Part shown: one piece after another, positions 1 to 64,000 of the stretch
Layout of the letters: the number at the start of each line of letters is the position of its first letter
How positions within the stretch are numbered: position 1 is the stretch's first letter
IMG/VR virus record: IMGVR_UViG_3300033153_004222
Coordinates: 1-64,000 of that record
Strand: one strand, 5' to 3'
Length of the DNA: 64,000 nucleotides
Source of the DNA: a virus
Translations under genes and position numbers: made by a program
The notes under the pieces: generated by a model
What the model was told of the DNA's origin: nothing
Database searches by the model: none
What the model saw: the letters and a program-made list of their open reading frames with translations, nothing else

Positions 1-511
1 CCCACGCTGCCTCATCTTGAGCCAATAAACAAGTGGTTAGTTCTAATTCTATACAATCTTCTGCTACTGTATCTTCTACTAATAATAACCCTGCATCTTC
101 TAAAGCAATACAACATTCAGGTATAATTGTTATAATTTCTTTTAATTTTAATTCACTACACGGAGTTCCTTCAGCAGAAGGAGCATTTCCTTTTGCTATA
201 AAACATTGCCCACAATAATTTTCTAACCAATCAAGTATTAATTCTAATTTATCTTCAGTAATACAATTATAGGCAGGTACATCTGAAGGTTGTATAGCTG
301 CATTTGAATATAAACAAGCTAAAGATTCATAATCAGTTAAAATATCTAAAAATGCTGCCGCAAGTTTAAATTTTGTTACACAGCCACAGGTAGGTTTTCT
401 TCCCTCTCGAAGCATACAGCAAATCTCATATCCTTTTTCTCCTATACAGATTGAAATTAACCATCGTCTGTATTGTAGATCTGCAACTGTATAATAATGT
501 TCTCCGGCCAT
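1..511 (-). CDS. Cys-rich putative virion/tail protein, 3' end outside window
   Basis: ATG at 511 directly after the stop of the 513-1502 gene; reads MAGEHYYTVADLQYRRWLISICIGEKGYEICC... open to the window edge; not in the ORF track. Confidence 0.7.
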   Translation of the reverse strand, partial: MAGEHYYTVADLQYRRWLISICIGEKGYEICCMLREGRKPTCGCVTKFKLAAAFLDILTDYESLACLYSNAAIQPSDVPAYNCITEDKLELILDWLENYCGQCFIAKGNAPSAEGTPCSELKLKEIITIIPECCIALEDAGLLLVEDTVAEDCIELELTTCLLAQDEAAW

Positions 512-512
512 T

Positions 513-1502
513 TTAATATCTCATTATATAAAGTAATGAATAATAAGGAGGCATTGCATTTGCAGCTCCTCCAGTATTCTCTGCTGTTGTTGTATCCCAT
601 TGAGAACCTGCACCATATCCGTCAGTATCTCCTGTAATACCTGTTGTAGATGGATCTTGTATATCTGTTTTACCTGCTAACCCATGAGTATGTGCTCCTC
701 TTAAAGTACCGGGAGAAGAAGCAGAATGTTCATTAGTTAAAGTGTAATTTCCTCCTGCTCCAGTAGAAGTTACATCAACAAGAGCAACCTTACACCCTGT
801 TCCACCACAGCCAATAGCTTCTGTTTCTCGTACTCCATGAATATGAATACCGTTTCCATTTACAACTGGAGGATCAAGTAGAAGAGTATCAAGATCATGT
901 CGATGATCATCAATTGAAACTCCTGTTAAAGTATGAGCATGATCAGGTATATTAGAATCAATTAAAGTATTGTCTTTGTGTGTATGATTTTTACTTCCTC
1001 CTGTATTTGCTAAAGAAAAATCTACATCTCCTGGATCAACACCAACAATAAATTTTCCTTCAAGATTAGGAGATATAATATTTCCTGTTCCATCTGTTCT
1101 AACATAAACACTTCCATCGCAAATACACCAACCTCTCATATCAAGTCCTCCTACACCTGTAAGATCTAATCCTTCTCCACCTACTGAAAAATTTGCACTT
1201 GTAATAGAAAACATATTAATTAAACCAGGACTACTAAATAGATTCATATATAATAATCGAGCTGGATAATTTGAAAGAAGCTCTGTATAAAGATCTAAAG
1301 GAGCAGCACCAGAGCTTGGTCCTGGAGGTCCTGGATCACCTTGAAGTCCTTGTATTCCTTGTATTCCTTGAGCACCTGTAGCTCCAACAGCTCCATCTGG
1401 TCCTGTTGGTCCCATAGGCCCAAGAGGTCCTGAAGGTCCAATTGGAATATTAATTTGTGCTGCCTCACAATCTGGACAAACACCGCAATTGTTACAACTC
1501 AT
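513..1502 (-). CDS. Tail fibre protein with collagen-like repeat and tail-collar-like domain
   Basis: G-X-Y repeats ([16 protein letters not shown]...), collar-like GWCICDG...[10 protein letters not shown], HxH repeats, C-terminal [13 protein letters not shown] typical of fibres. Confidence 0.8.
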
Positions 1503-1513
1503 AGTTTTTCATT

Positions 1514-2173
1514 TTAGCAGGATGAACATTTAGTACAAGCATTGTTTACACACTCTAAAAGATCTGTTGCATTACCAACATTACCAGCCGCAGCTTGATA
1601 TAACATTGATTTGTATAAAGTATAACTATAAAGAGCATCATCTACTGCATCTCCTTCACAACAATCACATCCTGTTGTTTTAGCTAATTGATTATATACA
1701 CAACATTTCGCATTATGAGCGAGTAATACATATTTAGTAACAGCTTGTAAAAAATATGGGGCAGCTCCTGCTGCAATGACAACTAAGTATCGGATTGTAT
1801 AGACTCCATCAGGAAAAACACTTCCTGTTGCATAGCCTATATCTTGTGGGCTTATGGTAAAAATATCATTTCCAGATCCACCTGGATCAACAAATGTTAC
1901 TGGAACATCTAAACCATATTCCCAAGAAGTAGAGCCTGGCTTCATTACCTCTATTCTAATACCTGTTGGCATCAAAGGAACTCCTGCATTAAATCCTATT
2001 TCTGTTCTTAAGTAATTAGGAAGTCCAAATCCAGTTGGATTTGTTGTTACATCATAATCTCCTGTATTCTCCAAAAGAGCAAATGTTTTTCCATCAGGAG
2101 ATTGAGTTGCTTTTAAATTTAATACTATGTTACTCGCTAAATATGTACCTGAGTAAGGGCTTGTATATGCCAT
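1514..2173 (-). CDS. Putative virion structural protein, Cys-rich C-terminus
   Basis: 219-aa ORF within the structural operon; FPDGVYTIRY motif. Confidence 0.6.
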   Translation of the reverse strand: MAYTSPYSGTYLASNIVLNLKATQSPDGKTFALLENTGDYDVTTNPTGFGLPNYLRTEIGFNAGVPLMPTGIRIEVMKPGSTSWEYGLDVPVTFVDPGGSGNDIFTISPQDIGYATGSVFPDGVYTIRYLVVIAAGAAPYFLQAVTKYVLLAHNAKCCVYNQLAKTTGCDCCEGDAVDDALYSYTLYKSMLYQAAAGNVGNATDLLECVNNACTKCSSC

Positions 2174-2190
2174 ATCCTTATTTTTTAATT

Positions 2191-2234
2191 AAAAAGGGAG
2201 GGGTACTGTGTAAACACAAGCAACCTCTCCCTTT
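2191..2234 (-). terminator. Probable intrinsic terminator hairpin
   Basis: AAAGGGAGGGG...CCTCTCCCTTT inverted repeat with a T-run on the minus strand. Confidence 0.5.
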
Positions 2235-2268
2235 CAAAATTACAGAATTATTTTTATTAATCTATCGA

Positions 2269-2628
2269 TTAATAAGCATATTCCACGAATAGTTTGAACT
2301 TTCCAGCTGTTAATGCGGCTACTGTAATCTCCAATTGTACATATCCTCCAGGACTAAGGCTACTTGAACCTATAGTAAAAGGAATGTTTCTTGGGGCTAC
2401 AAGACCAGTTATAGCTAAAGCTGTTCCAGAAATTTGATCTCCTCCAATTAGGATTTCAAGTTTTGCACCAGCTCCAGCTAAAGAAGTTGAAATATTGCCT
2501 GTAAGACTTGTAATAACAGCTCCTGCAGGAATAAATTCAGTATCAGCTAAAGTTATAACGCTAACTAATCCGCCATCTACAGCGAAGTCATATTCGCATA
2601 TTGCTAATTTTACATTTGATAATGCCAT
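2269..2628 (-). CDS. Small beta-rich structural protein (capsid decoration/fibre-like)
   Basis: 119 aa, IPAGAVIT...LTAGKFKLFVEY pattern, located downstream of capsid genes. Confidence 0.55.
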   Translation of the reverse strand: MALSNVKLAICEYDFAVDGGLVSVITLADTEFIPAGAVITSLTGNISTSLAGAGAKLEILIGGDQISGTALAITGLVAPRNIPFTIGSSSLSPGGYVQLEITVAALTAGKFKLFVEYAY

Positions 2629-2658
2629 GATTTCAGTTTTTTTTTAAGTTAAATAATA

Positions 2659-3675
2659 TTAAAGTGCTAAAGCAACAAATGCTTTAGGAACTGAAGCCAT
2701 ATATGGATTAAGTATTGCTTCAATCGCAGCTTGATTAGCAGATCCTGCAGGTACAGCTATGATTGTTTGTACTGGAGATGCGATCTCACCGTTCAATGAA
2801 GAACTGGCATGAACATCGTCATTAGCAATACTATAAACATCATATGTGCCTGTTGAAAGTGCATTTCGAGGTGCAGCAGGAATTGGAAAACCAGTCCTGT
2901 TTAAAGCTCCATCATAACCAATAGCAAATTCTTCCATTGTAGCAACTAACGGATATGTTCCAGAACCTGGAGAAGGTGCGGTTGAATTAGAACCAACAGT
3001 CGTACCAGCAATTCCATTAATGTACAAATATCCAAATTGATCAATCGCTGTCGCATTCGTAAAGCCAAGATCAATCGAAAGTTTAAAAGCAACTTGCTGA
3101 TAAGTATCTAAGCTATTATATGCTTGAGAAACTCCATCAAGTTGTAATCCTCTTAAAGCACCGTTTGATGCAACAGAAGCTGTTACATATTTAGCGGCTT
3201 CTACGTCAGCATTAACTGCAGCAACCATCAAACCAGCTAAATTAACAACTGTAGCGGCAGTAGCAGTAACTTCAAAACTTCTACGAAGCTGTCGTTCTGA
3301 CCACAAACCCGGATCGATTTGAATTACAATATGAAATGAAAATACATCTCCTACAGCAGGAAGAGGTAAATCATTTATTGTACCATTACATCCAATAAAA
3401 GATAATTGTTCAGCAGCAGCAACATAAGAAGTACCTTCATACTTTACTACATTTGCTCCTTGAATTGTTGGAGCGTACTTAGGGATATCACCTGCGGCCA
3501 TCCCCATGACCGGAGTTATCTTCGCAGAATCAGTAATCGTATCGCCACCGGCTAAAAACGTACCATCATCCTTCAAGAAAGCTATCTCACCAGCAGCTAA
3601 AGCTCCAACAGTCGCACCAGCGGTAGCTGCAGCATTGTTACTGATCAGTATTCTATAAGTCCTTGTTCTTGACAT
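2659..3675 (-). CDS. Probable auxiliary capsid protein (crAss gene-73-like position)
   Basis: 338 aa, Ala/Gly/Thr-rich; third gene downstream of the MCP, as in crAss-like synteny. Confidence 0.6.
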   Translation of the reverse strand: MSRTRTYRILISNNAAATAGATVGALAAGEIAFLKDDGTFLAGGDTITDSAKITPVMGMAAGDIPKYAPTIQGANVVKYEGTSYVAAAEQLSFIGCNGTINDLPLPAVGDVFSFHIVIQIDPGLWSERQLRRSFEVTATAATVVNLAGLMVAAVNADVEAAKYVTASVASNGALRGLQLDGVSQAYNSLDTYQQVAFKLSIDLGFTNATAIDQFGYLYINGIAGTTVGSNSTAPSPGSGTYPLVATMEEFAIGYDGALNRTGFPIPAAPRNALSTGTYDVYSIANDDVHASSSLNGEIASPVQTIIAVPAGSANQAAIEAILNPYMASVPKAFVALAL

Positions 3676-3703
3676 TTTATTAAATTTTTAAATTATTAAA
3701 TAA

Positions 3704-4537
3704 TTATTCTTGTTTACTTAACTCACCTAAATAAGTCTGATACCTCTGGCTTTCAATATCCTCCAGAGCCATTGCAGCTGCCATATCTACGATTTCCTGA
3801 TGCGTATGATCTGCTAATTCACAGTTCGTTGGCACAGTAATACTCATATTTACAGGTCGCTTTATGTATCTGAAAAAATAATTTTCCAGCTGAAAAGTAC
3901 CATCTGTGAGCAATTCTACATCCGATTCATACATAAGTCTTGGGACCTGGTTGGACCACGGCTTACTAAAAGGATCTATAATCACTCTGTTATAATCGTC
4001 ATGTTGGATTGGCCTTACACCAACTCTTTTGTTTTCTGCAACAACAAATTTTCCAGTTCCAGTATAGTCAAAAGTGCCTACATTGGTTTTGAAAGTTTCT
4101 CCTACAGAGTAAACAATAGCATTAAATGTAATTGTTCCTTTCGTAACGATATAAGTTGTTTGGTCTTCTAAATCACCCGAAGCAGGGGTAATAGGATTAC
4201 ATCCTGGAGCCCATAAACTTATTTCTTCATTAATCATAAACCAATAATTAGCAGGAACAGGAACAAAATAACCATGTTCTTTATTTTCTGCTGTTTGTGT
4301 TGTGGTTACAACTAATTGTCCATTTTGAACTACTTCTCTTAAATCATCCATTCTTTTTTGAGTTGCCTCAAAAGCGGCTCTTTTAAGATTAGAAGTTCCA
4401 TATCTTTGTTTTATAAACCTTTCCTGCGACATATTTAGAAGCTCATCTATTTCTTCCGGCTCAAAGTTAGGATAATTTAAAGTATCCAACTTGTCGGTTA
4501 AAATCTTAAATCTTATATGCATCTCCTGAATTGTCAT
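3704..4537 (-). CDS. Tail ring / head-tail connector protein (crAss-like)
   Basis: N-terminal MTIQEMHIRFK..DK...PNFEPEEIDELLN and C-terminal CELADHTHQEIVDMA typical of crAss ring proteins. Confidence 0.7.
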   Translation of the reverse strand: MTIQEMHIRFKILTDKLDTLNYPNFEPEEIDELLNMSQERFIKQRYGTSNLKRAAFEATQKRMDDLREVVQNGQLVVTTTQTAENKEHGYFVPVPANYWFMINEEISLWAPGCNPITPASGDLEDQTTYIVTKGTITFNAIVYSVGETFKTNVGTFDYTGTGKFVVAENKRVGVRPIQHDDYNRVIIDPFSKPWSNQVPRLMYESDVELLTDGTFQLENYFFRYIKRPVNMSITVPTNCELADHTHQEIVDMAAAMALEDIESQRYQTYLGELSKQE

Positions 4538-5352
4538 TATGCAGAGGCTTCAAGTTTATTTTTTAAAGATATTAATAAATTTTGATTTTTAGGATCTTCT
4601 AAATACAATATCGTAGATTCTAAGTCATGTCCTATGACATCATCTCCTACTAAATAGTGTGTTCCACTTTTTCTAATTGCATTGATTCCTAACAGGTCTT
4701 CAATTAAAATTCTGGTTTTAAAATTAGGAAGACTTAATATTTTATTAAATTCTTCAGGATTGTCCTGAATAACTTTATCTACTTCATTTTCAATCATAGT
4801 AGCTGTCATATTATCTGCCCTTTTTCCCATAAGTTTTAATACATCTTTCATTTCAGATGTAGACATATTACCAAATTTAGAAAATGCTTGTCTACGAGCT
4901 TTAACAGAAGTATTTTCCTTCTTAGCGTCTTCCTCTGCATCATAGATAACATATTCGGCTTTAGGCCATTGATCTAATTCAGTTACAGAATTTGCTACCC
5001 GTCTGCTTTGCATACATACTTGGTAATCTAAAAAATCTTTTGGTTTTGATAAATCTAATGTTAAAGGTTTATCATGTATATGAATACAATATTCCATCCA
5101 ATATTGACTATAAGATGCTAAAGTTCCTGGATCTTCTCCAAGATCTACTTCAAGCTGTGATTGCTGACTTTTTGTTAATCCTGTATGAAAACCACCTCTA
5201 CCCTGATGAGTAGTAATAGTATCCTTACATTTAGGATAACGAGTAAATCCAGCCCAATTCTTTCTATCGATTGCTTGAATATTTATAGTTCTATTTTGAT
5301 ATAATGTTTCCACTTTTTCCTTTTTTTCCTTTTTCTCTTTTACTATTGCCAT
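4537..5352 (-). CDS. Conserved crAss-like protein immediately downstream of MCP
   Basis: Synteny with the MCP; LDLSKPKDFLDY motif; ATG at 5352 preferred over the ORF-track start at 5370. Confidence 0.65.
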   Translation of the reverse strand: MAIVKEKKEKKEKVETLYQNRTINIQAIDRKNWAGFTRYPKCKDTITTHQGRGGFHTGLTKSQQSQLEVDLGEDPGTLASYSQYWMEYCIHIHDKPLTLDLSKPKDFLDYQVCMQSRRVANSVTELDQWPKAEYVIYDAEEDAKKENTSVKARRQAFSKFGNMSTSEMKDVLKLMGKRADNMTATMIENEVDKVIQDNPEEFNKILSLPNFKTRILIEDLLGINAIRKSGTHYLVGDDVIGHDLESTILYLEDPKNQNLLISLKNKLEASA

Positions 5353-5377
5353 TTCTCTCTTTTTTAGCAAAGAATAT

Positions 5378-5400
5378 TGGGGAGGAATTATCTCCTCCCC
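5378..5400 (-). terminator. Hairpin downstream of MCP (terminator or mRNA stabiliser)
   Basis: GGGGAGGA...TCCTCCCC GC-rich stem in an AT-rich intergenic region. Confidence 0.55.
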
Positions 5401-5426
5401 TCTATTCAGGCTTATTCACAAAATTA

Positions 5427-6869
5427 TTAAGCAAGTGTTGCTGTACAAATCAGCTCTCCACATGCCATTGGGTTTCTTACCATAACACCACATTCAGTTA
5501 ACATATGTACTGAATATCCGTCTAAGTTAGAAGACCTCATAGTTCCTATAGATTTTGCAGGATTACCGTAAGGATCAATTGATCCAGCTTCATGCCACAT
5601 AATCATATCAGAATCTTTTTTGTAGACTTTTTGAATATTAGATTCTCCACCTTGAGTACCGAAGTCTAAGATAGTAAACCTATAAGATTCAATTGGTCGA
5701 CCAGTTTTCCAATGTAACTGTCTGTTTCTTACTGTGTTATCATACAGAGGAAGATGCTTAAGAGTAATCTTAGTACCATTCAAACCTTCATAAGTTTTGA
5801 ATTGACCACCAAGCTTAAGATCCTGTCCTTTTCCTGTAACAAATACAGAATCAACAAGAGTGTATTGAGATGCAGAATTACGCATTGCTTTGTCAAATTC
5901 AGCAAATCCATATTCTCCGGTGAACGCTACAAAGTGTCTATCAGACTCTGGAGTAACATTGTAAGAAAGATCAATTAAGAAATCTCTCACGATATTTTCC
6001 GTAAGTTCTGTATAATACCTTTTATTAGCTGGAGCAATTTGCTCTCTAACACCTGCTCCTTCAAATACTGGCAATCCATTAGAACCGATCATATCAGTAA
6101 CACCTTTAGGATCAGTAGAATACTCTGAATACCATAAAGACGCTTCTAATTCTCGATACCATTGTGCCATTGCTTCCCATTCAGCGAACTTAGTCCAAAT
6201 CTGAGAAGTTTTCTTGGGATTTTCAGGATCGGCAAGACTAATTACTAATACATCTGTAGCAGCTGAACGAGTAACTGTGTAAGACTTTCTCAAAGTAGAC
6301 AAATGATTTCTCATTTTGAATGGAGTTGAGAAGGTAGTATTACCACCAGTTGAAAATTCAGGTACAGTTGCATATTCCTTAGAAACTTGTTTTCCAGGTT
6401 GCATTTGATCTACAGGAACAAAAGCTGTATCATCAGCACCTGTTACCTTAACATCATACACCCATCCTTTTCCATTATAGAAAGGATCTGCCATAACACG
6501 AACTCTGTATGCACGATCATCGAAAGTTAATACATCTCGGTTAGCAAACCATTTTTCTTCTAAAAGAATTTGAAAAGATTGACGGGCTATACCTGGAGTC
6601 GCTCCTGTTGCGATATTTTCAATGATTTTGATGGGTTTTTCATCATCACCTTGTAAATACCAATCGTATTCGCGATTTCCTAAAGCTTTAGTCCTACCAG
6701 TTCCAGCAGTTAAATACTGGAGTGGATTTTGTCCTTGCATACCGAATATCCTATGAACAATTGTGCTAATAGTTTCCGGTTCTGTAAGAAAGGCTCTGGA
6801 CAAATGATTCTGTTGAGTCAGTCCAGAATGCCATTTCGTTTTATATAATTGTAAACCATTTACTGACAT
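5427..6869 (-). CDS. Major capsid protein (crAss-like HK97 fold)
   Basis: 480 aa; GLTQQNHL N-terminus, FEGAGVREQI, FTGEYG, HLPLYD...GRPIESYRFTILDFG, MVRNPMACGEL; portal-scaffold-MCP order. Confidence 0.9.
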   Translation of the reverse strand: MSVNGLQLYKTKWHSGLTQQNHLSRAFLTEPETISTIVHRIFGMQGQNPLQYLTAGTGRTKALGNREYDWYLQGDDEKPIKIIENIATGATPGIARQSFQILLEEKWFANRDVLTFDDRAYRVRVMADPFYNGKGWVYDVKVTGADDTAFVPVDQMQPGKQVSKEYATVPEFSTGGNTTFSTPFKMRNHLSTLRKSYTVTRSAATDVLVISLADPENPKKTSQIWTKFAEWEAMAQWYRELEASLWYSEYSTDPKGVTDMIGSNGLPVFEGAGVREQIAPANKRYYTELTENIVRDFLIDLSYNVTPESDRHFVAFTGEYGFAEFDKAMRNSASQYTLVDSVFVTGKGQDLKLGGQFKTYEGLNGTKITLKHLPLYDNTVRNRQLHWKTGRPIESYRFTILDFGTQGGESNIQKVYKKDSDMIMWHEAGSIDPYGNPAKSIGTMRSSNLDGYSVHMLTECGVMVRNPMACGELICTATLA

Positions 6870-6898
6870 TTTATTAAATTTTAGTTGTTATTAAATAA

Positions 6899-8101
6899 TT
6901 AAAGTAGTTTTTTCCAAGATGAAAAGTCCATCTCTTGTGTATCAGTAGCTTTTTTCTTCCTTTTAGATGATCCTTTCATTTTTGATGTACTATCAAGATT
7001 GGATAAACTATCACGAAGTTTACTGGACACTTTTGATCTGACTTTCTTCTCAATATTAGAAAAATCAAACTTGTTATACATTAACCAGGCCATTTTCAAT
7101 TGTGAATCAGAATCTGCTTCTATATCCTGTAACAATCGAGTCTTTCCCTCCTTATTTGACTCCGTTATGTATTTAAAAAAATCTTCTTTCTTTCTTGGAG
7201 ATATTTCAAATCCAGCAATCTCTTCTTTGTCGTCAATACTTTTTTTAATATCATCGACATAGAGTTTATGTGCATCGATCTGCTCCTGATGATGTTTCTT
7301 TTGCTGACTTACAAGACTCACTTCATATTCTTCCTGCTTCTTAACCAATTTAGGATGAATCCTTTTTGATTGTTTAGCAAGAAGACCAGATTCTTCATAG
7401 TCAGTTAAAGATTCACTTATCTCCTCATCAGAATATCCTTGAAGCCTCATCCAATCAGTAACTAATGCTTTTTGGACTGAATCTTTCTCAAGAAGTTGAT
7501 CTGTAAGACCTTTATAATCAGGAACAGATGAACTGTTCTCAATATATTTCTTAGGATCACCTCCTGCTTCCAGGTACTCTAAAAATGCTGCAGCTCCATT
7601 CGGAACAGATTTTTTATATTTATCTACAGCATTACTAACCGTTTTGTCCATCATATCTAAAAGACCTTTCTCTGAATCTTCAAAATCTTCTGGATCATAG
7701 TCGGCTACGCCATTTTCATGTAAGAAATTTGCAAAATTTTGAAAAGCTGATAATTCTTCTCCAGGTTCCTCCTGTTCATCATCATCTTCATCATCTGTTT
7801 CTTCTTTTTTAGAAGTTGATTTTTTAGCAACCTCTTCTTTTTCCTCTTCGTCTTCTTCAGTTGTTTCTTCTTCCAGAGTTTCCTCTAAAGATTCAACTGT
7901 TTTTACTTTTAAGGCTGGTTCAAGTGTAGATCGTTTGTCTTTAACTTTCTTTTCTTCTTTTTTAGTATCCTCTTTTTCAGGATCAGAAGTAAATACTGTA
8001 GGTTCAGATATTACATCTACTCCTTCCTCAGTTATTACTGCGTCAGAAGCTAATAAGTTAAAGTTTGATAGATCTACTTCTCCGTTTTCGTCATTACTCA
8101 T
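6899..8101 (-). CDS. Putative scaffolding-like protein
   Basis: Acidic low-complexity N-terminus and helical C-terminus; located between portal and MCP. Confidence 0.65.
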   Translation of the reverse strand: MSNDENGEVDLSNFNLLASDAVITEEGVDVISEPTVFTSDPEKEDTKKEEKKVKDKRSTLEPALKVKTVESLEETLEEETTEEDEEEKEEVAKKSTSKKEETDDEDDDEQEEPGEELSAFQNFANFLHENGVADYDPEDFEDSEKGLLDMMDKTVSNAVDKYKKSVPNGAAAFLEYLEAGGDPKKYIENSSSVPDYKGLTDQLLEKDSVQKALVTDWMRLQGYSDEEISESLTDYEESGLLAKQSKRIHPKLVKKQEEYEVSLVSQQKKHHQEQIDAHKLYVDDIKKSIDDKEEIAGFEISPRKKEDFFKYITESNKEGKTRLLQDIEADSDSQLKMAWLMYNKFDFSNIEKKVRSKVSSKLRDSLSNLDSTSKMKGSSKRKKKATDTQEMDFSSWKKLL

Positions 8102-8106
8102 AGTTA

Positions 8107-8114
8107 CAAATTTA
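8107..8114 (-). promoter_or_regulatory. Bacteroidota sigmaA -7 element (TAAATTTG)
   Basis: Matches TAnnTTTG; lies only a few nt upstream of the scaffold-like gene start. Confidence 0.45.
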
Positions 8115-8179
8115 GAATTATAATTAAATAAATTATACTTTGTTAAAAAATAATTGTCTATATTATAGCTCTTTCTTAT

Positions 8180-10591
8180 TTAGAGCTTTGATTTCTCCCT
8201 TCGTTGTTCGTTTATTTGTTCTTTTTTCAAACCAAGCTCTCGTTCCTTTAAATCTAACTCTCTATTAGATTTTTCTCTCTCCTGTTCCATCTTTTGAAGC
8301 TTTAACTGGTTCTCAGCCACATACTTATCTCTATCAATAGTATCTTTAATACCATTATTATTAAGATCTGTGTCCATTAATTTAGCTTGAGCTTGTATAG
8401 TAGCAACTTCAATTTTAGTTTGATTGTCTTGAATATTTCTGGCATCTTCTCTTGTCTGTTTCTCTTGTTCAGTTTGTTGAACCATTTGGGCCATCTGCTG
8501 TTGAGCTTGTTCAGCTTGTTGTTGTGCTTGTTGTTTTTGCTTTTCACCTTTTTCTTCAGCTGCTTCAAGTGTTCTTGTCATATCTGCTAAAGAATCTGTT
8601 TGCATGATCGTAGCAAATTCACCTAATTTTAATGTTCCTGCTTGTAATGCTCCTTGAGCAGAGGCTCTTAAAGTTTCAAGAGCTTTAACATCTTTGGAGC
8701 TGTTAGTTATAAATATTCCAAATTCTGTATCAGGAAAAATATTGTCCTCAAGATTTATAAATACTCTGGACATATCACTTAAAACATATTGCATTTTCTT
8801 TGTTCCTTTCCATGCAATTTTTGCTACATCTATTAAAGCCTCAAATACTCTTCGTTTAACTTCATCATGGTGTGCAAACCAATATTCAGTAATATGACTT
8901 GACTGAGTAACAGCTCGTTCCGTATTTCCTACTAATTCAGAGGAAGTTATCTGTCCCATCCGTTGCCTGGACACTCCACAAAGTTCTTCCATTTCTGATT
9001 TTATTTGTTGAAGCATTTGAACATGTTGATTAATATAATTTCCCATTGACAGATCAATAGATGTGAACTGATTGAAATTAGATTGTTGTCCTTGAGCTCC
9101 TTCTTCTGCAGAATTTATAAACATAATTCCCATAGACTCTAAATAATAAAGCCAGGTATCTACATCCCATCCTTCTGATCTTGGAATTTGTGCAATATCC
9201 ATAAGAGCCAACTTACCTTTTGTTTTTGCAAAGGCAAGTTCAGTTCTATACATCAATATATTATACATATACTGATAAGGTTTCATCCTATCTATCATAG
9301 ATACTGATTGGGCATTTCTTGCATTATATAAATATCCTACATATCCACATTTGACAAGGGCTGGATTCTCCATATTCCGTCTTTGGTTTGGCTTCGCCTG
9401 GATACCTACATAAATGTCTTCTCCTATCTTCGTGCCTTCCCAATATTCGTTTACCCAATCCCATTTTATTCGCATAGGAAGGTCTGATAATTCGTCTGTC
9501 CAATTGTAAAATTTTTGTTTATCTTTAGTTGCTCCTTGAGGAACTTCAAATTCTTCATCTACAATTTCCTCATTCCACTCTTCTGTTGTAGCATCAAATA
9601 CCTGAAGAAATCCTATTTTCTTTAGAGATTTCCATTCTACATGGATCACTCTTATATTTCCTGCATCATCAAATATTTCTAAAGGACTGTGATTACGTCT
9701 GTATTCATCATCTCCTTGGATTCTTATATTTGAAACAGGATAATTTAAAAAGCCATCAGCTGTCTGTCCATCTCCAAAAGTACTCATAGACTCTAAGGTA
9801 TCTATTTCTGTTGGAGTTAAATCTTCAAAGTATTCATCAATTACTGTTCCTAAATTAATAAATCGTTCTTCAATAATAGCTTGAGCATTTTCAACATAAT
9901 CATTATCTGGATCAGTAATAATAGTTATATCACAAGGATTACATACTCTTACTTTTGGATGTCCATTAATAATTCCTACCCAATAAATTTCTTCTCCTGA
10001 AATTAAAGCATCTTTAAATCCTTCATTAAATTTAAAAAGTAACCTTTCATTTTCTTCTAAGTATTTTAAAATATCATGGGCTGTCTTTTCTCTGGCATCC
10101 TGCCATTCATATTTTAAAAACTTTTCTAATTCTTCTGGTGGTTTAGGAGGTCCTTCTGGTCCGGGCTGTCCCATTACCTGGGATTGAAATACTTTTACAA
10201 GTTCTTGCTTTAAGATATCAGCTTTTTGTTTTTCTATTTCTGTAACTGCGTCTGCATTTATTGTTACAGCTCTAAAGTTTAATGGTCTTTTTATTTCTTC
10301 TCCTATTAAGAGATTCAATTTGGGAGATATTATATCATAGTGTTGAAGCTCTGCTGGAAATTCTCCTTTTTTAAATCCATAAGGATTTGTAACATACTCA
10401 AAATCAGCAGGTGCTAATTTGCCATTGAACAGATCATAATTAATCTGCTTTCTATGAGCACTTGTCCTGTTATAATAAGTATTAGATATTATATATCCTT
10501 CTAAAGAGTCTATGCATCGGCTCCCCCAATCTTTAGTTTTTTTAGATTTTGATATTTTTTGTCTTGGAAGATTATATTCTCCGTTTTCCAT
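8180..10591 (-). CDS. Portal protein
   Basis: 803 aa; LPRQKIS..KKTKDW, HYDIISPKLNLLIGEE, DRMKPYQYMYN, GVSRQRMGQI; Gln-rich coiled-coil tail; adjacent to TerL. Confidence 0.9.
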   Translation of the reverse strand: MENGEYNLPRQKISKSKKTKDWGSRCIDSLEGYIISNTYYNRTSAHRKQINYDLFNGKLAPADFEYVTNPYGFKKGEFPAELQHYDIISPKLNLLIGEEIKRPLNFRAVTINADAVTEIEKQKADILKQELVKVFQSQVMGQPGPEGPPKPPEELEKFLKYEWQDAREKTAHDILKYLEENERLLFKFNEGFKDALISGEEIYWVGIINGHPKVRVCNPCDITIITDPDNDYVENAQAIIEERFINLGTVIDEYFEDLTPTEIDTLESMSTFGDGQTADGFLNYPVSNIRIQGDDEYRRNHSPLEIFDDAGNIRVIHVEWKSLKKIGFLQVFDATTEEWNEEIVDEEFEVPQGATKDKQKFYNWTDELSDLPMRIKWDWVNEYWEGTKIGEDIYVGIQAKPNQRRNMENPALVKCGYVGYLYNARNAQSVSMIDRMKPYQYMYNILMYRTELAFAKTKGKLALMDIAQIPRSEGWDVDTWLYYLESMGIMFINSAEEGAQGQQSNFNQFTSIDLSMGNYINQHVQMLQQIKSEMEELCGVSRQRMGQITSSELVGNTERAVTQSSHITEYWFAHHDEVKRRVFEALIDVAKIAWKGTKKMQYVLSDMSRVFINLEDNIFPDTEFGIFITNSSKDVKALETLRASAQGALQAGTLKLGEFATIMQTDSLADMTRTLEAAEEKGEKQKQQAQQQAEQAQQQMAQMVQQTEQEKQTREDARNIQDNQTKIEVATIQAQAKLMDTDLNNNGIKDTIDRDKYVAENQLKLQKMEQEREKSNRELDLKERELGLKKEQINEQRREKSKL

Positions 10592-10621
10592 AATTTTTTA
10601 TTATATAATTCTAAAATACTA

Positions 10622-10629
10622 CAAATATA
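10622..10629 (-). promoter_or_regulatory. Bacteroidota sigmaA -7 element (TATATTTG)
   Basis: TAnnTTTG in the intergenic region upstream of the portal gene. Confidence 0.5.
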
Positions 10630-10647
10630 AATATTTTAATTATCCTT

Positions 10648-12732
10648 TTACACATGTCTTGGTTTTCGGAATAATGTTCTATTAAAAAAACTATCCTTTG
10701 GAATAAGCCTGTTTAATCCTAATTTATCTACTCTAACTTTGTAGTTATCTTGAGAGTGAAACATACACAACATTAACGCAATAACTCTGTCAAAGTTCCC
10801 CTTTTTATTATAAGAAATAAGTTCCTGTAATAAAGGAACTGAGTAAATAGTATCCAAATTTTTAGTAGATTCACCATCATCTTTTTCTCCTTTTTTCTCT
10901 AATAACCAATCTCTTAAATATATCTCTCCTTGAACTTTTATAGGTTCTGACATATGAATACCATAACCTCGCTGTGTCTTTGAAGAAGGAACAATATCTT
11001 TAAGTATTGAAGGTTGTTGTTTCAATAAATAAAGACATTTCTTTTGCTCAAAATATATTTTTAAACCTCTTAAATTATTTTCATAAAGAGTTTGTGCATT
11101 GTAATATACAAGTAATTTTCTAATTGTTTCATAATACTCTTTTGCTGTTCCTGGTCTTCCTGTATATTCTGCAACAATCATATTATAAGTATTATCAAAA
11201 GTTTGAAAAGTCTTGTATATGAATGTACTGCCTAAAGAAGTTGTCGTAGAACTGTCCTGGTCGTAGGGATCTGTCCCTGCAATATACAATCCAAACGGAG
11301 TATCTCCCATCTCATCTCTATAAGGATGCTCCCATACTACAACACAACCATCTTTATAATCTGAATCTTTTAAAGGAAATTTATAAATTGGTTTTTGACT
11401 TTGATCTATACTCCATTTAATTTTATTTTCTTCCCAATAAAGTTCCCCTGTTTGAGAAAGTGCTTTATACCTGCTGCTGGTTTCTATTTTAGCTAATTGA
11501 TTTTGAAGCTCAATAGTTGGAAATATATTTCCTGATACCTGCAGGAAAGCTTCTTGAGGAGTTTTTGGATACTGAGTAATATATTTTTCCCAAGTAGTTC
11601 TGGAATCAGAAAGTTTCATTACCTCTCTTTCACGATCTAACCAAAGTTCTGCAGCTTCACGGTTAGAATTTCCATCTATATCCACCATATTAAAGGTGAT
11701 CTCATCATCATGACTAAAAATAAACTTCTTAGTTAAATATGGAAATCCTTCTTGATCAACTACTTCTTCTCTTTTAATATGAACTTCTCCTGGCTTGTAC
11801 CACATATCATCTATGAATAATCCGCAGGTACTATTCTCAGCAGCATCATCCCATACATTTTCATAAGATCTTAACCAGTATTTGCCAGGATTGTAGAACA
11901 TTTCTGCAAAATCATTTGATCCTCCTTCCATATCACCACCTGTTCCATAGATAATAGGCATACCAATCATCAATGTACCATCTCTAAATGCAGGAGCTGT
12001 AACCATATACGATTGGATCAGGTTTCTCCACTTACCTGCTTCTTCAAATAAAAACAATTCTGCTTTCTTACCGATGGCGGCAGAGAAGTTATCCTTAAAA
12101 GTAAGTGTAAATATCTCTGAATTGTATCCAGACCATATTTCATTCCCTTCCAGAATTTCTTTAAACCTGGATTTAACATGATCTTTACGATCTGGATTTC
12201 TTCTCTTTCTCCAGGCTGTATTCTTATTAACAAAATTCAAAACCTCTAAAGACATATACATTGTTGCTTGAGAATATTCAGAGAGATATGCTCCTATGAT
12301 ACTGGTAGAGTCCCGTTGAAATGTATAATTATAAGCACATAGAGCTGCACTTTTAAAAGAGAATCCTTTCCGTCTTGCTTTGGCTACAATAAGACCTTCG
12401 TTATTATTCCTGGCTTTTTCCTTTTCATGGAAGAAATAATAATCTACATCCAGGAATCTTGGAAAGGTAAGTCTTGTTCTTTTGATTTGGTTATCATCAA
12501 TAGTAGCTTTGATCTGAGAAAAATTAAGATAAAAATAATGTTCACCTGTTATTGTAACGCCTGAAACTTCATATCCTTCTAAACAGCGTCTGGTTTGCTC
12601 ATTCCAATACTCTTTATAAGCAAATGTTCCTCTTGGGGCATTAGTGTAAGATCCATTTTTTAGAAAGTTCCGGGCCTCCTCTTCAAAGTGCCGAGTATTT
12701 ATAAAACTTGGTTGTGTTGCTATCTTATACAT
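10648..12732 (-). CDS. terL: Terminase large subunit
   Basis: Walker A-like KARRKGFS, Walker B LFEEAG, GTGG motif, nuclease AGTDPYD and FDRVIA. Confidence 0.93.
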   Translation of the reverse strand: MYKIATQPSFINTRHFEEEARNFLKNGSYTNAPRGTFAYKEYWNEQTRRCLEGYEVSGVTITGEHYFYLNFSQIKATIDDNQIKRTRLTFPRFLDVDYYFFHEKEKARNNNEGLIVAKARRKGFSFKSAALCAYNYTFQRDSTSIIGAYLSEYSQATMYMSLEVLNFVNKNTAWRKRRNPDRKDHVKSRFKEILEGNEIWSGYNSEIFTLTFKDNFSAAIGKKAELFLFEEAGKWRNLIQSYMVTAPAFRDGTLMIGMPIIYGTGGDMEGGSNDFAEMFYNPGKYWLRSYENVWDDAAENSTCGLFIDDMWYKPGEVHIKREEVVDQEGFPYLTKKFIFSHDDEITFNMVDIDGNSNREAAELWLDREREVMKLSDSRTTWEKYITQYPKTPQEAFLQVSGNIFPTIELQNQLAKIETSSRYKALSQTGELYWEENKIKWSIDQSQKPIYKFPLKDSDYKDGCVVVWEHPYRDEMGDTPFGLYIAGTDPYDQDSSTTTSLGSTFIYKTFQTFDNTYNMIVAEYTGRPGTAKEYYETIRKLLVYYNAQTLYENNLRGLKIYFEQKKCLYLLKQQPSILKDIVPSSKTQRGYGIHMSEPIKVQGEIYLRDWLLEKKGEKDDGESTKNLDTIYSVPLLQELISYNKKGNFDRVIALMLCMFHSQDNYKVRVDKLGLNRLIPKDSFFNRTLFRKPRHV

Positions 12733-12892
12733 TTATTTTCCATTTATCTCCAGAGGGATGTGGGCATTTAGCTTTTTTTAATAATGTCTTTAAATCCATA
12801 AAACATCCACATTCTTTACATTGCCGGATCTTGCTAAATCTATCACATTTTTTACATACATCCAGCCTTCGCATGGCTTCTTTACCTCTCAT
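12725..12892 (-). CDS. Small Cys-rich zinc-finger-like protein (55 aa)
   Basis: MRGKEAMRRLDVCKKC...QCKECGCFM...AKCP...KW; fills the gap between flanking genes with short overlaps; below the ORF-track cutoff. Confidence 0.7.
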   Translation of the reverse strand: MRGKEAMRRLDVCKKCDRFSKIRQCKECGCFMDLKTLLKKAKCPHPSGDKWKINV

Positions 12893-13424
12893 ATTCTCCT
12901 ATTTCTCCTCCTCCTCTTACTCTGGAAGAAGTAGTAATTTCTTTTTTAACTTGTTCTGTTGTTTTATTCAGAGATTCAATGATCCCTCCGATAGCTTTTA
13001 AGTTCAATGCAACATCTTTTGCATTATAGATTGGTCTGCCATCCTCATCTAATTCTTTGAAATCTACGCCATGAAAATAATCAGATAACTTATTACAGGC
13101 TACCTTTGCAGCTGCAAGTAATCTCATAGAAGTTGTTTCCTGAAAAGATTTATATTTTCTAATCGCTTCCTTAACCATATCTTTCTCCAGATAATTTTCA
13201 TATCCCTGCATGAAATCCTGTTTTAATATCTTTTGTCTTTCATCCTCTGGATAAATGGCATAAGGAGAATTATAATCACACATAAAATAAACATATGTCA
13301 ATATCTTTTCTGCCTTTACTTTGTGTTTAGTCTTATCCTTATCCCATATAACTAAAAATTCTGGAACCGCTATTGTGTTTGGATCCAGAATTATTCTATT
13401 ATCTCTTAAATCAAATAACCCCAT
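12882..13424 (-). CDS. Conserved crAss-like protein upstream of TerL (TerS candidate)
   Basis: 180 aa; IWDKDKTKHK..A.K.LTYVYFMCDYNSPY and C-terminal RVRGG; position upstream of terL. Confidence 0.6.
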   Translation of the reverse strand: MGLFDLRDNRIILDPNTIAVPEFLVIWDKDKTKHKVKAEKILTYVYFMCDYNSPYAIYPEDERQKILKQDFMQGYENYLEKDMVKEAIRKYKSFQETTSMRLLAAAKVACNKLSDYFHGVDFKELDEDGRPIYNAKDVALNLKAIGGIIESLNKTTEQVKKEITTSSRVRGGGEIGEYER

Positions 13425-13633
13425 TACTCTTTCTTTTTAGGTTTTAAATACTTTCTTCTCCCAGGCTTTACTCCAAAAACCCCCAAATATATTAATCTTA
13501 CAGCTTCTGTAGAATCTTTTTGAGCCTCTGTTAATAACAATTTAAATTCACTTCGTACAATCATCTCCACATCATGAGTGGAAATTCCGGTTTCCACGGC
13601 TATTTCCTTTATAAGGGATTTAACTTGTTTCAT
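13424..13633 (-). CDS. IHF/HU-like DNA-binding protein
   Basis: LIKEIAVETGIS..DVE.IV...F and VRLIYLGVFGVK HU-like pattern. Confidence 0.7.
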   Translation of the reverse strand: MKQVKSLIKEIAVETGISTHDVEMIVRSEFKLLLTEAQKDSTEAVRLIYLGVFGVKPGRRKYLKPKKKE

Positions 13634-13976
13634 ACTGAATACTGATCACAATATCTATTTTCTTTTCTCCATTAACATTAGGTATAAGAGTTTTTGTTAT
13701 ACTTGATGTATCAGTACCTATAATAATTGCTCTTTTATTTTTTAAAGCATTAATATAATTATTTATATTATGGGTAGTTATATTAAGTTTCTTTCTAACC
13801 TCCTGGCGATTACCGGTCTTAAAAAGATCAGTATCCTTGGTATCCATATAGATACAAAGGAACTCACATAATATAAGAAGCTCCTTTTTAGTAAGAGGAA
13901 GCATACCACTTAAAGCACATAACCACTTATAATAAAAATCCTTATTGCTTTTAGCTCCAATTTTAAAATTAGCCAT
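13620..13976 (-). CDS. Winged-helix DNA-binding protein
   Basis: LTKKELLIL...RQEVRKKLNIT..NINNYINALKNKRAI HTH-like pattern. Confidence 0.55.
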   Translation of the reverse strand: MANFKIGAKSNKDFYYKWLCALSGMLPLTKKELLILCEFLCIYMDTKDTDLFKTGNRQEVRKKLNITTHNINNYINALKNKRAIIIGTDTSSITKTLIPNVNGEKKIDIVISIQYETS

Positions 13977-13989
13977 GTTTTCTTTTATA

Positions 13990-13997
13990 CAAAGGTA
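13990..13997 (-). promoter_or_regulatory. Bacteroidota sigmaA -7 element (TACCTTTG)
   Basis: TAnnTTTG upstream of the start at 13976. Confidence 0.5.
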
Positions 13998-14017
13998 TAA
14001 AAAAAGTCCTTATAAAG

Positions 14018-14054
14018 AAAAAGCCTTCTCTAAATGAATAAAGAAGGCTTTTTT
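14018..14054. terminator. Terminator-like hairpin, possibly bidirectional
   Basis: AAAAGCCTTCT...AGAAGGCTTTT with A/T runs on both sides. Confidence 0.6.
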
Positions 14055-14111
14055 CTCTCGAAAGAGAACGGAGTAAATAGAGAAAGGAGAGGGTTTACAA
14101 CAATATCAAGG

Positions 14112-14291
14112 TTATTCCTTTACGGTATAACAAATATTGGGAGGCAATGTCTGAGTCATTTGCCAATCGAAACCCTGCTGCTCAAGAAGCTGAAGTGTGA
14201 TGCTCTCTCTTTCATACCCCGATAAAGTTGATTTCAACTCATCGATTTCTGCTTCAAGTACGGCCACTCTTTCTTCTAATTCTGCGTTCAT
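14112..14291 (-). CDS. Small coiled-coil hypothetical protein (59 aa)
   Basis: MNAELEERVAVLEAEIDELKS...; preceded by TATATTTG at 14310-14317; not in the ORF track. Confidence 0.55.
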   Translation of the reverse strand: MNAELEERVAVLEAEIDELKSTLSGYERESITLQLLEQQGFDWQMTQTLPPNICYTVKE

Positions 14292-14331
14292 CTCATCTAA
14301 TTAACATCCCAAATATAGATAAAAAATATAT

Positions 14332-15108
14332 CTAAATCAACAGATTGTTAAAAATTAATTCCACTTCCAGAGAAAGATTTAAACATTCTATTACTTTATA
14401 CTGTTCATTTCCTTCAAAAAACCATACTATATAACACTTCCCGATATCTAATCCGGTTTGGTCCTGCAAAATTTTTCTGTACATAGAGAGTTGTAAAGAA
14501 TACACAACTAACTCACAATCATCGAGATGTGCTAATACTCCTTTTAATTTCTTATCATAAGGACTGTGATCCTGCATCCTTTTATTAGTCTTCCAATCCC
14601 ATATCTGAAGTTCATCAGCTTTATAATTGAAAAACACTTGATCTATCATTCCGCATATCCCTGCTTTTTTATCCCCTATCACCAATTCAGACTTAATTGG
14701 CAGGAGCTTCCCTATGATATCTTCGGTAAACTTATCAACTTGTGTGCTTATAGCATCTACCCTGTCCTTCACCAAGCTTACATTTTCTTTGCCTACTTCA
14801 GAGGCTACATAATCATATGGAAAAGGATAAACCTTCTGACATAATAAATTTTCTATATAATTGTGAATAACAGTACCTTTAGTAGTAGCGATCTTTCCGT
14901 TGATACGCCATTCTTTAAGCTTCTCTGCTTTAGTAATTCCTTCTTCTTCGGCTTTTCTTCCTGCCCAAAAATCTGCATTGAACTTCTCTTTGAACTGGTT
15001 CAATAAGGATGTTACAGATTGTTGTTTCTTTCCATTTAAAATATACACATGCTTCTTATCATAAAACTTTATATCAGAAAATACTGATAACTTTTTTAAA
15101 TAATTCAT
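14332..15108 (-). CDS. PD-(D/E)xK family nuclease
   Basis: SVTSLL, KGTVIHNYIE, ICGMIDQV, IWDWKTNK, YSLQLSMY. Confidence 0.85.
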   Translation of the reverse strand: MNYLKKLSVFSDIKFYDKKHVYILNGKKQQSVTSLLNQFKEKFNADFWAGRKAEEEGITKAEKLKEWRINGKIATTKGTVIHNYIENLLCQKVYPFPYDYVASEVGKENVSLVKDRVDAISTQVDKFTEDIIGKLLPIKSELVIGDKKAGICGMIDQVFFNYKADELQIWDWKTNKRMQDHSPYDKKLKGVLAHLDDCELVVYSLQLSMYRKILQDQTGLDIGKCYIVWFFEGNEQYKVIECLNLSLEVELIFNNLLI

Positions 15109-15629
15109 TTCTTTTCAAACTTTTTACTCTTGTCTTTACTTCCCTGGCTACTTCCAAAGAAGAAATTAATTACTGTATTCCGCTCATTGATTAATGCACC
15201 CGTCAAAGTTCCTACAATTCCAGTAACTACTGCAGCTACAGGGCCTTCCACGAACAGAATCACACATACTTGCACAACAACAAGCCCCAACATAATCCAT
15301 AGGTTCCAAGTAATAATATTATCAGCTATGCTATCAGATGTTTGGTGATCTGTAGTACGATACATTAATCGAGCGTCTTTGGTATTCTCCAGATGTAACT
15401 CTAACTCCTGGTGATAACTTTTAAGTAATTGCTCCACTTCCACTTGCTCTTCGTCTGACAAGTTTGGAGAGATCTTTTTAACTATATTAGTAACTATACT
15501 GAGAGGAGGGTAAATATCATCTGCAACCTCAAGGATCCCCTCTAATATCGGACCACCCTTTTCTTTTACAAATCCCCCTATTTTAGATAGTACATTTTTT
15601 AGTTTTTCTTTACCTCTTCCGTCTGCCAT
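15105..15629 (-). CDS. Putative holin / membrane protein
   Basis: DARLMY motif, two hydrophobic segments, C-terminal FFFGSSQGSKDK typical of holin-like phage proteins. Confidence 0.65.
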   Translation of the reverse strand: MADGRGKEKLKNVLSKIGGFVKEKGGPILEGILEVADDIYPPLSIVTNIVKKISPNLSDEEQVEVEQLLKSYHQELELHLENTKDARLMYRTTDHQTSDSIADNIITWNLWIMLGLVVVQVCVILFVEGPVAAVVTGIVGTLTGALINERNTVINFFFGSSQGSKDKSKKFEKK

Positions 15630-15709
15630 GACTTCCCTGCATTAATTACTTAAAATTCAAGATACAAATAACAAGATATTTATAACAATACTGCCTGGTG
15701 TAAAGCCCT

Positions 15710-15901
15710 TTACTTAGCTTCACCAGATCCGGTTTTAGATTTGATTGACCAAATTAAACCTGCGATTGCCATAATAATACCTACTGCTTCTGAAGATATA
15801 TCATCATCGATATATCCTTTCGTTACAAGAGCACCACCTAAAATAGTGAGCCCGTGCCGGATGAACCCAAATAATTGTTCTTTTTTTAATAGATCTTTCA
15901 T
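15710..15901 (-). CDS. Small holin-like membrane protein
   Basis: 63 aa; IRHGLTILGGALVTKG...GLIWS, two TM segments. Confidence 0.65.
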   Translation of the reverse strand: MKDLLKKEQLFGFIRHGLTILGGALVTKGYIDDDISSEAVGIIMAIAGLIWSIKSKTGSGEAK

Positions 15902-16117
15902 TTTATTGATTTTTGGTTTATAATAATCTTACTGTGCCTAATACTGGCGTTTCAACTGTTGTATTTGTTATCACTACTACTTCTTTCTCTTTATCCATTT
16001 ATCTCTTATTAATATCTGCATTTTACAAATCTTTATATTAATAGCTACATTCTTTTTTTGCCAGGAGTGTAAACAAGGTGCTTTCCCCAGCTGTCGAATC
16101 AATCTCTCTAAATACAA

Positions 16118-16333
16118 TTACTTCTTCTTTTTAGCCGGGGCTTTCTTTACTGCTTTGGGCTTTGCAACTACTTTTTCTTTCTTAGGAGCTGCTTTCTTTT
16201 TTACAGGTGCTTTCTTGGCGGCTTTCGCCATAAGTATCTTAGTCATTTCTCTCTGTAGATCCTGAACAGACTTAGATGCCCATCCATCAACTCCTAAAGA
16301 CTTAGCAAGTTGTTTGATTTCGTTAAATTCCAT
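16118..16333 (-). CDS. Lys/Ala-rich histone H1-like small protein
   Basis: C-terminal KAAKKAPVKKKAAPKK...KKAPAKKKK; N-terminal EIKQLAKSLGV helix. Confidence 0.6.
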   Translation of the reverse strand: MEFNEIKQLAKSLGVDGWASKSVQDLQREMTKILMAKAAKKAPVKKKAAPKKEKVVAKPKAVKKAPAKKKK

Positions 16334-16370
16334 TTTCTTTATTTTAATTATATAATAATTTCCGTTACCA

Positions 16371-16378
16371 CAAAGTTA
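16371..16378 (-). promoter_or_regulatory. Bacteroidota sigmaA -7 element (TAACTTTG) at the head of the minus-strand block
   Basis: TAnnTTTG about 38 nt upstream of the start at 16333. Confidence 0.55.
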
Positions 16379-16565
16379 TAAAAATTTTTCTTATAAATTT
16401 TTTTTCATGTTGTATATGCGTTATCACAGAATAGTCCTATCGATGGCCCCTACTAATCATTGGCAATAGAAACCCTATACCCTTTTTCAGTTGAAAGCGA
16501 AATTGCGTATTGTGGATTTGAATTGTAAGACAACTTACTTTTTATTAATCTAAAATTATTTAATT

Positions 16566-16838
16566 ATGGAATTTATAAAATTCTTTGTAAAAGTTACGAG
16601 TATCAATCCTATTCAATTTAATAAAGATAAAAATCGTTATTATTTTGTAATGGAAAGGGCTACTGAAATTGTCAATGGACAATTTACACAACCCGAAAAT
16701 GCTATTTTAGGCAAAGATGCCGAAAAATTAAATGTTCTTGAAGACTGGCACAAGCTAATCTCAGGAGAACTTGAGAAAAATGGCGTTTGTGAAGTACAAC
16801 AAATTAAAAAGGTTGAGCCATCAGGTGAAGCACTTTAA
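16566..16838 (+). CDS. Hypothetical protein
   Basis: 90-aa ORF with AT-rich leader, followed by a terminator. Confidence 0.65.
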   Translation: MEFIKFFVKVTSINPIQFNKDKNRYYFVMERATEIVNGQFTQPENAILGKDAEKLNVLEDWHKLISGELEKNGVCEVQQIKKVEPSGEAL

Positions 16839-16850
16839 TTTGTGATTAAT

Positions 16851-16887
16851 GGCAAAGGGTATTAATTTACCCTTTGTCTATTTTTTT
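16851..16887 (+). terminator. Intrinsic terminator
   Basis: GGCAAAGGGTA-ttaatt-TACCCTTTGTC followed by a T-run. Confidence 0.7.
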
Positions 16888-16910
16888 AATGTTTATTAAA
16901 TTTTAATGTT

Positions 16911-17282
16911 GTGAAAGAAAAAAAGCCACATCAAATTATTAGTAACAAAGTTAATTTATCAGACGGAACTATTACGTTTCGTTTTGTTGGTAGATGTACA
17001 GAAGAACAAATGACAACTTTATTAAAAATGCCATTTTATAACAAAGCAACTTTTGATGTTTTTGGTCGTAAAACTGGAAACATTTTAACAAGTTTTGTTT
17101 CTTCAAAAAATGGTCGTTTGTATCTTGAATTTTTGACAAATTCGGGAAACATTGCAAATGCTCAGAATCAAATGAAAGTATTTTTTAACCACTTTCAAAA
17201 AGTTAGTACTGAAAGTAAAATTTTGAAATTAAAAAGACATTTAGACTCTTTGAAAATTCAGGGTATTACTTCTAAATTTTAA
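16911..17282 (+). CDS. Hypothetical protein
   Basis: 123-aa ORF, GTG start. Confidence 0.55.
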   Translation: MKEKKPHQIISNKVNLSDGTITFRFVGRCTEEQMTTLLKMPFYNKATFDVFGRKTGNILTSFVSSKNGRLYLEFLTNSGNIANAQNQMKVFFNHFQKVSTESKILKLKRHLDSLKIQGITSKF

Positions 17283-17660
17283 ACCTCTCATTTTTAGGGT
17301 TTTCCTTTTATTTTGAACAGAGTTAATTCCCGTTTCAAAATTAAAATGAAAATTACCTTTTTTCGTTTCCCTGAAAAATGATGTTTTACAAAAAAATAAG
17401 GCAGAATCTTAAAATAAAGATTAAGCAAAAGAATTTTTTCACTTGTTAGCTACTTGTTGAAATGGCAAAAATTCCATGATGGTTGAACCTTAGACCATTT
17501 TTTTCTTGTTAAATTTTGGTTGGCGAAGTGAAGCTGTAAACCCAAAATAACAAGAATAACAAACCCATCTATGACTCCTACTAATCATTGCGTATTGCAA
17601 TATATGTTAATGCATATGTGATACGGAATTAAATTAATTGTTCACCTAAATTTATTTATT

Positions 17661-17927
17661 ATGTCACGGACTAAACAACGACCATTTGCTGTAACAGCAT
17701 TTGGAGTATGTACTCTTTTGGCTTTTATGCCTTTCGCAACAGTATTAATCAATATGATATTCTCTGGATTCTGTTCTTTCATTTATAATGATGGAACAAT
17801 CTATGATAGTATGATGGGACACCCTTTAAGTTATTTTGTTTGGGGATTGTTTGTTTTGATTTTTACGATCTGCTGTTTACATGAAGCAGACGAAAGGTGG
17901 CAAGATTCACAAAAGTATAATTATTAA
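17661..17927 (+). CDS. Small two-TM membrane protein
   Basis: Two hydrophobic segments; AT-rich leader. Confidence 0.55.
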   Translation: MSRTKQRPFAVTAFGVCTLLAFMPFATVLINMIFSGFCSFIYNDGTIYDSMMGHPLSYFVWGLFVLIFTICCLHEADERWQDSQKYNY

Positions 17928-18043
17928 TGACCGCTCGTTTCCTGGGTTTTCCTTTTCCACGCTTGACAGCTGTAGTAAAATGAAACTGATCCCTTTTCTT
18001 TTCCCTGGAACTGAAGTCTATCTATTCACCTAAAAAATATGTT

Positions 18044-18151
18044 ATGATCAAAATTAGAAACCCGATACTGTATTGGACAGTTGTTATTACTTTATTTTTA
18101 TTATGTAACCCATTTACGATATGTGCTTTATGTTTTTATGCATGTATCTAA
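18044..18151 (+). CDS. Tiny hydrophobic peptide (35 aa)
   Basis: MIKIRNPILYWTVVITLFLLCNPF...; shares the TTCACCTA leader motif with its neighbours. Confidence 0.35.
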   Translation: MIKIRNPILYWTVVITLFLLCNPFTICALCFYACI

Positions 18152-18169
18152 ATATAAATTATTTCACCT

Positions 18170-18370
18170 ATGAAACTTGAATTTAAAAAAGAAACCGAAA
18201 AATTAATCGCCCTTGGAATAGGGTGGGAACAACACGAATATCCTCATCGTATGGCACCAGAAAAAGTAACAAAGATTGTCTTTGTATTCTTATGCTGGGT
18301 AATAGAGGTAAAAATTACCACAGAGTATACTTTACTTACCGAAGGTACATCTGGGACTGAAATAGTATAG
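18170..18370 (+). CDS. Hypothetical protein
   Basis: 66-aa ORF followed by a hairpin. Confidence 0.55.
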   Translation: MKLEFKKETEKLIALGIGWEQHEYPHRMAPEKVTKIVFVFLCWVIEVKITTEYTLLTEGTSGTEIV

Positions 18371-18649
18371 TGAAGGGTGAGTGAAAGGAAAAGAGCTACC
18401 ATTGGTAGTTCTTCTTCCTGGATATCAGATCCATAACTCCTACTAATCTCTGGTTTACAGGATAATATGTGAGTGCATATGTTATTCTTGGGGATTCAGA
18501 GAGTTGATGAGAGCATATTTATCCATAACTCCTACTAATTTTTGCGGTTTGCATTATTTGGACTGCGTTTGTGCGTGGGAAAACGCACCGCTATTGAAAT
18601 ACTATGGTTATAGCCTTTGTTTTTATATAAGGCTTTTTATTACACATTG

Positions 18650-19072
18650 TAAATATTATAGCGTAAAGTTATATGTGCTCTTAAAGAGTAACGGAGTGTG
18701 GCGAGGTCCAGCTTGGCAACAGAAATGGTAATCGGTGAGTAAGACAATAGTGTTCTTACCATGAGAGAAGGCCTTCGATAATTGCAATTGTACAGGCAAT
18801 ATGTAATTCAGGCGAATGTAAGTCCCATAACAAATGGGCATTTGACTGTAAATCCTACGCAGTATAAAGGTCTTGTACCTGAAATGTTAAGCGAATAGAG
18901 AGGATTGAAGTTTGTAAGTAGAACTATCTGAAGCAAATCAGTAAAATAACTTTCGGTGATCGTTTTGGGCTTTTTGTTGGAAGGTTTTATGCCTTTCGGC
19001 AAAGCTCAAAGCTATCGATTTTATTTGACATAATCAAGTGGTGTTGAAAAATAAAGTATAGTTATATGATTT
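18650..19072 (+). ncRNA. Large structured ncRNA, ROOL-like (tentative)
   Basis: No credible ORF; local stems (CCCAT/ATGGG, ACTG/CAGT, TTTGGGC/GCTCAAA) and possible end pairing TATAGC/GTTATA; motif order (AATTGCAATT, GAATGTAAGTCCCA, GTAAATCCTACGCA, CCTGAAATGTTAAGCG, GTGGTGTTGA) resembles ROOL RNAs as recalled. Confidence 0.55.
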
Positions 19073-19101
19073 GACATTATGTTGAATTGTTAATAACTTT
19101 G
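19070..19101 (+). promoter_or_regulatory. Complete Bacteroidota sigmaA promoter
   Basis: TTTG (19070-19073), 20-nt spacer, TAACTTTG (19094-19101). Confidence 0.7.
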
Positions 19102-19108
19102 TAAGCTG

Positions 19109-19182
19109 AAGGAAATTAACTACTCATAGTTGCAACTATAGAAGTAGAGCGAGTTGAGTAATTACTTCTCGCTGTTTTCCTT
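19109..19182 (+). ncRNA. Three-way-junction RNA leader
   Basis: AAGGAAA/TTTCCTT closing stem; CTACT..ATAGTTGCAACTAT..AGTAG arm and AGCGAG..CTCGCT arm. Confidence 0.5.
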
Positions 19183-19191
19183 GCAAAATAT

Positions 19192-19273
19192 GGGGATGCT
19201 ACAGGCATTGATTACAATCAGGGCTTTTAAGAGCAGTTGTAAGACGAGGGTTCGAATCCTTCCATCTCCACCA
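19192..19273 (+). ncRNA. Mini-tmRNA: tRNA-like domain only (82 nt), Ala-type G3.U70 acceptor
   Basis: 5' GGGGATG pairs with CATCTCC-ACCA 3'; stemless D-loop; TTACAA/TTGTAA helix; GAC linker; GAGGG-TTCGAAT-CCTTC T-arm. Confidence 0.75.
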
Positions 19274-19279
19274 ATGTAA

Positions 19280-20125
19280 TGGTTCTGGTATACGAAAGAA
19301 AAATCGAGAACAATCGGGTGAAAGCCATCAGATATTATTACAAGACATAGAGCCAAGCAAGACGTGCAATTTAAGGAACAGATGATGTGTGGCTTTTGCC
19401 ATGAATTTATGACGTTCTGGCACGGTGCTCTAACGATAAAGGCGTGTGGGCCGATAACTCTGGCGACAGAGTATAAAGACGAATAGTATTCATACAAGAC
19501 TATTTGTTGCCTCTTCGGAGGTCAATCTACACAAGTTGAAAACGGCAATGATGCGTGAATGCGTAAGTTGTTATCCGATTGCCTAAATCGGATTGAGGTA
19601 GTAATACCAATAGGATAATCAGCAGACATAGTTACAAGTAAGTTTACCAACTTGCAAGTAGTATATGTCAGTTAAATATGGAACTCATTGAGTTTGCGTA
19701 TTTAATCGTGCATTGGTAAATGCATAGAGAACAGTAATCTATTTTGTACCTCAAAAGGGTACGAAGGATTTCCTCACGGACTGTTCTCTATTAGGAAGTT
19801 TATGATTAACTAAAATCAGAAAGCAAAACAAGTGGGGCGTTAGATATCGAAAGATGGCTAATACTATGCACTTCGGTGAACATAGTGCTTCAGTTACTCG
19901 CAAGGTAACTGTTGTTTGGATTCAAAAGACCAAGTATGTCCTGGCCGGGATATAATTGAGTTAAGTAGAATTTGAGTAGGTTCTAATGTTACGAGTGATA
20001 AGCGTTACTTATCGCCATTGGCAGTTACTTTATGCAAATAGAGTGGATACGTTTTTAACCAACAGGAATAAAAGAACGAAAGACTGACCAGATAGGGCTG
20101 TAATCTCAGGCTTTTCCTATCGTTT
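19280..20125 (+). ncRNA. Giant structured ncRNA, GOLLD-like (~840 nt)
   Basis: Many GNRA/UUCG hairpins (CTCTG-GCGA-CAGAG, CCTC-TTCG-GAGG, GGTA-GTAA-TACC, ATC-GAAA-GAT, CAC-TTCG-GTG); long-range TAGAGAACAG/CTGTTCTCTA; CTCAAAAGG and 3' GAAAGACTGAC..CTGTAATCTCAG resemble GOLLD as recalled; next to a tRNA-like element. Confidence 0.7.
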
Positions 20126-20160
20126 TTTCAAGGCAATTGTACAGACAAAACCAAGACATT

Positions 20161-20352
20161 ATGGAATATAATCACGAATATGATAATCATTCGGAGATAG
20201 ATTCTCTGAATGCTAAAGAAATGCAAGAGGCATACAATAAGTATTTGCTCTCGAAAAAGGATGAGCTGAGTGATGAGGAATATAATGCTTTAAGGGCATT
20301 GTTAGCTCAAAATGAAGCTGAGTTTCTATTTGATGATGATACTGATATATGA
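20161..20352 (+). CDS. Small acidic hypothetical protein
   Basis: ATG at 20161; highly Asp/Glu-rich. Confidence 0.55.
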   Translation: MEYNHEYDNHSEIDSLNAKEMQEAYNKYLLSKKDELSDEEYNALRALLAQNEAEFLFDDDTDI

Positions 20353-20457
20353 TAATTGTAATATGTGTCTGACTTACGCACATTAATGAGTGAGTCAAAC
20401 CCTAAAAGAGCAGGGTATAATATGCTCTCGTAATTTCATTTAATTAACAATAAAGAC

Positions 20458-21054
20458 ATGAAAAATTACACAGAAAAAGAGGCAAACGAACAAATTGCCA
20501 AATTGGTACCTGGAAAGGTATTACTAACTTCCGTAAGGAAAGTCGCAGGAGGCAAATTTCACATTGAATTGGCAGAGAAAATCCAATCGCAAAACAGAAG
20601 TACCGTGAATGTATTAGGTATTTTAAATGCGGGTGATGAGCGATTTAATATCGGAGGAGCTCGTAGAGCTTGGGCACCTGCAGAAAAGGCACAACTATCT
20701 GAATTCTTCGGAATTGATGGAGCTGCACTTGATGGATTGGGTGAAAAGGAAAAGATATACGTATGTATAGCTGGACCTGCCTTAAATGGGATTCCATTAG
20801 CTATTCAAATCGTGGAAACGACTGAAGGCGATGATTGGGATAATGCGAATATCGAAACCTCAGCTAAAAGAGCTGGTAAAGATGGAGATATTCTGACGAA
20901 TGAGGGGATGCCAATCTTTTCCAAAACTTATGTGGTAGGAGTACCTGAAGGTAACTCTGTGCAACATGTTTACTTGCAATCTGACCAGCAAATGGAAAGA
21001 GCTGCTAAAGTAAGCCTTGGTGCATCAGCTACAGCTGAACCGACTTTGGATTAA
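20458..21054 (+). CDS. Hypothetical protein, possibly nucleic-acid binding
   Basis: 198 aa; KRAGKDG...GMPIF motif; stands alone between hairpins. Confidence 0.65.
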   Translation: MKNYTEKEANEQIAKLVPGKVLLTSVRKVAGGKFHIELAEKIQSQNRSTVNVLGILNAGDERFNIGGARRAWAPAEKAQLSEFFGIDGAALDGLGEKEKIYVCIAGPALNGIPLAIQIVETTEGDDWDNANIETSAKRAGKDGDILTNEGMPIFSKTYVVGVPEGNSVQHVYLQSDQQMERAAKVSLGASATAEPTLD

Positions 21055-21070
21055 GTTTAAGGTGAGTGAA

Positions 21071-21112
21071 GCAATTAGGACTGAGTGGTTTAGCCACTCG
21101 GTCCCTAATTGT
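21071..21112 (+). terminator. Terminator-like hairpin
   Basis: GCAATTAGGACTGAGTGG...CCACTCGGTCCCTAATTGT long stem followed by a T-rich tract. Confidence 0.6.
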
Positions 21113-21160
21113 GTTTCTTTGTGTGTTGATTTGTAAAGGTAATATGTTAAGTTAAAGAAT

Positions 21161-21415
21161 ATGTTAACTAAATGGAAAAAATTTTTGACAATGAACAAGC
21201 AAAAAAAAGGTAAGAAAACAAGGACTACCAGCGTCTTTTCTCCGTCTAAAAATGTCAGATCTAAAACAGTTCAAATAGAGTATAAGGATATAATTACTCC
21301 TATACATTGGACTGAAGATGATGATGGAAAAATACAAATAGATGAAGATTTGATAAGGGAAGAATTTGAAGATGAACTTGAAAGAATAATTTTTTTAGCA
21401 AATATAGAATTATGA
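21161..21415 (+). CDS. Hypothetical protein
   Basis: ORF overlapping the next start (ATGA); true start may be the second Met. Confidence 0.5.
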   Translation: MLTKWKKFLTMNKQKKGKKTRTTSVFSPSKNVRSKTVQIEYKDIITPIHWTEDDDGKIQIDEDLIREEFEDELERIIFLANIEL

Positions 21416-22083
21416 TACTGATAAAAAATGAATGGGAAGTTCATGAAATAGGACTGAAAGAGTCAAAAGTATTTGTAGAACAATGGCACTATGCTCACGG
21501 AGCAGGTAAAGTTTCACATAAATGTTATGGGTTATTTTATAAGAATGATCCGGGTACATTACATGGTGTAGCAATATGGAATGTCCCTCCTTTAGGAGCG
21601 GCTAAATCTGTTAGTTCACATCATCAAAGCGTTTTAGCTTTAAGTAGATTTTGTTTAATAGATGATAGACCTGAAAATTCAGGTTCATATTTAATAAGTA
21701 AAAGCATCAAAAAGTTAGATAAATGTAGATGGAATACGTTATTAACCTATGCAGATACTGCATTGAATCATAACGGAGGATTATACAGAGCTGCTAATTG
21801 GGATTACGATGGAATGACAGGAAAGAATCCTATTTTTTGGGATCCAGAAAATGAACGGATGGTCAGCCGGAAAAAGGGACCGAAAACCTATGGCAAACAA
21901 GCTATGCTTGATCAGGGCTATGAATTTAAAGGCAATTATGCCAAGCATAGATTTATATATCCTCTGAATAGAAAAGATAGGAAATTTAAAGCAATAGGGC
22001 AACAAATAGATTTATTGTTTACTTCAGATGGTAAACAAGAATTAAAAATACGTACTAATGACAAAGACAAACTGGCAGATTGA
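21412..22083 (+). CDS. Mom-like (GNAT-fold) DNA base-modification protein
   Basis: FVEQWHY, YGLF, LSRFCL..DRPENSGSYLISKSIK, TYAD...HNGGLYRAANW: Mom family signature. Confidence 0.8.
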   Translation: MILIKNEWEVHEIGLKESKVFVEQWHYAHGAGKVSHKCYGLFYKNDPGTLHGVAIWNVPPLGAAKSVSSHHQSVLALSRFCLIDDRPENSGSYLISKSIKKLDKCRWNTLLTYADTALNHNGGLYRAANWDYDGMTGKNPIFWDPENERMVSRKKGPKTYGKQAMLDQGYEFKGNYAKHRFIYPLNRKDRKFKAIGQQIDLLFTSDGKQELKIRTNDKDKLAD

Positions 22084-22252
22084 AGAAGAGCATATAACAA
22101 TGGCGATAGATGCCCTGGAAGAACAGGCTCGATGGTTGTCAGAAGGATATGCACCTCCTAATGAAGAAGATGTGGATAGATTAAAGGATATTCACGAAGC
22201 AATTAAATTTTTTAAACTTAAAAAAAGAAACTTATGGACAAGTATAAATTAG
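22058..22252 (+). CDS. Hypothetical protein
   Basis: 64-aa ORF in an overlapping gene chain. Confidence 0.55.
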   Translation: MTKTNWQIEEEHITMAIDALEEQARWLSEGYAPPNEEDVDRLKDIHEAIKFFKLKKRNLWTSIN

Positions 22253-22596
22253 AAGATGCCTATAAAAGAATAGGTAAATTAACAGTTGAATTAGATTCTT
22301 GCAAAGAAACTGAAGAAAAATTCAGAACCTGGTGGCTACAAAATGAAGCTAAAGTTAAAGAGATGCAGGAAGAACTGGAAAAGTATACAGATGCAAAGCC
22401 TCAATCTTTAATAGATAGAGTTATATCACAAATTTCACAAGATTTAGGAGAAATGGGTGAAGGTGATGAAAGTGTATGTTTATTATTACAACAGCTTCCT
22501 GAAGATGTATTAGAAGCATATTTACCTGAAATGGTAATCCCAACTAAGCAAGAAGAAGCAGCAGGTGCAGATTTTGATGTAGATAAACCGCTATAA
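22234..22596 (+). CDS. Hypothetical coiled-coil protein ending in an RNAP-like GADFDVDK motif
   Basis: 120-aa ORF; C-terminus EEAAGADFDVDKPL. Confidence 0.7.
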   Translation: MDKYKLEDAYKRIGKLTVELDSCKETEEKFRTWWLQNEAKVKEMQEELEKYTDAKPQSLIDRVISQISQDLGEMGEGDESVCLLLQQLPEDVLEAYLPEMVIPTKQEEAAGADFDVDKPL

Positions 22597-22597
22597 T

Positions 22598-22711
22598 ATG
22601 TGGTTATATCTACTGATAAGTTTTTGGCTATTAACTTTAGGCTTATTAATATGGGCTTTGTTTACAGCGGAGATGGATGATGAGGATGATGATTACACAA
22701 CATTTAAATAG
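22598..22711 (+). CDS. Tiny single-TM protein with acidic tail
   Basis: MWLYLLISFWLLTLGLLIWALFTAEMDDEDDDYTTFK; fills the gap between neighbouring ORFs. Confidence 0.5.
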   Translation: MWLYLLISFWLLTLGLLIWALFTAEMDDEDDDYTTFK

Positions 22712-22717
22712 AAAGAT

Positions 22718-22975
22718 ATGAACGGATATGAAAGAATCTTTTATGAAAGAGATGTGCCTCAAGCAGTAAAGGCATTAAAAGAAATTGCTGCACATTTAGA
22801 AACTTTAACTAAAGTCATTGTTTCAGATCCAGGAGATGAAATAGAACATATTACTGAATCATACCCAGGAGCTGGATATGGTTATAGGAAACGTAAGAAA
22901 TCAGATTCTAACCCACATGTTAATCCAAAATTTGGATCAGATGAATGGGTAGCTCAAGGAGGAGATAAACCATGA
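22718..22975 (+). CDS. Hypothetical protein
   Basis: 85-aa ORF. Confidence 0.55.
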   Translation: MNGYERIFYERDVPQAVKALKEIAAHLETLTKVIVSDPGDEIEHITESYPGAGYGYRKRKKSDSNPHVNPKFGSDEWVAQGGDKP

Positions 22976-23104
22976 GCTGGTGGAGAAACATAGATGAAGG
23001 TAAAAAGGTTAATTATTTTATAATACTTTTTGGGCTTATCACATGTATTGGATTAATATTATTCAATAAATGTGATGGCACTAAAAAGATAAAAAAACAA
23101 AATT

Positions 23105-23515
23105 ATGAGCAAACCTTACATCCACGCACGGAGTTCCGCTAAAAAATTTGGAGGAAAATGGGAAGATTATATAGAAATACATGAGCTATTAGATAGCTCT
23201 AAAGCTGCAATAGCAGATAACAGGCATAGAGTTTTAACTCATAACTCCTGGTTTATAAGCTATATACTACCTAAAATATTTGGAGAAACTTTCAGGAGAA
23301 AGTCAGATAACCAAGTAATTTCAACCAGAGAAATAGCAGAACAACATGTACTTGAAGATTATAGAATGAGATTCATTCCAACTGCACAAGATTTTATTGA
23401 ACATATGGATTATGTTGGATGGATGCAAAATGGAATAGCAGGATCTCCAGCAAGTGCAAAGAAATTAAATTTTAAAACTTCTAAAAAGCGTGTGAAGGTT
23501 TTAAATTTAGATTGA
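23105..23515 (+). CDS. DUF6915-like His-rich protein
   Basis: PYIHARSSAKKFGG..EDY..IH..LDSSK...DNRHRVLTH...IAEQHVLED pattern. Confidence 0.75.
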   Translation: MSKPYIHARSSAKKFGGKWEDYIEIHELLDSSKAAIADNRHRVLTHNSWFISYILPKIFGETFRRKSDNQVISTREIAEQHVLEDYRMRFIPTAQDFIEHMDYVGWMQNGIAGSPASAKKLNFKTSKKRVKVLNLD

Positions 23516-23516
23516 T

Positions 23517-23915
23517 ATGAAAAACAAATTTAACAAAGGATATATTGTATGCCAACCAGGCTGGGAATACAATGATGAAGTATTCAATAGGATGCCTGAA
23601 GATGCTATATCTGAGAATTTAGGAAAGATTTATTTAGATAAAGAAGAGGCTCAAAAAGAAGTAGATGATATATCTATATCTAATTGGTCTAATATAAATA
23701 TATTAGAATTTGGCTATAGTATAAATGATGTAATGATAGATGAAAAGGATTTCGGAGAGAAAGATCTTAAAATATTTTTAGAGGAAATTGGAGGAGAAAT
23801 AGTAGATGAATGGGATTGGAGAACTCCACCTCTTATGAAAATAGAAGATATACATTTTATAGAAGAAAAAATGTATTTATCATTTGCATATTTACAAGAA
23901 TTAGACATAGCTTAA
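23517..23915 (+). CDS. Acidic hypothetical protein
   Basis: 132-aa ORF; GWEYNDE motif. Confidence 0.6.
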   Translation: MKNKFNKGYIVCQPGWEYNDEVFNRMPEDAISENLGKIYLDKEEAQKEVDDISISNWSNINILEFGYSINDVMIDEKDFGEKDLKIFLEEIGGEIVDEWDWRTPPLMKIEDIHFIEEKMYLSFAYLQELDIA

Positions 23916-24277
23916 AAAGAGGGTAGCTCCCTTGGAGAAGACAGGAGCGAGGGATCCTGGAATGTTGAACTAACGTAGCTGTTCGATACTGTTTTCTCCA
24001 TTTTATACCAGGAGTATATGACTACGAAGAATGAATTGCAGCTCGGGCTATAGCAAGGAATTCTTTTGATATGAGATACTCTTGGTTTTTTTATTTAAAG
24101 ATAGCAATTGAGGCGAGTTCGTTATAAAAGAATCAGAAAGATAGGTAAAAAGGATAACAAAGCCTCATGGGCAAGTCCCGTGGACAGAAACCTTTTTTGA
24201 AATTAGTGCGACTTCCGTAACGAGGAAGATGGCCTACTATCCTTTTGCTATCTATTTTTAACTTAAAATTATATAAT

Positions 24278-24844
24278 ATGTTTGATGAAGAAGGACACAA
24301 TGTAGATATTGAAATCTATGAAGAACAACATGAGCTTTTATGGGATGAATTTAGAAAAGCTCAACAAACTCTTAGAGAAAAAATTATGGATCTAAGAGAT
24401 AAAGGAAAAGAGTTATTCGTAAAAGAATGCAAAACACTATTCCAATCTTATCCAGAATTAAAATCATTTGGATGGACACAATATACCCCATATTTTATGG
24501 ATGGTGATCCGTGTGTATTCTATGCAAATACAGAGTATTTTTATGTAAATGGATATGATTCAGAGGAATTGGATGTTATGGACACAAGATTTGATGAAGA
24601 TCAAATAGGTGAAAATCTATTTTTAGGACATGACAAAGAAACAAGAATCTGGGACCAAAAGAAAAATAATTGGAATATAAGTACTAATTCTGTATACAAT
24701 CCTAAATATGAATTAATAATAGATAGAATATCTGATCTATTAGGATCATTTAGTGAAGATGATTTCTTTGATTTCTTTGGCGATCATGCAATGGTAGTCA
24801 TTAGTGAGAAAGGTGCTTTTGTAGAAGATTGGGACCATGAATAA
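24278..24844 (+). CDS. Conserved phage hypothetical protein
   Basis: ATG at 24278; FGWTQYTPYFMDGDPCVF and FGDHA.V...DWDHE motifs. Confidence 0.7.
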   Translation: MFDEEGHNVDIEIYEEQHELLWDEFRKAQQTLREKIMDLRDKGKELFVKECKTLFQSYPELKSFGWTQYTPYFMDGDPCVFYANTEYFYVNGYDSEELDVMDTRFDEDQIGENLFLGHDKETRIWDQKKNNWNISTNSVYNPKYELIIDRISDLLGSFSEDDFFDFFGDHAMVVISEKGAFVEDWDHE

Positions 24845-25020
24845 TTAAAGATATCTGGCGGAAACTTTATTAACCCAACGAGGTACCATCTGATGTAATG
24901 GTGTAGATAAGTCAGGATTAGGGACTAATATGGATTAAAGGTGGCCATAGGTCTATAATGTAGCATCTATAAAGATAACAAAGCCGATATTTTTAATATA
25001 TTAACTATAAATTTTATACA

Positions 25021-25686
25021 ATGAAGAAACGTAAAGAATGGAAATTTCTAACGAATTTAATTAAAGCTGATCCAAAAGAAATGGAGGATAAAGCTAATGG
25101 TAAATCTTATGACAATGACAGAAAGCATTGGACTAAAGATGAAACAGCTGAAATGCTTGAAGCACATTCGTTAGGATTTAATGACAGGGACATTGCTTTT
25201 GCCCATAAAAGAAGAATAAAAGCAGTACGATTAAAGAGAACTAAAGAGTTACAAAAATTAATGGAGGATGCAGAACCTATGGTAAAGACTAATAATTTAA
25301 ATGACACAGAAGAACCAGGAAGATTCTTTTCTCAAAAACTTATTAATGAGCTTCATCAACAGTTTGAATGGAGCAAAAGTATGATGGTGGAACAACAAGA
25401 TTCTTATGATGAGTTAATGAAAGAGTGGTGCTTACAGCATCTAAAGAGGAGTAAAATTCTTGAAACACTTCATATGTTTTTAATAGAAGAAACAGGACTC
25501 ATAGGAATGTTAGGAGGAACCGGAAAAGTTTTAGACAGAGGAAATGATCTTTTAAAGAAGCTTCGTAAAGTTGAAAACTCTATTACTCCAGAAGAAGTAA
25601 ATGAGCATTTTGAACAAATGAAAAACATAGCCGGACAAGGCCTTGAAAAAAAAGGAAAGTTTGGAAATGGAAAGTCAAGTGGATAA
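25021..25686 (+). CDS. Hypothetical protein with an N-terminal HTH-like segment
   Basis: HWTKDE...IAFAHKRRIKAVRLK resembles an HTH. Confidence 0.55.
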   Translation: MKKRKEWKFLTNLIKADPKEMEDKANGKSYDNDRKHWTKDETAEMLEAHSLGFNDRDIAFAHKRRIKAVRLKRTKELQKLMEDAEPMVKTNNLNDTEEPGRFFSQKLINELHQQFEWSKSMMVEQQDSYDELMKEWCLQHLKRSKILETLHMFLIEETGLIGMLGGTGKVLDRGNDLLKKLRKVENSITPEEVNEHFEQMKNIAGQGLEKKGKFGNGKSSG

Positions 25687-25928
25687 TGCGTATACCCATG
25701 ATGAAGGGGCGTAGTTCAATTACACCCGAAAGCGTGAAACCAGGCATAGCCAGGTAGTGGCAGGAAGATGCAATAGTAAAAGCTCAGAATACTTCATCAA
25801 CAATACATATAGGGAACGGCAGTAGGGAGATGTGATGAACATCCGGTACAAACCCTAACCTTGGAGTGGCGATGCCCTTACTCAACTCCAAGGGTATGTA
25901 TTTATTTTTAACATTCAATCTAAAATAT

Positions 25929-26171
25929 ATGATAAAGGAAAAAAAACAAACCGAAGAACTTTTAACACAATTAAATCATTTAGCAAAGTATTGGTCTGAA
26001 ACAGATAATTCTATAGAGGATAAACTTTCAGGAGTACTGTTTAGTTTTCTGGTAATGATTGATGGAGGAAGTGGTTCTTTTGAACACGGAATTAAGATGA
26101 TAGATAATGCAACAGGAGAAGAGATTTCAAATGGTTATCTACATGAAATATTTAACAAATATAAAAAGTAA
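25929..26171 (+). CDS. Hypothetical protein
   Basis: ATG at 25929 after an AT-rich leader; LVMIDGGS...LHE. Confidence 0.6.
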   Translation: MIKEKKQTEELLTQLNHLAKYWSETDNSIEDKLSGVLFSFLVMIDGGSGSFEHGIKMIDNATGEEISNGYLHEIFNKYKK

Positions 26172-26175
26172 AATT

Positions 26176-26583
26176 ATGGGATTTTTTAGTTGGAAAACAA
26201 ACGATACTACTAAGAGTATCAACAATCATTATACAGGTATACCCACATTTAGAGTAATAATGACTGATAATAAAGGTAATCAATGGGTAGAAGATAATTA
26301 TGAGGGGTACGGCATCTTTGGAGGCAAAGATTATCATGAATTATTAGATGAGATGAATGGAGGCTCTGGAGATAGACTTATAGGAATAGCCAGGATGTAT
26401 GATAAGAAATATAAAAATCAAATCTTTCCTTCATTAAGTGAAAATGGTGATTACCATAACGGTATACAACCAGAAGATTGTGAGTATCAAGGGTATTTTT
26501 ATGATGCAGTATGTCAAGAATGTTTTGATGATATAGATAATATTGATGAACTGAAGGATAAGCTATTTGAAAATGAAAAGTAA
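26176..26583 (+). CDS. Conserved phage hypothetical protein (MGFFSW type)
   Basis: ATG at 26176; YEGYGIFGGKDY and C-terminal QGYF motifs. Confidence 0.65.
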   Translation: MGFFSWKTNDTTKSINNHYTGIPTFRVIMTDNKGNQWVEDNYEGYGIFGGKDYHELLDEMNGGSGDRLIGIARMYDKKYKNQIFPSLSENGDYHNGIQPEDCEYQGYFYDAVCQECFDDIDNIDELKDKLFENEK

Positions 26584-26843
26584 TTTCTGAATAGGACCTC
26601 CCTAACCCTTGGGGACAGCAAAGACATAGAGTACAAGATTTTAGAACTTTATTAGTTGGGAGTGATCCCTATTTTTTAACATTAAAATTATAATAGTATG
26701 GAAAAAGTATTAGAATGGTTGGAGAAATTAGAAACTCCTCAGACATTAACAGATGAATTAAAACAAACCATTATAGATGAAGTTTATGATGCATGTCATA
26801 CAGCTTTTAATTCTGGTGAACAACAAGGTAAAAACGAGAACTT

Positions 26844-27182
26844 ATGAGTCATATGAAAAGAGCATTAGAGGACATCCGAGATTTAGGATGGCCCGAAACC
26901 AATGAATCTCTACAGAGATTGATTGAAAAACGTCAAAAGGAAGCAGAAACAAAAGCCGATGATATACAACTCCCCAAATGGTTTGATGGAATGGTATACG
27001 AACAAGGCGATACAGTTACCAATCCTTTTAGCGGTAGTTTTATATATATAGATAGAAAAGCCCTGTCTATGTATGATTTAATAATGGGAGCAAATCACAC
27101 AGAACAATGGGAATTAGTTCGTAAAGGATGTGATTGGTTTAGACAACATTACCCGAAAGAGTATATGGTGTTGCTCGATTAA
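26844..27182 (+). CDS. Hypothetical protein
   Basis: 112 aa; VTNPFSG and C-terminal YMVLLD. Confidence 0.65.
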   Translation: MSHMKRALEDIRDLGWPETNESLQRLIEKRQKEAETKADDIQLPKWFDGMVYEQGDTVTNPFSGSFIYIDRKALSMYDLIMGANHTEQWELVRKGCDWFRQHYPKEYMVLLD

Positions 27183-27193
27183 AATTAATAATT

Positions 27194-28183
27194 ATGAAAA
27201 TAACAGATGATAAGTATTTTGGATTGCATCTATTTACCCAAGAAGCAGATACAGATAACTCTATATTCCAATTCGTTATGAATTATTCAGGGATTATAAA
27301 GGAAACGATGGGAGATGAAGAAGGAAGTAAAGTATTGCTGGAGCTGTCGCTGTTATTGTTAGATAATGGTATGGCTAATATTACAATATCTCCTCAAGAT
27401 CCTGAAGCAGCGGCTAAAAAGCCAAGAGCAGAAAAAGCTTTGCGTACAATCACACATGATAATACAAATTACATGATAAAAGATGAGGTACAAGAACTTT
27501 CAAGCAGATTGAAACTAAAGAATTTTACTTTAAAGATTTTGGATAAGTTAGAAACGCAAAAATCAACCTATATATTAGATAAAAAATCTTTTTTTAGATT
27601 TTATAAGTTAGATAATTGTGTAGTAGGAGGATTTTTTAAAAAGTCTTATGAAACTGATACAGCTTTAAAAGAAGATCTTTCAGTTCTTGATGCTGCATTT
27701 GCAGGAATAGGAAAGCCAGGACTTCATTATAATGATTTATCAAATCAAATTGAATTTGGATTTGATTATTATTTATTCAAGTTAGATCTGGATGATTTTT
27801 CTATAGAGATAAATGATCAAAAATATTATAAAATGGATGATGAAAAGTTAAAACAGGATCCAGAATATCCTCGATTACTTCAATTTATTCAGTTGGTAAC
27901 ATTCATAAGTCTAAGTGAGTTAGAATTAAGAATTTTAGCTCCTAATATGAAATGTTCTAATCCTGGAGGAAGATTCCATAAAAAGATCATTAATGGAAGT
28001 ACAAGTGATGTTGTAATAGTAGGCAGTAAATGGAATACTATTTCTGTTAGAGAAGAAGGTTTTAAAGTGGCTGGATTTTTTAGACTACAGCCTTGTGGAA
28101 AAGGTAGACAAGATGTTAAACTAATCTTTGTAAACTCTTTTATGAAACATGGTTATATAAGAAGATTCAATCGGAAACAATAA
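27194..28183 (+). CDS. Hypothetical protein
   Basis: 329 aa; basic C-terminal VAGFFRLQPCGKGR..KLIFV motif. Confidence 0.65.
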   Translation: MKITDDKYFGLHLFTQEADTDNSIFQFVMNYSGIIKETMGDEEGSKVLLELSLLLLDNGMANITISPQDPEAAAKKPRAEKALRTITHDNTNYMIKDEVQELSSRLKLKNFTLKILDKLETQKSTYILDKKSFFRFYKLDNCVVGGFFKKSYETDTALKEDLSVLDAAFAGIGKPGLHYNDLSNQIEFGFDYYLFKLDLDDFSIEINDQKYYKMDDEKLKQDPEYPRLLQFIQLVTFISLSELELRILAPNMKCSNPGGRFHKKIINGSTSDVVIVGSKWNTISVREEGFKVAGFFRLQPCGKGRQDVKLIFVNSFMKHGYIRRFNRKQ

Positions 28184-28198
28184 CTAAAATTTAATAAA

Positions 28199-28618
28199 AT
28201 GGGAACAAGAAGTTTAACAAAAGTAATTCAGAAATGGGAAACTGAATCCGGTAAGGAGAAAAAAAGACCTATAATCAGTATGTATCGTCAATATGATGGT
28301 TATCCAGAAGGACATGGTATTGAATTAGCAGAATTTTTAGATGAATTTTCTGTAGTAAATGGTTTAGGATTAGATAAGGAGAAAAAAATAGCAAATGGAA
28401 TGGATTGTTTAGCTGCTCAGATAGTAGCTGAATTTAAAACAGGTCCAGGCGGTATTTATTTACAACACCCTGATACAACTGATGTGTGGGAACAATTTGT
28501 ATATGAAATAGAAGACACGGGTAAAGGTCTTTCTATTTCTATATACGATTCCTATGAAAAAGATGTAATATTTAAGGGAAGTCCTGAAGAATTAATTAAC
28601 AAATTTTATAAAGAATAA
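28199..28618 (+). CDS. Conserved phage hypothetical protein (MGTRS...YDGYP type)
   Basis: MGTRSLT, MYRQYDGYPEGHG, NGMDCLAAQ. Confidence 0.7.
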   Translation: MGTRSLTKVIQKWETESGKEKKRPIISMYRQYDGYPEGHGIELAEFLDEFSVVNGLGLDKEKKIANGMDCLAAQIVAEFKTGPGGIYLQHPDTTDVWEQFVYEIEDTGKGLSISIYDSYEKDVIFKGSPEELINKFYKE

Positions 28619-28620
28619 TT

Positions 28621-29265
28621 ATGGCAAATCATTGTTACAATTGGATCACTATCACAGGCGATAGTGATTCAATTCAAAAACTGATAGATAAATGTGAGCA
28701 GCCTGAAGTTCAAAATGAAAGCTTATGGTATAATACATATCATAAATTATTTCCTGATACAAATAAGAGGTATCCAGGAGCAGATGAAGAAGATAAATTT
28801 GATGTATATGAACAATACGGATCAAAATGGTTTGATTTAGGCATTGATTATCCCGCAGATAAAGAATATGTAAATATTATGGGAGATTCAGCCTGGTCGC
28901 CAATGGAACCTTTATGCCAAAAACTTTCACAAGCATATAACGTAGAGATTCGTATAGAATTTGAAGAAGGTGGTTGTGATTTTGGTGGTTTTGCTGTATA
29001 TGAGAATGGGATTGAAACTGAATCTGAAACTTATACCTACAGAACTTGGATGTATATAAATGATCCTCCATGTTTTATGGAAAATATAGCAGAGGAAATT
29101 CTTTGCGGTGATTATTATCAAGATTTAGATGATTTCAAAGAGAATGATAAGGAATGCTGGGATGTGATGAGTGTTAAGGACAAAAAAGAATTAAAGCTTA
29201 TCTTTGAAGAGTACGCACAACAAATAAAGCAGGAAGAAATTGATAAAAAGCAACTAAAAAAATAG
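28621..29265 (+). CDS. DUF1281/YubB-like ferredoxin-fold protein
   Basis: MANHCYN.ITITG, YGSKW, DSAWSP, FEEGGCDFGG. Confidence 0.7.
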   Translation: MANHCYNWITITGDSDSIQKLIDKCEQPEVQNESLWYNTYHKLFPDTNKRYPGADEEDKFDVYEQYGSKWFDLGIDYPADKEYVNIMGDSAWSPMEPLCQKLSQAYNVEIRIEFEEGGCDFGGFAVYENGIETESETYTYRTWMYINDPPCFMENIAEEILCGDYYQDLDDFKENDKECWDVMSVKDKKELKLIFEEYAQQIKQEEIDKKQLKK

Positions 29266-29613
29266 ATGAAAATGGAAAACAAGGTAAATAAAACAGAGTT
29301 TAAATTGGAAATTGAAATAGGTGAAATTGATGGAGCACATGGAATGGGATTTAGAGCGTTAGGAGATCCTCATTATTTAGAAGAAGCTATTATAGCTACT
29401 ATTAGATATGATATAGAGGAACCAGAATCAAGTCAAAAAGATGGGCAGAATAAATCTGCAATACTATTTCAAACAATTGCTGAAGCATATTTTACAGCAA
29501 TAACACAATTGGCTCATAAATCTGAATATGCAGATAAAATGCAGAAACAATTATCTGTGGTTCAAACAGGATTAATTGAAACTTATAATAGGCTGCATAA
29601 TGAAATTAAATAG
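29266..29613 (+). CDS. Hypothetical protein
   Basis: 115-aa ORF abutting the previous stop. Confidence 0.55.
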   Translation: MKMENKVNKTEFKLEIEIGEIDGAHGMGFRALGDPHYLEEAIIATIRYDIEEPESSQKDGQNKSAILFQTIAEAYFTAITQLAHKSEYADKMQKQLSVVQTGLIETYNRLHNEIK

Positions 29614-30046
29614 ACAAAATATGATGAAAATGCAGCTAATACATGACTTAGAAGAAATTTTAAGAACTATTCCTCTGGATGTAATTGAGGAAGATATTAA
29701 AATGAATGTAATTAATGATCAAGTAAAAGAATTATTATATTTTTTAATAGAAGCAAAAAATGAATTAGCAACTTCTGTAATCTATAGGGCTGATGGTAGT
29801 AAAGAATTAATCAGCCCTATCAATGGTAAAAACTTTCAATTAGAAGAACTACAAGAAATAGTAGGAGGATATATTGAAGTAATGCATTTACCCAATATGG
29901 GAAAAAAGATGATCCTCAATGAGGATGGTAAATCTTTAGAACTTCCTATAAATAGATTAGCGACAGAATTATTCAGAGATTCTTATCAAACCTCTGATAT
30001 AATAGTAGGAGATGCTTTAATATGTGATAATAAATTAATGAGATGA
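29600..30046 (+). CDS. DUF3846-like domain protein
   Basis: C-terminal LEELQEIVGGYIE...NEDGK..LPIN..AT...IVGDA; ATG at 29600 preferred. Confidence 0.7.
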   Translation: MKLNRQNMMKMQLIHDLEEILRTIPLDVIEEDIKMNVINDQVKELLYFLIEAKNELATSVIYRADGSKELISPINGKNFQLEELQEIVGGYIEVMHLPNMGKKMILNEDGKSLELPINRLATELFRDSYQTSDIIVGDALICDNKLMR

Positions 30047-30270
30047 ATAATATTACTAAAGGAGATTTGGTAAGAAAAGATGCAGGACTTGGTTTTTCCA
30101 TATTTGGTAATGTTATTAAAGTTTTTGAAAGACAAAATGAAGTGTTGATAAAGTGGTCAAATGATCCAGCTATCAAACATCAATTTAGTGTGGAAAAAAT
30201 AGAAGACATAACATTGTTATATAGTGGAAGTCAAGGAGCATCTTTAACTACTGATACTCATAAAAACTAA
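30043..30270 (+). CDS. Hypothetical SH3/KOW-like small protein
   Basis: KGDLVR...GNVIKV...VLIKW pattern. Confidence 0.5.
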   Translation: MNNITKGDLVRKDAGLGFSIFGNVIKVFERQNEVLIKWSNDPAIKHQFSVEKIEDITLLYSGSQGASLTTDTHKN

Positions 30271-30274
30271 AAAA

Positions 30275-30457
30275 ATGATTAATACGGAGTATTACGTATC
30301 CACTTGTTGTTATGACGAGGTGGAATTATATTTTAATAAAAAAACTAAATCAGAGGTAGGCATTTGTCAATCTTGCAAAAAATTTTGTAATTATGAAGAA
30401 GACGAAGAACACAGAGAGTACGAAAGTCCCTACTCAGACGAACCCTGGGACATGTGA
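30275..30457 (+). CDS. Small Cys-containing protein
   Basis: STCC...ICQSCKKFC zinc-ribbon-like. Confidence 0.55.
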   Translation: MINTEYYVSTCCYDEVELYFNKKTKSEVGICQSCKKFCNYEEDEEHREYESPYSDEPWDM

Positions 30458-30587
30458 AATATGTTTAGGAGATCAGCACATTACTTATATGCATGGCCAA
30501 GAAGAAAGAGATATGCCATGTCCATTATGTAATGATAAAACTGATCCTGAAGCAGAGAGATTAATGAATGGATGGCCTTTTAAATAA
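30393..30587 (+). CDS. Small CxxC...CxxC protein
   Basis: CEIC...CPLC. Confidence 0.5.
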   Translation: MKKTKNTESTKVPTQTNPGTCEICLGDQHITYMHGQEERDMPCPLCNDKTDPEAERLMNGWPFK

Positions 30588-30593
30588 AAAGAT

Positions 30594-31001
30594 ATGAAAA
30601 AAACATTAGAAAACTGGGAAAGTCCCCTCTCTCAAACAGAGGAATTAAAAGCTATTCAAGAAGCTATAACTAATATTTGCACAGAAATAGAGGCAGAATT
30701 AGAACTTGATCAAAAATGTACTTATATAACCTACACTCGACCTGAAATTAAATCAATAGATGTAGATAAAATAGGTGAGATGTATAAAAAACTGGATAGT
30801 TTAGGAAAAACAATAATGAAAAGTGAAGAATTTGATGTTTTTAAAGAACAACTCAAATTAAAACCTGTAACTGTAGTGGAACCTAAAATGTCTGTAATGA
30901 AACTAAATAGCACGGAGGCTATTATGGTTTTAAATACTATTTTAAAAATCTATAAAAGTAAAAAGGAAATTCTTTTACAAAAAATGGATTTGAAACTTTA
31001 A
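30594..31001 (+). CDS. Hypothetical protein
   Basis: 135-aa ORF. Confidence 0.55.
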   Translation: MKKTLENWESPLSQTEELKAIQEAITNICTEIEAELELDQKCTYITYTRPEIKSIDVDKIGEMYKKLDSLGKTIMKSEEFDVFKEQLKLKPVTVVEPKMSVMKLNSTEAIMVLNTILKIYKSKKEILLQKMDLKL

Positions 31002-31012
31002 AATTTAATAAA

Positions 31013-31273
31013 ATGGGATATTTTGAGAGTAAGTATTCTGATGTCGGAGAAGGCAGCAGAAAAGAAACAGCTAAAATGCTGTTAAGTTCTATGAGAGGAA
31101 GGCTCATAATGGGACAAGCATTAGCAATTGCTTCTAAGGTTATAATGAAAAGAGAACATCCTTATAAAGAAGAATCTAATGCAGCTGATATGAAATTTAT
31201 CGGAGAAGAATTATTTAGTCCTTTTTATAATATGTATACCGGGGAAGAGGAAAATATAAGAGAGCATAAATGA
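31013..31273 (+). CDS. Hypothetical protein
   Basis: 86-aa ORF coupled to the polymerase gene. Confidence 0.6.
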   Translation: MGYFESKYSDVGEGSRKETAKMLLSSMRGRLIMGQALAIASKVIMKREHPYKEESNAADMKFIGEELFSPFYNMYTGEEENIREHK

Positions 31274-33201
31274 TTCATTTTATAAGTAGCACAGAAAGAA
31301 CATTTGATAGTCCTAAAATACAACATAACCAAGTCAGCAAAGAAGACATATTTCAATATTGTACAACCAAAAAATTCCTCGGTGTAGATACTGAAACAGA
31401 AGGTCTTGACTTTCTTACTAAGAAAGTTGTTATGTTTCAAATAGGAGATAATGAAAATCAGTTTGTAATTGATACAAGAGATACTGATATTGAATTTCTT
31501 CGACCAATTTTGGAAGATAGAGGAATAACTAAAATCTTTCATAATGTCAAATTTGACTACAAGTTTATCAAGAAATGGTATGATATAACATGTGAAAATG
31601 TTTATGATACCATGTTAGGAGAACGAGTGCTAACTTGTGGCAAAGACGTTAAACCAGGACATCACAGCCTTGAACAGGTGTGTCGCAGAAGATTAGATAT
31701 TCAGCTGGATAAAGCTACCAGGAATAAGTTTATAGACTTACGGGGTAGGCCTTTTGAAGATCGCCTTATTATTTATGGAGCTCAAGATGTAGAGAATTTA
31801 ATAAAAATAAAGAATTTGCAAATGGAAGAAATTAATTCTTTTGATCTAAATAAACTTTTAGATCTTGAGAATGAAGTTGTCCTGGCATTTTCTGATATTG
31901 AATTCAACGGAATAGCTCTGAATAAGGATAGATGGACAGAAATAGCTGAAGATTATTCAGGAGAAATGAAAGTAGCCCAGGAAGAACTGGACAAAATTAT
32001 TATTTCTGATAAGAAATTTTCTTCTTTTTTGAACAAAAATGTTCAGTTAGACTTTTTTTCCTTAGTAAAGGATGTTGAAGTTCTGGTTAATTGGTCAAGT
32101 CCAATTCAGGTATTAAAGCTTTTTAAGGAGCTTATACCGACTTTAGAAGATGTAAATGGAAAGAATCTATATGTGTATAAAAATAGACATATACTGTTCT
32201 CTAAATATATATCTTATAAAGAGGTTGAAAAGAAGTCTAATGCTTATGGTTTGGATTTTTTAAAATATGTAAAGTCCGATGAGCGGATTCATACTTCTTT
32301 TAATCAAATTTTAAATACAGGAAGAGTAAGTAGCAGAAATCCAAACATGCAACAAATTCCTGCAGACAATAAATATCGTAATTGTTTTATAACTGGTAAA
32401 GAAGATTGGGTATTTGTATCTTCTGATTATAGTTCGCAAGAGCTGTGTATTATAGCATATGGATCTAAAGATCCGGTATGGCTACAAGCATTGGCTGATG
32501 GGAAAGATTTACATTCCGTATGTGCTGAGTTAGTTTATTCTTTCAGATGGAAGAAAGCAGCTTCGCCAGGATGTAAATACTATAAAAAAGATGCAGATGG
32601 AAAATTTTTAAAAGCCAAATGCGATTGTAAAGGGCATAAATTATTAAGGACAAGTGTAAAGACAATAAATTTTGGATTAGCGTATGGTATGTCTAAAGTC
32701 AAATTAGCTGACACCCTACAGATTTCTATAGGAGAATCAGATAGATTGATTAAGAAATATTTTAAAGCCTTTCCAAAAATCAAATTCTTTTTAAATTGTT
32801 TAGGAGAGTATGGTCTTGATAAAGGATATATCAAGACTTTTGCACCTTACAGAAGAATGAGATGGTATAGTTCCTGGCATAAAGGAATTAAAACAGATAA
32901 ATCTTTGAGAAAAGAACTTGGAATGATTGAACGGGCAAGTAAAAATACTCCAATACAAGGAACAGGAGCAGATATGTGTAAATATGCATTAATCTTGATA
33001 AGAGATTATATAGCTAAACATAAAATACCTGTAAAACTTGTAATGGCTGTGCATGATCAAATAGACACTATTGTCCATAAAGATTATGCTGATCAATGGA
33101 GTATAGAATTGAGTGAGTTGATGCAACAATCTACTCTAAATATCATACCAAGTGGTCTGTTAAAGGCTGATACTACAAAAAGCTCTTTCTGGGAAAAATA
33201 A
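31270..33201 (+). CDS. polA: Family A DNA polymerase with 3'-5' exonuclease
   Basis: Exo DTETEG, HNVKFD, YGAQDV; TGRVSSRNPNMQQIP; motif A DYSSQEL; motif B KTINFGLAYG; motif C VHDQI. Confidence 0.93.
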   Translation: MIHFISSTERTFDSPKIQHNQVSKEDIFQYCTTKKFLGVDTETEGLDFLTKKVVMFQIGDNENQFVIDTRDTDIEFLRPILEDRGITKIFHNVKFDYKFIKKWYDITCENVYDTMLGERVLTCGKDVKPGHHSLEQVCRRRLDIQLDKATRNKFIDLRGRPFEDRLIIYGAQDVENLIKIKNLQMEEINSFDLNKLLDLENEVVLAFSDIEFNGIALNKDRWTEIAEDYSGEMKVAQEELDKIIISDKKFSSFLNKNVQLDFFSLVKDVEVLVNWSSPIQVLKLFKELIPTLEDVNGKNLYVYKNRHILFSKYISYKEVEKKSNAYGLDFLKYVKSDERIHTSFNQILNTGRVSSRNPNMQQIPADNKYRNCFITGKEDWVFVSSDYSSQELCIIAYGSKDPVWLQALADGKDLHSVCAELVYSFRWKKAASPGCKYYKKDADGKFLKAKCDCKGHKLLRTSVKTINFGLAYGMSKVKLADTLQISIGESDRLIKKYFKAFPKIKFFLNCLGEYGLDKGYIKTFAPYRRMRWYSSWHKGIKTDKSLRKELGMIERASKNTPIQGTGADMCKYALILIRDYIAKHKIPVKLVMAVHDQIDTIVHKDYADQWSIELSELMQQSTLNIIPSGLLKADTTKSSFWEK

Positions 33202-33206
33202 ATATT

Positions 33207-33593
33207 ATGAAGAATAAGAAATATTTTTCTCGGCCTTTAATAAAGGTTGAGCAAACAGATGATTTTACAAAAATTAAAGACGAATCTGGAAATGTATTAA
33301 TTGAATGGGCTCTAAAAGACCTTATTCATATGGATACAAGAAAAGAACGAGATAATTATGTAAAATTAGCAAAGACGGATCCCAGATTACTATTATTAAA
33401 ATTAGGATATAATGAGTTTAAGAAACATCAGAAAGTATTTTATATACCAAATGATGTTCTTGAACCTGTTATCGTAGATGTTATTTTTAGAATAAGAATG
33501 TTATACGATGATTGTGCTGATTTAATAAATGTAAAAGATCCGAAAATAATTCATAGGTATATAGATTTAACCGATTTAGAACCTTTTAATTAA
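33207..33593 (+). CDS. Hypothetical protein
   Basis: 128-aa ORF. Confidence 0.55.
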   Translation: MKNKKYFSRPLIKVEQTDDFTKIKDESGNVLIEWALKDLIHMDTRKERDNYVKLAKTDPRLLLLKLGYNEFKKHQKVFYIPNDVLEPVIVDVIFRIRMLYDDCADLINVKDPKIIHRYIDLTDLEPFN

Positions 33594-33607
33594 GTAAATA
33601 TAAAATT

Positions 33608-34927
33608 ATGAATGCAGATCAAATTAAAGTTAAGGATAATATCCAAAGACAAGGTTTGAATCTCTGGTTTAAAAAAAACTGCAAAGGAACTTTGGAGTAT
33701 GCAACGGGTGTGGGTAAAAGTAGATGTGGAGTTTTAGCAGCAGAATATGTGGTATCACAAATTCCAGAGGCATCCATATTAATAATTACTCCTACTCAAG
33801 CAATTAGAGATGAAGCCTGGGTGGATGAATTTAAAAAATGGGGAGCATCGGAGGTACTGGAAAACAATGTAGATATACAATGTATTCAGACGGCTTATAA
33901 ATATGAAAGAAAACACTATGATTTAGTCATAGCGGATGAAGTTCATAATTATTTGCCTGAAGCTGGTAACAAAGATTTTCAACATTTTAAATTTTTTCAA
34001 AACAATGTTTATGATAAAATATTGGCATTAAGTGCCAGTATTGAAAATAAACTAAAACCCCGATTATGGGGAATTGCACCAATAGTTCATACAATATCAA
34101 CTACTGAGGCTTTAAAATTAGGATTAATTTCCTCATTTAAAGTTTTTAATGTAGGCTTGGAGCTTTCAGCTATAGACCGAAAGGACTATGATGAAGCGTC
34201 AAAGATATTTGATGAAACTTTTGATATTTTTAAAGATGGAAGAGGGTATAGAAATATACAAATTCTATTCAAATGTTTAAATCCTCATTTCTTCAAACAT
34301 TATTGTACTTCTCAAGGCTTTGGTCCTGATGAATACTATACTGTTAAAAATTGGCCTCATAGATGTAAAGATGCTATGAATGCCAGGAAGAACATTCTGT
34401 ATAAAGCAGGATGTAAACAAACAGCTATTGAAGAAATAGTAAAGATGTTTCCAAAAAGAAGAGGAATCATTTTTTCACAATCAATAGATTTTGTTGAGGA
34501 TGTAAAGCAAACTCTGGATCTGATAGATACAAATATATCCCATACATATCATTCTAAAATAACAAAAAAGAATAGAAAGATAGTATTGGATGATTTTAAT
34601 GATCTATCCACTCCAAGTAGAATTATTATTTCTGCATCTGCTTTGAATGAAGGCGTTAATTTAGAACAAATTTCTTTAGCTATTATAGCTTCTGGAACTT
34701 CTAAAGAAAAGGATTTTATTCAGAGATTAGGTAGAACTGTTCGATTGGAAGAAGATAAAGAGGCAATAATGGTTAGACTATACATAAAAAATAGTCAGGA
34801 AGAGAAATGGTTAGAAAGTAGCCAAGAGAATTTCCGAGGTGAGTTTTTAAATAACATTAATGAATTAAAATTTATAAATAATGCACAAAGGAGTAATATT
34901 ATTAACGAAAGCAGATACAGTATCTGA
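33608..34927 (+). CDS. Superfamily 2 (DExH) helicase
   Basis: ATGVGKS, IADEVH, LSAS, LNEGVN, QRLGRTVR. Confidence 0.9.
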   Translation: MNADQIKVKDNIQRQGLNLWFKKNCKGTLEYATGVGKSRCGVLAAEYVVSQIPEASILIITPTQAIRDEAWVDEFKKWGASEVLENNVDIQCIQTAYKYERKHYDLVIADEVHNYLPEAGNKDFQHFKFFQNNVYDKILALSASIENKLKPRLWGIAPIVHTISTTEALKLGLISSFKVFNVGLELSAIDRKDYDEASKIFDETFDIFKDGRGYRNIQILFKCLNPHFFKHYCTSQGFGPDEYYTVKNWPHRCKDAMNARKNILYKAGCKQTAIEEIVKMFPKRRGIIFSQSIDFVEDVKQTLDLIDTNISHTYHSKITKKNRKIVLDDFNDLSTPSRIIISASALNEGVNLEQISLAIIASGTSKEKDFIQRLGRTVRLEEDKEAIMVRLYIKNSQEEKWLESSQENFRGEFLNNINELKFINNAQRSNIINESRYSI

Positions 34928-35507
34928 GGCTCAAAATAATGTAGAAAACTTTTTAGAGTCTTATGGAGAAAGTAGAGTATGGGATTGGTATGTCATAGGA
35001 GGCAGATGGTCCGGTAGTTTAAATAAGCTTCATAAACAATTTTCAGAACTTGCAGAAGAAAGAGTCCCAGGAGATATGGGAGAATTTGGAAGAAGTTCAA
35101 AAAATGTAGAAGAAAATTCTGGACAATGGGAAACTATTTGGGAAGAAATAGGTGGAGAAGGAGAACATCCCTTTAATAGAGATTCCTATAAAAGTGCAGA
35201 ATATACAGATGATATCATACCATTAAAAAATTGTATTGATATTGTAAAGGAATGGGAGATTGATAGGTATGCTAAAGGAGATGAAGAGTATAAAGCTATG
35301 GTAAAGGCTTATACAGAAAAACCTAATCCGAAGCATCCTAATTCTCATAAATCTACAGCTGCTTATCATGCTAATATCTTTCATAATTTTATATGGGATT
35401 CATTTTCGTTTGATTCTAATACATATGATGTAGAAGAATGGACTAATGATGTTCCTGAAAAAGATATTGAAAAATATTGGGCTGTTATGATTGATATGCA
35501 CAATTAA
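34881..35507 (+). CDS. Conserved phage hypothetical protein
   Basis: MH N-terminus, WDWYVIGGRWSG, C-terminal DMHN. Confidence 0.65.
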   Translation: MHKGVILLTKADTVSEAQNNVENFLESYGESRVWDWYVIGGRWSGSLNKLHKQFSELAEERVPGDMGEFGRSSKNVEENSGQWETIWEEIGGEGEHPFNRDSYKSAEYTDDIIPLKNCIDIVKEWEIDRYAKGDEEYKAMVKAYTEKPNPKHPNSHKSTAAYHANIFHNFIWDSFSFDSNTYDVEEWTNDVPEKDIEKYWAVMIDMHN

Positions 35508-35681
35508 ATTGTGTATCTTTACCATAGGAGAAACGGAGGTATTCCCTTCAAATTTTAAGTAAAAAAAGTTAGTGAGTAAGCTCAAAGCCGACAGTATGAG
35601 GTTTACCGTGGGTGCTCGGCAGATCCCCTTGGCTTATAACTAACTTATTTTACAAATTATTCACAAATAAAATAGAAAAAA

Positions 35682-36347
35682 ATGGCAACATTAATTCAAA
35701 TTTTAGGTGAATCTGGATCAGGTAAAACTTATTCAATGCGGAACTTAGAGCCAAAGGAAACTCTTTATATCAATTGCGATAAAAAGAATATGCCTTTTCG
35801 TGGCTGGAGAGCTAAATTCTGCACAGAGAATAAGAATTATGTGGTAACTTCTGATATAAATATGATTTATACGTTATTGAAGAAGGTACATGCAGATCAA
35901 CCTCAAATTAAAGTGGTAGTAATAGACACTCTAAATTCTATTATGTCAGATAAAGAAATGTCTGAAAGGAAGAAAAAAGGATATGATAAATGGATGGACT
36001 TAGCAGGTGATATCTATGATTTATATCGTATGATTTCAACTTTAAGAGAAGACTTATCTGTATTTTGTTTAGCCCATACCGAAGATTTTACCGGTAAGGA
36101 TGGTTTAGGAAGACAAAGGTTAAAAACCAATGGTGCAAAATTAACCAAGCTAAATGTAGAAGGATTATCAACTTATACTTTATATACCTCTGTAATAAGA
36201 GGAGAGGAAGGGGTAAGTTACAAATTCTTAGTTCAAAATGATGGATCAAATACAGCAAGAAGTCCTGAAGGAGTTTTTGAAGATATACTGATTCCAAATG
36301 ATTTGGACAAAGTTGTAAGTAATATTCAAGAATACGAGAATGCGTAA
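35682..36347 (+). CDS. AAA_24 / Sak4-like ATPase (recombination or annealing)
   Basis: GESGSGKT, VVVIDT, LAH, NTARSPEG. Confidence 0.8.
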   Translation: MATLIQILGESGSGKTYSMRNLEPKETLYINCDKKNMPFRGWRAKFCTENKNYVVTSDINMIYTLLKKVHADQPQIKVVVIDTLNSIMSDKEMSERKKKGYDKWMDLAGDIYDLYRMISTLREDLSVFCLAHTEDFTGKDGLGRQRLKTNGAKLTKLNVEGLSTYTLYTSVIRGEEGVSYKFLVQNDGSNTARSPEGVFEDILIPNDLDKVVSNIQEYENA

Positions 36348-36377
36348 TTCAATTTTTAACAATCTAAATTTTAAAAT

Positions 36378-36965
36378 ATGTATAAATTAGATCAAAATGT
36401 TTCTGAAGAAAGCGGAGGAAACTATTTTAATGTAGGCATTTATGAAAATGTAAGCCTAAAAGAAATTACATTAGAGGAGGCAAGTAATGGTAATCCATTT
36501 TTAAAGTTCCACTTTGAAGGAGAAAATGGAGAAAAATTAAGCCATACTGAATGGCCTATAGCGGCTGATGATCAGAATTTTGAAAAGAAACTTAAAAACT
36601 TTCTAATCAGAATAAAACATATCAGTACAAAATTTGTTCCTGTAGAAAGTGTGGACATAAATGCTCCTGACTTTGATGCGTTTGCAAATAAAGTTATTGA
36701 GCTATTAACACCACATTTGCCTAACAATAAAGTTAGGATTAAATTGGTATATAATTATAGGAACTATGTTTCTCTTCCAAAATATGTTCCATTTATTGAA
36801 AAAATGGTAGTAGCTAAAACTGCATCAAGATTAAAACTTGATCCAGGATTTGATAAATTGGAAAAGGATGAAGGAACTGATCCTGTATTATCTACAGCAA
36901 ACGAAACACTCGTTTCTCCAACAAGTGGAACAACTGAAAGTTCGGAAGATGTTCTTCCGTTTTAG
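36378..36965 (+). CDS. Putative single-stranded DNA-binding protein
   Basis: Follows the Sak4-like gene; acidic tail ending EDVLPF. Confidence 0.65.
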   Translation: MYKLDQNVSEESGGNYFNVGIYENVSLKEITLEEASNGNPFLKFHFEGENGEKLSHTEWPIAADDQNFEKKLKNFLIRIKHISTKFVPVESVDINAPDFDAFANKVIELLTPHLPNNKVRIKLVYNYRNYVSLPKYVPFIEKMVVAKTASRLKLDPGFDKLEKDEGTDPVLSTANETLVSPTSGTTESSEDVLPF

Positions 36966-36992
36966 AGGTTGTTAAATTTTCAATGATTGAGG

Positions 36993-37026
36993 ATCCATAA
37001 TACCAGCAATGGTATTATGGATTTTC
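36993..37026 (+). terminator. Intrinsic terminator-like hairpin
   Basis: ATCCATAATACCA-gcaa-TGGTATTATGGAT followed by TTT. Confidence 0.65.
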
Positions 37027-37042
37027 TATAAAACAAAGGCTT

Positions 37043-38092
37043 ATGTATAATATGAATGAACTATTGACATTTGATAGCCTCCTTAAAAAAGTAGAACCAT
37101 ATCAAATATTTGCTTATTACATAGGAAAAGACATCAAACTCAATAAAGTACTTCAAAGTCCCTTAAGAAAGGACAAAAAGCCAAGTTTTAGTATTCATAT
37201 TTCCAGAACCGGATATATGTATTATAATGATTGGGCAACTGGAGATTGGGGAGGTGCTATTCAATTTGTAATGAAGCTTTTAAATTTATCTGATATGTAT
37301 TCAGCTGCAGCTCAAATTAACTCTGATATGAATGCAGGGTTACTTGATGATAGGATGGACACAAATGGTAATATAGAGTATAAAGGATTTAAAACTCATT
37401 TCAAACAAGAAGAAATAGAAAAAATTGCTAAGAATACAGCAAGTGATGTTAAAATTTCTGTTAGAAGATGGGAAAAAAATGATTTAAAATATTGGGCAAG
37501 TTTTGGAATTACAGAACGAATATTAACATATTATAATGTTTTTCCTTGTCAAAGAGTATTTTTAAATAAAATGGTGATATATGTTAATAATCCCAGAGTA
37601 TTTAAACCTGCTTATGCCTATGCATTTTATAAAGATAGTGAGTATACTTATAAGATTTATCAGCCAATGAACCCAGATTATAAATGGACATCCAATGTGG
37701 ATTTTTCTGTTTTACAAGGATGGGATCAAATGCCTGAAACACATAAAGTATTAATACTTACCAAATCTTTGAAAGATGTAATGACTTTAAGGTCATTAGG
37801 AATTCCTGCATTAGCAACTCAAGGAGAGCTAATGGGTGTAAAACCGCATATATATCAACAACTAAAAGAACGATTTAAAGAAATTTATTTGTTATTTGAT
37901 TTTGATTATGGTGGAGTTAAAGGAACTCAAAAACTAAGAAAACTTATACCAGAATTAAAATTCTTTTTTATACAGAATTTAAGTCATAGAACTGATGGAT
38001 TTAAAGATATAAGTGATTTTAGAGTAGAGCATACATCAAAGGAATGTTTAGATCATTTGAGAAAATGTTTAGTTAACTGGAATAAAAAATAG
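37043..38092 (+). CDS. DNA primase (TOPRIM, crAss-like)
   Basis: SPLRKDKKPSF, TKSLKDVM, LLFDFDYGG, KDISD. Confidence 0.8.
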   Translation: MYNMNELLTFDSLLKKVEPYQIFAYYIGKDIKLNKVLQSPLRKDKKPSFSIHISRTGYMYYNDWATGDWGGAIQFVMKLLNLSDMYSAAAQINSDMNAGLLDDRMDTNGNIEYKGFKTHFKQEEIEKIAKNTASDVKISVRRWEKNDLKYWASFGITERILTYYNVFPCQRVFLNKMVIYVNNPRVFKPAYAYAFYKDSEYTYKIYQPMNPDYKWTSNVDFSVLQGWDQMPETHKVLILTKSLKDVMTLRSLGIPALATQGELMGVKPHIYQQLKERFKEIYLLFDFDYGGVKGTQKLRKLIPELKFFFIQNLSHRTDGFKDISDFRVEHTSKECLDHLRKCLVNWNKK

Positions 38093-38096
38093 AAAA

Positions 38097-38588
38097 ATGG
38101 GATATACACATTATTGGGACCGATCTACAAAACTTAAACAAAGTAAATTTGAAGAGTTTATTGAAAAGGTCAAAAAGATAGTAGATGGAATTAAAAAAGA
38201 AGGTGCTATCGGAGGAGTTTATTATGAGGATAAAGAAGTTATTCTTTCTGGATTAGAAGGAAAAGATGATCCTTGTATAAACGAACATAGAGTTGTATTT
38301 AATGGAGATGTTGAAAATGGTTTAGGCCATGAAACATTTGTCATTGAAAATAGCTCTGGAGAGCTTATAGATAAATTTAATTTCTGTAAGACAGCGAGGA
38401 AGCCATATGATATAGCTGTAACAGCGTCATTAATAGCTTTTAAGCAAACATTTCCTTATGCAGTAGAGATAAGTTCTGATGGAGAACCTTCAGAATGGGG
38501 AGATGGTTTAACACTTTATAATAAAGTGGTAGCCAAAAATGATACTGTAGATAGCAATGTTTTAAATAAATGGTTAAACGCAAAATAG
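38097..38588 (+). CDS. Conserved phage hypothetical protein (MGYTHYW type)
   Basis: MGYTHYW, HETF, FCKTARKPYD, SSDG. Confidence 0.7.
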   Translation: MGYTHYWDRSTKLKQSKFEEFIEKVKKIVDGIKKEGAIGGVYYEDKEVILSGLEGKDDPCINEHRVVFNGDVENGLGHETFVIENSSGELIDKFNFCKTARKPYDIAVTASLIAFKQTFPYAVEISSDGEPSEWGDGLTLYNKVVAKNDTVDSNVLNKWLNAK

Positions 38589-38595
38589 AAAAATT

Positions 38596-39114
38596 ATGTC
38601 AAGGATACTTTACAAAATAACTATACCGGAATTTAAGACACATGTAAGGCAATCCAAGAATAAATGGAGGAAAATAAATGGACAATCAATATATACAGGA
38701 GCTCACCATAGGGTGAGGCATATATTTATGGAACAAATGCATAAATATTTGTCTGTATATATTCCATTTATGGAAGAATCTATTAAATCTCAACCATTAG
38801 AAATCCATTTACATGTTTATGCTCCAATAAATTACGGAGATGTTAAACGAATGCGAGGCAAATTAGCCTGGAAACCAGCTAAAGAAGGATATACTCCTAC
38901 ATGGGATCTGGATAATTTCGCCTGGATATGGATAAAAGGCATACAAGATGTATTACAAAAAAAAGGCATTATAAAAGACGATTCAGTACAGTTTATAAGA
39001 AGAGTTAGTTATGAATTTAGCCCTATAGACGATTTAGTCAAAAGGAAATTAGTAATAACTATACTACAATCTGCTCCCGTATGGGTTCGGATATGGAATA
39101 AATTATTTAATTAA
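38596..39114 (+). CDS. RusA-like Holliday junction resolvase
   Basis: DLDN...KGIQDVL...GIIKDDS catalytic pattern. Confidence 0.7.
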   Translation: MSRILYKITIPEFKTHVRQSKNKWRKINGQSIYTGAHHRVRHIFMEQMHKYLSVYIPFMEESIKSQPLEIHLHVYAPINYGDVKRMRGKLAWKPAKEGYTPTWDLDNFAWIWIKGIQDVLQKKGIIKDDSVQFIRRVSYEFSPIDDLVKRKLVITILQSAPVWVRIWNKLFN

Positions 39115-39126
39115 AACTTAAAAAAA

Positions 39127-39945
39127 ATGAAAAGTAAAGATTTATTACTTCTTGATGGAGATATTATTCTCTATCGAAGTGCCTTTGCTTGTAAAGAAAT
39201 GTCCAATTGGGCAGATGTAAAAGATTATATATGGAAGTTTATGACTGATCTATGTAATGATCTTGATACATCTGAATATATTGGATTTCTTCAAGGAAGG
39301 AAAAACTTCAGAAATGAAGTTGCTACTCAAGCCGAGTATAAAGGCAATAGAAAATCAAAACCTAAACCGTTTTGGTATAGTAATATCAGACAACATTTAA
39401 TGGATTCTTATGAATTTCATGTTGTAGATGGTATGGAAACTGATGATGCTTTAACAATTTTACAAAATAGAATGTCAGATAGACAGCCTGTTATATGTAG
39501 TATTGATAAAGATCTATTACAATCTCCTGGTAAACATTATAATTTTAGTAGCCAGGAAATATCTATAGTAACTAAGGATATGGCTCTCTATCTATTAGCT
39601 ACACAGGTAATAGTAGGAGATAGTACAGATAATATAAAAGGTTTACATAGAATAGGCCCTAAGAAAGCAGAAGTTATTTTAAAAGATTCAGAGAATCCTT
39701 TAGAAACTGCACTTACAGCTTATAGTAATTTCTATGCTACAAAAGAAGGGGATACTGAGGGAACCTTCTTAAAAGCAGTAAAACATTTTGCTGAAACTTT
39801 TGAACTTGTTTATCTTTTGCGTGAATTGGATGAGGAAAAATTTCCAACTCCTGAAATTAATAATTTATATAACCTTGAAAATCCCTTAGACTATGGAGCT
39901 GGACTCAAAATTGCCGCACAGGCTGGTGAAACCATCTTTGATTAA
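39127..39945 (+). CDS. 5'-3' exonuclease (FEN / T7 gp6-like)
   Basis: DGDI, YKGNR, ETDD, SIDKDL, GDSTDNIKGL..IGPKKA. Confidence 0.9.
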   Translation: MKSKDLLLLDGDIILYRSAFACKEMSNWADVKDYIWKFMTDLCNDLDTSEYIGFLQGRKNFRNEVATQAEYKGNRKSKPKPFWYSNIRQHLMDSYEFHVVDGMETDDALTILQNRMSDRQPVICSIDKDLLQSPGKHYNFSSQEISIVTKDMALYLLATQVIVGDSTDNIKGLHRIGPKKAEVILKDSENPLETALTAYSNFYATKEGDTEGTFLKAVKHFAETFELVYLLRELDEEKFPTPEINNLYNLENPLDYGAGLKIAAQAGETIFD

Positions 39946-40474
39946 ATTAAAAGATGTAAAAGCAACAAAGACAACAGATTTTATGTTGCCTTTGTTTGGA
40001 TTTACTAAGAATTATTATTCTCCTTTTTTGATTAACGCCTATTTGGGAGATAATGATACAGGAGGAATAGCTCCTGAACAAATATTAATACTTCTTAGTA
40101 ACCATCGTATGGATTTACGATATGTAAGAATAGAAGATACTATTAAAAGTTTGGCTGAATATGTAGATTATTATGATGTTTTAGATTCAAGAATGACTTT
40201 GTTTGTTCTGAATATTCCTGATGAATATATAAATGAATACCATTATTTTGTTCAAGGTAAATATTCTAAATTTTCAGAGGCAGCCCAAGTTAAAATAGTA
40301 AAAGGAAGATCTCCTGATAGCTCTATGCCGTATATTTTTAAAAAAGATCCGGTATTAAAAAACTATTGGGAAACTAAATTGAACTCTGAATTGGAAAAAC
40401 AGGCAGAAGTATGGCCTATTTTAACACCAGATGAGGAAATATTTGATAAAAATAAATTTTTAAAAAATGATTAA
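39893..40474 (+). CDS. Hypothetical protein
   Basis: 193 aa; F.QGKYSKFS motif. Confidence 0.6.
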   Translation: MELDSKLPHRLVKPSLIKLKDVKATKTTDFMLPLFGFTKNYYSPFLINAYLGDNDTGGIAPEQILILLSNHRMDLRYVRIEDTIKSLAEYVDYYDVLDSRMTLFVLNIPDEYINEYHYFVQGKYSKFSEAAQVKIVKGRSPDSSMPYIFKKDPVLKNYWETKLNSELEKQAEVWPILTPDEEIFDKNKFLKND

Positions 40475-40487
40475 AACTAAAAAATAA

Positions 40488-41612
40488 ATGTATACGATTG
40501 GAAAAGCACCCATTAGGGTAAGAACCCCTATTACTGAGCCAGTTCCAGAGCCAGTAATAGTAGAACCTGTTGTAGTAGAAGAACCTACCGCAGAAGAACC
40601 TGGACAAACTACTGTAGAGGAAGTTAAAATTATAGAAGAGCTTGTGGAAGAAATTCCTATACCTGCTCAAACTCAACTTTCTTTAGAGGAACCAGCTGCT
40701 GCCCCTAAACCTCCCTCAAGTGCATTTAACTTAGGAGGATTTGGAGAATTTTTTGGAAAAGCTCTTGAAGAGCTTATCAAAGAAAAAGCAGAGGAATTAA
40801 AACCTGAAGTATTAGAAATACTTAAAGCAGAATTACAAAAACTTAAACCTACTAATATAAGGATTACCGGAAGGAAATCTACAGGGCAAGTAGTTGGATA
40901 TAAACATAAAATGTTTAGAGAATCTGTATTTCTATGCGAACAGGAACGACAATTAATGCTTGTAGGACCTGCTGGAAGTGGTAAAACTACTTTAGCATCT
41001 CAAATTTCAGAAGCATTTTCTATCCAGTTTGGACATATTTCATGTTCTGCAGGAATGAGTGAAGCTCATTTATTGGGAAGAATGCTTTTTGATGGAACAT
41101 ATGTTCCTTCAGAGTTCGTAAAATGTTATGAACAAGGAGGTGTTTTCTTATTTGATGAAATTGATGCGGCTGATTCTAATACTTTATTAGTTGTAAATTC
41201 TGCATTAGCAAATGGATATATGTCTGTTCCTAATAGAAAAGACGATCCAATTGCCACAAGACATGAAGATTTCATTTGTATTGTAGCAGGAAACTCTTGG
41301 GGATATGGTTCTAATTCATATCAAGGTAGAGGATATCTTGATGCTGCTTTCTTAGATAGATTTGCAGTATGTAAGATTGAAATTGAATATGATGAAGAAT
41401 TAGAGAGAGATATCGCAGGTGAGCATGATATTGTATTAGAACGTATGTGGGAAATACGAAAAATAATTACCCAAAATAGAATGAAAAGAATTATGTCTAC
41501 TCGTTCTATAGTTTCTGCAATCAGACAAACCATAGCTGGTCGATCCTTAAAACAGATTGAAAAAGTATTTACTACTGGCTGGGCTAAAGATGAGAAGCGA
41601 AAGATTTCTTAA
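40488..41612 (+). CDS. MoxR/CbbQ-like AAA+ ATPase
   Basis: GPAGSGKT, FLFDEID, AGN, LDAAFLDRF, STR; Pro/Glu-rich N-terminus. Confidence 0.85.
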   Translation: MYTIGKAPIRVRTPITEPVPEPVIVEPVVVEEPTAEEPGQTTVEEVKIIEELVEEIPIPAQTQLSLEEPAAAPKPPSSAFNLGGFGEFFGKALEELIKEKAEELKPEVLEILKAELQKLKPTNIRITGRKSTGQVVGYKHKMFRESVFLCEQERQLMLVGPAGSGKTTLASQISEAFSIQFGHISCSAGMSEAHLLGRMLFDGTYVPSEFVKCYEQGGVFLFDEIDAADSNTLLVVNSALANGYMSVPNRKDDPIATRHEDFICIVAGNSWGYGSNSYQGRGYLDAAFLDRFAVCKIEIEYDEELERDIAGEHDIVLERMWEIRKIITQNRMKRIMSTRSIVSAIRQTIAGRSLKQIEKVFTTGWAKDEKRKIS

Positions 41613-41694
41613 TTATAAGGCAAACTGACCGTAACAAAGTTACACGCGATACACTATTGCGGTTGGTTTGCTTTTCATTTAAAAAAAACATAAA

Positions 41695-42759
41695 ATGATA
41701 GAATTTAAACCAAAAGAAACAGATCTGGTACTGGATAAAAGACCAAGATACCCGGATTTACACAAACATTTAAGTGAGGTTCGGTCTATTGTATTTAAAG
41801 ATGATGCTGATAATATTCATGATTTTTTAGAATTTGATTCTTTGTATCATTTTATAGATACTATGGAAGAGCATTATAGAGATCATAGTTTAAGAAGCAT
41901 ATTGAATGACACTCATAGCGGAGATAACGGAGATTTTAATTATTCTGGTAATAGTAAATGGACATACGGATCTACTTTTAAAAATAGAGTAGCTACTAAA
42001 GAAGCTTTATTGACTTCTGATGTTCCTGATACTATGTGGAAAATTATAGATAAACTTCGTGATTCTTTATTAGCATTAGAAGAAGTTCAAAGATTAATTG
42101 ATATGGCCCCTTCAATTAAGAAACAAAGAAAGTTTGGGCTCTCTGGAGATGAATTAGATATAGACAGAATCCTCGCTGGTGATCCTCATCATTGGCAATA
42201 TACAACTAAAGGTCGTAAGACCAATGTTGTGCGAATAGGGTTAAATATCGCTATGTCTTGTTCAAATAGTGCAGATAAATTTCTTAAAATAGTTGCATTA
42301 GCTTCTGTTGCTGCTGATCTGGTTATAAAAGCTGGATGTAGTTTAGAATTTATTTTATGCGGATTATCTACTCATGTAGGTACAGAGCACTCAAATCCTT
42401 ATGTAGATCCTGATGGAAGTACTATAGGAAATTTATCTAACGGATTTAGTGGTCCTATAATGGCTATTAAAAAGGCAGAGGAACCTTTTGATATTTCAAG
42501 AATAGCTTGTTTAGGTTTGCCTGGACTTTTCAGACATTATATGTTTGTATCAAGAACGGCATATTTCAGTAGTCAGGTTGATTCTGGAATGGGACAATCC
42601 CACCCTTTAAGTAAAGAACTTTATGAACGTATTGGTCTTAAACATGTTATTGGTTTTAAATTAGTAACAGGTGATGATGAACAGTATGATCAAAAAGTAT
42701 TTCTTAGAGGTATTTTTGATGAAATTGCTGGAATTAAAGTTCCGCAAGAAAATATTTAG
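41695..42759 (+). CDS. vWA-like partner of the AAA+ ATPase
   Basis: GDELDIDRILAG pre-vWA motif, degenerate MIDAS-like NIAMSCS; adjacent to the MoxR-type gene. Confidence 0.6.
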   Translation: MIEFKPKETDLVLDKRPRYPDLHKHLSEVRSIVFKDDADNIHDFLEFDSLYHFIDTMEEHYRDHSLRSILNDTHSGDNGDFNYSGNSKWTYGSTFKNRVATKEALLTSDVPDTMWKIIDKLRDSLLALEEVQRLIDMAPSIKKQRKFGLSGDELDIDRILAGDPHHWQYTTKGRKTNVVRIGLNIAMSCSNSADKFLKIVALASVAADLVIKAGCSLEFILCGLSTHVGTEHSNPYVDPDGSTIGNLSNGFSGPIMAIKKAEEPFDISRIACLGLPGLFRHYMFVSRTAYFSSQVDSGMGQSHPLSKELYERIGLKHVIGFKLVTGDDEQYDQKVFLRGIFDEIAGIKVPQENI

Positions 42760-42761
42760 TT

Positions 42762-43106
42762 ATGATAAATGGATTTGAAGAAGAAACTGAAGAACTAAAT
42801 GACTACGAGAAGGATACCCTTTTACCTTTAATGGTAAAGGGGCTAACCCCTCGTTTTGGTTCTGATAAAGCCATTACAAATAAACAAATGCGTGAAGGTT
42901 TGAAAAAATTGGATCATATTGTTAGTGATGCCAGAGTAAGAAAATTAATAAATTATATAAGGATGCATCAACTTGTAGTTAATTTGATAAGTAGTAGCCG
43001 AGGCTATTATAGAACAAATTCTATGGAAGAATTGGAAAATTATATAGAATCATTAATGCAAAGAGCTTCTTCAATAGAAGAGGTTGCAAAAAGTTTTAGA
43101 AGATGA
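42762..43106 (+). CDS. Winged-helix-like protein
   Basis: AITNKQM...DARVRKLINYIR...SSSRGYY. Confidence 0.6.
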   Translation: MINGFEEETEELNDYEKDTLLPLMVKGLTPRFGSDKAITNKQMREGLKKLDHIVSDARVRKLINYIRMHQLVVNLISSSRGYYRTNSMEELENYIESLMQRASSIEEVAKSFRR

Positions 43107-43369
43107 AACAAAAATATACATATGCAAAACTATCTGCTCCCGAAATGGCATCTGTTCTTGTATTTAATAAAGTAGTTGTGTTGCTACCTAAAGAAGATAC
43201 TCGTAAAGGATGGATGGTGGTTCAATTAGTAGACGAGCATAAAGAACCATATGGTTTTCCTTTTCCTGTAAAAGTAAAATATTTAATAGAACATAAATTT
43301 GAAAAGTATGGAACGGAAGAAGAACTCTTGGGAAGTGAATCAGATTCCGAAAGGTACGAAAATTGGTGA
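43103..43369 (+). CDS. Hypothetical protein
   Basis: 88-aa ORF with ATGA overlap. Confidence 0.5.
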   Translation: MKQKYTYAKLSAPEMASVLVFNKVVVLLPKEDTRKGWMVVQLVDEHKEPYGFPFPVKVKYLIEHKFEKYGTEEELLGSESDSERYENW

Positions 43370-43514
43370 TTATTACCTTTTTTATGAATTTGATCATTAT
43401 TACTTAGTAAGTAAACTTGATAGTGGAAAAAAATTATTTATGATTACTAAAGATGATTTATCTGATTTAGTAAAACAAGAGGAAATTAATAAGACAAAGG
43501 AGGGCGACTTATAA
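43299..43514 (+). CDS. Hypothetical protein
   Basis: Last plus-strand ORF before the convergence point. Confidence 0.45.
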   Translation: MKSMERKKNSWEVNQIPKGTKIGDYYLFYEFDHYYLVSKLDSGKKLFMITKDDLSDLVKQEEINKTKEGDL

Positions 43515-43531
43515 AAGTTACCCCCCTTTTG
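43495..43531. terminator. Hairpin at the convergence of plus and minus blocks
   Basis: AAAGGAGGGCGAC...GTTACCCCCCTTT imperfect stem. Confidence 0.45.
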
Positions 43532-43547
43532 CTGTTGTCAAGGAGTA

Positions 43548-44135
43548 TCAATCGAAATCTGATTCTTCTAATAAGGTATAAGTAAAACTATTTCCCCAAT
43601 TTTCTGCAGCTTGTTTAAAGATATTCATTTCTATTTTAAAAATAGACTCAGTAGGTTGTACTTGACATCCGGCACTCCATTTATCTACTCTGGTACTATT
43701 TTTTCCTGCTTTATGGTGGTTTATACCAAATAAGCCTGTATCTGTTTTTCCAGAAGAAGTGATTAAATGATCTTTATCATTATCTCTGTAGACAGTACAA
43801 GGTTTAACCTGGCGTAATGCATCATATTTCCCCTGGTGTTTTCCAATTGCCCACATTCCTCTGTATTGCCCTGGCTTTAAGATTGCTGTTCCTTTAACAT
43901 TCATAGGATTTTCTCTCCAATAATGCCCAGGATCTGTCGTTATTGGAAATATCATAGTGTTCCAATATCCCATATATTTCCATAAAAGACACATATGGTC
44001 ATTGAAGCTGTTAGAATTAGTATCATTTGTTCTAATTCCTATAATATTAATATTAAAATTCTTATGGTCTTGTTCAAAGACTACATAATTTTTTATTTTT
44101 AATACTCTTACAATTGCTAATACATTTAAATTCAT
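43548..44135 (-). CDS. Putative endolysin (His/Cys peptidase-like)
   Basis: GIR, TTDPG, AILKPGQY, VYRDND, FGINHH, WSAGCQV. Confidence 0.65.
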   Translation of the reverse strand: MNLNVLAIVRVLKIKNYVVFEQDHKNFNINIIGIRTNDTNSNSFNDHMCLLWKYMGYWNTMIFPITTDPGHYWRENPMNVKGTAILKPGQYRGMWAIGKHQGKYDALRQVKPCTVYRDNDKDHLITSSGKTDTGLFGINHHKAGKNSTRVDKWSAGCQVQPTESIFKIEMNIFKQAAENWGNSFTYTLLEESDFD

Positions 44136-44152
44136 AATTTAATTTTAATTAA

Positions 44153-45208
44153 TTAAGTATGTTCTAAAAATATATCAAAGTCATATACTTTAGTTACAGC
44201 TGTAGCAGGTATAGTTATAATAAAAGTATAATAATAATTTGTAAAAGGTCCTATACCTATACTATCAGTTGGAGGAGGTGGAACTTGTACTAAATTAGCA
44301 GGTTGAATTTTATATAATGTTCCTACATCTCCTATTTCTACAGGAACATTTAATGGTCCACTTGGAACAAATAATCCGCCAAATAAATGTACACCAGAAG
44401 CAGTATAGTTATTCATTCCTGCTCCATTACCATAAGCCACATATCTACCCACAGCTGGAACTTGATTTGGTGCTGGACTATCTGCTGCAATAAAATTTGA
44501 ATATACTTTAGTGGTTACTAATGTTTTTTCAGGATTAAAATTTGCAGTTGCCCAATAATCTTGCCCCGGAGTAAAAGTCAAAGTAGTTATTCCATTTATA
44601 TTTATATCATTCCACCAATTTGGTCCAGGAGGATTAATTAATTGAGCTCCCGGATTACCAACTCCATACGCATTTGTATTGGAAGGTCCATTTGTATGAG
44701 AAACACTTATTCTTAAAACTTGAATTTGTCCGGTAGCAGGTGGAGTCCAGGTCCAAGCTCCGGGCAGAGGATTTGCAGTACAATAAAAAACATATGCACT
44801 ACCATCATTTGGAATTGAGGCAGATCCATTAACTACACCGTTTATTTCTCCACCTACTACAGATGGAAAAACTAATATCGGCATTGTTGAGTTATTTATA
44901 AAGACTACTTGTCTGCCACTAACAGGATCAGGTAGTCTTGTAGCTAAATCTGTTATAGTTGATGTAGCTATTAAATTAACACCATAAATAGCTTGGGATG
45001 TAGAAGCTATAGTAGTTCCTTGTAAAACTAATGTTTGAACATCTGAAGTATCATTTTCTTCTAAATCTTCATAAATTTTACTTACAATATTATCTACACT
45101 ATGAGGTCTTACATAGGTATCATATGTATAATTATCATCAGCTGGAGGGCTTATTTGTGCTCCTTTTTTAAGTAGAGCTAATTCTTCAGGAGTGTATTTA
45201 AGGGCCAT
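44153..45208 (-). CDS. Putative virion fibre or accessory protein
   Basis: RLPDPVSGRQVVFINN..PILVFP...GEING resembles a tail-fibre repeat; Pro/Gly/Asn-rich beta content. Confidence 0.5.
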   Translation of the reverse strand: MALKYTPEELALLKKGAQISPPADDNYTYDTYVRPHSVDNIVSKIYEDLEENDTSDVQTLVLQGTTIASTSQAIYGVNLIATSTITDLATRLPDPVSGRQVVFINNSTMPILVFPSVVGGEINGVVNGSASIPNDGSAYVFYCTANPLPGAWTWTPPATGQIQVLRISVSHTNGPSNTNAYGVGNPGAQLINPPGPNWWNDININGITTLTFTPGQDYWATANFNPEKTLVTTKVYSNFIAADSPAPNQVPAVGRYVAYGNGAGMNNYTASGVHLFGGLFVPSGPLNVPVEIGDVGTLYKIQPANLVQVPPPPTDSIGIGPFTNYYYTFIITIPATAVTKVYDFDIFLEHT

Positions 45209-45250
45209 AATATTTAATTTAATTTTTTAAATTTTCTATTCTTCTTTTAG

Positions 45251-48200
45251 TTATTTCCATAACATCCATTTCAATCTATTTTCAGGAGCTGTCATTGCTC
45301 TTATTTCTTTCCACATAGGTATACTCTCATCAAATTGCTTCCATATTTTAGCATCTCCTTCATCATATAAACCTGTATCTCTTGTATATCGTGGGATATC
45401 TCCTTCTGTTATTAAAGATGTTCCCATTCCAAAAATACTTCCTACAGTTCGAGCTATATGTTCTACTGTACTCATTGAAGCTGATGGAGATTTTAGAATT
45501 TGTAATGCTTCTTTTATATTCCAAGGCATATACATTTTCATTTCTGCATTTAATCTATGTAATTGAAATAATACCATATTTTCTACCCAATTTCTTTCAT
45601 CATCTTCATCGTCTAATCCTGCTAACATTCCTATAAGTATGGTAATACCTAACATAATAGTACCCTCTGCATAAGATCGTCTAATGTTTTGTTTTTGCCA
45701 ATCTTTTAAGCCTCCTTTAGTATCATTATAAGCAGCTACCCAACCTACTTGATTAGCTTTATGATTTTTAAAGACATTTCTAAAAAATTTAAATACTGTT
45801 AAATAATTTCCTTCTTCGTATGACTCTAATCGTTGGTTAAATCGTGTAGATCCCCATCTTCTTTTTATAGAAGGATATAACCATTTTCTAAATAATATTG
45901 CTAACCTACCTGCCCAAACATACTGAGCATTTATAAGATCCTGGCTATTATATACTCCATGAAGTTTTTGACTTACTTGTTTTATTTTTTGTGAATCTTT
46001 TATTAATTGTTCTTCAGTATAATCTACTACATCATCGCTTAATACTAATTTTCCATTTTTATCTTGTTGATACGCATCAAATAATTTTATTTCTTTTCCG
46101 CTTTTTGTTTTAACCATTTTACCTTTAAGGAAAGCTATCATAAGAGTTACTTGTATCTCATGCTCTCCTCCTTTTTGCATAAAAAACATTGCATTTGTAT
46201 TGAGCAATCTTTTCCAAAGTTTATTTCCGGTAATAGGAGTTCCATATTCATCATATTCTTGAAGACCATCATATAAACGAACCAGCTGACCTAATTTACT
46301 TTTAGGAGTTTTATGATTTATATCACTTAAAAATCCCATCATACTTCCTAAATATGTTTTTTGAGCAGAAATAAAAGTCTTTTTATCAAAATGTTGTCCT
46401 GCATGAGCCTCTACAAAATTCATTGTTTTGCCCATAGTAACATTAGAAATTCCTGAAAATAAGTTAAAAGCTAATGTTCTCATACTACTATACTTATTCA
46501 GAGCATCAGCTAATTTTGTTTTAACAAATCTTTTATTTCCTATTTGAATTTCTGAAGAATCTTTTCTCATTCCATAGAATACCATGTCCATATACATATC
46601 AAATTGCTTATATCCATTGGTTTCATTTCCTTGCATTGTATCTGCTCGTTGCATAGGAGTTCCATGTTTCTTTCCTTTAACCGTGTTTATAAGTCCTCCT
46701 GTAGTTTTTGCTACTTGTCTGTTAGATAATAGATCTCTTAGAATTTCAAGTTCAGCTGCAATAGTATTCATCTGACTATTATTTATAGCCATCGCACCAA
46801 AAGCAGATAGACTATTTCCTAAATCATAGGATAATTCTCCTGGAGGAATCATTCCTTTTTTTTCTCCAATTTGAGCATGGTATAATACCGGAACAAATCT
46901 ATGATCTCTAACTTGTTTTTCAGTACCTGGCTCACCAAACCCTACATCATCTGCTTGTAGTGTTGTAGCATCTTTTATTTCTTCTCCTAAAACTCTAATA
47001 ATTCCTTGTTTTCCAGCTACTCTTTCATGGGCTCTTGCTCTTATAGAAGGTAAGTTTAATCCTCTATTAAATTGATACGGAAGCTTTTTTTGAAGTTTAT
47101 AATAGGTTTGAGTAAAATATTCATAATATTCAAACTCTTTAGAATCTTTTCCAAACTTTTTAAGAGCAGTATCATAATTTATAAGCCTTCCATCTGTTTC
47201 TCCTTTATCATCTTTAGCATAGAAAATATCATATAAAGCTTTAGGATCTCCTATTCTAATTCCTTGATTTGCTCTAAATTTTTCAAATGCATTTATTTTA
47301 GCATACAGTTCATCTTCAAATCTATTAGTTTCTAATCTTCCTTTTTCTTTTTGTTCATTAACCATTTTAGCTCCTAATGCAATTATTTGATCAGAAGATT
47401 CTGCTAAAGTTTCTACCCATCTGGTAAAAGAATTTGTATCTGTTAGTCCTTTTTCAAGCTGACTTTCTATATCTGCTTCAGTTAAATCCGTATTTGCATT
47501 TAGTTTTTGTAAAACTTTCGCTAAAAGAGGTCTGCCTATTTTTTTAAAGTCTGCATTAATTGTATTAATTAAGTTATCAAATCCTGCTTTAAACATCATC
47601 TGTTTCTCTGGAGCAATAACTGTTTTGAATTCTTCTGATTCTTTAATTTCATCTAATAAAGCACGGATAAAATCAATATTATATATCTCTACATATCTTT
47701 TATATCTCAAAAGCTCTTTGGCATCTATCTCATCCCCTGCTTCCATAGCAGCTAATAAAGATTTGAATTTTTTTCTTACAAATAATAAATCTGTTTGAGC
47801 TTTTCCTAAAAAGTTTAACATGGCTAAGTTCTTTTCCTTTCCATCTAAAAGAACATTCATATATTTTAAATTTTCAATTATTTTAGCCACTTTAGGATCT
47901 CCTCTTTTACCGGAACGCTCAATAGCTTTTATTTTAAGCTCTATAGAGTTTTTAGTATCAATAATTACATCCTGAATATTACTTATTTCTTCTTTTATCT
48001 CTGCTTGGGGTGCTTCTTCTTCTGTTTTTTCTTCTTCTTTTTCCTCTGTCTGTTCTTTTTTTATAATTTCTGCATCATCTTCTATATCAGGAGTTTCTGT
48101 TTGTTGATAATATACTGTATCAGTCATATTATTTGCAGAAAGACCAGTAGCATCTCCATTTAATATATTAGATGCTAATTCTCCATATACAGCTCTAACC

Positions 48201-49255
48201 TCTTTAGAAAGTTTTTTAACATCTGCTTTTCTAAATATAGATTTAAATCTTTCCCAGGCCCGTTTGATAGTATTTAATAATGTTTTAGGCTGCTCATTCT
48301 TAAAATTAGTTATAAGAGCCTGTCCAATTAGCTTTCCTACTGTTTCAGCGATATATTTATCCTCATTATCTTTATACAGATGAGCATAATCTTTTTTTAC
48401 TTTAGTATAAGTGTCTGTTTTAACAGCTAAACTCCTCATTCTCTTTACTAAAGGATTATCTTTTCCCAAAAGTTCATAGATAAAGTGTCCTGCTTCTTCA
48501 GGGATAGTTGTAAGATCTGCTTTTCCTTGCGAGATCATTATAATTTTATTTGTGATATCAGCTACTCCGGCTGCATCTACGCCCATTTTCTCCTTTAAGG
48601 AAGCGTATGCCTCTATTGTAACACCAAAAGGGCTTAGAAAGGCTATAAGACGGTTTTCTAATTCAATTTCTCGCTCATTAATCGCCTGTTGTCGTATAGG
48701 ATGGACAATATCATTCTCAGAATTCAGATCAATAGCTGTTCTAACTTGACTGTCTGAATGAATATTTAATTCTTTAAATCCTTTTAATGCAATGTCTATA
48801 CCTTTTTGATGTAGTTTGTCTGCAAATGCTACTCGTTGTCCTCTTGTAGGAACAGTCTTTATCCCAAGATCAGCGGCAACAGCCTTATTAAATTCTATTA
48901 TATTATCATAAACTTGAATATTCTCAGAATTAACAAATACAGGAGTAACATTCCCAAATTTTTCTGCATAGGATTTATCATTAGTAAAGTATATTCCTTC
49001 TCCTATTTTTGCAGCTCCTCTATTTCTCTTATAATTGTACCTATCTATTCCTGTATCTTCCCCTCTGTACATAACCAGAGCTTCTCCATTTTCATCTACA
49101 ACCTTTGTTTTACCAAATTCTTTTTCAAATGTAGGAGTCTTGGTTACTACCCAAGTCTTTAAAGCCTCAGCTTGTCCATAATCTTTTTCTAAAGAACTAA
49201 ATATTTTAGAATCTTTTCCGTTAGGTGCTTTTACAAAATCTACTTTACAAGCCAT
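45251..49255 (-). CDS. Large virion cargo protein with N-terminal ART-PolyVal-like domain
   Basis: FEKEFGKTKVVDENGEALVMYRG...GEGIYFT...YAEKFG; peptidase-like PEEAGH; hydrophobic C-terminal helices; adjacent to the RNAP gene. Confidence 0.7.
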   Translation of the reverse strand: MACKVDFVKAPNGKDSKIFSSLEKDYGQAEALKTWVVTKTPTFEKEFGKTKVVDENGEALVMYRGEDTGIDRYNYKRNRGAAKIGEGIYFTNDKSYAEKFGNVTPVFVNSENIQVYDNIIEFNKAVAADLGIKTVPTRGQRVAFADKLHQKGIDIALKGFKELNIHSDSQVRTAIDLNSENDIVHPIRQQAINEREIELENRLIAFLSPFGVTIEAYASLKEKMGVDAAGVADITNKIIMISQGKADLTTIPEEAGHFIYELLGKDNPLVKRMRSLAVKTDTYTKVKKDYAHLYKDNEDKYIAETVGKLIGQALITNFKNEQPKTLLNTIKRAWERFKSIFRKADVKKLSKEVRAVYGELASNILNGDATGLSANNMTDTVYYQQTETPDIEDDAEIIKKEQTEEKEEEKTEEEAPQAEIKEEISNIQDVIIDTKNSIELKIKAIERSGKRGDPKVAKIIENLKYMNVLLDGKEKNLAMLNFLGKAQTDLLFVRKKFKSLLAAMEAGDEIDAKELLRYKRYVEIYNIDFIRALLDEIKESEEFKTVIAPEKQMMFKAGFDNLINTINADFKKIGRPLLAKVLQKLNANTDLTEADIESQLEKGLTDTNSFTRWVETLAESSDQIIALGAKMVNEQKEKGRLETNRFEDELYAKINAFEKFRANQGIRIGDPKALYDIFYAKDDKGETDGRLINYDTALKKFGKDSKEFEYYEYFTQTYYKLQKKLPYQFNRGLNLPSIRARAHERVAGKQGIIRVLGEEIKDATTLQADDVGFGEPGTEKQVRDHRFVPVLYHAQIGEKKGMIPPGELSYDLGNSLSAFGAMAINNSQMNTIAAELEILRDLLSNRQVAKTTGGLINTVKGKKHGTPMQRADTMQGNETNGYKQFDMYMDMVFYGMRKDSSEIQIGNKRFVKTKLADALNKYSSMRTLAFNLFSGISNVTMGKTMNFVEAHAGQHFDKKTFISAQKTYLGSMMGFLSDINHKTPKSKLGQLVRLYDGLQEYDEYGTPITGNKLWKRLLNTNAMFFMQKGGEHEIQVTLMIAFLKGKMVKTKSGKEIKLFDAYQQDKNGKLVLSDDVVDYTEEQLIKDSQKIKQVSQKLHGVYNSQDLINAQYVWAGRLAILFRKWLYPSIKRRWGSTRFNQRLESYEEGNYLTVFKFFRNVFKNHKANQVGWVAAYNDTKGGLKDWQKQNIRRSYAEGTIMLGITILIGMLAGLDDEDDERNWVENMVLFQLHRLNAEMKMYMPWNIKEALQILKSPSASMSTVEHIARTVGSIFGMGTSLITEGDIPRYTRDTGLYDEGDAKIWKQFDESIPMWKEIRAMTAPENRLKWMLWK

Positions 49256-52200
49256 TATTCATTACATTTTATTTGTGAATCTCCATCTTCTTGTGCTTTT
49301 TTCATAGCATCTGTAAATTCTTTACTTCCTCTTACTTCTAACTCATCCATATCATCTCCTAAATTTATATTTGTTTCTCCCTGTTCATAAGAAATCTGTT
49401 CCTCAACAGTTTTATTAACAATATTATTATCTGTGGCTACAATATTTGTATTATCTCCAGGAGTAGTTACAGTAGGATCAGGTGAACCAGCTGTAGGTTT
49501 AGCAGGAGGTCCTGATGTATCTACATCCGTGTTATCAGGATGAATTGATTCTGGATTGATTTCCTCTGGATAAACTTCAAAGAATTTATTTTGTTCTCCT
49601 AAAGCATCCATATGAGTATAATGTGCAAAAGCATTTTTAGAAGTTGCTCCTCCTCCTTCTAACAATTTTCTATATCCTCTACGTTTCTTAGAATTTTTAT
49701 CCCACATAGTTACAACTTGTGGAAAACCATTTATAGCACTTCCTTTTTTTCCTTGAACGAAAAGATTTGAATCTTCTCCTACAGAGAATGTTTCTATAAA
49801 ATGCCTTTTGCTTTTAGTATATCCCATAGTAATAGGAGAAACTTGATCAGCTCTAACTTTTTTAATTAGTTTAGGATCGCTAATTCTATTTCTTAGTATT
49901 TGCATAAGAAGTTCCGGTACAGCTAATGCTTCTATTTTTTTATCTTCTTCAATAGCTTTTCTATCTCTTCCTTCTGAATCTTGTTCTTCTAAAGATAAAT
50001 ACCCCCAGCCGTGTGAATCTCTTCCTGCTAAATAAGGAAAGTAAGTTTTAAATGATCCTTCATTTAAATCTTTTAAAAATTTTGATAAACTGGCTGTTGT
50101 ATTTCCTGCAATATCTTCTCCAAGACTTTTCCATATAATAAGAGGTATTAGATCTACAAAAGAATTAGGTCCAGATTGAAAACCAGAAGTTCGTATTGAA
50201 TAATCTACTAAGTTTGTCATTACTTTTTTGACATGCTCTACTGCTTTTTGCTTTTCTGCTGCATTTAATCTTATATGCTTCCCTGATTTAGAATCCCATT
50301 TTACATTAACATTTCTTTCTGTATGATAAAATAATTCATAAAAGGCATCTACAAATGCAGATTTAGTTTCTTGTGTATAAGAAGCTGCATTGTTGAATCG
50401 TACCATTTGAAACTTGTTACTACCATTATAAATATCTCCTGATAAATATTTTAGAAGTTTATTCTCCCCTAAATTATATAAGTACTTTATATTGGTTAAG
50501 TCTTGTGCTACTGTTTGATTTGATTCTCCTTCTTTTGGTTTAAATAATTTCTTTTTACTTTCTTCTTTTGTTCTTTGATTCATAAGGGCTGCAACTGGAG
50601 ATCCTTGTGTGAACATTATAAAAGAATAGATATCCGAATTCATTCTTTCTATTAATTTTTTATCATTAAATGTCCCATTTTTCTGATGAGTCATTTCTGC
50701 CAAGAATTTTTTTGCTCTTAAAAAGAAATCAGAATTATAAGGCATAAATTCAGATATAACTTCTTCTGCTCCTAAAATAGCATGTTCATAATAAGCATTT
50801 AGTCTTGGAGAACTTGAAGGTCCTACAGGTTGCTTTGTAACTGCATCTTTAGCTGGATATACTCCTTTTACAGTTATATTAGCTTCTCCAGACTCTACAA
50901 AGTTTTTATTATTTAACCATAGCTCTATATCAGATAGCCCACTCATTGCTGTAAATCTATCAGGAGCTAACATTTTATTAGATTTAGCTAAATCAGATCC
51001 CATATCCCAATACTTAACAAAGTCCATTAAAACTTGTTTTTGGAATTGAAGCCCTGGGACTTGACCATGTTTTCCAGCTCCAGTTATGCCGCTACTACCT
51101 GGCTCCTCTTCAGCCATTTCAGATATATCTTTTCCTAAAGATTTTCTTAAACCTTCTGGTGTTATTTTTATTCTATTTTCTTCTGCAGCTCCATATTGAA
51201 TCTTCTTACCATTAGGTCCTTTAGTTGGCAAATTTAATTCTGCTGCCATTCTATTAGCAGTTTCAGAGGGAGTATATGCATGTTCATCTAATGCAAATCT
51301 CTTTTTAAGTTCTCTTATTACAGGTTGATTTATAAAATCAGTAGCTATACTATTATTTATTCCCAGCCTATTGAACATAGCTACTATATTAGCAGTAAAT
51401 GTATTTATATTTAAACTACCTGTAATTGGATCTTTTGCATTATCAAGAGAAGCATTTAAATCTTCATTTAAATATAAAGATCGTAGCTCTCCATCAAATC
51501 CATATATTCCACTTAAATCTCTTATTGGATTTTCTTTAGTTCCAATAGTTACTCCCTCACCATTATCCATTTCTATAAATACTCCTTTTTTAGGATCTGT
51601 TATTTGAATGTCAATATCTTGGGATAGTGCATGGGCTACAGAATGATTAGCAAATATTCCTACTAATACTTTAGCATCTTTGTTTACAGATTCTAAATAG
51701 ACATCTGTATAAGCAGAGTTAAAGTTGAAAGTTCCGGTATCTTGAAGCATTCCTGGTATTTCACCATACTCCTTCATTTTATTTTTATAAGTATCTGTAT
51801 CTAAAGGATTTATAACATCAGGTGCATGATTTTTAGATGTTAGTATCCCAAATCTTATAGAGAATAATACATTTTGAATTTCTTTATCAGTTAAAGAGCT
51901 AACATCAATTTTTCCATCTTTTAAGGCTTCTATTTTATCTGCAACAGGAACTTTTTGAAAAGTATTTTCTCCTGTTTCCTCTAAAGCAGGATAAAATAGA
52001 TTTAATTTATCAACATCAAAGTCAGCTCCAGTTTGAGTAGTTATATCAGCTGGTAATACAATCTGTCCTTTAGCGGTTGGGGGAAGAACCTTTTTAATTA
52101 TTAAAGGAAGCATTGAACTTTTTCCTTGAGTTGGAATACGATATCCTACTAATTCAAGAACCGACTTATCCATTCCTGCTCTTTCCATAGCTTGATAATC

Positions 52201-55200
52201 CACAACTCCTGTTTCAGAATTTACATACTCTAATAAACCAAGTTTATTGGCTTGTTGGTAGGAAATAGCTACTTCTGCTGCTTTTAGTCTTCCATCTTCA
52301 AATCTATAATACCCAAGATCATTTGTTTCATCTAATCCATATTCTGCTACCTGGACAGCAGAATCTCCTGGCATTCTTTGTGTCATTACTCTTGCTTTGA
52401 ATATAGACGCTAATGCTATCTCAAATTTCTTTGCATAAGCAGGAAAAGAAAGGGGCATTGCAAATTGTATCTCTCCTTCTATTTTTTCAATTTCTAAAGC
52501 AAGACTGTAATTATCTGGAAGTTCTCTGGACTCTATCTGCTCTAAGAGAAGTTTTTGAATTTTCTTCAAAAAGTTTAAAGCTATATCTGGATCATTAGGA
52601 TTGTTTTTAAATTCATTCCATCCTAACTCTTTAGATAATTTATCAGCAGTTCTTTTTATTTTTTCTACATATACAAGATCGTTTACATTTTTTATATCCT
52701 CAGTTAAAAGCTCTTTAATTCCTTCTATACTATCGTAGATAGCACCTGGAACCATATCTGCTGTTATTAATTTTACTATTTGAGAACCATCTTTAGGATT
52801 CATTCCTTTTTCTGCTGGTAAAACAAATGGACTTCTTTCATTATCAGATTGAAGAACATGAACTTCCATGTTTTCTAACTCTGCACTTGATTTATTGTTA
52901 TATTTTGTTACTCCACTTTTTCCTACTTTTACAGCTGACTCTAAATTAACAGCATCAATTTTTGTTAATCCTTTATCTGCAAACTCTCCAGTTGTTTCCA
53001 TTCTTCGTCTAAGCTTATCTAATTCAGGATTAGTTTTAGTAAAAGCAGGATACAAAGGAACGGTTGAATGTTTTATTTGTGTAAATACAACTTGCTGAAG
53101 AGTTTCATCAAAGTGATATCCAAAAGAAAATGTTTTTAAAGGTTTAAGAGCTAACTTTTGAGCCCATTCAGGCCATGTATTGGGATCGGATTCTTTAGTC
53201 CAATATTCATTATAAGCTACTTCATGGCTATGTTCTCCTTCTGTTGTCCATTCTCCTCTTCCTTCCATAGTTTTCTTATGGGCCTCCAGAGTTGTGTATC
53301 CTTGTGCATCTGATTTATTACTGCCTCTTCTGTAAGGGAGAACTATTTTAACTGCTTTTCTTTCAGCGACAGGAAGTGCTTTAAAGAAAGCATCTAATTT
53401 TTTTTCTAATTTTTTCTTCTTGGTCTTATCAGTTTCCTCATTTATTTTTTCTTCTAAAGCTTCAATATGTTTAATAACATTTTTAGCTCCTGTAACTCCT
53501 AAAGCTCCTTCCCAAGATGGATTTTTAGTAAAACCAATTGCTAAATTGGCGGCTCTATTTAAGGACATTTTAGAATAAATATCCTCTATTATGGCCATTC
53601 TTATCTCTTTAGTTTTTCCATAATCATCTTGAGAATTAGAATCTAAAGCCATTTGTGATACCATATGGTCTAAGCCAGGAGTAATGGATTGATATGCCCT
53701 CTTACCTGCATCTACAACTACACTCACAAATTTTCCTTTGGCTCCTGGAAATTCATCATTTTTAGAAATATCTTTCTCTGTAGATTTATAATAAGCCAGA
53801 TCTCCATTTTCATATTTGCTGAACTCAGTTCTCCATACAAGATCATTGAGTAAAAATTCAGTCATAGCATCATCAACATCTGACACTACAATAGGATTTT
53901 CCTCTGTTCCTATATTAGTAGTAGAACTTGAAAATTTATCAGGTGATATTTCATCAGAATAAAATTTTCCATCATGCTCTACTAAAACTCCATCTGCAAC
54001 CATAGCTCGTTTGCTTCTCAAAGTTTCTCGTTCCATAAAAGCATCTAAAGCTTTATCTACAGCAGTTAATTCTGTTTTATTAAAGAATTTTACATTACCA
54101 TCAGAATCAAATAAGTTATAATTAGTAAAATTTAAATCAGGAATAGACATAAATTTTAATCCGTTTGCCGCCTCTCTATTCAGAGTGCCGTCAGGATTTT
54201 TTCCTTTATAATGGTAGTTTTCTTTAAGCTTACTATCCGGTAAAGCATTTTCACCAAACAATTGTGAATGAACTCTTGATATTCTTGCCCTTTCTTGTAG
54301 AACATTTCTTCTTAATACAGCTTTTGCTGCATTTTTAACTCCTTGAATCTCTCCTATTAAACCTCCTGTTGCATTAAGCTGTGGTACTTTATTTTTGTTA
54401 CTTGCTAATAAAGGAACTCTTATATAAAGAGAACGCCCCTTATCTGATTTAGTTCCAGTATTTATAAGTCCGTATCCTGTATTTTTATAATGACCATTAT
54501 TTCTGTAAAAATTTAACCTTGTTAACCAGGTTTGTTTAGGTGTCATTTTATCATAGGTAATAGCTTCATCACCTCTTTCCAATTTTGTACTATCTAATTC
54601 TATTAGGGCAAACTCTTCCCTTACTTTATTAATACCATTAGAATCTTTAAAATCAAGTAGTAATGAAAATAGCATTGACCTGGCAACTCCGGTATCATCA
54701 GGATTATAATATACATCTCTATTAAATGTTTCCCATATTTTTTCGACTCCTTCTTTGGTAGCCATCTCTGAAGAAAGCTTAGATAGATAAGAATTTAGAT
54801 TTATAGAATAAACCAATTTGCCCTCACCATTAGTGAAAGAACCTGTGTATAAATCACTACTAACATCTTGAACTAACTGAGCTATCTTTTTAAAATTCTT
54901 AGTTTGACCTTTAGCTCCTGTAGTAGTATAAGGATTACTTCCTTTTGAAATTTGTTTATTAGAAGGATTATACCCCAATTCTTTTAGTATATGAGAAAAT
55001 TTTCCTTCAACTACTGTTTTTTGAAACTCTGAAGGAGGATACGTAGTTTCAAACATCTTTAGAACATTGGGTTCAAATTCAATTCCAATATGTTTAAAAA
55101 CTCTGTTTACATGTTTATAATATTCAGTAGGATTCTTGATATGAGAAAATAGGTCTTGATATTGTTTTCCTAAATTAGAAAGTACAGCTGAATTTATAGA

Positions 55201-58200
55201 ACCATCTGCATTAAATAGTCCGAGAATATTTCTATTAGTATTCCATCTTTCTACAATTTGCTTTTGTACATCTTGTCTATTTGTTTCAATGAGTTCCCAA
55301 GCTCCATTTTTATCTACTACAGCTGTCATAAATTTTAACTGTGTCTTAGAAAAATTAGAACGAAAGGCTGTCTTAGTTCTACTATCCCAGGTTAAATATT
55401 TTTGATATACAGCCGATATAGAGCTTTTCCATTGAGCCAATTCTTTTAATCTTTCTTCAATTTGATGTGGTTGGTATCCAGCTAATTTACTTGCAAGGTC
55501 TGCATAGACTTCATCAAAATTTAAAAAAGAAGGAAGTCCAGTAAACTTACTTTTACCATCATCTATAATTTTTTTATTACTATCTCTAATTACTGGTTTC
55601 TGTATAAAACTTAAAGCAGTTTTAACTTGCCAGGACATTGTTTTTTTAGGGCTGGAGTAAAAATAGTTTTCACCATGTATCCTTTCTTTACTATTAGTAG
55701 AAGGATCTCCATCATCATCAACAGTAGGAATTCCAAGCTCTAATGCTTCTTTTTCTATCTTTTCAAATTTATCTACTGTCCATCCTTCTTTAGATTGTGC
55801 AAGAGTTATAGCAACACCATGTTTCCGCAAAGAATTTAAAAGAAGTCCTTTAAAGCCAGGATTCTGAACTACTCCTCCTTTATTTATATCAAGCCATGCC
55901 CCTTTAGAGTTTTCTATAGCTCTATGAACATTCTTTCTTTTTATTTTAGAATTATATACAGAGGTTTCAGATCCAGACTTTCCTTCATTCTTTTGTATGA
56001 ATTTATCTAAAACTTCAACATAATTCTGCATTGTTTCTCGCAAGTTTTCTATTCCTTGCATTAAATCTTTTGTATATTCTCTCTTACTTAAAATATCCTC
56101 AACACTTTGAGCTTTACTTGTTCCATCAGCTATCATTTTAGGAAGAACTTTGGTTACTAAACCAAATCGAAGTGATTCTACCATACCATCTTTTTCTGCA
56201 TTAGACCATTCAGGTTTACTCCTTAACATAGCATCGTTAGGATTAAACTTTTCACTCTTCATTTTAGCTTTAGTAGCATCTGATATTTTAAAATCTCCTA
56301 CTTTAATTTTAAGAAACATTCTTTCCATTGTCATAGAAGAAAGATATATTGAATCTGGATTAAGAATAGTAGTACCATAAATTCTAATAGCTAAGATGGC
56401 TTTTCTTATTCTATCAAATATCTTCTGAATAATTCTTCCTAATTTAGTCTTCTTTATTCTTCCTTTAGATTCCTCTGCCTCCATGAACTCTCTGAATAGT
56501 TCAGCAGCTTTTTCCTCAAAAAAGATTTCTTCTAACTCTGCTTTAGTTTTTTTAGGATATAATTTTTTAAGAGCGTCTTCTTCGGCAAGAGAAAAAGTAC
56601 CGTATTTTTCTTGCATTGCTCTAAAGACCTGTTTCTTTTCTTGTTCAGTTGTAGCAAGATCCATTACTACATGGAAAGATTCGTGATATGCTGTTCCTTT
56701 AGCTCCTAAACGAGCAAGTAATACTAATCCATTTGAATAGGCCCCGTAAGCCTGTCTGCCGCCCTTCATTTGAATATATTTGGCATTAGCCATAGGAAGT
56801 ATATGATCCGGTCCAAAAGTTCTTACAATCCAATCTACTTCAGCTTCAGTTAAAATATTACCTGGATTCTCTTGAAATTTATTTTCTACTTCTAAAGAGG
56901 CTTCTCTCCATTTTATATCTGGACTATCATCTTCTCCCTCTTTAAGTTCATTTCCTTCTATATCAGTATTTTCTACAGTAGCATTTTCTTCTGAGTTCTC
57001 ATCAACTTTTATTCCTGGTTTTTCAACTTCTGAATGAGAATCTCCTTCACCTTCTACAACCTGTTGATTTTTCTTTATTTCTTCTCCAACTGTATCTGTT
57101 TCAGATTGAACTGTAGCTACATTATCATTAGTTACAGAATCAGATTTTTGAATAGGAACTAATTTAACTTTAGAATCTGTAAATTTTTGTCCAGGTGCAA
57201 CATCTGTAGTTACAAGCCCAGGAACACCATCTACTTCTTTATCAGATAAATATTCTGTATAGGAACTATACTCTTTTCCAGTTGTGTAATCTTTAACTGG
57301 TCCATTTTCTATTACTTTTTCCTTACTAACTTGATAACTTTTTCCCATTATAGCCTCTATCAAATTTTCTCTAAAAGCATTTATTGCTGATTCCATTAAG
57401 AGTTTATCCTCTGAAGTAGCTCCAAGTGTGGCATTTCCTCCACCTATCCATTCTCTTTTTACAAAAGCTTTTCCATTAGGATCTACTCCCATTACTTGTT
57501 CCCCGTAGTTTCCTTCGGGTGAGTTTTCTAAACTTTGAAATATACGTACATGATATGCTTGAGAGCCAGGTACAGCTTGTTTTGGATCAATAGGATTTCC
57601 TGCTTCATCTTCTAATCCCAAAGCTTTTCGTAAATTATTATGTTTGCCTCTATTTTGATGATCTACCCCTATTATTTGATTACCTACTTTTATTTTAATA
57701 GCACTATTATCTACATAGAAAAGAGGGGCTTTTGGATTTTCAGATTTAGATATATTATGCCCTGCTTTAGTTGCTATTAAATCTTCTATTATTGCCTTTT
57801 TTTGTTCTCCGTCTAACTTAGGATTTAAAAGAATATTATCTATTACTGATTCAGCATTGGCTCTTGAAATAGTTTTTGTTTCCAGCCTAACCGGAACAAT
57901 TGCCCCATTAGCAGATGGAATCATAGCATATAATCTTCCTCTTTCAGACATTGCATCCATACTTTCCCAAGTATTAGTTTCTCTATTCCAAAAAAGAACT
58001 GCTCCGCCACCTTCTCTTGTACTTGCTTTTCCTACTCCAATTGAAAAATCTTCTCCTATAACCCCTAAATCACTAAGAGGAAGTTTAGCAGATTCTCCCT
58101 TTATTTTTGTATTCATTACAAATCCACGGTTCTTATTCTCTACAAACATTTCAACATTTCCATCTTCATCTACGTAAGTATCCCAATTCATTCTTAGATC

Positions 58201-61200
58201 AAAATCTCCAGCTGCAAGTTTTTGTAAAGGTTTACTTACATTTCCATCTTTATCTATTGTGTGGATTGTAATAGGATCTTGTTGTAAAACTTTTCCTTCT
58301 TCTGGAACATATAAAGGATTTCCAGTTTTAGGATGTTTATATTCTCCTTTTCTAAGAACTACCTTAGAGCCTTTTGTGGCCACTAAAGGATCAACCCATT
58401 GTTCAAAATCAATAACTTGTTCTTCTAATATAACATCATCAGGATTTTCATTAACCATATATAAAGCATCTCCTTCTAAAGTTCCACTTAATAAAGGAGT
58501 TAAATCTCCTGGTTTTCTATTATGAAGGAATTTTTCCATTCCTCTTACATTCTTTGTTACAGGAACTCCTGTTTTCGGATCTATCTTAATAGGATACCAA
58601 TAAATAGGAGTAACTTCTCCTGATTCTATTTTTTCTGCAAGATTTTTTATTTTATGTTTTGGAACTATCTTATACTTAGTCGCTGGTTTTTTTATAGGAT
58701 TACCGTCTTCATCTAAGCCTCTTACATATAAAGATTCTTGATTAGTATATCGTAAAAGATTTGGAGTTGAAGCTGATCTGACATCTTTTGCTTCTAATGT
58801 TATTTGAAGGAATTGAGTATTTACACTACCTACTGCATCTTCTGATATATCATACTGAGGATTAGTAGTTCGTACTACTCCATCTTCTTGCATAGTGTCT
58901 TGAGGATCTGTAGGATTAGCAGGATCTACTTCTACTTCCTCGTCTTCTTCTAAGGTAGGATCATTTTTTAGATCTGAACTTTCTTGAGAATCTTGAAGAA
59001 CTATAACAGTTTCAGTACTTATTCCCCCACCTTCATCTGTTTGACTTTCTTCTGCTTCTTTTTGTATATCTAATTGTTTTTGATCTCTTTCTTTCTGATT
59101 ATCTTCCCATTCTTTTAATTCATCCAATCTTTGATTTACAAGAGATTTATCCTGTGCTTTTAGATCATCTGCATCTTCTAAAGGCTGTACTCCTGCTAAA
59201 AATTCTTCTGATGTTTCTGCTTCTTCTAAAACTTGTAAAAGTCTTTCATTAAAATCTTGTTTCATTTGCTCAGTAAGAGCAGCAAGAGTTTCATTTGGAG
59301 GACCAGGATCTTCTGTTGTAGGAGTTTCATCTGCTGGATCAAGAGATTCATATATAGCTTTCCCATCTTTATCATACCCTGTTAAAATTCTTCCTCCTTG
59401 TATAACCGGTGCTTCATCTTTTTCAGGAGGAGTTTCTTCTGGTTTTCCATCCCAAGAATCAACAAGTTTTTCAAGAGTAGTAATTTCAGCTGCCAATTCA
59501 TCAGTCATTTCACTATCAGGAAGTTCATATAGATTTTCTAACCTATCTAAAGCTAATTTAATACCATCAGGAGCTTTGTTATAATCATATCCTTTTTTCT
59601 TTCCTCCTTTTTTCTTTCCTTTTTCCTCTAACTTTTCAGTTACATCAGGAGGAAGACCTAACTCTTCTCTTAATTTATTGGCCTGTTCCTTTATATTGGC
59701 TTGAATATCAGCATTAATTTTATTTGCTTCCTGTCTAAGGGCTTCTTGTCTTGCCCTTGTTTCAGCTTCTTTTAGTTTTAAACCTAAACGATCTAATATT
59801 TCAAGTCGTGCTGTTCTATCTGGATGATTAGATAGAGCTACACTTCTTCTAAATTGCTCAAAAGTATTTCTATCAAACTTTCCAGCTTGAATAGCTTTAT
59901 GAAGTGTTTCTTCATATGCCTTTCTTCCCCTCCCAATTCTTTCTGTCTTTTGATCAAATTTCTTTCTTTGTCCTTTACTAAAATTATCTTTAAGTAATTC
60001 TCTATAACTTTTATTTCCTTTTAATCTTTGTTTGTTAATTTTATCAAAATTCTTATTTAGGATACTTTTTATTTTCATGGCTGTTCCTATAGTTTCATTC
60101 TCTATAGCCAATTCAACATCAGTTTTAGCATTATCCTCTGCAGATAATAAAGAGCGTTCTTCAGATATATCAGCATCTTGCTCCTGGATAGCTGCTTTTA
60201 TTTCTTTTAAAGCTTTCTTTTGTTCATAATTGTATATTCTATTACTAATAGCAGTATTTCTTACTTGTCTATTTTTACCAACAATACCTGCCATATCATT
60301 CCAGGTTCCTTCCATCTCCTCTATAAACTCAACAGCTTCTTGTGCTCTTTTTTGTGCTCCTTCATCTAATCCTTTGGCTTCTCGCTGTTCTTCAGTCATA
60401 TCAGCAAATCTCTTGTAAGAATTTACTAAATGACCTGTAGTCCCATCATTTAATGACATTACAGTTTGATCCCATAAACTTTGTTTAGCTAAGTTTTGTG
60501 CCTCTAATTTAAGTTTATCTACCTCTTCTTCAGATGCCCCTTCTGATATAGCTTTATTTATTTTTTCTTGAACTTCTGATTGAGCATCCATATGAGCTTG
60601 AAGAGCTGCTCCTTTCATAAAAGTAGTAGAAAGATTAGATTGATTAATGTTATCAAACATTTGATCTATCTCTTGTATACGCTGTTCTTGTTTTGCATAT
60701 TGAGCCTCTTCTTTTGCAGCGGCCCCTGTCATTTGTTTTATAGCTTTAGTACCAGCATATTGACCAAATCCTCCTACAGCTCCTAATACTCCTGCTTCCC
60801 AAAAATGAGGATCTTTGACATGCCTTCCCATCGTTCTTTTATTGGTAAGAGCTTCAAAAATATTATCATCATTTACACCTGTAATAGCTTTACTTCCTGA
60901 TGCTCCTGCAATAAAGTTTATTTGTTCTTCTGCAAATTCTTGTCCAGTTTCAAGACCTGCTACTTTAAGCCCTTCTTTAGACCAAAAATTTGTATAAGGT
61001 TTTATTTTTTCTCTGGATGCAAGTACAGAATTTCTACCTGCCCTGGTAAACATACTTGCACTTACAAGATTCAAGGCTATATTGGCCCTGTTTATATTAA
61101 CTACATCAGATGCATCTGCAGCCGCTTTGGCTTTAGCTTCTGATTCAGATGCCCCTAAAGATTTATATAATAGTATATTATCTCTATAAACAGTTCCTGC

Positions 61201-62100
61201 CTCCATTATTGCTTCTGACTGATTCAGACCTATAGCAGTTCCTAATGTTCCGGCTCCTTTCATCAATTGAGCACCCCATTTTCCCATATTAGCTGCCAAT
61301 GCAGCACTTCCTGCTCCAAAAGTAGCTCCTACAACAAAACCTTGTCCAACAAATGCCCCTATAGAGCCAACTAAAGAAGATCCATTCTCAAACCACCAAG
61401 CAGGATCACCTGCATCAAAAGATTCTCCTGGTCTTTCTCTATAAATGCTAAACTCTTCATTCATAGCTTCCTTTGCCTTATTCATAGCAGATGATATAGG
61501 ATTACCTACCTCATCATCCTGGTTGTAATAGTCTTCAAAATCAAGCATAGAAGCCATTCCTCCTACAAAATCAAATACAGCCGTACCTACAGTTCTAACA
61601 ACTGCATTTCCTGCTTGGTCCCAATGAGATTGCCCAACAGCTCTTCTTCTGTTTAGTTCATCCATTCCAACTGAACCATGAATATTATCCATGTATTTTG
61701 AATAGTCGTCTACATCTATATTATAGTTTGCGTGAGATGTAAATTTACTTTCTAACTCTTCTCCTTCGAGAGTTCTTGTGCCATTTTGGACTGAAATCCA
61801 ATCATTTTTGGTAAAAGGAAATCCGGTAAGAGGATCTATCATAGGAGAAATCCAATAAGGATCGTCTTCTAAACGATCTATATTCGCATCTCCATCTGTA
61901 ACAGCTTGATTGTCGTTAGCGTTTTGAGTGTAAAAATCTGGTTCCGTTCTGTTCCATTCTTCTACTGATTCCTGTTCTTCTTTTCTTAACTTCTCCAGAT
62001 CATCATCACTATACTCTACACCAGTATCAGGATCTATAGCATTATCGTATAATCCTTTTGTTTGTTGAAATACTTTACTGGCTCTATCATGGTGTGGCAT
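49255..62100 (-). CDS. Giant virion-associated RNA polymerase (crAss-like, two-barrel) with zincin domain
   Basis: 4281 aa; GYRIPTQG and TGADFDVDK (52006-52029) catalytic motifs; SDAQGY; HESFH zincin motif (56671-56685). Confidence 0.9.
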   Translation of the reverse strand: MPHHDRASKVFQQTKGLYDNAIDPDTGVEYSDDDLEKLRKEEQESVEEWNRTEPDFYTQNANDNQAVTDGDANIDRLEDDPYWISPMIDPLTGFPFTKNDWISVQNGTRTLEGEELESKFTSHANYNIDVDDYSKYMDNIHGSVGMDELNRRRAVGQSHWDQAGNAVVRTVGTAVFDFVGGMASMLDFEDYYNQDDEVGNPISSAMNKAKEAMNEEFSIYRERPGESFDAGDPAWWFENGSSLVGSIGAFVGQGFVVGATFGAGSAALAANMGKWGAQLMKGAGTLGTAIGLNQSEAIMEAGTVYRDNILLYKSLGASESEAKAKAAADASDVVNINRANIALNLVSASMFTRAGRNSVLASREKIKPYTNFWSKEGLKVAGLETGQEFAEEQINFIAGASGSKAITGVNDDNIFEALTNKRTMGRHVKDPHFWEAGVLGAVGGFGQYAGTKAIKQMTGAAAKEEAQYAKQEQRIQEIDQMFDNINQSNLSTTFMKGAALQAHMDAQSEVQEKINKAISEGASEEEVDKLKLEAQNLAKQSLWDQTVMSLNDGTTGHLVNSYKRFADMTEEQREAKGLDEGAQKRAQEAVEFIEEMEGTWNDMAGIVGKNRQVRNTAISNRIYNYEQKKALKEIKAAIQEQDADISEERSLLSAEDNAKTDVELAIENETIGTAMKIKSILNKNFDKINKQRLKGNKSYRELLKDNFSKGQRKKFDQKTERIGRGRKAYEETLHKAIQAGKFDRNTFEQFRRSVALSNHPDRTARLEILDRLGLKLKEAETRARQEALRQEANKINADIQANIKEQANKLREELGLPPDVTEKLEEKGKKKGGKKKGYDYNKAPDGIKLALDRLENLYELPDSEMTDELAAEITTLEKLVDSWDGKPEETPPEKDEAPVIQGGRILTGYDKDGKAIYESLDPADETPTTEDPGPPNETLAALTEQMKQDFNERLLQVLEEAETSEEFLAGVQPLEDADDLKAQDKSLVNQRLDELKEWEDNQKERDQKQLDIQKEAEESQTDEGGGISTETVIVLQDSQESSDLKNDPTLEEDEEVEVDPANPTDPQDTMQEDGVVRTTNPQYDISEDAVGSVNTQFLQITLEAKDVRSASTPNLLRYTNQESLYVRGLDEDGNPIKKPATKYKIVPKHKIKNLAEKIESGEVTPIYWYPIKIDPKTGVPVTKNVRGMEKFLHNRKPGDLTPLLSGTLEGDALYMVNENPDDVILEEQVIDFEQWVDPLVATKGSKVVLRKGEYKHPKTGNPLYVPEEGKVLQQDPITIHTIDKDGNVSKPLQKLAAGDFDLRMNWDTYVDEDGNVEMFVENKNRGFVMNTKIKGESAKLPLSDLGVIGEDFSIGVGKASTREGGGAVLFWNRETNTWESMDAMSERGRLYAMIPSANGAIVPVRLETKTISRANAESVIDNILLNPKLDGEQKKAIIEDLIATKAGHNISKSENPKAPLFYVDNSAIKIKVGNQIIGVDHQNRGKHNNLRKALGLEDEAGNPIDPKQAVPGSQAYHVRIFQSLENSPEGNYGEQVMGVDPNGKAFVKREWIGGGNATLGATSEDKLLMESAINAFRENLIEAIMGKSYQVSKEKVIENGPVKDYTTGKEYSSYTEYLSDKEVDGVPGLVTTDVAPGQKFTDSKVKLVPIQKSDSVTNDNVATVQSETDTVGEEIKKNQQVVEGEGDSHSEVEKPGIKVDENSEENATVENTDIEGNELKEGEDDSPDIKWREASLEVENKFQENPGNILTEAEVDWIVRTFGPDHILPMANAKYIQMKGGRQAYGAYSNGLVLLARLGAKGTAYHESFHVVMDLATTEQEKKQVFRAMQEKYGTFSLAEEDALKKLYPKKTKAELEEIFFEEKAAELFREFMEAEESKGRIKKTKLGRIIQKIFDRIRKAILAIRIYGTTILNPDSIYLSSMTMERMFLKIKVGDFKISDATKAKMKSEKFNPNDAMLRSKPEWSNAEKDGMVESLRFGLVTKVLPKMIADGTSKAQSVEDILSKREYTKDLMQGIENLRETMQNYVEVLDKFIQKNEGKSGSETSVYNSKIKRKNVHRAIENSKGAWLDINKGGVVQNPGFKGLLLNSLRKHGVAITLAQSKEGWTVDKFEKIEKEALELGIPTVDDDGDPSTNSKERIHGENYFYSSPKKTMSWQVKTALSFIQKPVIRDSNKKIIDDGKSKFTGLPSFLNFDEVYADLASKLAGYQPHQIEERLKELAQWKSSISAVYQKYLTWDSRTKTAFRSNFSKTQLKFMTAVVDKNGAWELIETNRQDVQKQIVERWNTNRNILGLFNADGSINSAVLSNLGKQYQDLFSHIKNPTEYYKHVNRVFKHIGIEFEPNVLKMFETTYPPSEFQKTVVEGKFSHILKELGYNPSNKQISKGSNPYTTTGAKGQTKNFKKIAQLVQDVSSDLYTGSFTNGEGKLVYSINLNSYLSKLSSEMATKEGVEKIWETFNRDVYYNPDDTGVARSMLFSLLLDFKDSNGINKVREEFALIELDSTKLERGDEAITYDKMTPKQTWLTRLNFYRNNGHYKNTGYGLINTGTKSDKGRSLYIRVPLLASNKNKVPQLNATGGLIGEIQGVKNAAKAVLRRNVLQERARISRVHSQLFGENALPDSKLKENYHYKGKNPDGTLNREAANGLKFMSIPDLNFTNYNLFDSDGNVKFFNKTELTAVDKALDAFMERETLRSKRAMVADGVLVEHDGKFYSDEISPDKFSSSTTNIGTEENPIVVSDVDDAMTEFLLNDLVWRTEFSKYENGDLAYYKSTEKDISKNDEFPGAKGKFVSVVVDAGKRAYQSITPGLDHMVSQMALDSNSQDDYGKTKEIRMAIIEDIYSKMSLNRAANLAIGFTKNPSWEGALGVTGAKNVIKHIEALEEKINEETDKTKKKKLEKKLDAFFKALPVAERKAVKIVLPYRRGSNKSDAQGYTTLEAHKKTMEGRGEWTTEGEHSHEVAYNEYWTKESDPNTWPEWAQKLALKPLKTFSFGYHFDETLQQVVFTQIKHSTVPLYPAFTKTNPELDKLRRRMETTGEFADKGLTKIDAVNLESAVKVGKSGVTKYNNKSSAELENMEVHVLQSDNERSPFVLPAEKGMNPKDGSQIVKLITADMVPGAIYDSIEGIKELLTEDIKNVNDLVYVEKIKRTADKLSKELGWNEFKNNPNDPDIALNFLKKIQKLLLEQIESRELPDNYSLALEIEKIEGEIQFAMPLSFPAYAKKFEIALASIFKARVMTQRMPGDSAVQVAEYGLDETNDLGYYRFEDGRLKAAEVAISYQQANKLGLLEYVNSETGVVDYQAMERAGMDKSVLELVGYRIPTQGKSSMLPLIIKKVLPPTAKGQIVLPADITTQTGADFDVDKLNLFYPALEETGENTFQKVPVADKIEALKDGKIDVSSLTDKEIQNVLFSIRFGILTSKNHAPDVINPLDTDTYKNKMKEYGEIPGMLQDTGTFNFNSAYTDVYLESVNKDAKVLVGIFANHSVAHALSQDIDIQITDPKKGVFIEMDNGEGVTIGTKENPIRDLSGIYGFDGELRSLYLNEDLNASLDNAKDPITGSLNINTFTANIVAMFNRLGINNSIATDFINQPVIRELKKRFALDEHAYTPSETANRMAAELNLPTKGPNGKKIQYGAAEENRIKITPEGLRKSLGKDISEMAEEEPGSSGITGAGKHGQVPGLQFQKQVLMDFVKYWDMGSDLAKSNKMLAPDRFTAMSGLSDIELWLNNKNFVESGEANITVKGVYPAKDAVTKQPVGPSSSPRLNAYYEHAILGAEEVISEFMPYNSDFFLRAKKFLAEMTHQKNGTFNDKKLIERMNSDIYSFIMFTQGSPVAALMNQRTKEESKKKLFKPKEGESNQTVAQDLTNIKYLYNLGENKLLKYLSGDIYNGSNKFQMVRFNNAASYTQETKSAFVDAFYELFYHTERNVNVKWDSKSGKHIRLNAAEKQKAVEHVKKVMTNLVDYSIRTSGFQSGPNSFVDLIPLIIWKSLGEDIAGNTTASLSKFLKDLNEGSFKTYFPYLAGRDSHGWGYLSLEEQDSEGRDRKAIEEDKKIEALAVPELLMQILRNRISDPKLIKKVRADQVSPITMGYTKSKRHFIETFSVGEDSNLFVQGKKGSAINGFPQVVTMWDKNSKKRRGYRKLLEGGGATSKNAFAHYTHMDALGEQNKFFEVYPEEINPESIHPDNTDVDTSGPPAKPTAGSPDPTVTTPGDNTNIVATDNNIVNKTVEEQISYEQGETNINLGDDMDELEVRGSKEFTDAMKKAQEDGDSQIKCNE

Positions 62101-62114
62101 ATTCTATATTTTAT

Positions 62115-64000
62115 CTATGGATTTGTTTGAGTATATTGACGAGTTTCTGTTGAAAAATCATCTCCCTTTACGCTTAAAGATATTAATATTTCTCCGGCTC
62201 TTGCCATATCACTTGTTTGACGTACACCTCTAAATAATTTATCTGCATCTGCATACTGCTGTTGAACATTTTTTAAATATTCTTTAGCTTTAGACATATC
62301 ACTAAATTCTTTTTTAAAGTTATTTTTCTTAAATTCTTTTTGAGCCATTTTTAATTGCCACATTCCCAAAATTGCATTAGATAGAGAGGGATCGGACATT
62401 ATCACTTTATTCTTAAGAGCTCCTCTAACATCATCTACAGTAAGATCTTCTAATGCTTTTTCAAAATCATCGTACATTTCAGTTCCTTCATATTGCTCTT
62501 TCATCGTAGCTGTCATATTATCATACATACTATATAGAGGATTTCCTTGAATCTCATTAAAAGCAAATTGAGGATTAACATTAGTTCCTGTTTTTGTGAA
62601 TTGTATTTGGTGATTTGCTGGAGCTAATTTTGCAGCTATAGAATGAGGATTTGTTTTATTTTTTGCACCAAATGGATCATTAAGATTAACAAAATGAAAT
62701 TGAAATGCTGATGTATTGGTTGTATTGGTTCCTGCATTCATGTTATTAGCCGCTACTTCAAACTGACGATCTATATCTTTACTTTGTACTAATAGACTTG
62801 CTGCATAATCACGGGCTCCCATACTTGATGCATCATCTTTAATGTAATATTGTTTTTGTTTTTGAACGCCTGGAGTTTTTGGATCTATATCTACATCAGC
62901 CCCTGTATCATCTTTTGCAAATTCAGAATCTGTTATAAAAGAATGTAAACCATCATATAAGGATTGATTGGAACTTCGTTTACTATAAATAGTATATTGT
63001 TGATTTTCTTTTGTTCCTTTTTCTTCACCATTACTCTTAAATGTTTTCACAGTTGCATTTACTTGAATTGGAAGAACTTGTTCTCCAGAAATTCCTATAT
63101 CATCTAAAGCAATTCCTGTTATATCTGTTACATCAATACTTAATTTCTCCATTTCTTCTGGAGTTAATTCTTTTCCAGTTGCATCTGTAACAACGAAAGA
63201 GGCTAAAGAATTATTAACATGATCTACTGCATCTTGATATTTCTGTATATGTTGATTATACTTACGTAAATCTGCTGATTTTCCTAAATCAGCGGGGCGT
63301 TTAACTTCAAAATACATATTAGCAGCTGAACCAGAAGTAGTTTCATTATTTAATAAATAATCATCCATCTGATCGGTAACAGTTTTCAAATTCTTTTCTA
63401 TGCCCATTCTTAATATATCATTCATATCTCCTCCAGTTTCAGTTAAACGAGATAAAAACATATCTTGCATCATAGTTATTGTTTTAGGATCTCCTCCAGC
63501 AGCAATTGCCGCATCTCTAAGGGCATTTTTTTGTTCTTGTGTAGAAGAACTATTTAAAAACCCTAACTCTGTATTTCCTATTCCATTTTTAGTCAATCTT
63601 TCAAAAACTTCTGGTTCTAAGAAAGCTCCTGAATTTTTATACAGTTTAAGATGAGTTTCATAAGTCTTTAATTGTTTTTCTCTTTCTTTACCAGTTAATT
63701 TTCTTCCTCCATTATGTAATATAAACTGTTCTGAATCAGGGTGTCTTTCTGCATAAACTTGATTAAGAGAAGTATAAGCACTTATATCAGTTTGACTTTT
63801 ATTTGAGGCATCATCATATAAAAGAGTTTTAGTATCTTTTAAGAATGTATCAAATTCGTCTTGTGTAAATGTTTTTCCTGTTTGAGCTTCTATAGAATCT
63901 TTATACATATTATACATAGATTCAGCATTTTGTTGTTGCATTACTGATTCTGGATTATTTGGATCAACAGCCATATTTTTATCATCAACTACAGCTATTA
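62115..64000 (-). CDS. Virion cargo protein, 5' end probably outside window
   Basis: Frame stays open upstream of the ATG at 63974 to the window edge; directly upstream of the RNAP gene. Confidence 0.65.
   Translation of the reverse strand, partial: IAVVDDKNMAVDPNNPESVMQQQNAESMYNMYKDSIEAQTGKTFTQDEFDTFLKDTKTLLYDDASNKSQTDISAYTSLNQVYAERHPDSEQFILHNGGRKLTGKEREKQLKTYETHLKLYKNSGAFLEPEVFERLTKNGIGNTELGFLNSSSTQEQKNALRDAAIAAGGDPKTITMMQDMFLSRLTETGGDMNDILRMGIEKNLKTVTDQMDDYLLNNETTSGSAANMYFEVKRPADLGKSADLRKYNQHIQKYQDAVDHVNNSLASFVVTDATGKELTPEEMEKLSIDVTDITGIALDDIGISGEQVLPIQVNATVKTFKSNGEEKGTKENQQYTIYSKRSSNQSLYDGLHSFITDSEFAKDDTGADVDIDPKTPGVQKQKQYYIKDDASSMGARDYAASLLVQSKDIDRQFEVAANNMNAGTNTTNTSAFQFHFVNLNDPFGAKNKTNPHSIAAKLAPANHQIQFTKTGTNVNPQFAFNEIQGNPLYSMYDNMTATMKEQYEGTEMYDDFEKALEDLTVDDVRGALKNKVIMSDPSLSNAILGMWQLKMAQKEFKKNNFKKEFSDMSKAKEYLKNVQQQYADADKLFRGVRQTSDMARAGEILISLSVKGDDFSTETRQYTQTNP

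What the first reader, a model, noticed from the sequence alone, without database searches (positions are those of the whole stretch)
18650..20125. Tandem ncRNA cluster: ROOL-like, three-way junction, mini-tmRNA, GOLLD-like
Seen: about 1.5 kb of an otherwise densely coding genome has no credible ORF and is packed with plus-strand stems and tetraloops, with a consensus host promoter in the middle. Established: GOLLD and ROOL are giant phage-associated RNAs of unknown function, often near tRNA genes, and reported to form multimeric RNA assemblies. Inference: two such RNAs flanking an aminoacylatable tmRNA fragment suggest an RNA-only module acting on translation or defence. tRNA-type processing of the mini-tmRNA could also release the GOLLD-like RNA's 5' end.
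Basis: partly seen in the sequence, partly recalled or inferred. Interest (0 to 1): 0.88.

Follow-up and report, generated by a model that had tools for sequence, protein, structure and literature searches.

The report
Phage GOLLD RNA behind a mini-tmRNA
A marine crAss-like phage carries a gene-free stretch that encodes a genuine giant GOLLD RNA preceded by a cut-down ribosome-rescue RNA and two small folded RNA modules, but the supposed second giant RNA (ROOL) is not there.

Summary

**GOLLD.** Window 19727-20112 (+) is a full-length Rfam GOLLD match at 208.2 bits (cut-off 150). The conserved, covarying RNA starts at about 19441, so it is about 672 nt.

**Mini-tmRNA.** 19192-19273 is an 82-nt tmRNA reduced to its tRNA-like domain (TLD). 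It has a G3:U70 pair, an encoded CCA end and no tag region. Covariation in relatives supports its fold.

**Small modules.** Two further conserved modules lie around it: a three-way junction at 19104-19185 and an "A motif" at 19346-19436.

**Relatives.** In 14 related GOLLD loci, 11 have a TLD upstream on the same strand, at gaps of 1 to about 1,180 nt. The small modules change position between these loci.

**No specific TLD-GOLLD tie.** One strict pattern finds TLD-only elements in 57 viral contigs. Only 1 of 50 further records also has GOLLD.

**"ROOL-like" stretch.** 18650-19072 gives no ROOL hit at E<=10 and has no homologue in any relative. It folds unusually well on the + strand only, so it stays an orphan.

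**Precedent.** A TLD-only tmRNA is in print for mycobacteriophage DS6A. This scan had already noted mini-tmRNAs beside orphan non-coding blocks in several other phage genomes.

**Verdict.** This is a new variant of known kinds, of moderate interest.

The parts
18650..19072 (+). It is a possible lineage-specific non-coding RNA and is not ROOL.
   Evidence: The + strand folds at -109.2 kcal/mol, z -3.23 (0 of 100 shuffles); the - strand has z +1.27. There is no Rfam hit above noise. blastn and nhmmer find no homologue in relatives, except a small hairpin motif at about 18816-18845 that recurs in the relatives' modules X and Y at non-significant E-values. A near-identical relative in run X1 has it.
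19070..19101 (+). Bacteroidota-type promoter consensus match (TTTG ... TAnnTTTG), directly upstream of module H.
   Evidence: One search found 5 matches in the window against 4.74 expected by chance, so this is position-based inference only. Relatives G005 and G006 have TAnnTTT[A/G] boxes 10-17 nt upstream of their TLD (sequence shown).
19104..19185 (+). Module H, a three-way-junction RNA.
   Evidence: z -3.22. The alifold consensus of 5 sequences has 26 pairs, 11 with changes on both sides. Model R3 hits G001, G005, L032 and L040 at 92.6-103.4 bits (the window itself scores 93.9) and H-like copies in L028 and L030 at 55.5 bits. It hits none of the 50 TLD-only loci searched that lie outside the GOLLD lineage.
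19192..19273 (+). TLD-only tmRNA ('mini-tmRNA'): acceptor stem with G3:U70, a stemless D-loop analogue, helix P2 with a conserved cap, a T arm, and an encoded ACCA end.
   Evidence: Rfam tmRNA scores 46.7 bits (cut-off 47), matching model positions 1-374 with 17 nt in place of about 310. In alignment A1 of 12 sequences, 96.7% of cells are paired, 13 of 23 pairs change on both sides, and 0 of 500 shuffles reach this. ARAGORN does not call it.
19274..19345 (+). Spacer hairpin, specific to this phage.
   Evidence: z -2.83, with 2 of 200 shuffles as stable. It has no blastn match in relatives. One low-depth contig of run X1 carries 71 other letters in place of 19272-19423.
19346..19436 (+). Module A: a closing stem, an invariant asymmetric loop (AAGCAAGA) and a variable inner stem-loop.
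   Evidence: It is 89-96% identical in G001, G005, L032 and L040, where the GOLLD 3' half is only about 64-77% identical. It occurs in long and short forms. The inner stem covaries. Model R2 hits only loci of the GOLLD lineage.
19441..19726 (+). GOLLD 5' part, which the Rfam model does not cover.
   Evidence: It aligns end to end in 13 loci. Together with the first Rfam hairpin, 43 of 87 predicted pairs keep pairing through changes on both sides. RNA-library contigs from two studies begin at 19449, which is a weak hint of an RNA end.
19727..20112 (+). GOLLD 3' part, the region modelled by Rfam RF02032.
   Evidence: 208.2 bits, cut-off 150, model positions 1-416 of 416, E 2.2e-57. An RNA-library contig of run X9 ends at 20110.

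Best explanation
The stretch 19070-20112 is a non-coding RNA gene cluster on the + strand of a marine crAss-like phage. In order it holds:
1. a host-type promoter box;
2. a three-way-junction RNA (H);
3. an 82-nt tmRNA reduced to its tRNA-like domain (TLD);
4. a hairpin;
5. a conserved small motif (A);
6. a compact GOLLD RNA of about 672 nt.

Shown: the identity of GOLLD and of the TLD, their conservation and covariation in relatives, and the shuffling of the small modules between relatives.

Inferred:
- The parts are made as one precursor and cut apart.
- The TLD is matured by the host's tRNA enzymes and charged with alanine through its G3:U70 pair. It then binds host SmpB but offers no tag template, so it competes with host tmRNA and dampens trans-translation during infection.
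- GOLLD is released as a separate RNA. By homology with the solved GOLLD it would assemble into a multimeric cage, whose role is still unknown.

The upstream stretch 18650-19072 is an orphan + strand structured region, possibly its own RNA, and it is not ROOL.

My confidence is about 0.9 for the anatomy and about 0.35 for the SmpB-decoy mechanism.
For: GOLLD:
- Full-length Rfam match at 208.2 bits.
- The 5' part is conserved and covaries in 13 loci.

TLD:
- The tmRNA model matches with both ends only.
- In alignment A1, 13 of 23 pairs change on both sides and G3:U70 is present in 11 of 11 distinct sequences. Seven of those sequences came from loci found through a GOLLD anchor, not through a TLD pattern.
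- A TLD lies upstream on the same strand in 11 of 14 GOLLD-lineage loci.

H and A covary and are confined to this lineage.

Lineage: the major capsid protein is 42-46% identical to those of crAss-like phages of Bacteroides and Flavobacterium.

RNA ends: contigs from RNA libraries of two studies start at 19449, one directly behind sequencing-adapter letters, and one ends at 20110. A contig of run X1 reads through. This is a weak hint of a discrete GOLLD RNA.

Literature (passages read):
- PMC4131195 and PMC11915505 report a TLD-only tmRNA in mycobacteriophage DS6A. They state that a similar molecule strongly inhibits tmRNA in E. coli, perhaps by titrating SmpB.

The phage has no SmpB gene of its own.
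Against: - The TLD scores just under Rfam's cut-off (46.7 against 47), and ARAGORN does not call it.
- Co-transcription is not shown. The promoter match is no commoner than chance in the window.
- The TLD-GOLLD gap ranges from 1 to about 1,180 nt. In L038 a small ORF homologue lies between them.
- G001, an estimated 97% complete relative, has GOLLD but no TLD.
- 49 of 50 other viral records with a TLD-only element have no GOLLD.
- The 14 loci are not independent. Three pairs are one contig held in two collections (L033 and G001, L035 and L039, L037 and L189). L029 and L036 resemble G001, L032 resembles L040, and L030 resembles G006.
- The RNA-library data are contigs of relatives 88-97% alike. 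They cannot show strand, level or true ends, and DNA carry-over was not controlled.
- Alanylation, SmpB binding and cage formation are untested.
Confidence: 0.7

Rival explanations
1. The TLD is only punctuation. It is a tRNA-shaped handle that recruits RNase P and 3' tRNA-processing enzymes to cut a long non-coding precursor into H, A and GOLLD, and it has no role in trans-translation.
For: In G005 and L034 the TLD 3' end lies 1 nt from the first conserved GOLLD position, so trimming the TLD would create the GOLLD 5' end. GOLLD genes are known to sit next to, or contain, tRNA genes (passages in PMC5737381, PMC6582537 and bioRxiv 10.1101/2024.12.08.627333). Relative G001 has Pistol (49.3 bits, cut-off 34.5) and Hatchet (48.5 bits, cut-off 51) self-cleaving ribozyme matches in the same non-coding area. 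That suggests processing of these transcripts matters.
Against: A plain tRNA or a minimal acceptor/T-arm helix would serve as a handle. Yet the tmRNA-specific features are kept: the stemless D-loop analogue, helix P2 and its conserved cap, and G3:U70. TLD-only elements mostly stand alone in other phages, with tRNA genes in only 6 of 51 loci and GOLLD in 1 of 50 records. In this window 167 nt separate the TLD from GOLLD, and RNA-library contigs begin at 19449 rather than at 19274.
Confidence: 0.25
2. The TLD is a working partner or cargo of the GOLLD cage. One version has it tethering SmpB, EF-Tu or stalled ribosomes to the cage; another has the cage storing or displaying it. In this reading the cluster is one RNA-only machine.
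For: The TLD lies upstream on the same strand in 11 of 14 loci of this GOLLD lineage. The cryo-EM preprint proposes that cages could enclose or expose covalently linked tRNAs and cites ribosome pull-down by GOLLD (passages in bioRxiv 10.1101/2024.12.08.627333).
Against: Spacing and the intervening content vary widely, including an ORF in L038. G001 keeps GOLLD without a TLD. 49 of 50 other records with a TLD-only element lack GOLLD. Here the TLD sits outside the GOLLD linker, where embedded tRNAs have been described.
Confidence: 0.1
3. The stretch 18650-19072 is not an RNA gene. It is regulatory intergenic DNA (promoters, terminators, protein-binding sites) at the head of the early region, and its fold stability is a by-product of G/T-rich skew.
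For: No homologue and no family were found. GC skew here is about +0.22 to +0.30, which favours G-U pairing on the + strand. Repeated CTCCTACTAAT-type motifs and a 16-nt repeat shared with the GOLLD downstream flank lie in and around it.
Against: The z-score of -3.23 comes from dinucleotide-preserving shuffles of the same strand, so composition is controlled. The stretch is flanked by terminator-like hairpins with U runs on the + strand (sequence). Relatives hold other non-coding modules of 350-450 nt (X, Y) at equivalent places, conserved at 77-91%. One 168-nt contig of an RNA library covers 18726-18874.
Confidence: 0.4
4. One reading: a ROOL-like and a GOLLD-like giant RNA flank the mini-tmRNA as one RNA-only module.
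For: The + strand of 18650-19072 is unusually stable, and ROOL and GOLLD share genomic habits (passage in PMC5737381).
Against: There is no ROOL match at E<=10 in the region or in the genome. The stretch is 423 nt against a ROOL mean of 581 nt (PMC5737381). No relative has it beside GOLLD.
Confidence: 0.03

Closest known systems
GOLLD RNA (Rfam RF02032; the solved environmental example is an 833-nt 14-mer cage, bioRxiv 10.1101/2024.12.08.627333)
   Same: It is a full-length match to the family model above the curated cut-off. It has a conserved 3' part and a more variable 5' part, it is carried by a phage, and it lies next to a tRNA-like gene.
   Different: It is compact: about 672 nt, with a 5' part of about 286 nt against 420 nt in the solved example. 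It lies in a marine crAss-like phage. Its neighbour is a tag-less tmRNA rather than an ordinary tRNA. Two extra small conserved modules (H, A) accompany it. Cage formation is untested.
TLD-only (CDS-less) tmRNA of mycobacteriophage DS6A (PMC4131195, PMC11915505)
   Same: It is a phage-borne tmRNA reduced to acceptor stem, D-loop analogue, short P2 helix and T arm, with no resume codon or tag frame. Inhibition of host trans-translation is the proposed role for that kind.
   Different: The host range differs (a crAss-like phage of probable Bacteroidota, against a mycobacteriophage). It belongs to a conserved family with a characteristic P2 cap, and in this lineage it sits upstream of GOLLD. I did not compare it with the DS6A sequence itself.
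ROOL RNA (Rfam RF03087)
   Same: Only the habit is shared: a phage-borne, ORF-free, + strand structured stretch near tRNA-like genes.
   Different: There is no covariance-model match, the stretch is shorter (423 against about 581 nt), and there is no homologue or covariation. It is not a member.

Membership tests
GOLLD (RF02032) | Covariance-model score at or above Rfam's gathering score over the whole model | tested here: met
   208.2 bits against 150, model positions 1-416 of 416, at 19727-20112 +.
GOLLD (RF02032) | A less conserved but structured 5' region joined to the conserved 3' region | tested here: met
   19441-19726 aligns end to end in 13 loci, and 43 of 87 predicted pairs have compensatory changes. 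It is shorter than the 420 nt of the solved example (passage in bioRxiv 10.1101/2024.12.08.627333).
GOLLD (RF02032) | Phage or prophage context, often beside tRNA genes | tested here: met
   The record is an 81-kb virus genome with terminal repeats. Its capsid protein is crAss-like. A tRNA-like TLD lies 167 nt upstream.
GOLLD (RF02032) | Self-assembly into a multimeric cage | not testable with these tools
   This needs cryo-EM or mass photometry of the transcript.
TLD-only tmRNA | Seven-pair acceptor stem with G3:U70, discriminator A and a CCA end | tested here: met
   The sequence and the cmscan alignment show it. G3:U70 is present in 11 of 11 distinct sequences of A1. Most relatives do not encode the CCA.
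TLD-only tmRNA | tmRNA-type body: no D stem, a helix P2 in place of the anticodon arm, and a canonical T arm | tested here: met
   The fold was aligned to the Rfam tmRNA structure. All 7 P2 pairs and 3 of 5 T-stem pairs covary.
TLD-only tmRNA | Absence of the resume codon, tag frame and pseudoknots | tested here: met
   17 nt stand where the model has about 310 positions.
TLD-only tmRNA | Rfam tmRNA gathering score | tested here: inconclusive
   46.7 bits against 47. Relatives score 40.8-52.7, and other phage TLD-only elements score 62.2 and 76.3. The model expects the missing middle.
TLD-only tmRNA | Alanylation by AlaRS and binding of SmpB | not testable with these tools
   Biochemical assays are needed.
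ROOL (RF03087) | Covariance-model match | tested here: not met
   No hit at E<=10 in 18200-20300 or in the whole genome (that search had no positive control).
ROOL (RF03087) | Length near 581 nt, with multistem junctions and pseudoknots supported by covariation | tested here: not met
   The stretch is 423 nt. No homologue was found, so no covariation can be counted. The length figure is from PMC5737381.

The most novel reading that the evidence does not exclude
In this crAss-like lineage the alanine-accepting mini-tmRNA, the H and A modules and GOLLD would form one co-transcribed RNA-only system aimed at the host's stalled-ribosome machinery. GOLLD cages would work together with the TLD, for example by trapping SmpB or ribosomes that the TLD engages. 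That would give GOLLD its first testable function.
Probability: 0.1. Interest if true: 0.85.

Novelty: new variant of a known kind. Interest (0 to 1): 0.55.

Why it matters
GOLLD is one of the largest bacterial and phage RNAs. Its cage structure is solved, but its function is unknown.

This lineage gives a compact GOLLD with sharply defined boundaries. It also gives a set of relatives for covariation analysis, and a recurrent neighbour of known biochemistry: a tag-less tmRNA. Together these suggest concrete experiments on ribosome rescue during infection.

The survey also shows that TLD-only tmRNAs are far commoner in phage metagenomes than the single published phage case implies. I found 57 viral contigs with one strict pattern, and 40 distinct sequences among the 51 contigs that were new. 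Interference with, or use of, the host trans-translation system may therefore be a common phage strategy.

Tried and rejected
**Searches that found nothing or nothing useful**
- blastn of 18400-20200 against 50,697 GenBank phage records gave no match.
- Neighbouring proteins as anchors: 20458-21054 and 21412-22083 gave no relatives in viral contigs. The exonuclease 14332-15108 gave 5 loci, none with GOLLD or tmRNA.
- A strict GOLLD 3' pattern found only 2 viral contigs.
- The genome-contig scan with the TLD 5' pattern returned over 120 scattered hits in unrelated bacteria and archaea. None of the 80 loci fetched matched TLD model R1, apart from one weak 25-bit hit. I draw nothing from it.
- nhmmer profiles of the relatives' modules X and Y found nothing significant in 18650-19072.
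- Rfam at E<=1 on 16200-18700 found nothing.
- A paper search for 'GOLLD' with 'crAss' returned only plant papers through word-start matching. 'mini-tmRNA' returned 0 papers. 'GOLLD' with 'tmRNA' returned 6 papers. I opened only PMC6582537, searching it for the term GOLLD; the passages shown describe no TLD beside GOLLD. So I cannot say that the pairing is absent from print.

**Weak or unusable evidence**
- Host clue: 3 of 5 Bacteroidota-type tmRNAs, against 0 of 5 from other phyla, share the UUGAC ending of the D-loop analogue. The sample is too small to count.
- Sequencing runs: parts of the stretch with no RNA-library contig laid on them (18400-18725, 18875-19214, 19275-19448, 20111-20200) are not evidence of silence. 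Depths are per contig and cannot rank parts. No silent control stretch could be laid because the cap is one call.
- The joints in run X1 (H skipped; 19272-19423 replaced by 71 letters) rest on one contig of depth 2 from a run of unrecorded kind.
- ARAGORN 'tmRNA' calls in 4 of 51 TLD-only loci end at the TLD and carry odd tag peptides. I did not examine them further.
Full report
**What the window is.** The window is bases 1-64000 of an 81,287-bp virus record with direct terminal repeats. Its portal, terminase and major head proteins match phage families. The major head protein is 42-46% identical to those of crAss-like phages of Bacteroides, Flavobacterium and Cellulophaga. The phage is therefore crAss-like, with a probable Bacteroidota host. 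Related contigs and run labels are marine or hydrothermal, which I take only as labels. The finding lies at the switch from leftward to rightward genes, in about 3.8 kb that holds only small ORFs.

**Check of the observation.** Between 18650 and 20125 the longest ORF is 111 aa, on the antisense strand across the TLD. Six ORFs from the region gave no Pfam hit and one weak PHROG hit at E 0.0058. The + strand of 18650-19072 folds at -109.2 kcal/mol, z -3.23, with 0 of 100 dinucleotide shuffles as stable. The - strand gives -58.3 kcal/mol, z +1.27. The three-way junction at 19108-19183 has z -3.22, and the hairpin at 19274-19348 has z -2.83. A Bacteroidota-type promoter consensus lies at 19070-19101. 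The window holds 5 such matches against 4.74 expected, so only its position speaks for it.

**GOLLD.** Rfam's GOLLD model matches 19727-20112 (+) over all 416 positions at 208.2 bits, against a cut-off of 150. That model covers only the conserved 3' part. The published structure has a 5' region of 420 nt and a 3' region of 413 nt (passage in bioRxiv 10.1101/2024.12.08.627333). To find the true 5' end I collected relatives:
- G001, G005 and G006 from viral contigs;
- nine further metagenome contigs, through a 27-nt anchor at the start of the conserved 5' part;
- L040.

Eight of the nine metagenome loci have a full GOLLD at 201.8-214.4 bits. The ninth is cut by its contig end. From 12 nt before the anchor, the sequence aligns end to end in 13 loci. 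Of 87 predicted pairs, 43 keep pairing through changes on both sides. Upstream of that point the loci differ completely. The GOLLD RNA here therefore spans about 19441-20112, roughly 672 nt, with a compact 5' part.

**The mini-tmRNA.** The Rfam tmRNA model matches 19192-19273 with its two ends only, and 17 nt replace about 310 model positions. The score is 46.7 bits against a cut-off of 47. ARAGORN calls nothing in the window. The sequence shows:
- a seven-pair acceptor stem with G3:U70;
- a stemless D-loop analogue;
- a 7-bp P2 helix with a capped loop;
- a T arm;
- an encoded ACCA end.

I aligned twelve elements: this one, nine from GOLLD-lineage loci, and two from unrelated viral contigs. 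They give 96.7% paired cells and 13 of 23 pairs with changes on both sides, and 0 of 500 shuffles reach these values. Sliding the partners by one to three columns drops pairing to 39-56%. All seven P2 pairs covary. G3:U70 holds in 11 of 11 distinct sequences, seven of which come from loci found through the GOLLD anchor rather than a TLD pattern. The P2 cap is conserved in this lineage. Most relatives lack an encoded CCA. The phage has no SmpB gene.

**The small modules.**
- *H (19104-19185).* H is a three-way junction conserved at 77-86% in G001, G005, L032 and L040. In 5 sequences, 11 of 26 pairs change on both sides.
- *A (19346-19436).* A has a closing stem, an invariant eight-base asymmetric loop and a variable inner stem-loop that covaries. 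It occurs in long and short forms. It is 89-96% identical between phages whose GOLLD 3' halves are only about 64-77% identical.
- *Distribution.* Models built from A and H hit only loci of the GOLLD lineage. The new hits are an A copy in L035 and H-like copies in L028 and L030. Neither model hits any of the 50 TLD-only loci searched that lie outside the lineage.
- *Order.* The order of modules differs between phages. This window has H-TLD-hairpin-A-GOLLD. G001 has A-H-A, then about 2 kb with small ORFs, then GOLLD, with no TLD. G005 has H, two A copies and module X about 2.5-3 kb upstream of a TLD that abuts GOLLD. L032 and L040 have H-A, then the TLD, then about 1.2 kb, then GOLLD.
- *Other modules in relatives.* Relatives also carry non-coding modules X (about 450 nt) and Y (about 350 nt) without an Rfam family. 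G001 has Pistol and near-threshold Hatchet ribozyme matches nearby.

**How tight is the TLD-GOLLD link?** Among 14 GOLLD-lineage loci, a TLD lies upstream on the same strand in 11. One of these, L031, is weak and degenerate at 22.5 bits. The gaps are:

| Locus | Gap from TLD to GOLLD (nt) |
|---|---|
| G005, L034 | 1 |
| L035, L037 | 118 |
| this window | 167 |
| G006, L030 | about 345 |
| L031 | 491 |
| L038 | 883 |
| L032, L040 | about 1,180 |

G001, estimated 97% complete, has none. L029 and L036 have under 600 nt of upstream sequence. The loci are not independent: several are the same contig held in two collections, or near-identical sequences.

In the other direction, a relaxed TLD-only pattern found 57 viral contigs. 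All 51 new loci hold a full-length match to my TLD model at 48.3-104 bits, and 40 of these sequences are distinct. Some invariant positions there were fixed by the search pattern. Only 1 of 50 of their records has GOLLD, and that record is the contig of L037. tRNA genes occur in 6 of the 51 loci. TLD-only tmRNAs are therefore a widespread, mostly free-standing phage element. Their association with GOLLD is a trait of this lineage.

**The "ROOL-like" stretch.** The ROOL model gives nothing at E<=10 in 18200-20300. It also gives nothing in the whole genome (which had no positive control). The best match there is a 20.7-bit, unstructured hit to an alpha-proteobacterial tmRNA model, which I regard as chance. 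No relative has a homologue by blastn or by nhmmer profiles of X and Y. The one exception is a small hairpin near 18816-18845 that recurs in X and Y at non-significant E-values. A near-identical relative in run X1 has the stretch. It may be a lineage-specific RNA, analogous in position to X and Y, or it may be regulatory DNA. I cannot decide between these.

**Hints from sequencing runs.** All four runs laid were contigs 88-97% alike, so they come from relatives. Contigs of RNA libraries from two studies begin at 19449. In X3 the contig starts directly behind 23 letters that I recognise, from recall, as an Illumina adapter. In X9 it starts at the contig's first base. One X9 contig ends at 20110. 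A contig of X1, a run of unrecorded kind, reads through 19424-20200. In X4, one RNA-library contig continues from the TLD 3' end straight into an A-type motif. One low-depth X1 contig lacks H and has 71 other letters in place of 19272-19423, which agrees with module shuffling.

**Mechanism.** The published passages say that a molecule like the DS6A TLD-only tmRNA strongly inhibits tmRNA, perhaps by titrating SmpB (PMC4131195). [quoted passage not shown] I did not see the primary paper (Mao et al. 2009). The retained tmRNA-specific features and the alanine identity pair make an SmpB-engaging decoy the best single mechanism, at about 0.35. A pure processing handle is next, at about 0.25. A functional partnership with the GOLLD cage is possible but weakly supported, at about 0.1. 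GOLLD's own role remains unknown. By homology it should assemble into a cage.

**Novelty.** GOLLD is known, its tRNA neighbourhood is known, and one phage TLD-only tmRNA is known. The points for which I found no printed precedent, in the searches named under Tried and rejected, are:
- a compact GOLLD in a crAss-like lineage with a recurrent tag-less tmRNA upstream;
- the two lineage-specific modules H and A;
- the breadth of TLD-only elements in viral metagenomes.

Earlier notes of this scan had already recorded mini-tmRNAs beside unassigned non-coding blocks in several other phage genomes. This is the case where the neighbour can be named.

Noticed in passing
window 16439-16462, 17567-17590, 18429-18452, 18521-18544: There are four same-strand copies of a 19-24-nt motif with a CTCCTACTAAT core, all intergenic at the head of the rightward genes. 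Two of them lie just upstream of the non-coding cluster. They are candidate phage-polymerase promoters or protein-binding sites.
   Followed up: partly
window 18044-18151 (+); L015 1371-1487: A 35-38-aa hydrophobic micro-ORF is conserved at 76-79% DNA identity in relatives. In most of them it sits about 80-110 nt upstream of GOLLD.
   Followed up: partly
L016 1735-1796 and 712-969 (relative G001): A Pistol ribozyme match (49.3 bits, cut-off 34.5) and a near-threshold Hatchet match (48.5 bits, cut-off 51) lie in the non-coding area upstream of the relative's H and A modules. No such match was found in this window.
   Followed up: no
L015 1-470, L016 2571-3017, L027 (G005), L038 3104-3492; L028 (G006) spacer, L030, L031: Relatives share two further ORF-poor modules without an Rfam family. 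X is about 450 nt and 82-88% identical between relatives over most of its length. Y is about 350 nt and about 91% identical, and it contains an H-like three-way junction.
   Followed up: partly
window 18784-18799 and 20133-20148: A 16-nt direct repeat with 15 of 16 bases identical. One copy lies inside the orphan stretch and the other lies just downstream of GOLLD, before the first small ORF.
   Followed up: no
L002 5050-5503: An unrelated 74-kb viral contig carries tRNA-Leu, a TLD-only tmRNA (76.3 bits) and an EGFOA RNA (61.6 bits) in a row behind sigma-70-like promoter boxes.
   Followed up: no
L010 5489-5882 and 13244-13747: A 93-kb viral contig has a GOLLD (138.2 bits, under the cut-off) inside an array of 22 tRNA genes, plus a full-length tmRNA gene with a tag frame.
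   Followed up: no

Follow-up and report, generated by a model that had tools for sequence, protein, structure and literature searches.

The tRNA-like domain (TLD) of tmRNA is charged by alanyl-tRNA synthetase (AlaRS), bound by SmpB and EF-Tu, and enters ribosomes that have stalled at mRNA ends (PMC3985003, PMC4131195), and the alanylated TLD in complex with SmpB is described to accept the nascent chain and to translocate (Himeno et al. 2014, PMC3985003). RNAs consisting of little more than this domain are already in print as a tmRNA type: Hudson, Lau & Williams (2014, PMC4131195) list 'Mycobacterium phage DS6A (TLD only)' in their Table 2 (tmRNA Website tmID 11587), and the 2025 tmRNA database paper (PMC11915505) repeats the DS6A entry and also covers CDS-less tmRNAs from mitochondria and two plastids. 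With reference to Mao et al. 2009, Hudson et al. further report strong inhibition of tmRNA in E. coli by a similar TLD-like molecule, whether or not it can be charged, 'perhaps acting by titrating SmpB'. GOLLD RNAs, which become relevant below, are often longer than 800 nt, variable in their 5' region and located near tRNA genes (Kretsch et al., bioRxiv 2024.12.08.627333; PMC6582537); the same preprint describes the GOLLD RNA env-38 downstream of a tRNA-Met, tRNAs that sometimes lie within the GOLLD linker, and ribosome pull-down.

Here we describe a locus at 19192-19273 that, judged from its sequence and that of its relatives, is very probably a functional gene for a tag-less, TLD-only tmRNA of the DS6A type in a lytic marine crAss-like phage. 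The published TLD-only tmRNAs come from one phage, DS6A, and from a few organelles, and the present case would extend the type to marine crAss-like phages. The initial annotation had read the locus as a tmRNA that retains only its tRNA-like domain and has no tag reading frame, and this assignment is now backed by the alignment to the Rfam tmRNA model, by covariation across a family of similar elements, by a conserved ortholog, and by an architecture and model score resembling those of DS6A.

The window, i.e. the whole stretch of 64,000 nucleotides that was analysed, represents the first 64 kb of the 81,287-bp IMG/VR virus record IMGVR_UViG_3300033153_004222, which carries direct terminal repeats, is rated complete and has a genome G+C content of 33%. 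PHROG searches returned portal, large terminase, major head protein, DNA polymerase, helicase and primase. In tblastn the terminase is 38-40% identical to crAss-like phage terminases, the matching records being filed under Bacteroides, Flavobacterium and Cellulophaga, and the public runs that have words in common with the locus are marine or vent metagenomes. We read the phage as a marine crAss-like phage, and we infer that its host probably belongs to the Bacteroidota. Searches of the complete genome with its terminal repeats gave no match to a tyrosine integrase or serine recombinase, and ARAGORN found no tRNA gene anywhere in it. As the phage genome does not encode SmpB either, an SmpB partner would have to be supplied by the host.

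The gene comprises 82 nt on the + strand (19192..19273) and opens with the 5' strand of a 7-bp acceptor stem (GGGGATG, 19192..19198, +), which pairs with CATCTCC at 19263-19269 and contains the G3:U70 pair (G3:T70 in DNA). It is followed by a 13-nt linker and D-loop analogue (CTACAGGCATTGA, 19199..19211, +), matched to 'GGaUUCGA' of the Rfam tmRNA consensus, in which GG lies at 19204-19205 and GA at 19210-19211, while a D-stem is absent. The P2 helix and its tip span 19212..19242 (+), with seven base pairs formed between TTACAAT (19212-19218) and GTTGTAA (19236-19242) and a 17-nt tip as cap, which itself folds into a 4-bp hairpin (GCTT-TTAA-GAGC, 19223-19226 pairing with 19231-19234, +). According to the Rfam alignment, P2 and this tip replace the mRNA-like domain and the pseudoknots of tmRNA. 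A GAC motif (19243-19245, +), the T-arm GAGGG-TTCGAAT-CCTTC (19246-19262, +) and the 3' part of the acceptor (19263..19273, +), in which the strand CATCTCC runs into the discriminator A and an encoded CCA (19270-19273), complete the element. Every feature that the initial annotation had listed, namely the acceptor stem with G3:U70, the A plus CCA end, the missing D-stem, the capped helix, GAC and the T-arm, is present where it had been placed. A descriptive pattern of the element has a single match in the window and none in 100 dinucleotide-preserving shuffles, and a crude filter for short tag-like frames with a typical tag ending found none on either strand of 18801-20500.

The Rfam tmRNA model RF00023 aligns end to end with 19192-19273(+) over model positions 1-374, giving a score of 46.7 bits, which is 0.3 short of the gathering score of 47, at a local E-value of 5e-17; in Rfam clan competition the tmRNA model is the one retained for these positions. 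Opposite the 310 central model positions that hold the mRNA-like domain, the tag frame and the pseudoknots, the element contributes 17 nt. The tRNA-like domain is found in full, from the 7-bp acceptor with G3:U70 and discriminator A through the GG loop without D-stem to GA...GAC and the T-arm; the resume codon, the tag reading frame with its stop, and the pseudoknots of a standard tmRNA are all lacking. GG, GA...GAC and the T-loop are the conserved TLD elements that stand in capitals in the Rfam consensus. With 82 nt in a type of approximately 75-100 nt, a P2 closed by a short tip and no coding part, the element has the properties of the DS6A type. Deviations from the tmRNA consensus occur at C18 and in the first P2 pair, which is U-A where the consensus has C-G, a pair type common to only 4 of 64 members of the family described below.

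Two other classes were tried as candidates and rejected. An ordinary tRNA, specifically a tRNA-Ala cloverleaf, would feature a D-arm and an anticodon arm, both of which are absent, and ARAGORN, which had been put forward as one check on this reading, calls no tRNA or tmRNA gene in the window or in the entire 81,287-bp genome, also at a lowered threshold. For a two-piece or permuted tmRNA, the tmRNA_permuted model gives a weak match at 19210-19404 (17.1 bits, E 0.57) whose downstream part is not conserved in the ortholog.

A strict pattern built for such RNAs retrieved 80 elements of 78-98 nt from IMG/VR, representing 63 distinct sequences on contigs of 30-66% G+C, which is the outcome of the proposed search for similar genes in other phages. 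Because acceptor pairs 1-4 and 7 as well as T-stem pairs 52-62 and 53-61 are prescribed by the pattern, covariation was read at the free positions. There, all 64 of 64 sequences form canonical pairs at acceptor positions 5-68 and 6-67, where 4-6 pair types occur. The T-stem pairs 49-65, 50-64 and 51-63 remain canonical in 63-64 of the 64 sequences (4-5 pair types), and each of P2 pairs 1-6 does so in 56-64 of them, using 4-6 standard pair types. A formal count was made on an alignment of the 28 family sequences with equal linker length. In these, 97.4% of the cells are paired versus 70.9% after shuffling, the covariation score amounts to 0.702 versus 0.158, neither value being reached in any of 500 shuffles, and sliding the partner by 1-3 columns leaves 46-57% of the cells paired. 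All seven P2 pairs (7/7) have changed on both sides within this set. Taken from these sequence comparisons, the family is under selection for the tmRNA-like (TLD) fold, and the helices are kept by compensatory change in the family as well as in the ortholog. The minimum free energy of the window element, -20.3 kcal/mol, is ordinary relative to shuffles (z = -0.85), and its tmRNA-like fold, at -19.4 kcal/mol, lies 0.9 kcal/mol above this minimum. The tmRNA-like fold is not settled by thermodynamics alone; it is the covariation that supports it.

ARAGORN, when run on 60 family loci, never called the element as a gene of about 80 nt. Four long 'tmRNA' calls (L003, L005, L019, L056) and one 'tRNA-Val' call (L005) end on an element, and we presume these to be artefacts. 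A same-strand tRNA was called within 100 nt of the element in 13/60 loci, and 42 of the 60 fetched stretches have no tRNA call besides those ending on elements. The open-access papers that were searched include none on a phage-wide TLD-only family or on a TLD beside GOLLD. Together with the window element, the 80 further IMG/VR stretches make up a sizeable TLD-only family that ARAGORN has missed in the 60 loci checked.

Closer relatives were sought through the terminase. An RF00023 match with an E-value of at most 1e-5 occurs in 4 of 50 terminase-related phage records, and in 2 of the 6 records with a completeness of 90% or more; this patchy occurrence among the terminase relatives shows the element to be dispensable for the phage group. 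Only one of them, a fragment with 67% terminase identity (L085), carries a clear ortholog of the mini-tmRNA, with GOLLD behind it in the same order. Its acceptor stem and D-loop analogue are identical to those of the window save for one linker base. P2 reads TTGAATG/CATTCAA and is compensatory with respect to the window element, T-stem pair 51-63 has turned from G-U into U-A, and the tip keeps its stem with a different loop. At the 3' end the ortholog has ACTA where the window element has ACCA, so the encoded CCA is not conserved within the lineage. In the pairwise comparison the element stands out by its conservation between diverged sequences, namely the upstream flank and the approximately 450-550 nt that follow. 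Three other terminase relatives (G089, G090 and G120) contain a different alanine-type tRNA-like RNA of 77-79 nt with a simple hairpin, no GA/GAC and an ACAA end.

Neither a blastn search of 19100-20200 against 50,697 phage records nor a lineage-specific pattern in IMG/VR (0 stretches) gave a match, and blastn with the 82 nt alone matched tRNAs and tmRNAs solely in the T-arm and the acceptor 3' end, covering no more than 43% of the query. A pattern for the 5' half of the element, searched in genome contigs, hit 93 stretches; as ARAGORN calls no tRNA or tmRNA that overlaps any of these, and as several are coding-like, we regard them as chance matches that are uninformative on the host. Five marine Bacteroidota genomes, chosen only because they are among these chance matches, have tmRNAs with a T-arm like that of the element (20/21 letters in two of them) and a 5' half unlike it.

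Expression was looked for in contigs of RNA libraries, which do not show transcript ends, can contain DNA and are uninformative where cover has gaps. Over 19449-20110, relatives of the GOLLD part are covered by contigs from four studies, with 90-95% similarity. The mini-tmRNA itself is matched by one 158-nt contig with a depth of 2.6, which runs through 19215-19271 without mismatch before continuing into unlike sequence, and may stem from DNA carry-over; the other RNA-library matches to it are 31-nt pieces with 3 mismatches, probably from other tRNA-like RNAs. No promoter was identified, the single sigma-70-like site on the + strand being at 19025-19052 in a region where the frequency of such sites is not above that in shuffles, and no terminator-like site lies between the mini-tmRNA and GOLLD.

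The GOLLD RNA, which lies directly downstream and went unmentioned in the initial annotation, is recognised by its conserved 3' domain at 19727..20112 (+; RF02032, 208.2 bits against a gathering score of 150, model positions 1-416). Its variable 5' domain probably occupies 19274..19726 (+), a boundary we infer, and would start right after the mini-tmRNA; this part is poorly conserved relative to the orthologous fragment, whereas both elements flanking it are conserved, the GOLLD of that fragment scoring 171.8 bits on RF02032. Counted from the end of the GOLLD 3' motif, the mini-tmRNA lies at -917 to -839 in the window and at -1001 to -922 in the ortholog. For comparison we used at least 80 IMG/VR loci found by the 3' motif and left undereplicated, 64 of which extend at least 1,000 nt upstream. 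Among the matches listed, 13/64 have an upstream tRNA ending 841-1114 nt before the motif end (11 Met, 2 Pro), 21/80 have a tRNA starting 8-21 nt after the motif, and 7/80 have one inside the linker. No TLD-like element was found in the upstream slot of the other GOLLD loci (0/64 among the matches listed) by a scan that recovers the elements of the window and of its ortholog as well as 79/80 known TLD elements. Conversely, a GOLLD-like match occurs in 2/80 mini-tmRNA records, with sub-cut-off scores of 70.3 and 66.7 bits, about 6 kb away from the element and inside a tRNA array.

A general association of TLD-only tmRNAs with GOLLD was rejected on these counts. The pairing of mini-tmRNA and GOLLD is specific to this lineage, in which the mini-tmRNA fills a slot held elsewhere by a tRNA, in a phage without any tRNA gene, and this link to GOLLD is the only unusual or new feature of the locus. 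That a tRNA-less phage keeps a tRNA-shaped gene 5' of GOLLD suggests that GOLLD needs a tRNA-like neighbour, be it for processing or as a partner, and makes the locus a small handle for GOLLD research.

With respect to function, the most likely explanation, by analogy with known tmRNA biology, is that the RNA competes with host tmRNA for SmpB and stalled ribosomes but does not lead to tagging, a reading that we hold with about even confidence. Identity in sequence and structure, conservation and the absence of a tag frame are features of the locus itself, whereas all steps from processing onwards are extrapolated from tmRNA biology and the DS6A literature. The RNA would be made on its own or at the 5' end of a common precursor with the abutting GOLLD, and trimmed like a tRNA by host RNase P and 3' processing enzymes. 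Host alanyl-tRNA synthetase may then charge it with alanine, guided by G3:U70 and A73, and host SmpB may bind it. In this state the mini-tmRNA could rival full-length host tmRNA in binding SmpB, EF-Tu and ribosomes that have stalled at the end of an mRNA. As it lacks a resume codon, a tag frame and pseudoknots, it would be unable to add a degradation tag, and the net effect would likely be that host trans-translation, comprising tagging and the coupled mRNA decay, is blocked or diverted during infection. A role as blocker or diverter is supported by the inhibition reported for the similar molecule discussed by Hudson et al. (2014). If the RNAs of this family indeed shut down or bypass host trans-translation, they may constitute a widespread phage counter-measure against ribosome rescue.

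The retention of all alanine-identity and TLD features in the element would also suit a productive, tag-free rescue, in which the alanylated TLD with SmpB accepts the nascent chain and drop-off or a release-factor-like protein frees the ribosome without leaving a mark for proteolysis. Such a rescue has been proposed for the CDS-less tmRNAs of some mitochondria, and it could build on the chain acceptance and translocation described for Ala-TLD-SmpB (PMC3985003). We nevertheless consider it an unlikely function here: without a stop codon or frame, release would need another factor, and none was identified in the phage; a full tmRNA is already present in the host, which makes a gain for a lytic phage doubtful; and what has been reported for the similar molecule is inhibition, not rescue (PMC4131195). 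A different role is suggested by the neighbourhood of the gene. RNase P and 3' processing at the mini-tmRNA might set the 5' end of GOLLD, or the tRNA-like RNA might be carried by the GOLLD cage as cargo or tethered to it as an appendage. The occupation of the upstream tRNA slot (-917 to -839), the tRNAs found upstream, downstream and in the linker of other listed GOLLD matches, the lack of any other tRNA in the phage, the same gene order in the ortholog and the missing terminator-like site in between all fit this idea, as do the placement of env-38 behind tRNA-Met, the linker tRNAs and the ribosome pull-down (bioRxiv 2024.12.08.627333). Against it stand the TLD-only tmRNAs at large, which mostly occur without GOLLD, and the other listed GOLLD loci, whose upstream slots hold no TLD-like element. 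For RNase P an acceptor/T minihelix suffices, and a need for this enzyme leaves unexplained why G3:U70, GG, GA/GAC and P2 are retained in both orthologs. We regard a role in GOLLD processing or partnership as doubtful. The most far-reaching version, in which mini-tmRNA and GOLLD form one functional unit, the TLD being made as the 5' end of the GOLLD transcript and either staying attached or being released locally, so that a 14-mer GOLLD cage would present or contain numerous tRNA mimics able to accept alanine and to bind SmpB, and would serve as a sink for SmpB or stalled ribosomes, appears improbable to us; if true, it would tie GOLLD to ribosome rescue.

The element might also be a decoy that absorbs host defence nucleases cutting the acceptor or T-arm regions of tRNA or tmRNA. 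Its tRNA-like shape and the frequent company of phage tRNA arrays, as seen in the 13/60 loci with a same-strand tRNA within 100 nt, are compatible with such a role. The usual target of known anti-phage tRNA nucleases, however, is the anticodon loop, which the element does not possess, and a decoy function is very improbable in our estimation. Finally, since tmRNA genes are frequent integration sites (PMC11915505) and the RF00023 score is slightly below the cut-off, the DNA could be a decayed remnant, either the end of a host ssrA gene copied at an attachment site or a tmRNA or tRNA-Ala gene on its way to being lost. An integration-site remnant had been raised by the initial annotation as a finding that would undo its reading, and it turned out to be unlikely: both halves of the TLD are present with perfect pairing, an anticodon arm is absent, the ortholog shows compensatory changes while its flanks have diverged, and the complete genome has no integrase or resolvase match. 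Moreover, the published DS6A RNA scores lower on RF00023 than the window element (43.2 versus 46.7 bits), and of all readings considered we give decay the least credence.

Among described RNAs, that of DS6A is the closest to the competitor of host tmRNA that we favour. The DS6A element is unannotated in its own record, reaches 43.2 bits on RF00023 and has 20 nt in place of 312 model positions. It shares with the window element a length of about 80 nt, its location in a phage, a 7-bp acceptor with G3:U70, the GG loop without D-stem, a P2 of 6-7 bp with a short hairpin cap followed by the T-arm, and the absence of a tag frame. Given the same layout and a comparable RF00023 score, the window RNA is a member of this published type. 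The two differ in that DS6A has CAC and an ACTA end where the window element has GAC and an ACCA end, and in that DS6A is a GC-rich actinophage of Mycobacterium, whereas the phage described here is marine, crAss-like and of 33% GC. In the 601 nt fetched, the DS6A gene is placed between protein genes with no GOLLD behind it, while the window element precedes GOLLD.

With standard tmRNA (SsrA, RF00023) the window element has in common the acceptor with G3:U70, A73, GG, GA...GAC, the first part of P2 and the T-arm; it has neither the mRNA-like domain with its resume codon and tag frame nor the pseudoknots of the standard form, and the tmRNAs of the five marine Bacteroidota genomes measure 369-401 nt. 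The CDS-less organellar tmRNAs, found in jakobid and other mitochondria and in two Mallomonadaceae plastids, were compared by their description in PMC11915505, where they appear as approximately TLD only and are thought to depend on SmpB; they are organelle genes served by a dedicated imported SmpB, unlike the window phage. Within the crAss-like phages, the permuted tmRNAs of the gut members cr50_1 and cr272_1 have a T-arm and acceptor 3' end nearly identical to those of the window element, but are long two-piece forms, matched by tmRNA_permuted over 369 and 248 nt (60.3 and 40 bits) and annotated with 496 and 370 nt, respectively. The tRNAs that flank GOLLD in other phages resemble the window element in being tRNA-shaped genes on the same strand immediately 5' of GOLLD; they are decoding tRNAs, mostly tRNA-Met, whereas the gene found in this position here is the TLD of a tmRNA and has no anticodon arm.

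The GOLLD RNA that directly follows the mini-tmRNA, the tag-less gene reduced to its tRNA-like domain (19192-19273, + strand), is matched by Rfam RF02032 at 19727-20112 (+ strand, 208 bits), and its carrier is a marine crAss-like phage. In full, the RNA probably extends over 19274-20112 of the same strand, and contigs from RNA libraries of relatives, obtained in four studies, cover 19449-20110. A Mom-like DNA modification protein (21412-22083, + strand; PHROG 1384, E 2e-37) is encoded 1.3 kb downstream of GOLLD. On the other side, no credible ORF was found in the ~340 nt 5' of the mini-tmRNA (18850-19191), and an Rfam search of 18900-19191 matched no family. This region does contain a TTGACA-type promoter-like site (19025-19052), a perfect 14-nt palindrome, ATAGTTGCAACTAT (19126-19139), and a stem formed by AGCGAG and CTCGCT (19148-19153 with 19168-19173) that is followed by GTTTT.

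At four IMG/VR loci with elements of the same family (L003, L005, L019 and L056), ARAGORN stretched the mini-tmRNA to 'tmRNA' calls of 300-340 nt with odd tag peptides, and an additional 'tRNA-Val' was called at L005. These long calls and the tRNA-Val are probably artefacts, which could mislead annotation. In one phage lineage the mini-tmRNA gene opens a tRNA array, which comprises 26-28 tRNA genes (L012:1329-10147; L023:1-5413); the same arrays also hold a weak GOLLD-like element (67-70 bits), inside which a tRNA-like call is located.

Among the matches listed, tRNA genes occupy fixed places around GOLLD at 80 further IMG/VR loci (L144-L223), counted as fetched and without dereplication. A tRNA lies just 5' of GOLLD in 13 of the 64 loci with at least 1,000 nt upstream (11 Met, 2 Pro), starts 8-21 nt past the GOLLD 3' end in 21 of 80, and is present as a linker tRNA in 7 of 80, these counts again referring to the matches listed.

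Three crAss-like phages related to that of the window encode a different RNA of 77-79 nt (L137:1501-1577, +; L138:1501-1577, -; L139:1501-1579, -), built from an acceptor stem with G3:U70, a T-arm and a single plain hairpin, with ACAA as 3' end. It lacks the GA/GAC motifs and scores 34-42 bits against the Rfam tmRNA model RF00023; GOLLD was not found with it at these three loci. Each of the four distinct tRNA-like genes in this phage group has the bases A-Y-A-T directly before G1. The window phage also carries a 4,281-aa ORF (49255-62100, - strand), which matches in size the giant virion proteins that crAss-like phages encode.

Features annotated as 'tmRNA' in the gut crAss-like phages cr50_1 (L141:1442-1937, 60.3 bits) and cr272_1 (L142:1441-1810, 40 bits) are hit by Rfam tmRNA_permuted, the model of the two-piece gene form. 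In cr50_1, a RAGATH-22 RNA (155.6 bits) is located ~450 nt upstream of the feature. Mycobacterium phage Nanosmite encodes a full-length standard tmRNA (L143:283-635; RF00023, 111.5 bits), which is unannotated and flanked by tRNA-Trp and tRNA-Asn.

Follow-up and report, generated by a model that had tools for sequence, protein, structure and literature searches.

The tip of the Escherichia coli SSB reads ...DFDDDIPF; its terminal hydrophobic-Pro-Phe carboxylate is the defining feature of SSB-tip binding in this species, and the tips hang from a tetramer. In phage T7, the acidic C-terminal tails of gp2.5 and gp4 dock on the T7 DNA polymerase. The catalytic loop of the cellular RNA polymerase (RNAP) β′ subunit reads DFDGD. 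According to one study, 17 partner proteins or more are recruited by the SSB tip (PMC10018359). The C-terminal residues of N4SSB activate the host RNAP through β′ (PMC4496689); a short C-terminal peptide here contacts an RNAP subunit and so controls the transcription programme in a phage that injects a virion RNAP, a parallel to the crAss-like phages, although N4SSB binds ssDNA, its phage belongs to an unrelated family and the analogy is one of mechanism only. The reference for the crAss-like virion enzymes is gp66 of phage phi14:2, with the loop GSDFDIDK (PDB 6VR4). The gp66 preprint describes DxDxD as the metal-binding core of the RNAP loop and states that crAss-like phages entrust the host RNAP with middle and late transcription. 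In the self-inhibited structure reported there, a domain formed by residues 196-233 contacts the DFDID loop, the stated contact being one hydrogen bond, so a loop-binding partner exists in principle.

The locus described here lies in a window of 64,000 nucleotides, positions 1 to 64,000 of the IMG/VR virus record IMGVR_UViG_3300033153_004222. It encodes a small acidic protein, P0001, which we tentatively read as a coiled-coil protein with a docking peptide of the SSB-tip class, a plausible view that falls short of being probable. The gene and its parts are the following.

22234-22596, plus strand: gene of P0001, a 120-aa acidic protein (translation; pI 4.3)
22240-22389, plus strand: N-terminal long helix, residues 3-52 (AF2 block with pLDDT 77-94; invariant D8, A9, I13, G14, L16, K24, K29, W33, L35 and E47)
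22402-22521, plus strand: optional helical mini-domain, residues 57-96, ...LLQQLPEDVLEAYLPE (AF2 helices 57-71, 78-85 and 90-96; deleted in P0006-P0008)
22531-22593, plus strand: disordered acidic C-terminal tail, residues 100-120 (pLDDT < 50 at 100-116 and 118-120)
22564-22587, plus strand: motif GADFDVDK, residues 111-118 (G111, D113, F114, D115 and D117 invariant across the family)

The C-terminus of P0001 reads ...AAGADFDVDKPL, and the translation of 22234-22596 closes with ...VIPTKQEEAAGADFDVDKPL at the stop. The protein has no Pfam or PHROG family match and no OB fold. Its AF2 model (pTM 0.35) consists of helices followed by the tail, with no strands; the DFDVD core stops three residues before the C-terminus, in a tail whose pLDDT falls below 50 from residue 100, which confirms the flexible location that a preliminary description had given the motif. 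The N-terminal helix, which the model suggests is probably a coiled coil, is a module common to long and short family members. The mini-domain has a stand-alone homologue in another crAss-like genome (L240:1444-1674, E 4.7e-5). A promoter and terminator scan around the gene gave signal at or below shuffle level. The listed public sequencing runs include no RNA run, and since every run's share is 0.25 or less, no habitat is claimed.

The same genome carries a second GADFDVDK, in its virion RNA polymerase.

49255-62100, minus strand: virion RNA polymerase gene, P0003, 4281 aa (PDB 6VR4 match, E 1.7e-22; 766 homologues at E <= 0.001)
52006-52029, minus strand: polymerase catalytic loop GADFDVDK, residues 3358-3365 (aligns to gp66 DFDID; G3358, D3360, D3362, D3364 and K3365 invariant in 26 aligned polymerases)

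This large ORF is a crAss-type virion RNAP that matches phi14:2 gp66, its DFDVD aligned to DFDID; the loop stands in the context ...IVLPADITTQTGADFDVDKLNLF, with TGADFDVDKL. A six-frame translation of the window contains no DFD[VIL]D string besides this GADFDVDK pair. Re-reading both ORFs upheld the 8/8 residue match between tail and loop that had been reported, together with its interpretation as a likeness at the protein level: 20 of 24 nucleotides are identical, with synonymous differences in four of the eight codons, and 5.15 +/- 1.25 identical codons are expected from independent choice under the codon usage of this genome. Codon identity is thus no higher than independent choice would give, and there is no sign of a DNA copy. 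The P0001 motif shares the G-[AS]-DFD-[VI]-D-K pattern of the RNAP loop, but it sits on the disordered tail of a helical protein (AF2) and is not embedded in a double-psi β-barrel.

A search of 1.84 billion representatives and 5.8 billion clusters, about 15 billion proteins, yielded homologues of P0001 at 99, 48 and 37% identity and three short forms (P0006-P0008), on contigs of 712, 4213, 1531, 809 and 1076 nt. In the short forms the whole middle domain is gone, while the helix and the tail are retained. All members have a pI of 4.3-4.6. The string G-x-DFD-x-D is kept in six of six distinct members, short forms included, and the linker before it differs in length and sequence. Together, the kept motif, the variable linker and the retention of the tail in forms that have lost the domain indicate that the tail is under selection; the conservation among homologues to which the preliminary description had looked is therefore present. 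The family pattern is G-[ASD]-DFD-[VIA]-D-[KI], with V, I and A at position 4 of DFDxD in one, two and three of the six distinct tails, and K or, as in SSB, I following the core in three members each. PG occurs at or just before the motif in 5/6 distinct members: three have it immediately ahead of the -1 residue, and in P0005 and P0007 AAG comes after it. P0004 holds a repeated unit, NFDID...ADFDID. Only P0001/P0002 and P0004 (2/6 distinct members) end in KPL-COOH; in P0005-P0008 a further 7-10 residues follow the DFDxD core (up to 10 in P0005, P0007 and P0008), with ends reading ...NDNLD or ...PGVIE.

Protein and alignment searches of IMG/VR, JGI metagenomes, GTDB genomes, INPHARED phages and 46 crAss-like IMG/VR records gave no further member, and the ESM Atlas gave scores of 0.86 or lower only. 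Several candidates were set aside: a tblastn match at 24% identity in phage cr11_1 sits within a 13-kb ORF, the sole GTDB "relative", matched via the motif, is a crAss-type polymerase whose contig had been assigned to a Chloroflexia MAG, and none of the 47 stretches from an IMG/VR scan for DFDADIK is a polymerase or a family member. The last scan also brought up an unrelated small family ending WYSTDFDADIKKAKK, in phages of about 68 kb that show no crAss-type polymerase loop. Positions 22480-22597 are also spanned by a diverged 247-nt contig from one public run (depth 2.6), which departs from the window by 17 differences and 4 gaps; among the differences listed, all fall at 22527-22567, the last turning GADFD into GSDFD. 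This contig lends weak support to the SSB-tip reading of P0001.

If the tail were a copy tuned to the phage's own polymerase, as had been proposed, the two would be expected to vary together. Among 120 polymerase homologues, position 4 is V in 93 and I in 27, and A in none; the gp66 preprint likewise gives V or I in all crAss-like RNAPs, with no A. The polymerase rule is Gly in cellular enzymes and Val/Ile in crAss-like ones, yet A occupies this position in half of the distinct tails, that of P0001 having V. DYD replaces DFD in 7 of the 8 closest relatives of the vRNAP (P0010-P0016), the closest one excepted, and every tail has DFD. Five other crAss-like genomes hold a second DFDxD in a tail-like setting, and in none of the five does its position 4 agree with that of the genome's own polymerase. 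These figures do not support the proposal of a tuned copy: tail and polymerase appear to vary independently when judged, indirectly, against 120 polymerases and five surrogate genomes, the homologues themselves lying on contigs of 712-4213 nt. From sequence comparison, the motif appears to behave as a portable docking motif rather than as a tuned polymerase copy.

Second copies in other crAss-like genomes, also suggested for scrutiny earlier, do occur. Outside the polymerase, G[SA]DFD[VI]DK is found in 2 of 46 genomes, against about 0.0015 expected from composition, once in the interior of a 253-aa protein and once in a protein encoded beside the capsid gene, within its N-terminal tail. The codons of these copies differ from those of the polymerase copy, which means that it is the peptide that is conserved. 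Of the 26 non-polymerase DFDxD strings, 4 have G[SA] in front of them (binomial P 9e-5). As a plain DNA pattern, extra DFDxD is not enriched (26 versus 67 for a reversed-pattern control in the 46 records). In two genomes, G[SA]DFDxD lies in acidic tails ending in SSB-like tips: a 423-aa protein of G023 has ...NGSDFDIDL... and ends DDIPDFF, and a 185-aa protein of G044, encoded after a Sak4-like annealing gene plus one ORF and before the primase, has ...VPGSDFDADV... and ends EDEMPFFND. The latter was rejected as a family homologue, aligning over the 12-residue motif only. Variable N-terminal tails of a capsid-adjacent phrog_16383-like protein hold xFDxD strings (APDFDIDE, VPDFDTDN, LNFDVDD and AGSDFDIDKK) in 4 of the 13 crAss-like genomes that have it. 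The carriers of xFDxD and DFDxD tails are mutually unrelated proteins. The occurrence of G[SA]DFDxD on unrelated carriers resembles that of the T7 gp2.5 and gp4 tails, where several proteins bear one acidic aromatic-ended tail for a common hub; the T7 tails differ in sequence and belong to another phage family.

An IMG/VR scan for PGADFDxD returned two PF00436 SSBs, ending KPGADFDDDIPF (L283) and PPGADFDDDVPMGR (L294). P0004 ends TPGADFDIDKPL, that is P-G-A-D-F-D-x-D-x-P-hydrophobic-COOH at the extreme C-terminus, and agrees with the SSB at 9 of 11 positions by reading; the phage SSB end ...PGADFDDDIPF is closer to the homologue tail ...PGADFDIDKPL than the polymerase loop is. P0001 has in common with SSB tips a C-terminal peptide that is acidic and disordered and is built around a (P)G-A-DFD-x-D core, and both P0001 and P0004 share the Pro-hydrophobic-COOH end at equal distance from the core. 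The P0001 tail would likewise hang from a domain that probably oligomerises, as the tips do from a tetramer. There are also differences. P0001 has neither an OB fold nor PF00436; family position 4 is V, I or A, never acidic, against Asp in the SSBs; K stands in place of I/L before Pro, and Leu rather than Phe closes the chain. Four of the six family members lack the Pro-hydrophobic end, and the terminal hydrophobic-Pro-Phe carboxylate is absent from the P0001 family, which reaches KPL-COOH at best.

PF00436 was found neither in this genome nor in any of 47 crAss-like genomes searched. One ORF of the window offers a comparator.

36378-36965, plus strand: ORF of 195 aa, possible non-canonical SSB, ending ...ESSEDVLPF (between the Sak4-like annealing protein and the primase)

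This ORF has no family match, and the G044 protein described above, tried as its homologue, shows no homology to it; its position and end make it a possible non-canonical SSB of this phage. The [G/N][A/S]DFDxD strings of RNAP loops and SSB-type tips are easily confused in sequence scans.

The account of P0001 that we tentatively favour joins these observations as follows. A helix of about 50 residues, an optional mini-domain and a tail bearing the short acidic peptide (P)G[AS]DFD[VIA]D[KI] make up the protein. The helix would oligomerise, probably as a coiled coil, and the peptide, which is classed with the acidic tips of SSB C-termini, would dock in a pocket, basic or hydrophobic, on a partner enzyme. 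Proteins of replication, recombination and repair that read SSB-type tips are candidates for this partner, as is RNA polymerase in the manner of N4SSB, and P0001 may be an adaptor or a competing decoy. The 8/8 identity to the polymerase loop would then be a by-product of the [G/N][A/S]DFDxD shared by SSB tips and RNAP loops. Against this account, V, I or A at position 4 and the K after the motif in 3/6 members both fit the polymerase loop better, and the phage's own SSB-like tail, ...EDVLPF, differs from ...DVDKPL. Nor does a likeness to SSB explain why the complete 8-mer turns up outside the polymerase in other crAss-like genomes.

The tail is functional and not a product of chance. Across the 81,287-bp genome, whose 77 ORFs total 25,208 aa, no 8-mer except GADFDVDK is shared between proteins, and 6.4e-6 further copies of it are expected by chance. 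Some 8-mer is shared in 5.3% of 300 per-protein shuffles and very many windows were surveyed, which is what can be said for a coincidental match with a functionless tail; the motif, however, is invariant in homologues as distant as 37% identity and in forms that have lost a domain, although the linker next to it is free to vary, so that coincidence is scarcely credible and the caveat of a chance match attached to the original observation carries little weight. It is very improbable, too, that the tail is the relic of a captured polymerase gene fragment, owing its likeness to shared ancestry and not to function. V[IL]P lies at an equal offset upstream of the motif in P0001 and the polymerase, hhalign of the family against the polymerase gives E 2e-5 with the motif included, and in a BLASTP comparison P0001 matches the crAss-type polymerase on the MAG contig along residues 41-118 (E 2e-6). 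When the motif is left out, however, the profile comparison drops to a non-significant E of 0.18. The extended likeness (the V[IL]P offset, IPTK, LP...YLP) was accordingly rejected; it belongs to the separate mini-domain, which is helical in AF2 and stands alone elsewhere, whereas the matching polymerase stretch is described in the gp66 preprint as part of a β-barrel domain. Short family members moreover have the tail without the upstream stretch, and the codons of the two copies agree no more than by chance.

Mimicry of the polymerase loop G[SA]DFD[VI]DK, by which the tail would engage the loop-contacting Cleft-blocking domain, a host factor or a sensor and serve as a switch or decoy, is unlikely, though less so than the other alternatives. 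Beyond the unique 8-mer identity, the family pattern and that of the polymerase, G-[SA]-D[FY]D-[VI]-DK, overlap throughout, the extra copies with their different codons exceed expectation, and alongside the hhalign result with the motif, the family profile matches the polymerases of three genomes (E 0.005-0.02 per genome). The lack of tracking at position 4 (agreement in 0/5 genomes) and at DYD speaks against it, as do the lack of significant likeness beyond the motif, the outcome of the reversed-pattern control, and the PG prefix, C-terminal position and ...PL-COOH end, none of which is a polymerase feature; in addition, a folded barrel buries the catalytic loop, and one hydrogen bond is the only blocking-domain contact that the preprint states. 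A Gre/DksA-type secondary-channel factor was considered as a mechanistic analogy and rejected, the motif lying on a disordered tail and not at a hairpin tip, with no family match. In a broader form, which we consider doubtful, crAss-like phages would place copies of the loop on flexible tails of unrelated proteins, the carriers being P0001, the capsid-adjacent N-terminal tail and tails of replication-module proteins. The target of these copies would be the Cleft-blocking domain or a host factor encountering the loop during ejection, when the polymerase is unfolded, and the copies would govern the switch from the packaged self-inhibited enzyme to the active one, or act as decoys. Alternatively, and with no great likelihood, the tail may be a lineage-specific acidic motif for another partner or ligand, through DxDxD metal binding or nucleic-acid mimicry, with convergence accounting for the resemblance. 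The metal-binding role of DxDxD in the RNAP loop, as the preprint describes it, the xFDxD strings in phrog_16383-like tails, the repeated unit of P0004 and the unrelatedness of the carriers are consistent with such a motif; it leaves the G[AS] prefix and the K/I suffix unexplained, and short flexible DxDxD peptides would be expected to bind metal weakly.

The literature consulted contained no report, for crAss-like phages, of a second loop copy or a tip-only mimic of SSB. If P0001 did mimic the loop, this would make it the first mimic of a catalytic loop to control a virion polymerase, and a handle on the activation and silencing of the crAss-like enzyme, which the gp66 preprint leaves open. 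If instead the SSB-tip reading favoured here is true, P0001 would be a tip-only relative of SSB tails, carried by a small oligomeric protein in a phage without a canonical SSB, and could hijack or block the enzymes that read SSB tips, or contact RNA polymerase as N4SSB does.

P0001 is a 120-residue acidic protein translated from the ORF at 22234-22596 (+), and its C-terminal end is ...VIPTKQEEAAGADFDVDKPL. A second copy of its GADFDVDK occupies residues 3358-3365 (nt 52029-52006, minus strand) of a 4281-residue ORF (P0003) that matches gp66 of crAss-like phage phi14:2 (PDB 6VR4, E 1.7e-22) and is a virion RNA polymerase of the crAss type. In the alignment its DFDVD falls on DFDID, the gp66 catalytic motif, every Asp of which is required for activity according to the gp66 preprint. 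The virus record is 81,287 bp long with terminal repeats, and the window is its first 64 kb. The label "early" for P0001 is a presumption from its position in a plus-strand block, which begins near 16.4 kb where the coding strand switches.

The polymerase ORF and the neighbours of the P0001 gene
21412-22083, plus strand: Mom-like DNA modification protein (PF25680, E 4.8e-27), upstream neighbour
23105-23515, plus strand: DUF6915 protein (E 2.4e-35), downstream neighbour
49255-62100, minus strand: 4281-residue virion RNA polymerase, crAss-type, match to PDB 6VR4

Translation and the alignment to gp66 confirm the 8/8 residue match between the P0001 C-terminus and the catalytic loop reported in the preliminary description, and its placing of that match at the protein level also holds. 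The two copies are identical at 20/24 nucleotides, four codons differing synonymously, and independent choice under this genome's usage predicts 5.15 +/- 1.25 identical codons of 8; codon identity thus gives no sign beyond independent choice, and nothing indicates a DNA copy. GADFDVDK is the sole 8-mer common to any two of the 77 ORFs of the genome. About 5% of shuffled proteomes contain some shared 8-mer, while the expectation for GADFDVDK itself is 6e-6. Far upstream of the polymerase module, P0003 also contains a HExxH zincin-like string (..TxYHEAFH.., ~1803-1810), whose T1803, Y1805, H1806, E1807, F1809 and H1810 are nearly invariant in 26 aligned virion polymerases.

For the P0001 family, searching 1.84 billion representatives in full with HMMER returned three proteins, and a profile run against 5.8 billion clusters returned six; the homologues lie on contigs of 712-4213 nt. 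IMG/VR, JGI metagenomes, GTDB genomes, INPHARED and 46 crAss-like IMG/VR records yielded no further member.

C-terminal tails of the P0001 family
P0001/P0002: ...AAGADFDVDKPL
P0004, 48% identity: ...NFDIDTPGADFDIDKPL
P0005, 37% identity: ...EPGAAGDDFDADIKKEINDNLD
P0006, short form, 85 residues: ...EEPGADFDIDKAVDPGVIE
P0007, short form, 82 residues: ...EPGAAGSDFDADIKKDINDNLD
P0008, short form, 81 residues: ...SPGSDFDADIKKEINDNLD

The short forms retain the N-terminal helix and the tail, the middle ~45 residues being entirely missing, and every member has a pI of 4.3-4.6. G111, D113, F114, D115 and D117 are invariant in the family alignment, while the preceding linker varies in length and sequence. 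The tail is therefore conserved, as G-x-DFD-x-D in 6/6 distinct members; the gene is real, and its tail is a short linear motif under selection. AlphaFold2, run on the family alignment, predicts a helix at 3-52, three short helices within 57-96 and a C-terminal stretch, starting at residue 100, whose pLDDT stays under 50, in keeping with the flexible tail proposed earlier. The middle helical part has a stand-alone homologue (...ELLEHLPKKNLLGYLPEE...) in another crAss-like genome, G031, where a small ORF (L240:1444-1674 (+), ...DPIVEAVIEQMRKDFEMDDVTAIYELLEHLPKKNLLGYLPEEIAEQLEK, E 4.7e-5) carries neither the helix nor the DFDxD tail; the family is therefore modular, with this part an independent module. 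A diverged 247-nt contig from public run X5 (depth 2.6) spans the linker and tail at 22480-22597. Among the differences listed, all lie in the linker (22527-22559) except 22567 G>T, which would convert GADFD to GSDFD.

A likeness of the tail to SSB tips emerged from a PGADFDxD scan of IMG/VR: its 44 stretches are mostly chance frames in GC-rich contigs, and two are PF00436 SSB proteins terminating in KPGADFDDDIPF and PPGADFDDDVPMGR. The E. coli SSB tip is DFDDDIPF. The end of P0004, TPGADFDIDKPL, has the same P, G, A, D, F, D, D and P as an SSB tip, and its last residue is hydrophobic, at the SSB tip's distance from the core. The E. coli tip has at least 17 protein partners, which it recruits (PMC10018359). 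Two other crAss-like genomes carry the motif in acidic tails whose ends also resemble SSB tips: a 423-residue protein of G023 (...NGSDFDIDL..., VPFDIDADDD and NFDLDF, ending in DDIPDFF) and a 185-residue protein of G044 (...VPGSDFDADV..., ending in EDEMPFFND). The gene of the latter directly follows a Sak4-like annealing gene and is separated from the primase gene by a 327-residue ORF. The present phage has a protein with an SSB-tip-like C-terminus in the slot between its Sak4-like gene and its primase.

The annealing-primase region
35682-36347: Sak4-like annealing protein
36378-36965, plus strand: 195-residue ORF ending in ...ESSEDVLPF, no family match
37043-38092: primase

No homology is detectable between this 195-residue protein and the G044 protein, and a search of encoded proteins found no PF00436 SSB in this genome or in the 46 other crAss-like records. 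The P0001 family also departs from SSB tips, since a Pro-hydrophobic C-terminus occurs in only 2/6 distinct members and position 4 (the x of DFDxD) is never acidic; the K that follows the motif in 3/6 is left unexplained by the SSB reading.

So is the recurrence of the full 8-mer. Copies of G[SA]DFD[VI]DK lie outside the polymerase in 2/46 crAss-like genomes against ~0.0015 expected from composition: as QGSDFDIDKQ within a 253-residue protein of G038, and as AGSDFDIDKK in G026, in the N-terminal tail of a phrog_16383-like protein whose gene adjoins the capsid gene. G[SA] precedes 4/26 non-polymerase DFDxD (binomial P 9e-5). These recurrence statistics take their composition from this phage, assume 30,000 residues in each genome and cover 46 records picked by size among those listed by one scan. 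The second copies use codons unlike those of the polymerase copies; it is thus the peptide, not the DNA, that recurs. The phrog_16383-like protein, encoded beside the major capsid gene, has a variable N-terminal tail, with AGSDFDIDKK, APDFDIDE, VPDFDTDN or LNFDVDD in 4/13 crAss-like genomes with a detectable homologue and no similar string in the rest, this phage's included.

The phrog_16383-like genes
L214:1116-2069, minus strand: G026
L216:1956-2984, plus strand: G038
L237: G015
L248: G025
window 4537-5370, minus strand: this phage, 277 residues (MAIVKEKKEKKEKVETLYQ...), without DFDxD-type string

This 277-residue protein shares the 7-mer DNMTATM with a 1141-residue protein downstream of the polymerase (62115-65540, minus strand), and the G038 homologue has DNMSTTM at that place.

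Whether the tail tracks the polymerase was approached by three indirect comparisons: with polymerase homologues, near relatives and surrogate crAss-like genomes. D[FY]D[VI]D is present in 120/120 polymerases (the best 120 of 766 homologues), with V at position 4 in 93, I in 27 and A in none, and the gp66 preprint describes I or V there in all crAss-like RNAPs; A occupies it in 3/6 distinct tails. Within the same 120, exact GADFDVDK is confined to this phage and, at 65% identity, the polymerase most closely related to its own. The seven relatives that rank after it have G[SA]DYDVDK; every P0001-family tail has DFD. The surrogates were 46 crAss-like records in IMG/VR, each 70 kb or longer, from 80 listed by a polymerase-motif scan. 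Their DNA gave 72 DFDxD matches (46 in polymerases, 26 elsewhere) and the reversed-pattern control 67, so that there is no general enrichment of extra copies. In 5/5 genomes with a second copy in a tail-like context, position 4 differs from that of the polymerase.

Position 4 in second copy and polymerase
G023: I, V
G026: I, V
G038: I, V
G044: A, I
G015: T, V

The co-variation with each phage's RNAP motif raised in the preliminary description thus fails in these indirect tests, which all agree; the family motif appears to vary on its own, and the 8/8 match would be one draw from it. In 12 of 80 IMG/VR loci (L074, L075, L081, L084, L086, L088, L090, L113, L116, L118, L121, L135), the polymerase frame around the catalytic loop spans 61-537 codons, stop to stop under table 11, which suggests stop-codon reassignment in these phages. 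A 496-kb contig assigned to a Chloroflexia MAG has at its end a crAss-type polymerase fragment (L051:9512-11890 (+), ...VTKAGSDFDIDKLNMY...), which reflects either a misjoined assembly or an atypical association with a host. An unrelated family of ~70-residue proteins ends in ...WYSTDFDADIKKAKK (L025:5356-5586, L037, L019, L007, L009); the only other DFDxD of its roughly 68-kb phages lies in an unrelated 269-residue ORF adjoining helicase-like and replication-type genes.

Our tentative preference is for P0001 as a coiled-coil scaffold that would present an acidic peptide for docking, in the same class as SSB tips, its polymerase likeness then following from the [G/N][A/S]DFDxD common to the two motif classes. 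Mimicry of the polymerase loop draws on the 8-mer recurring outside polymerases, but the tail does not track the polymerase and its context also speaks against this reading, which we consider unlikely. A partner that reads the catalytic loop is conceivable, since the gp66 Cleft-blocking domain contacts the DFDID loop in the self-inhibited state (gp66 preprint). It is rather improbable that the tail is an acidic or metal-binding motif particular to this lineage and directed at a different partner. Descent from a captured polymerase fragment is very improbable, the codons giving no indication of a copy, and pure chance is the least credible account of the match.

By analogy, N4SSB is a mechanistic precedent bridging the SSB-tip and polymerase-loop readings. 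Its C-terminal residues act through beta' to activate the RNA polymerase of the host (PMC4496689), and in crAss-like phages, too, the host polymerase takes over transcription in the middle and late stages (gp66 preprint).
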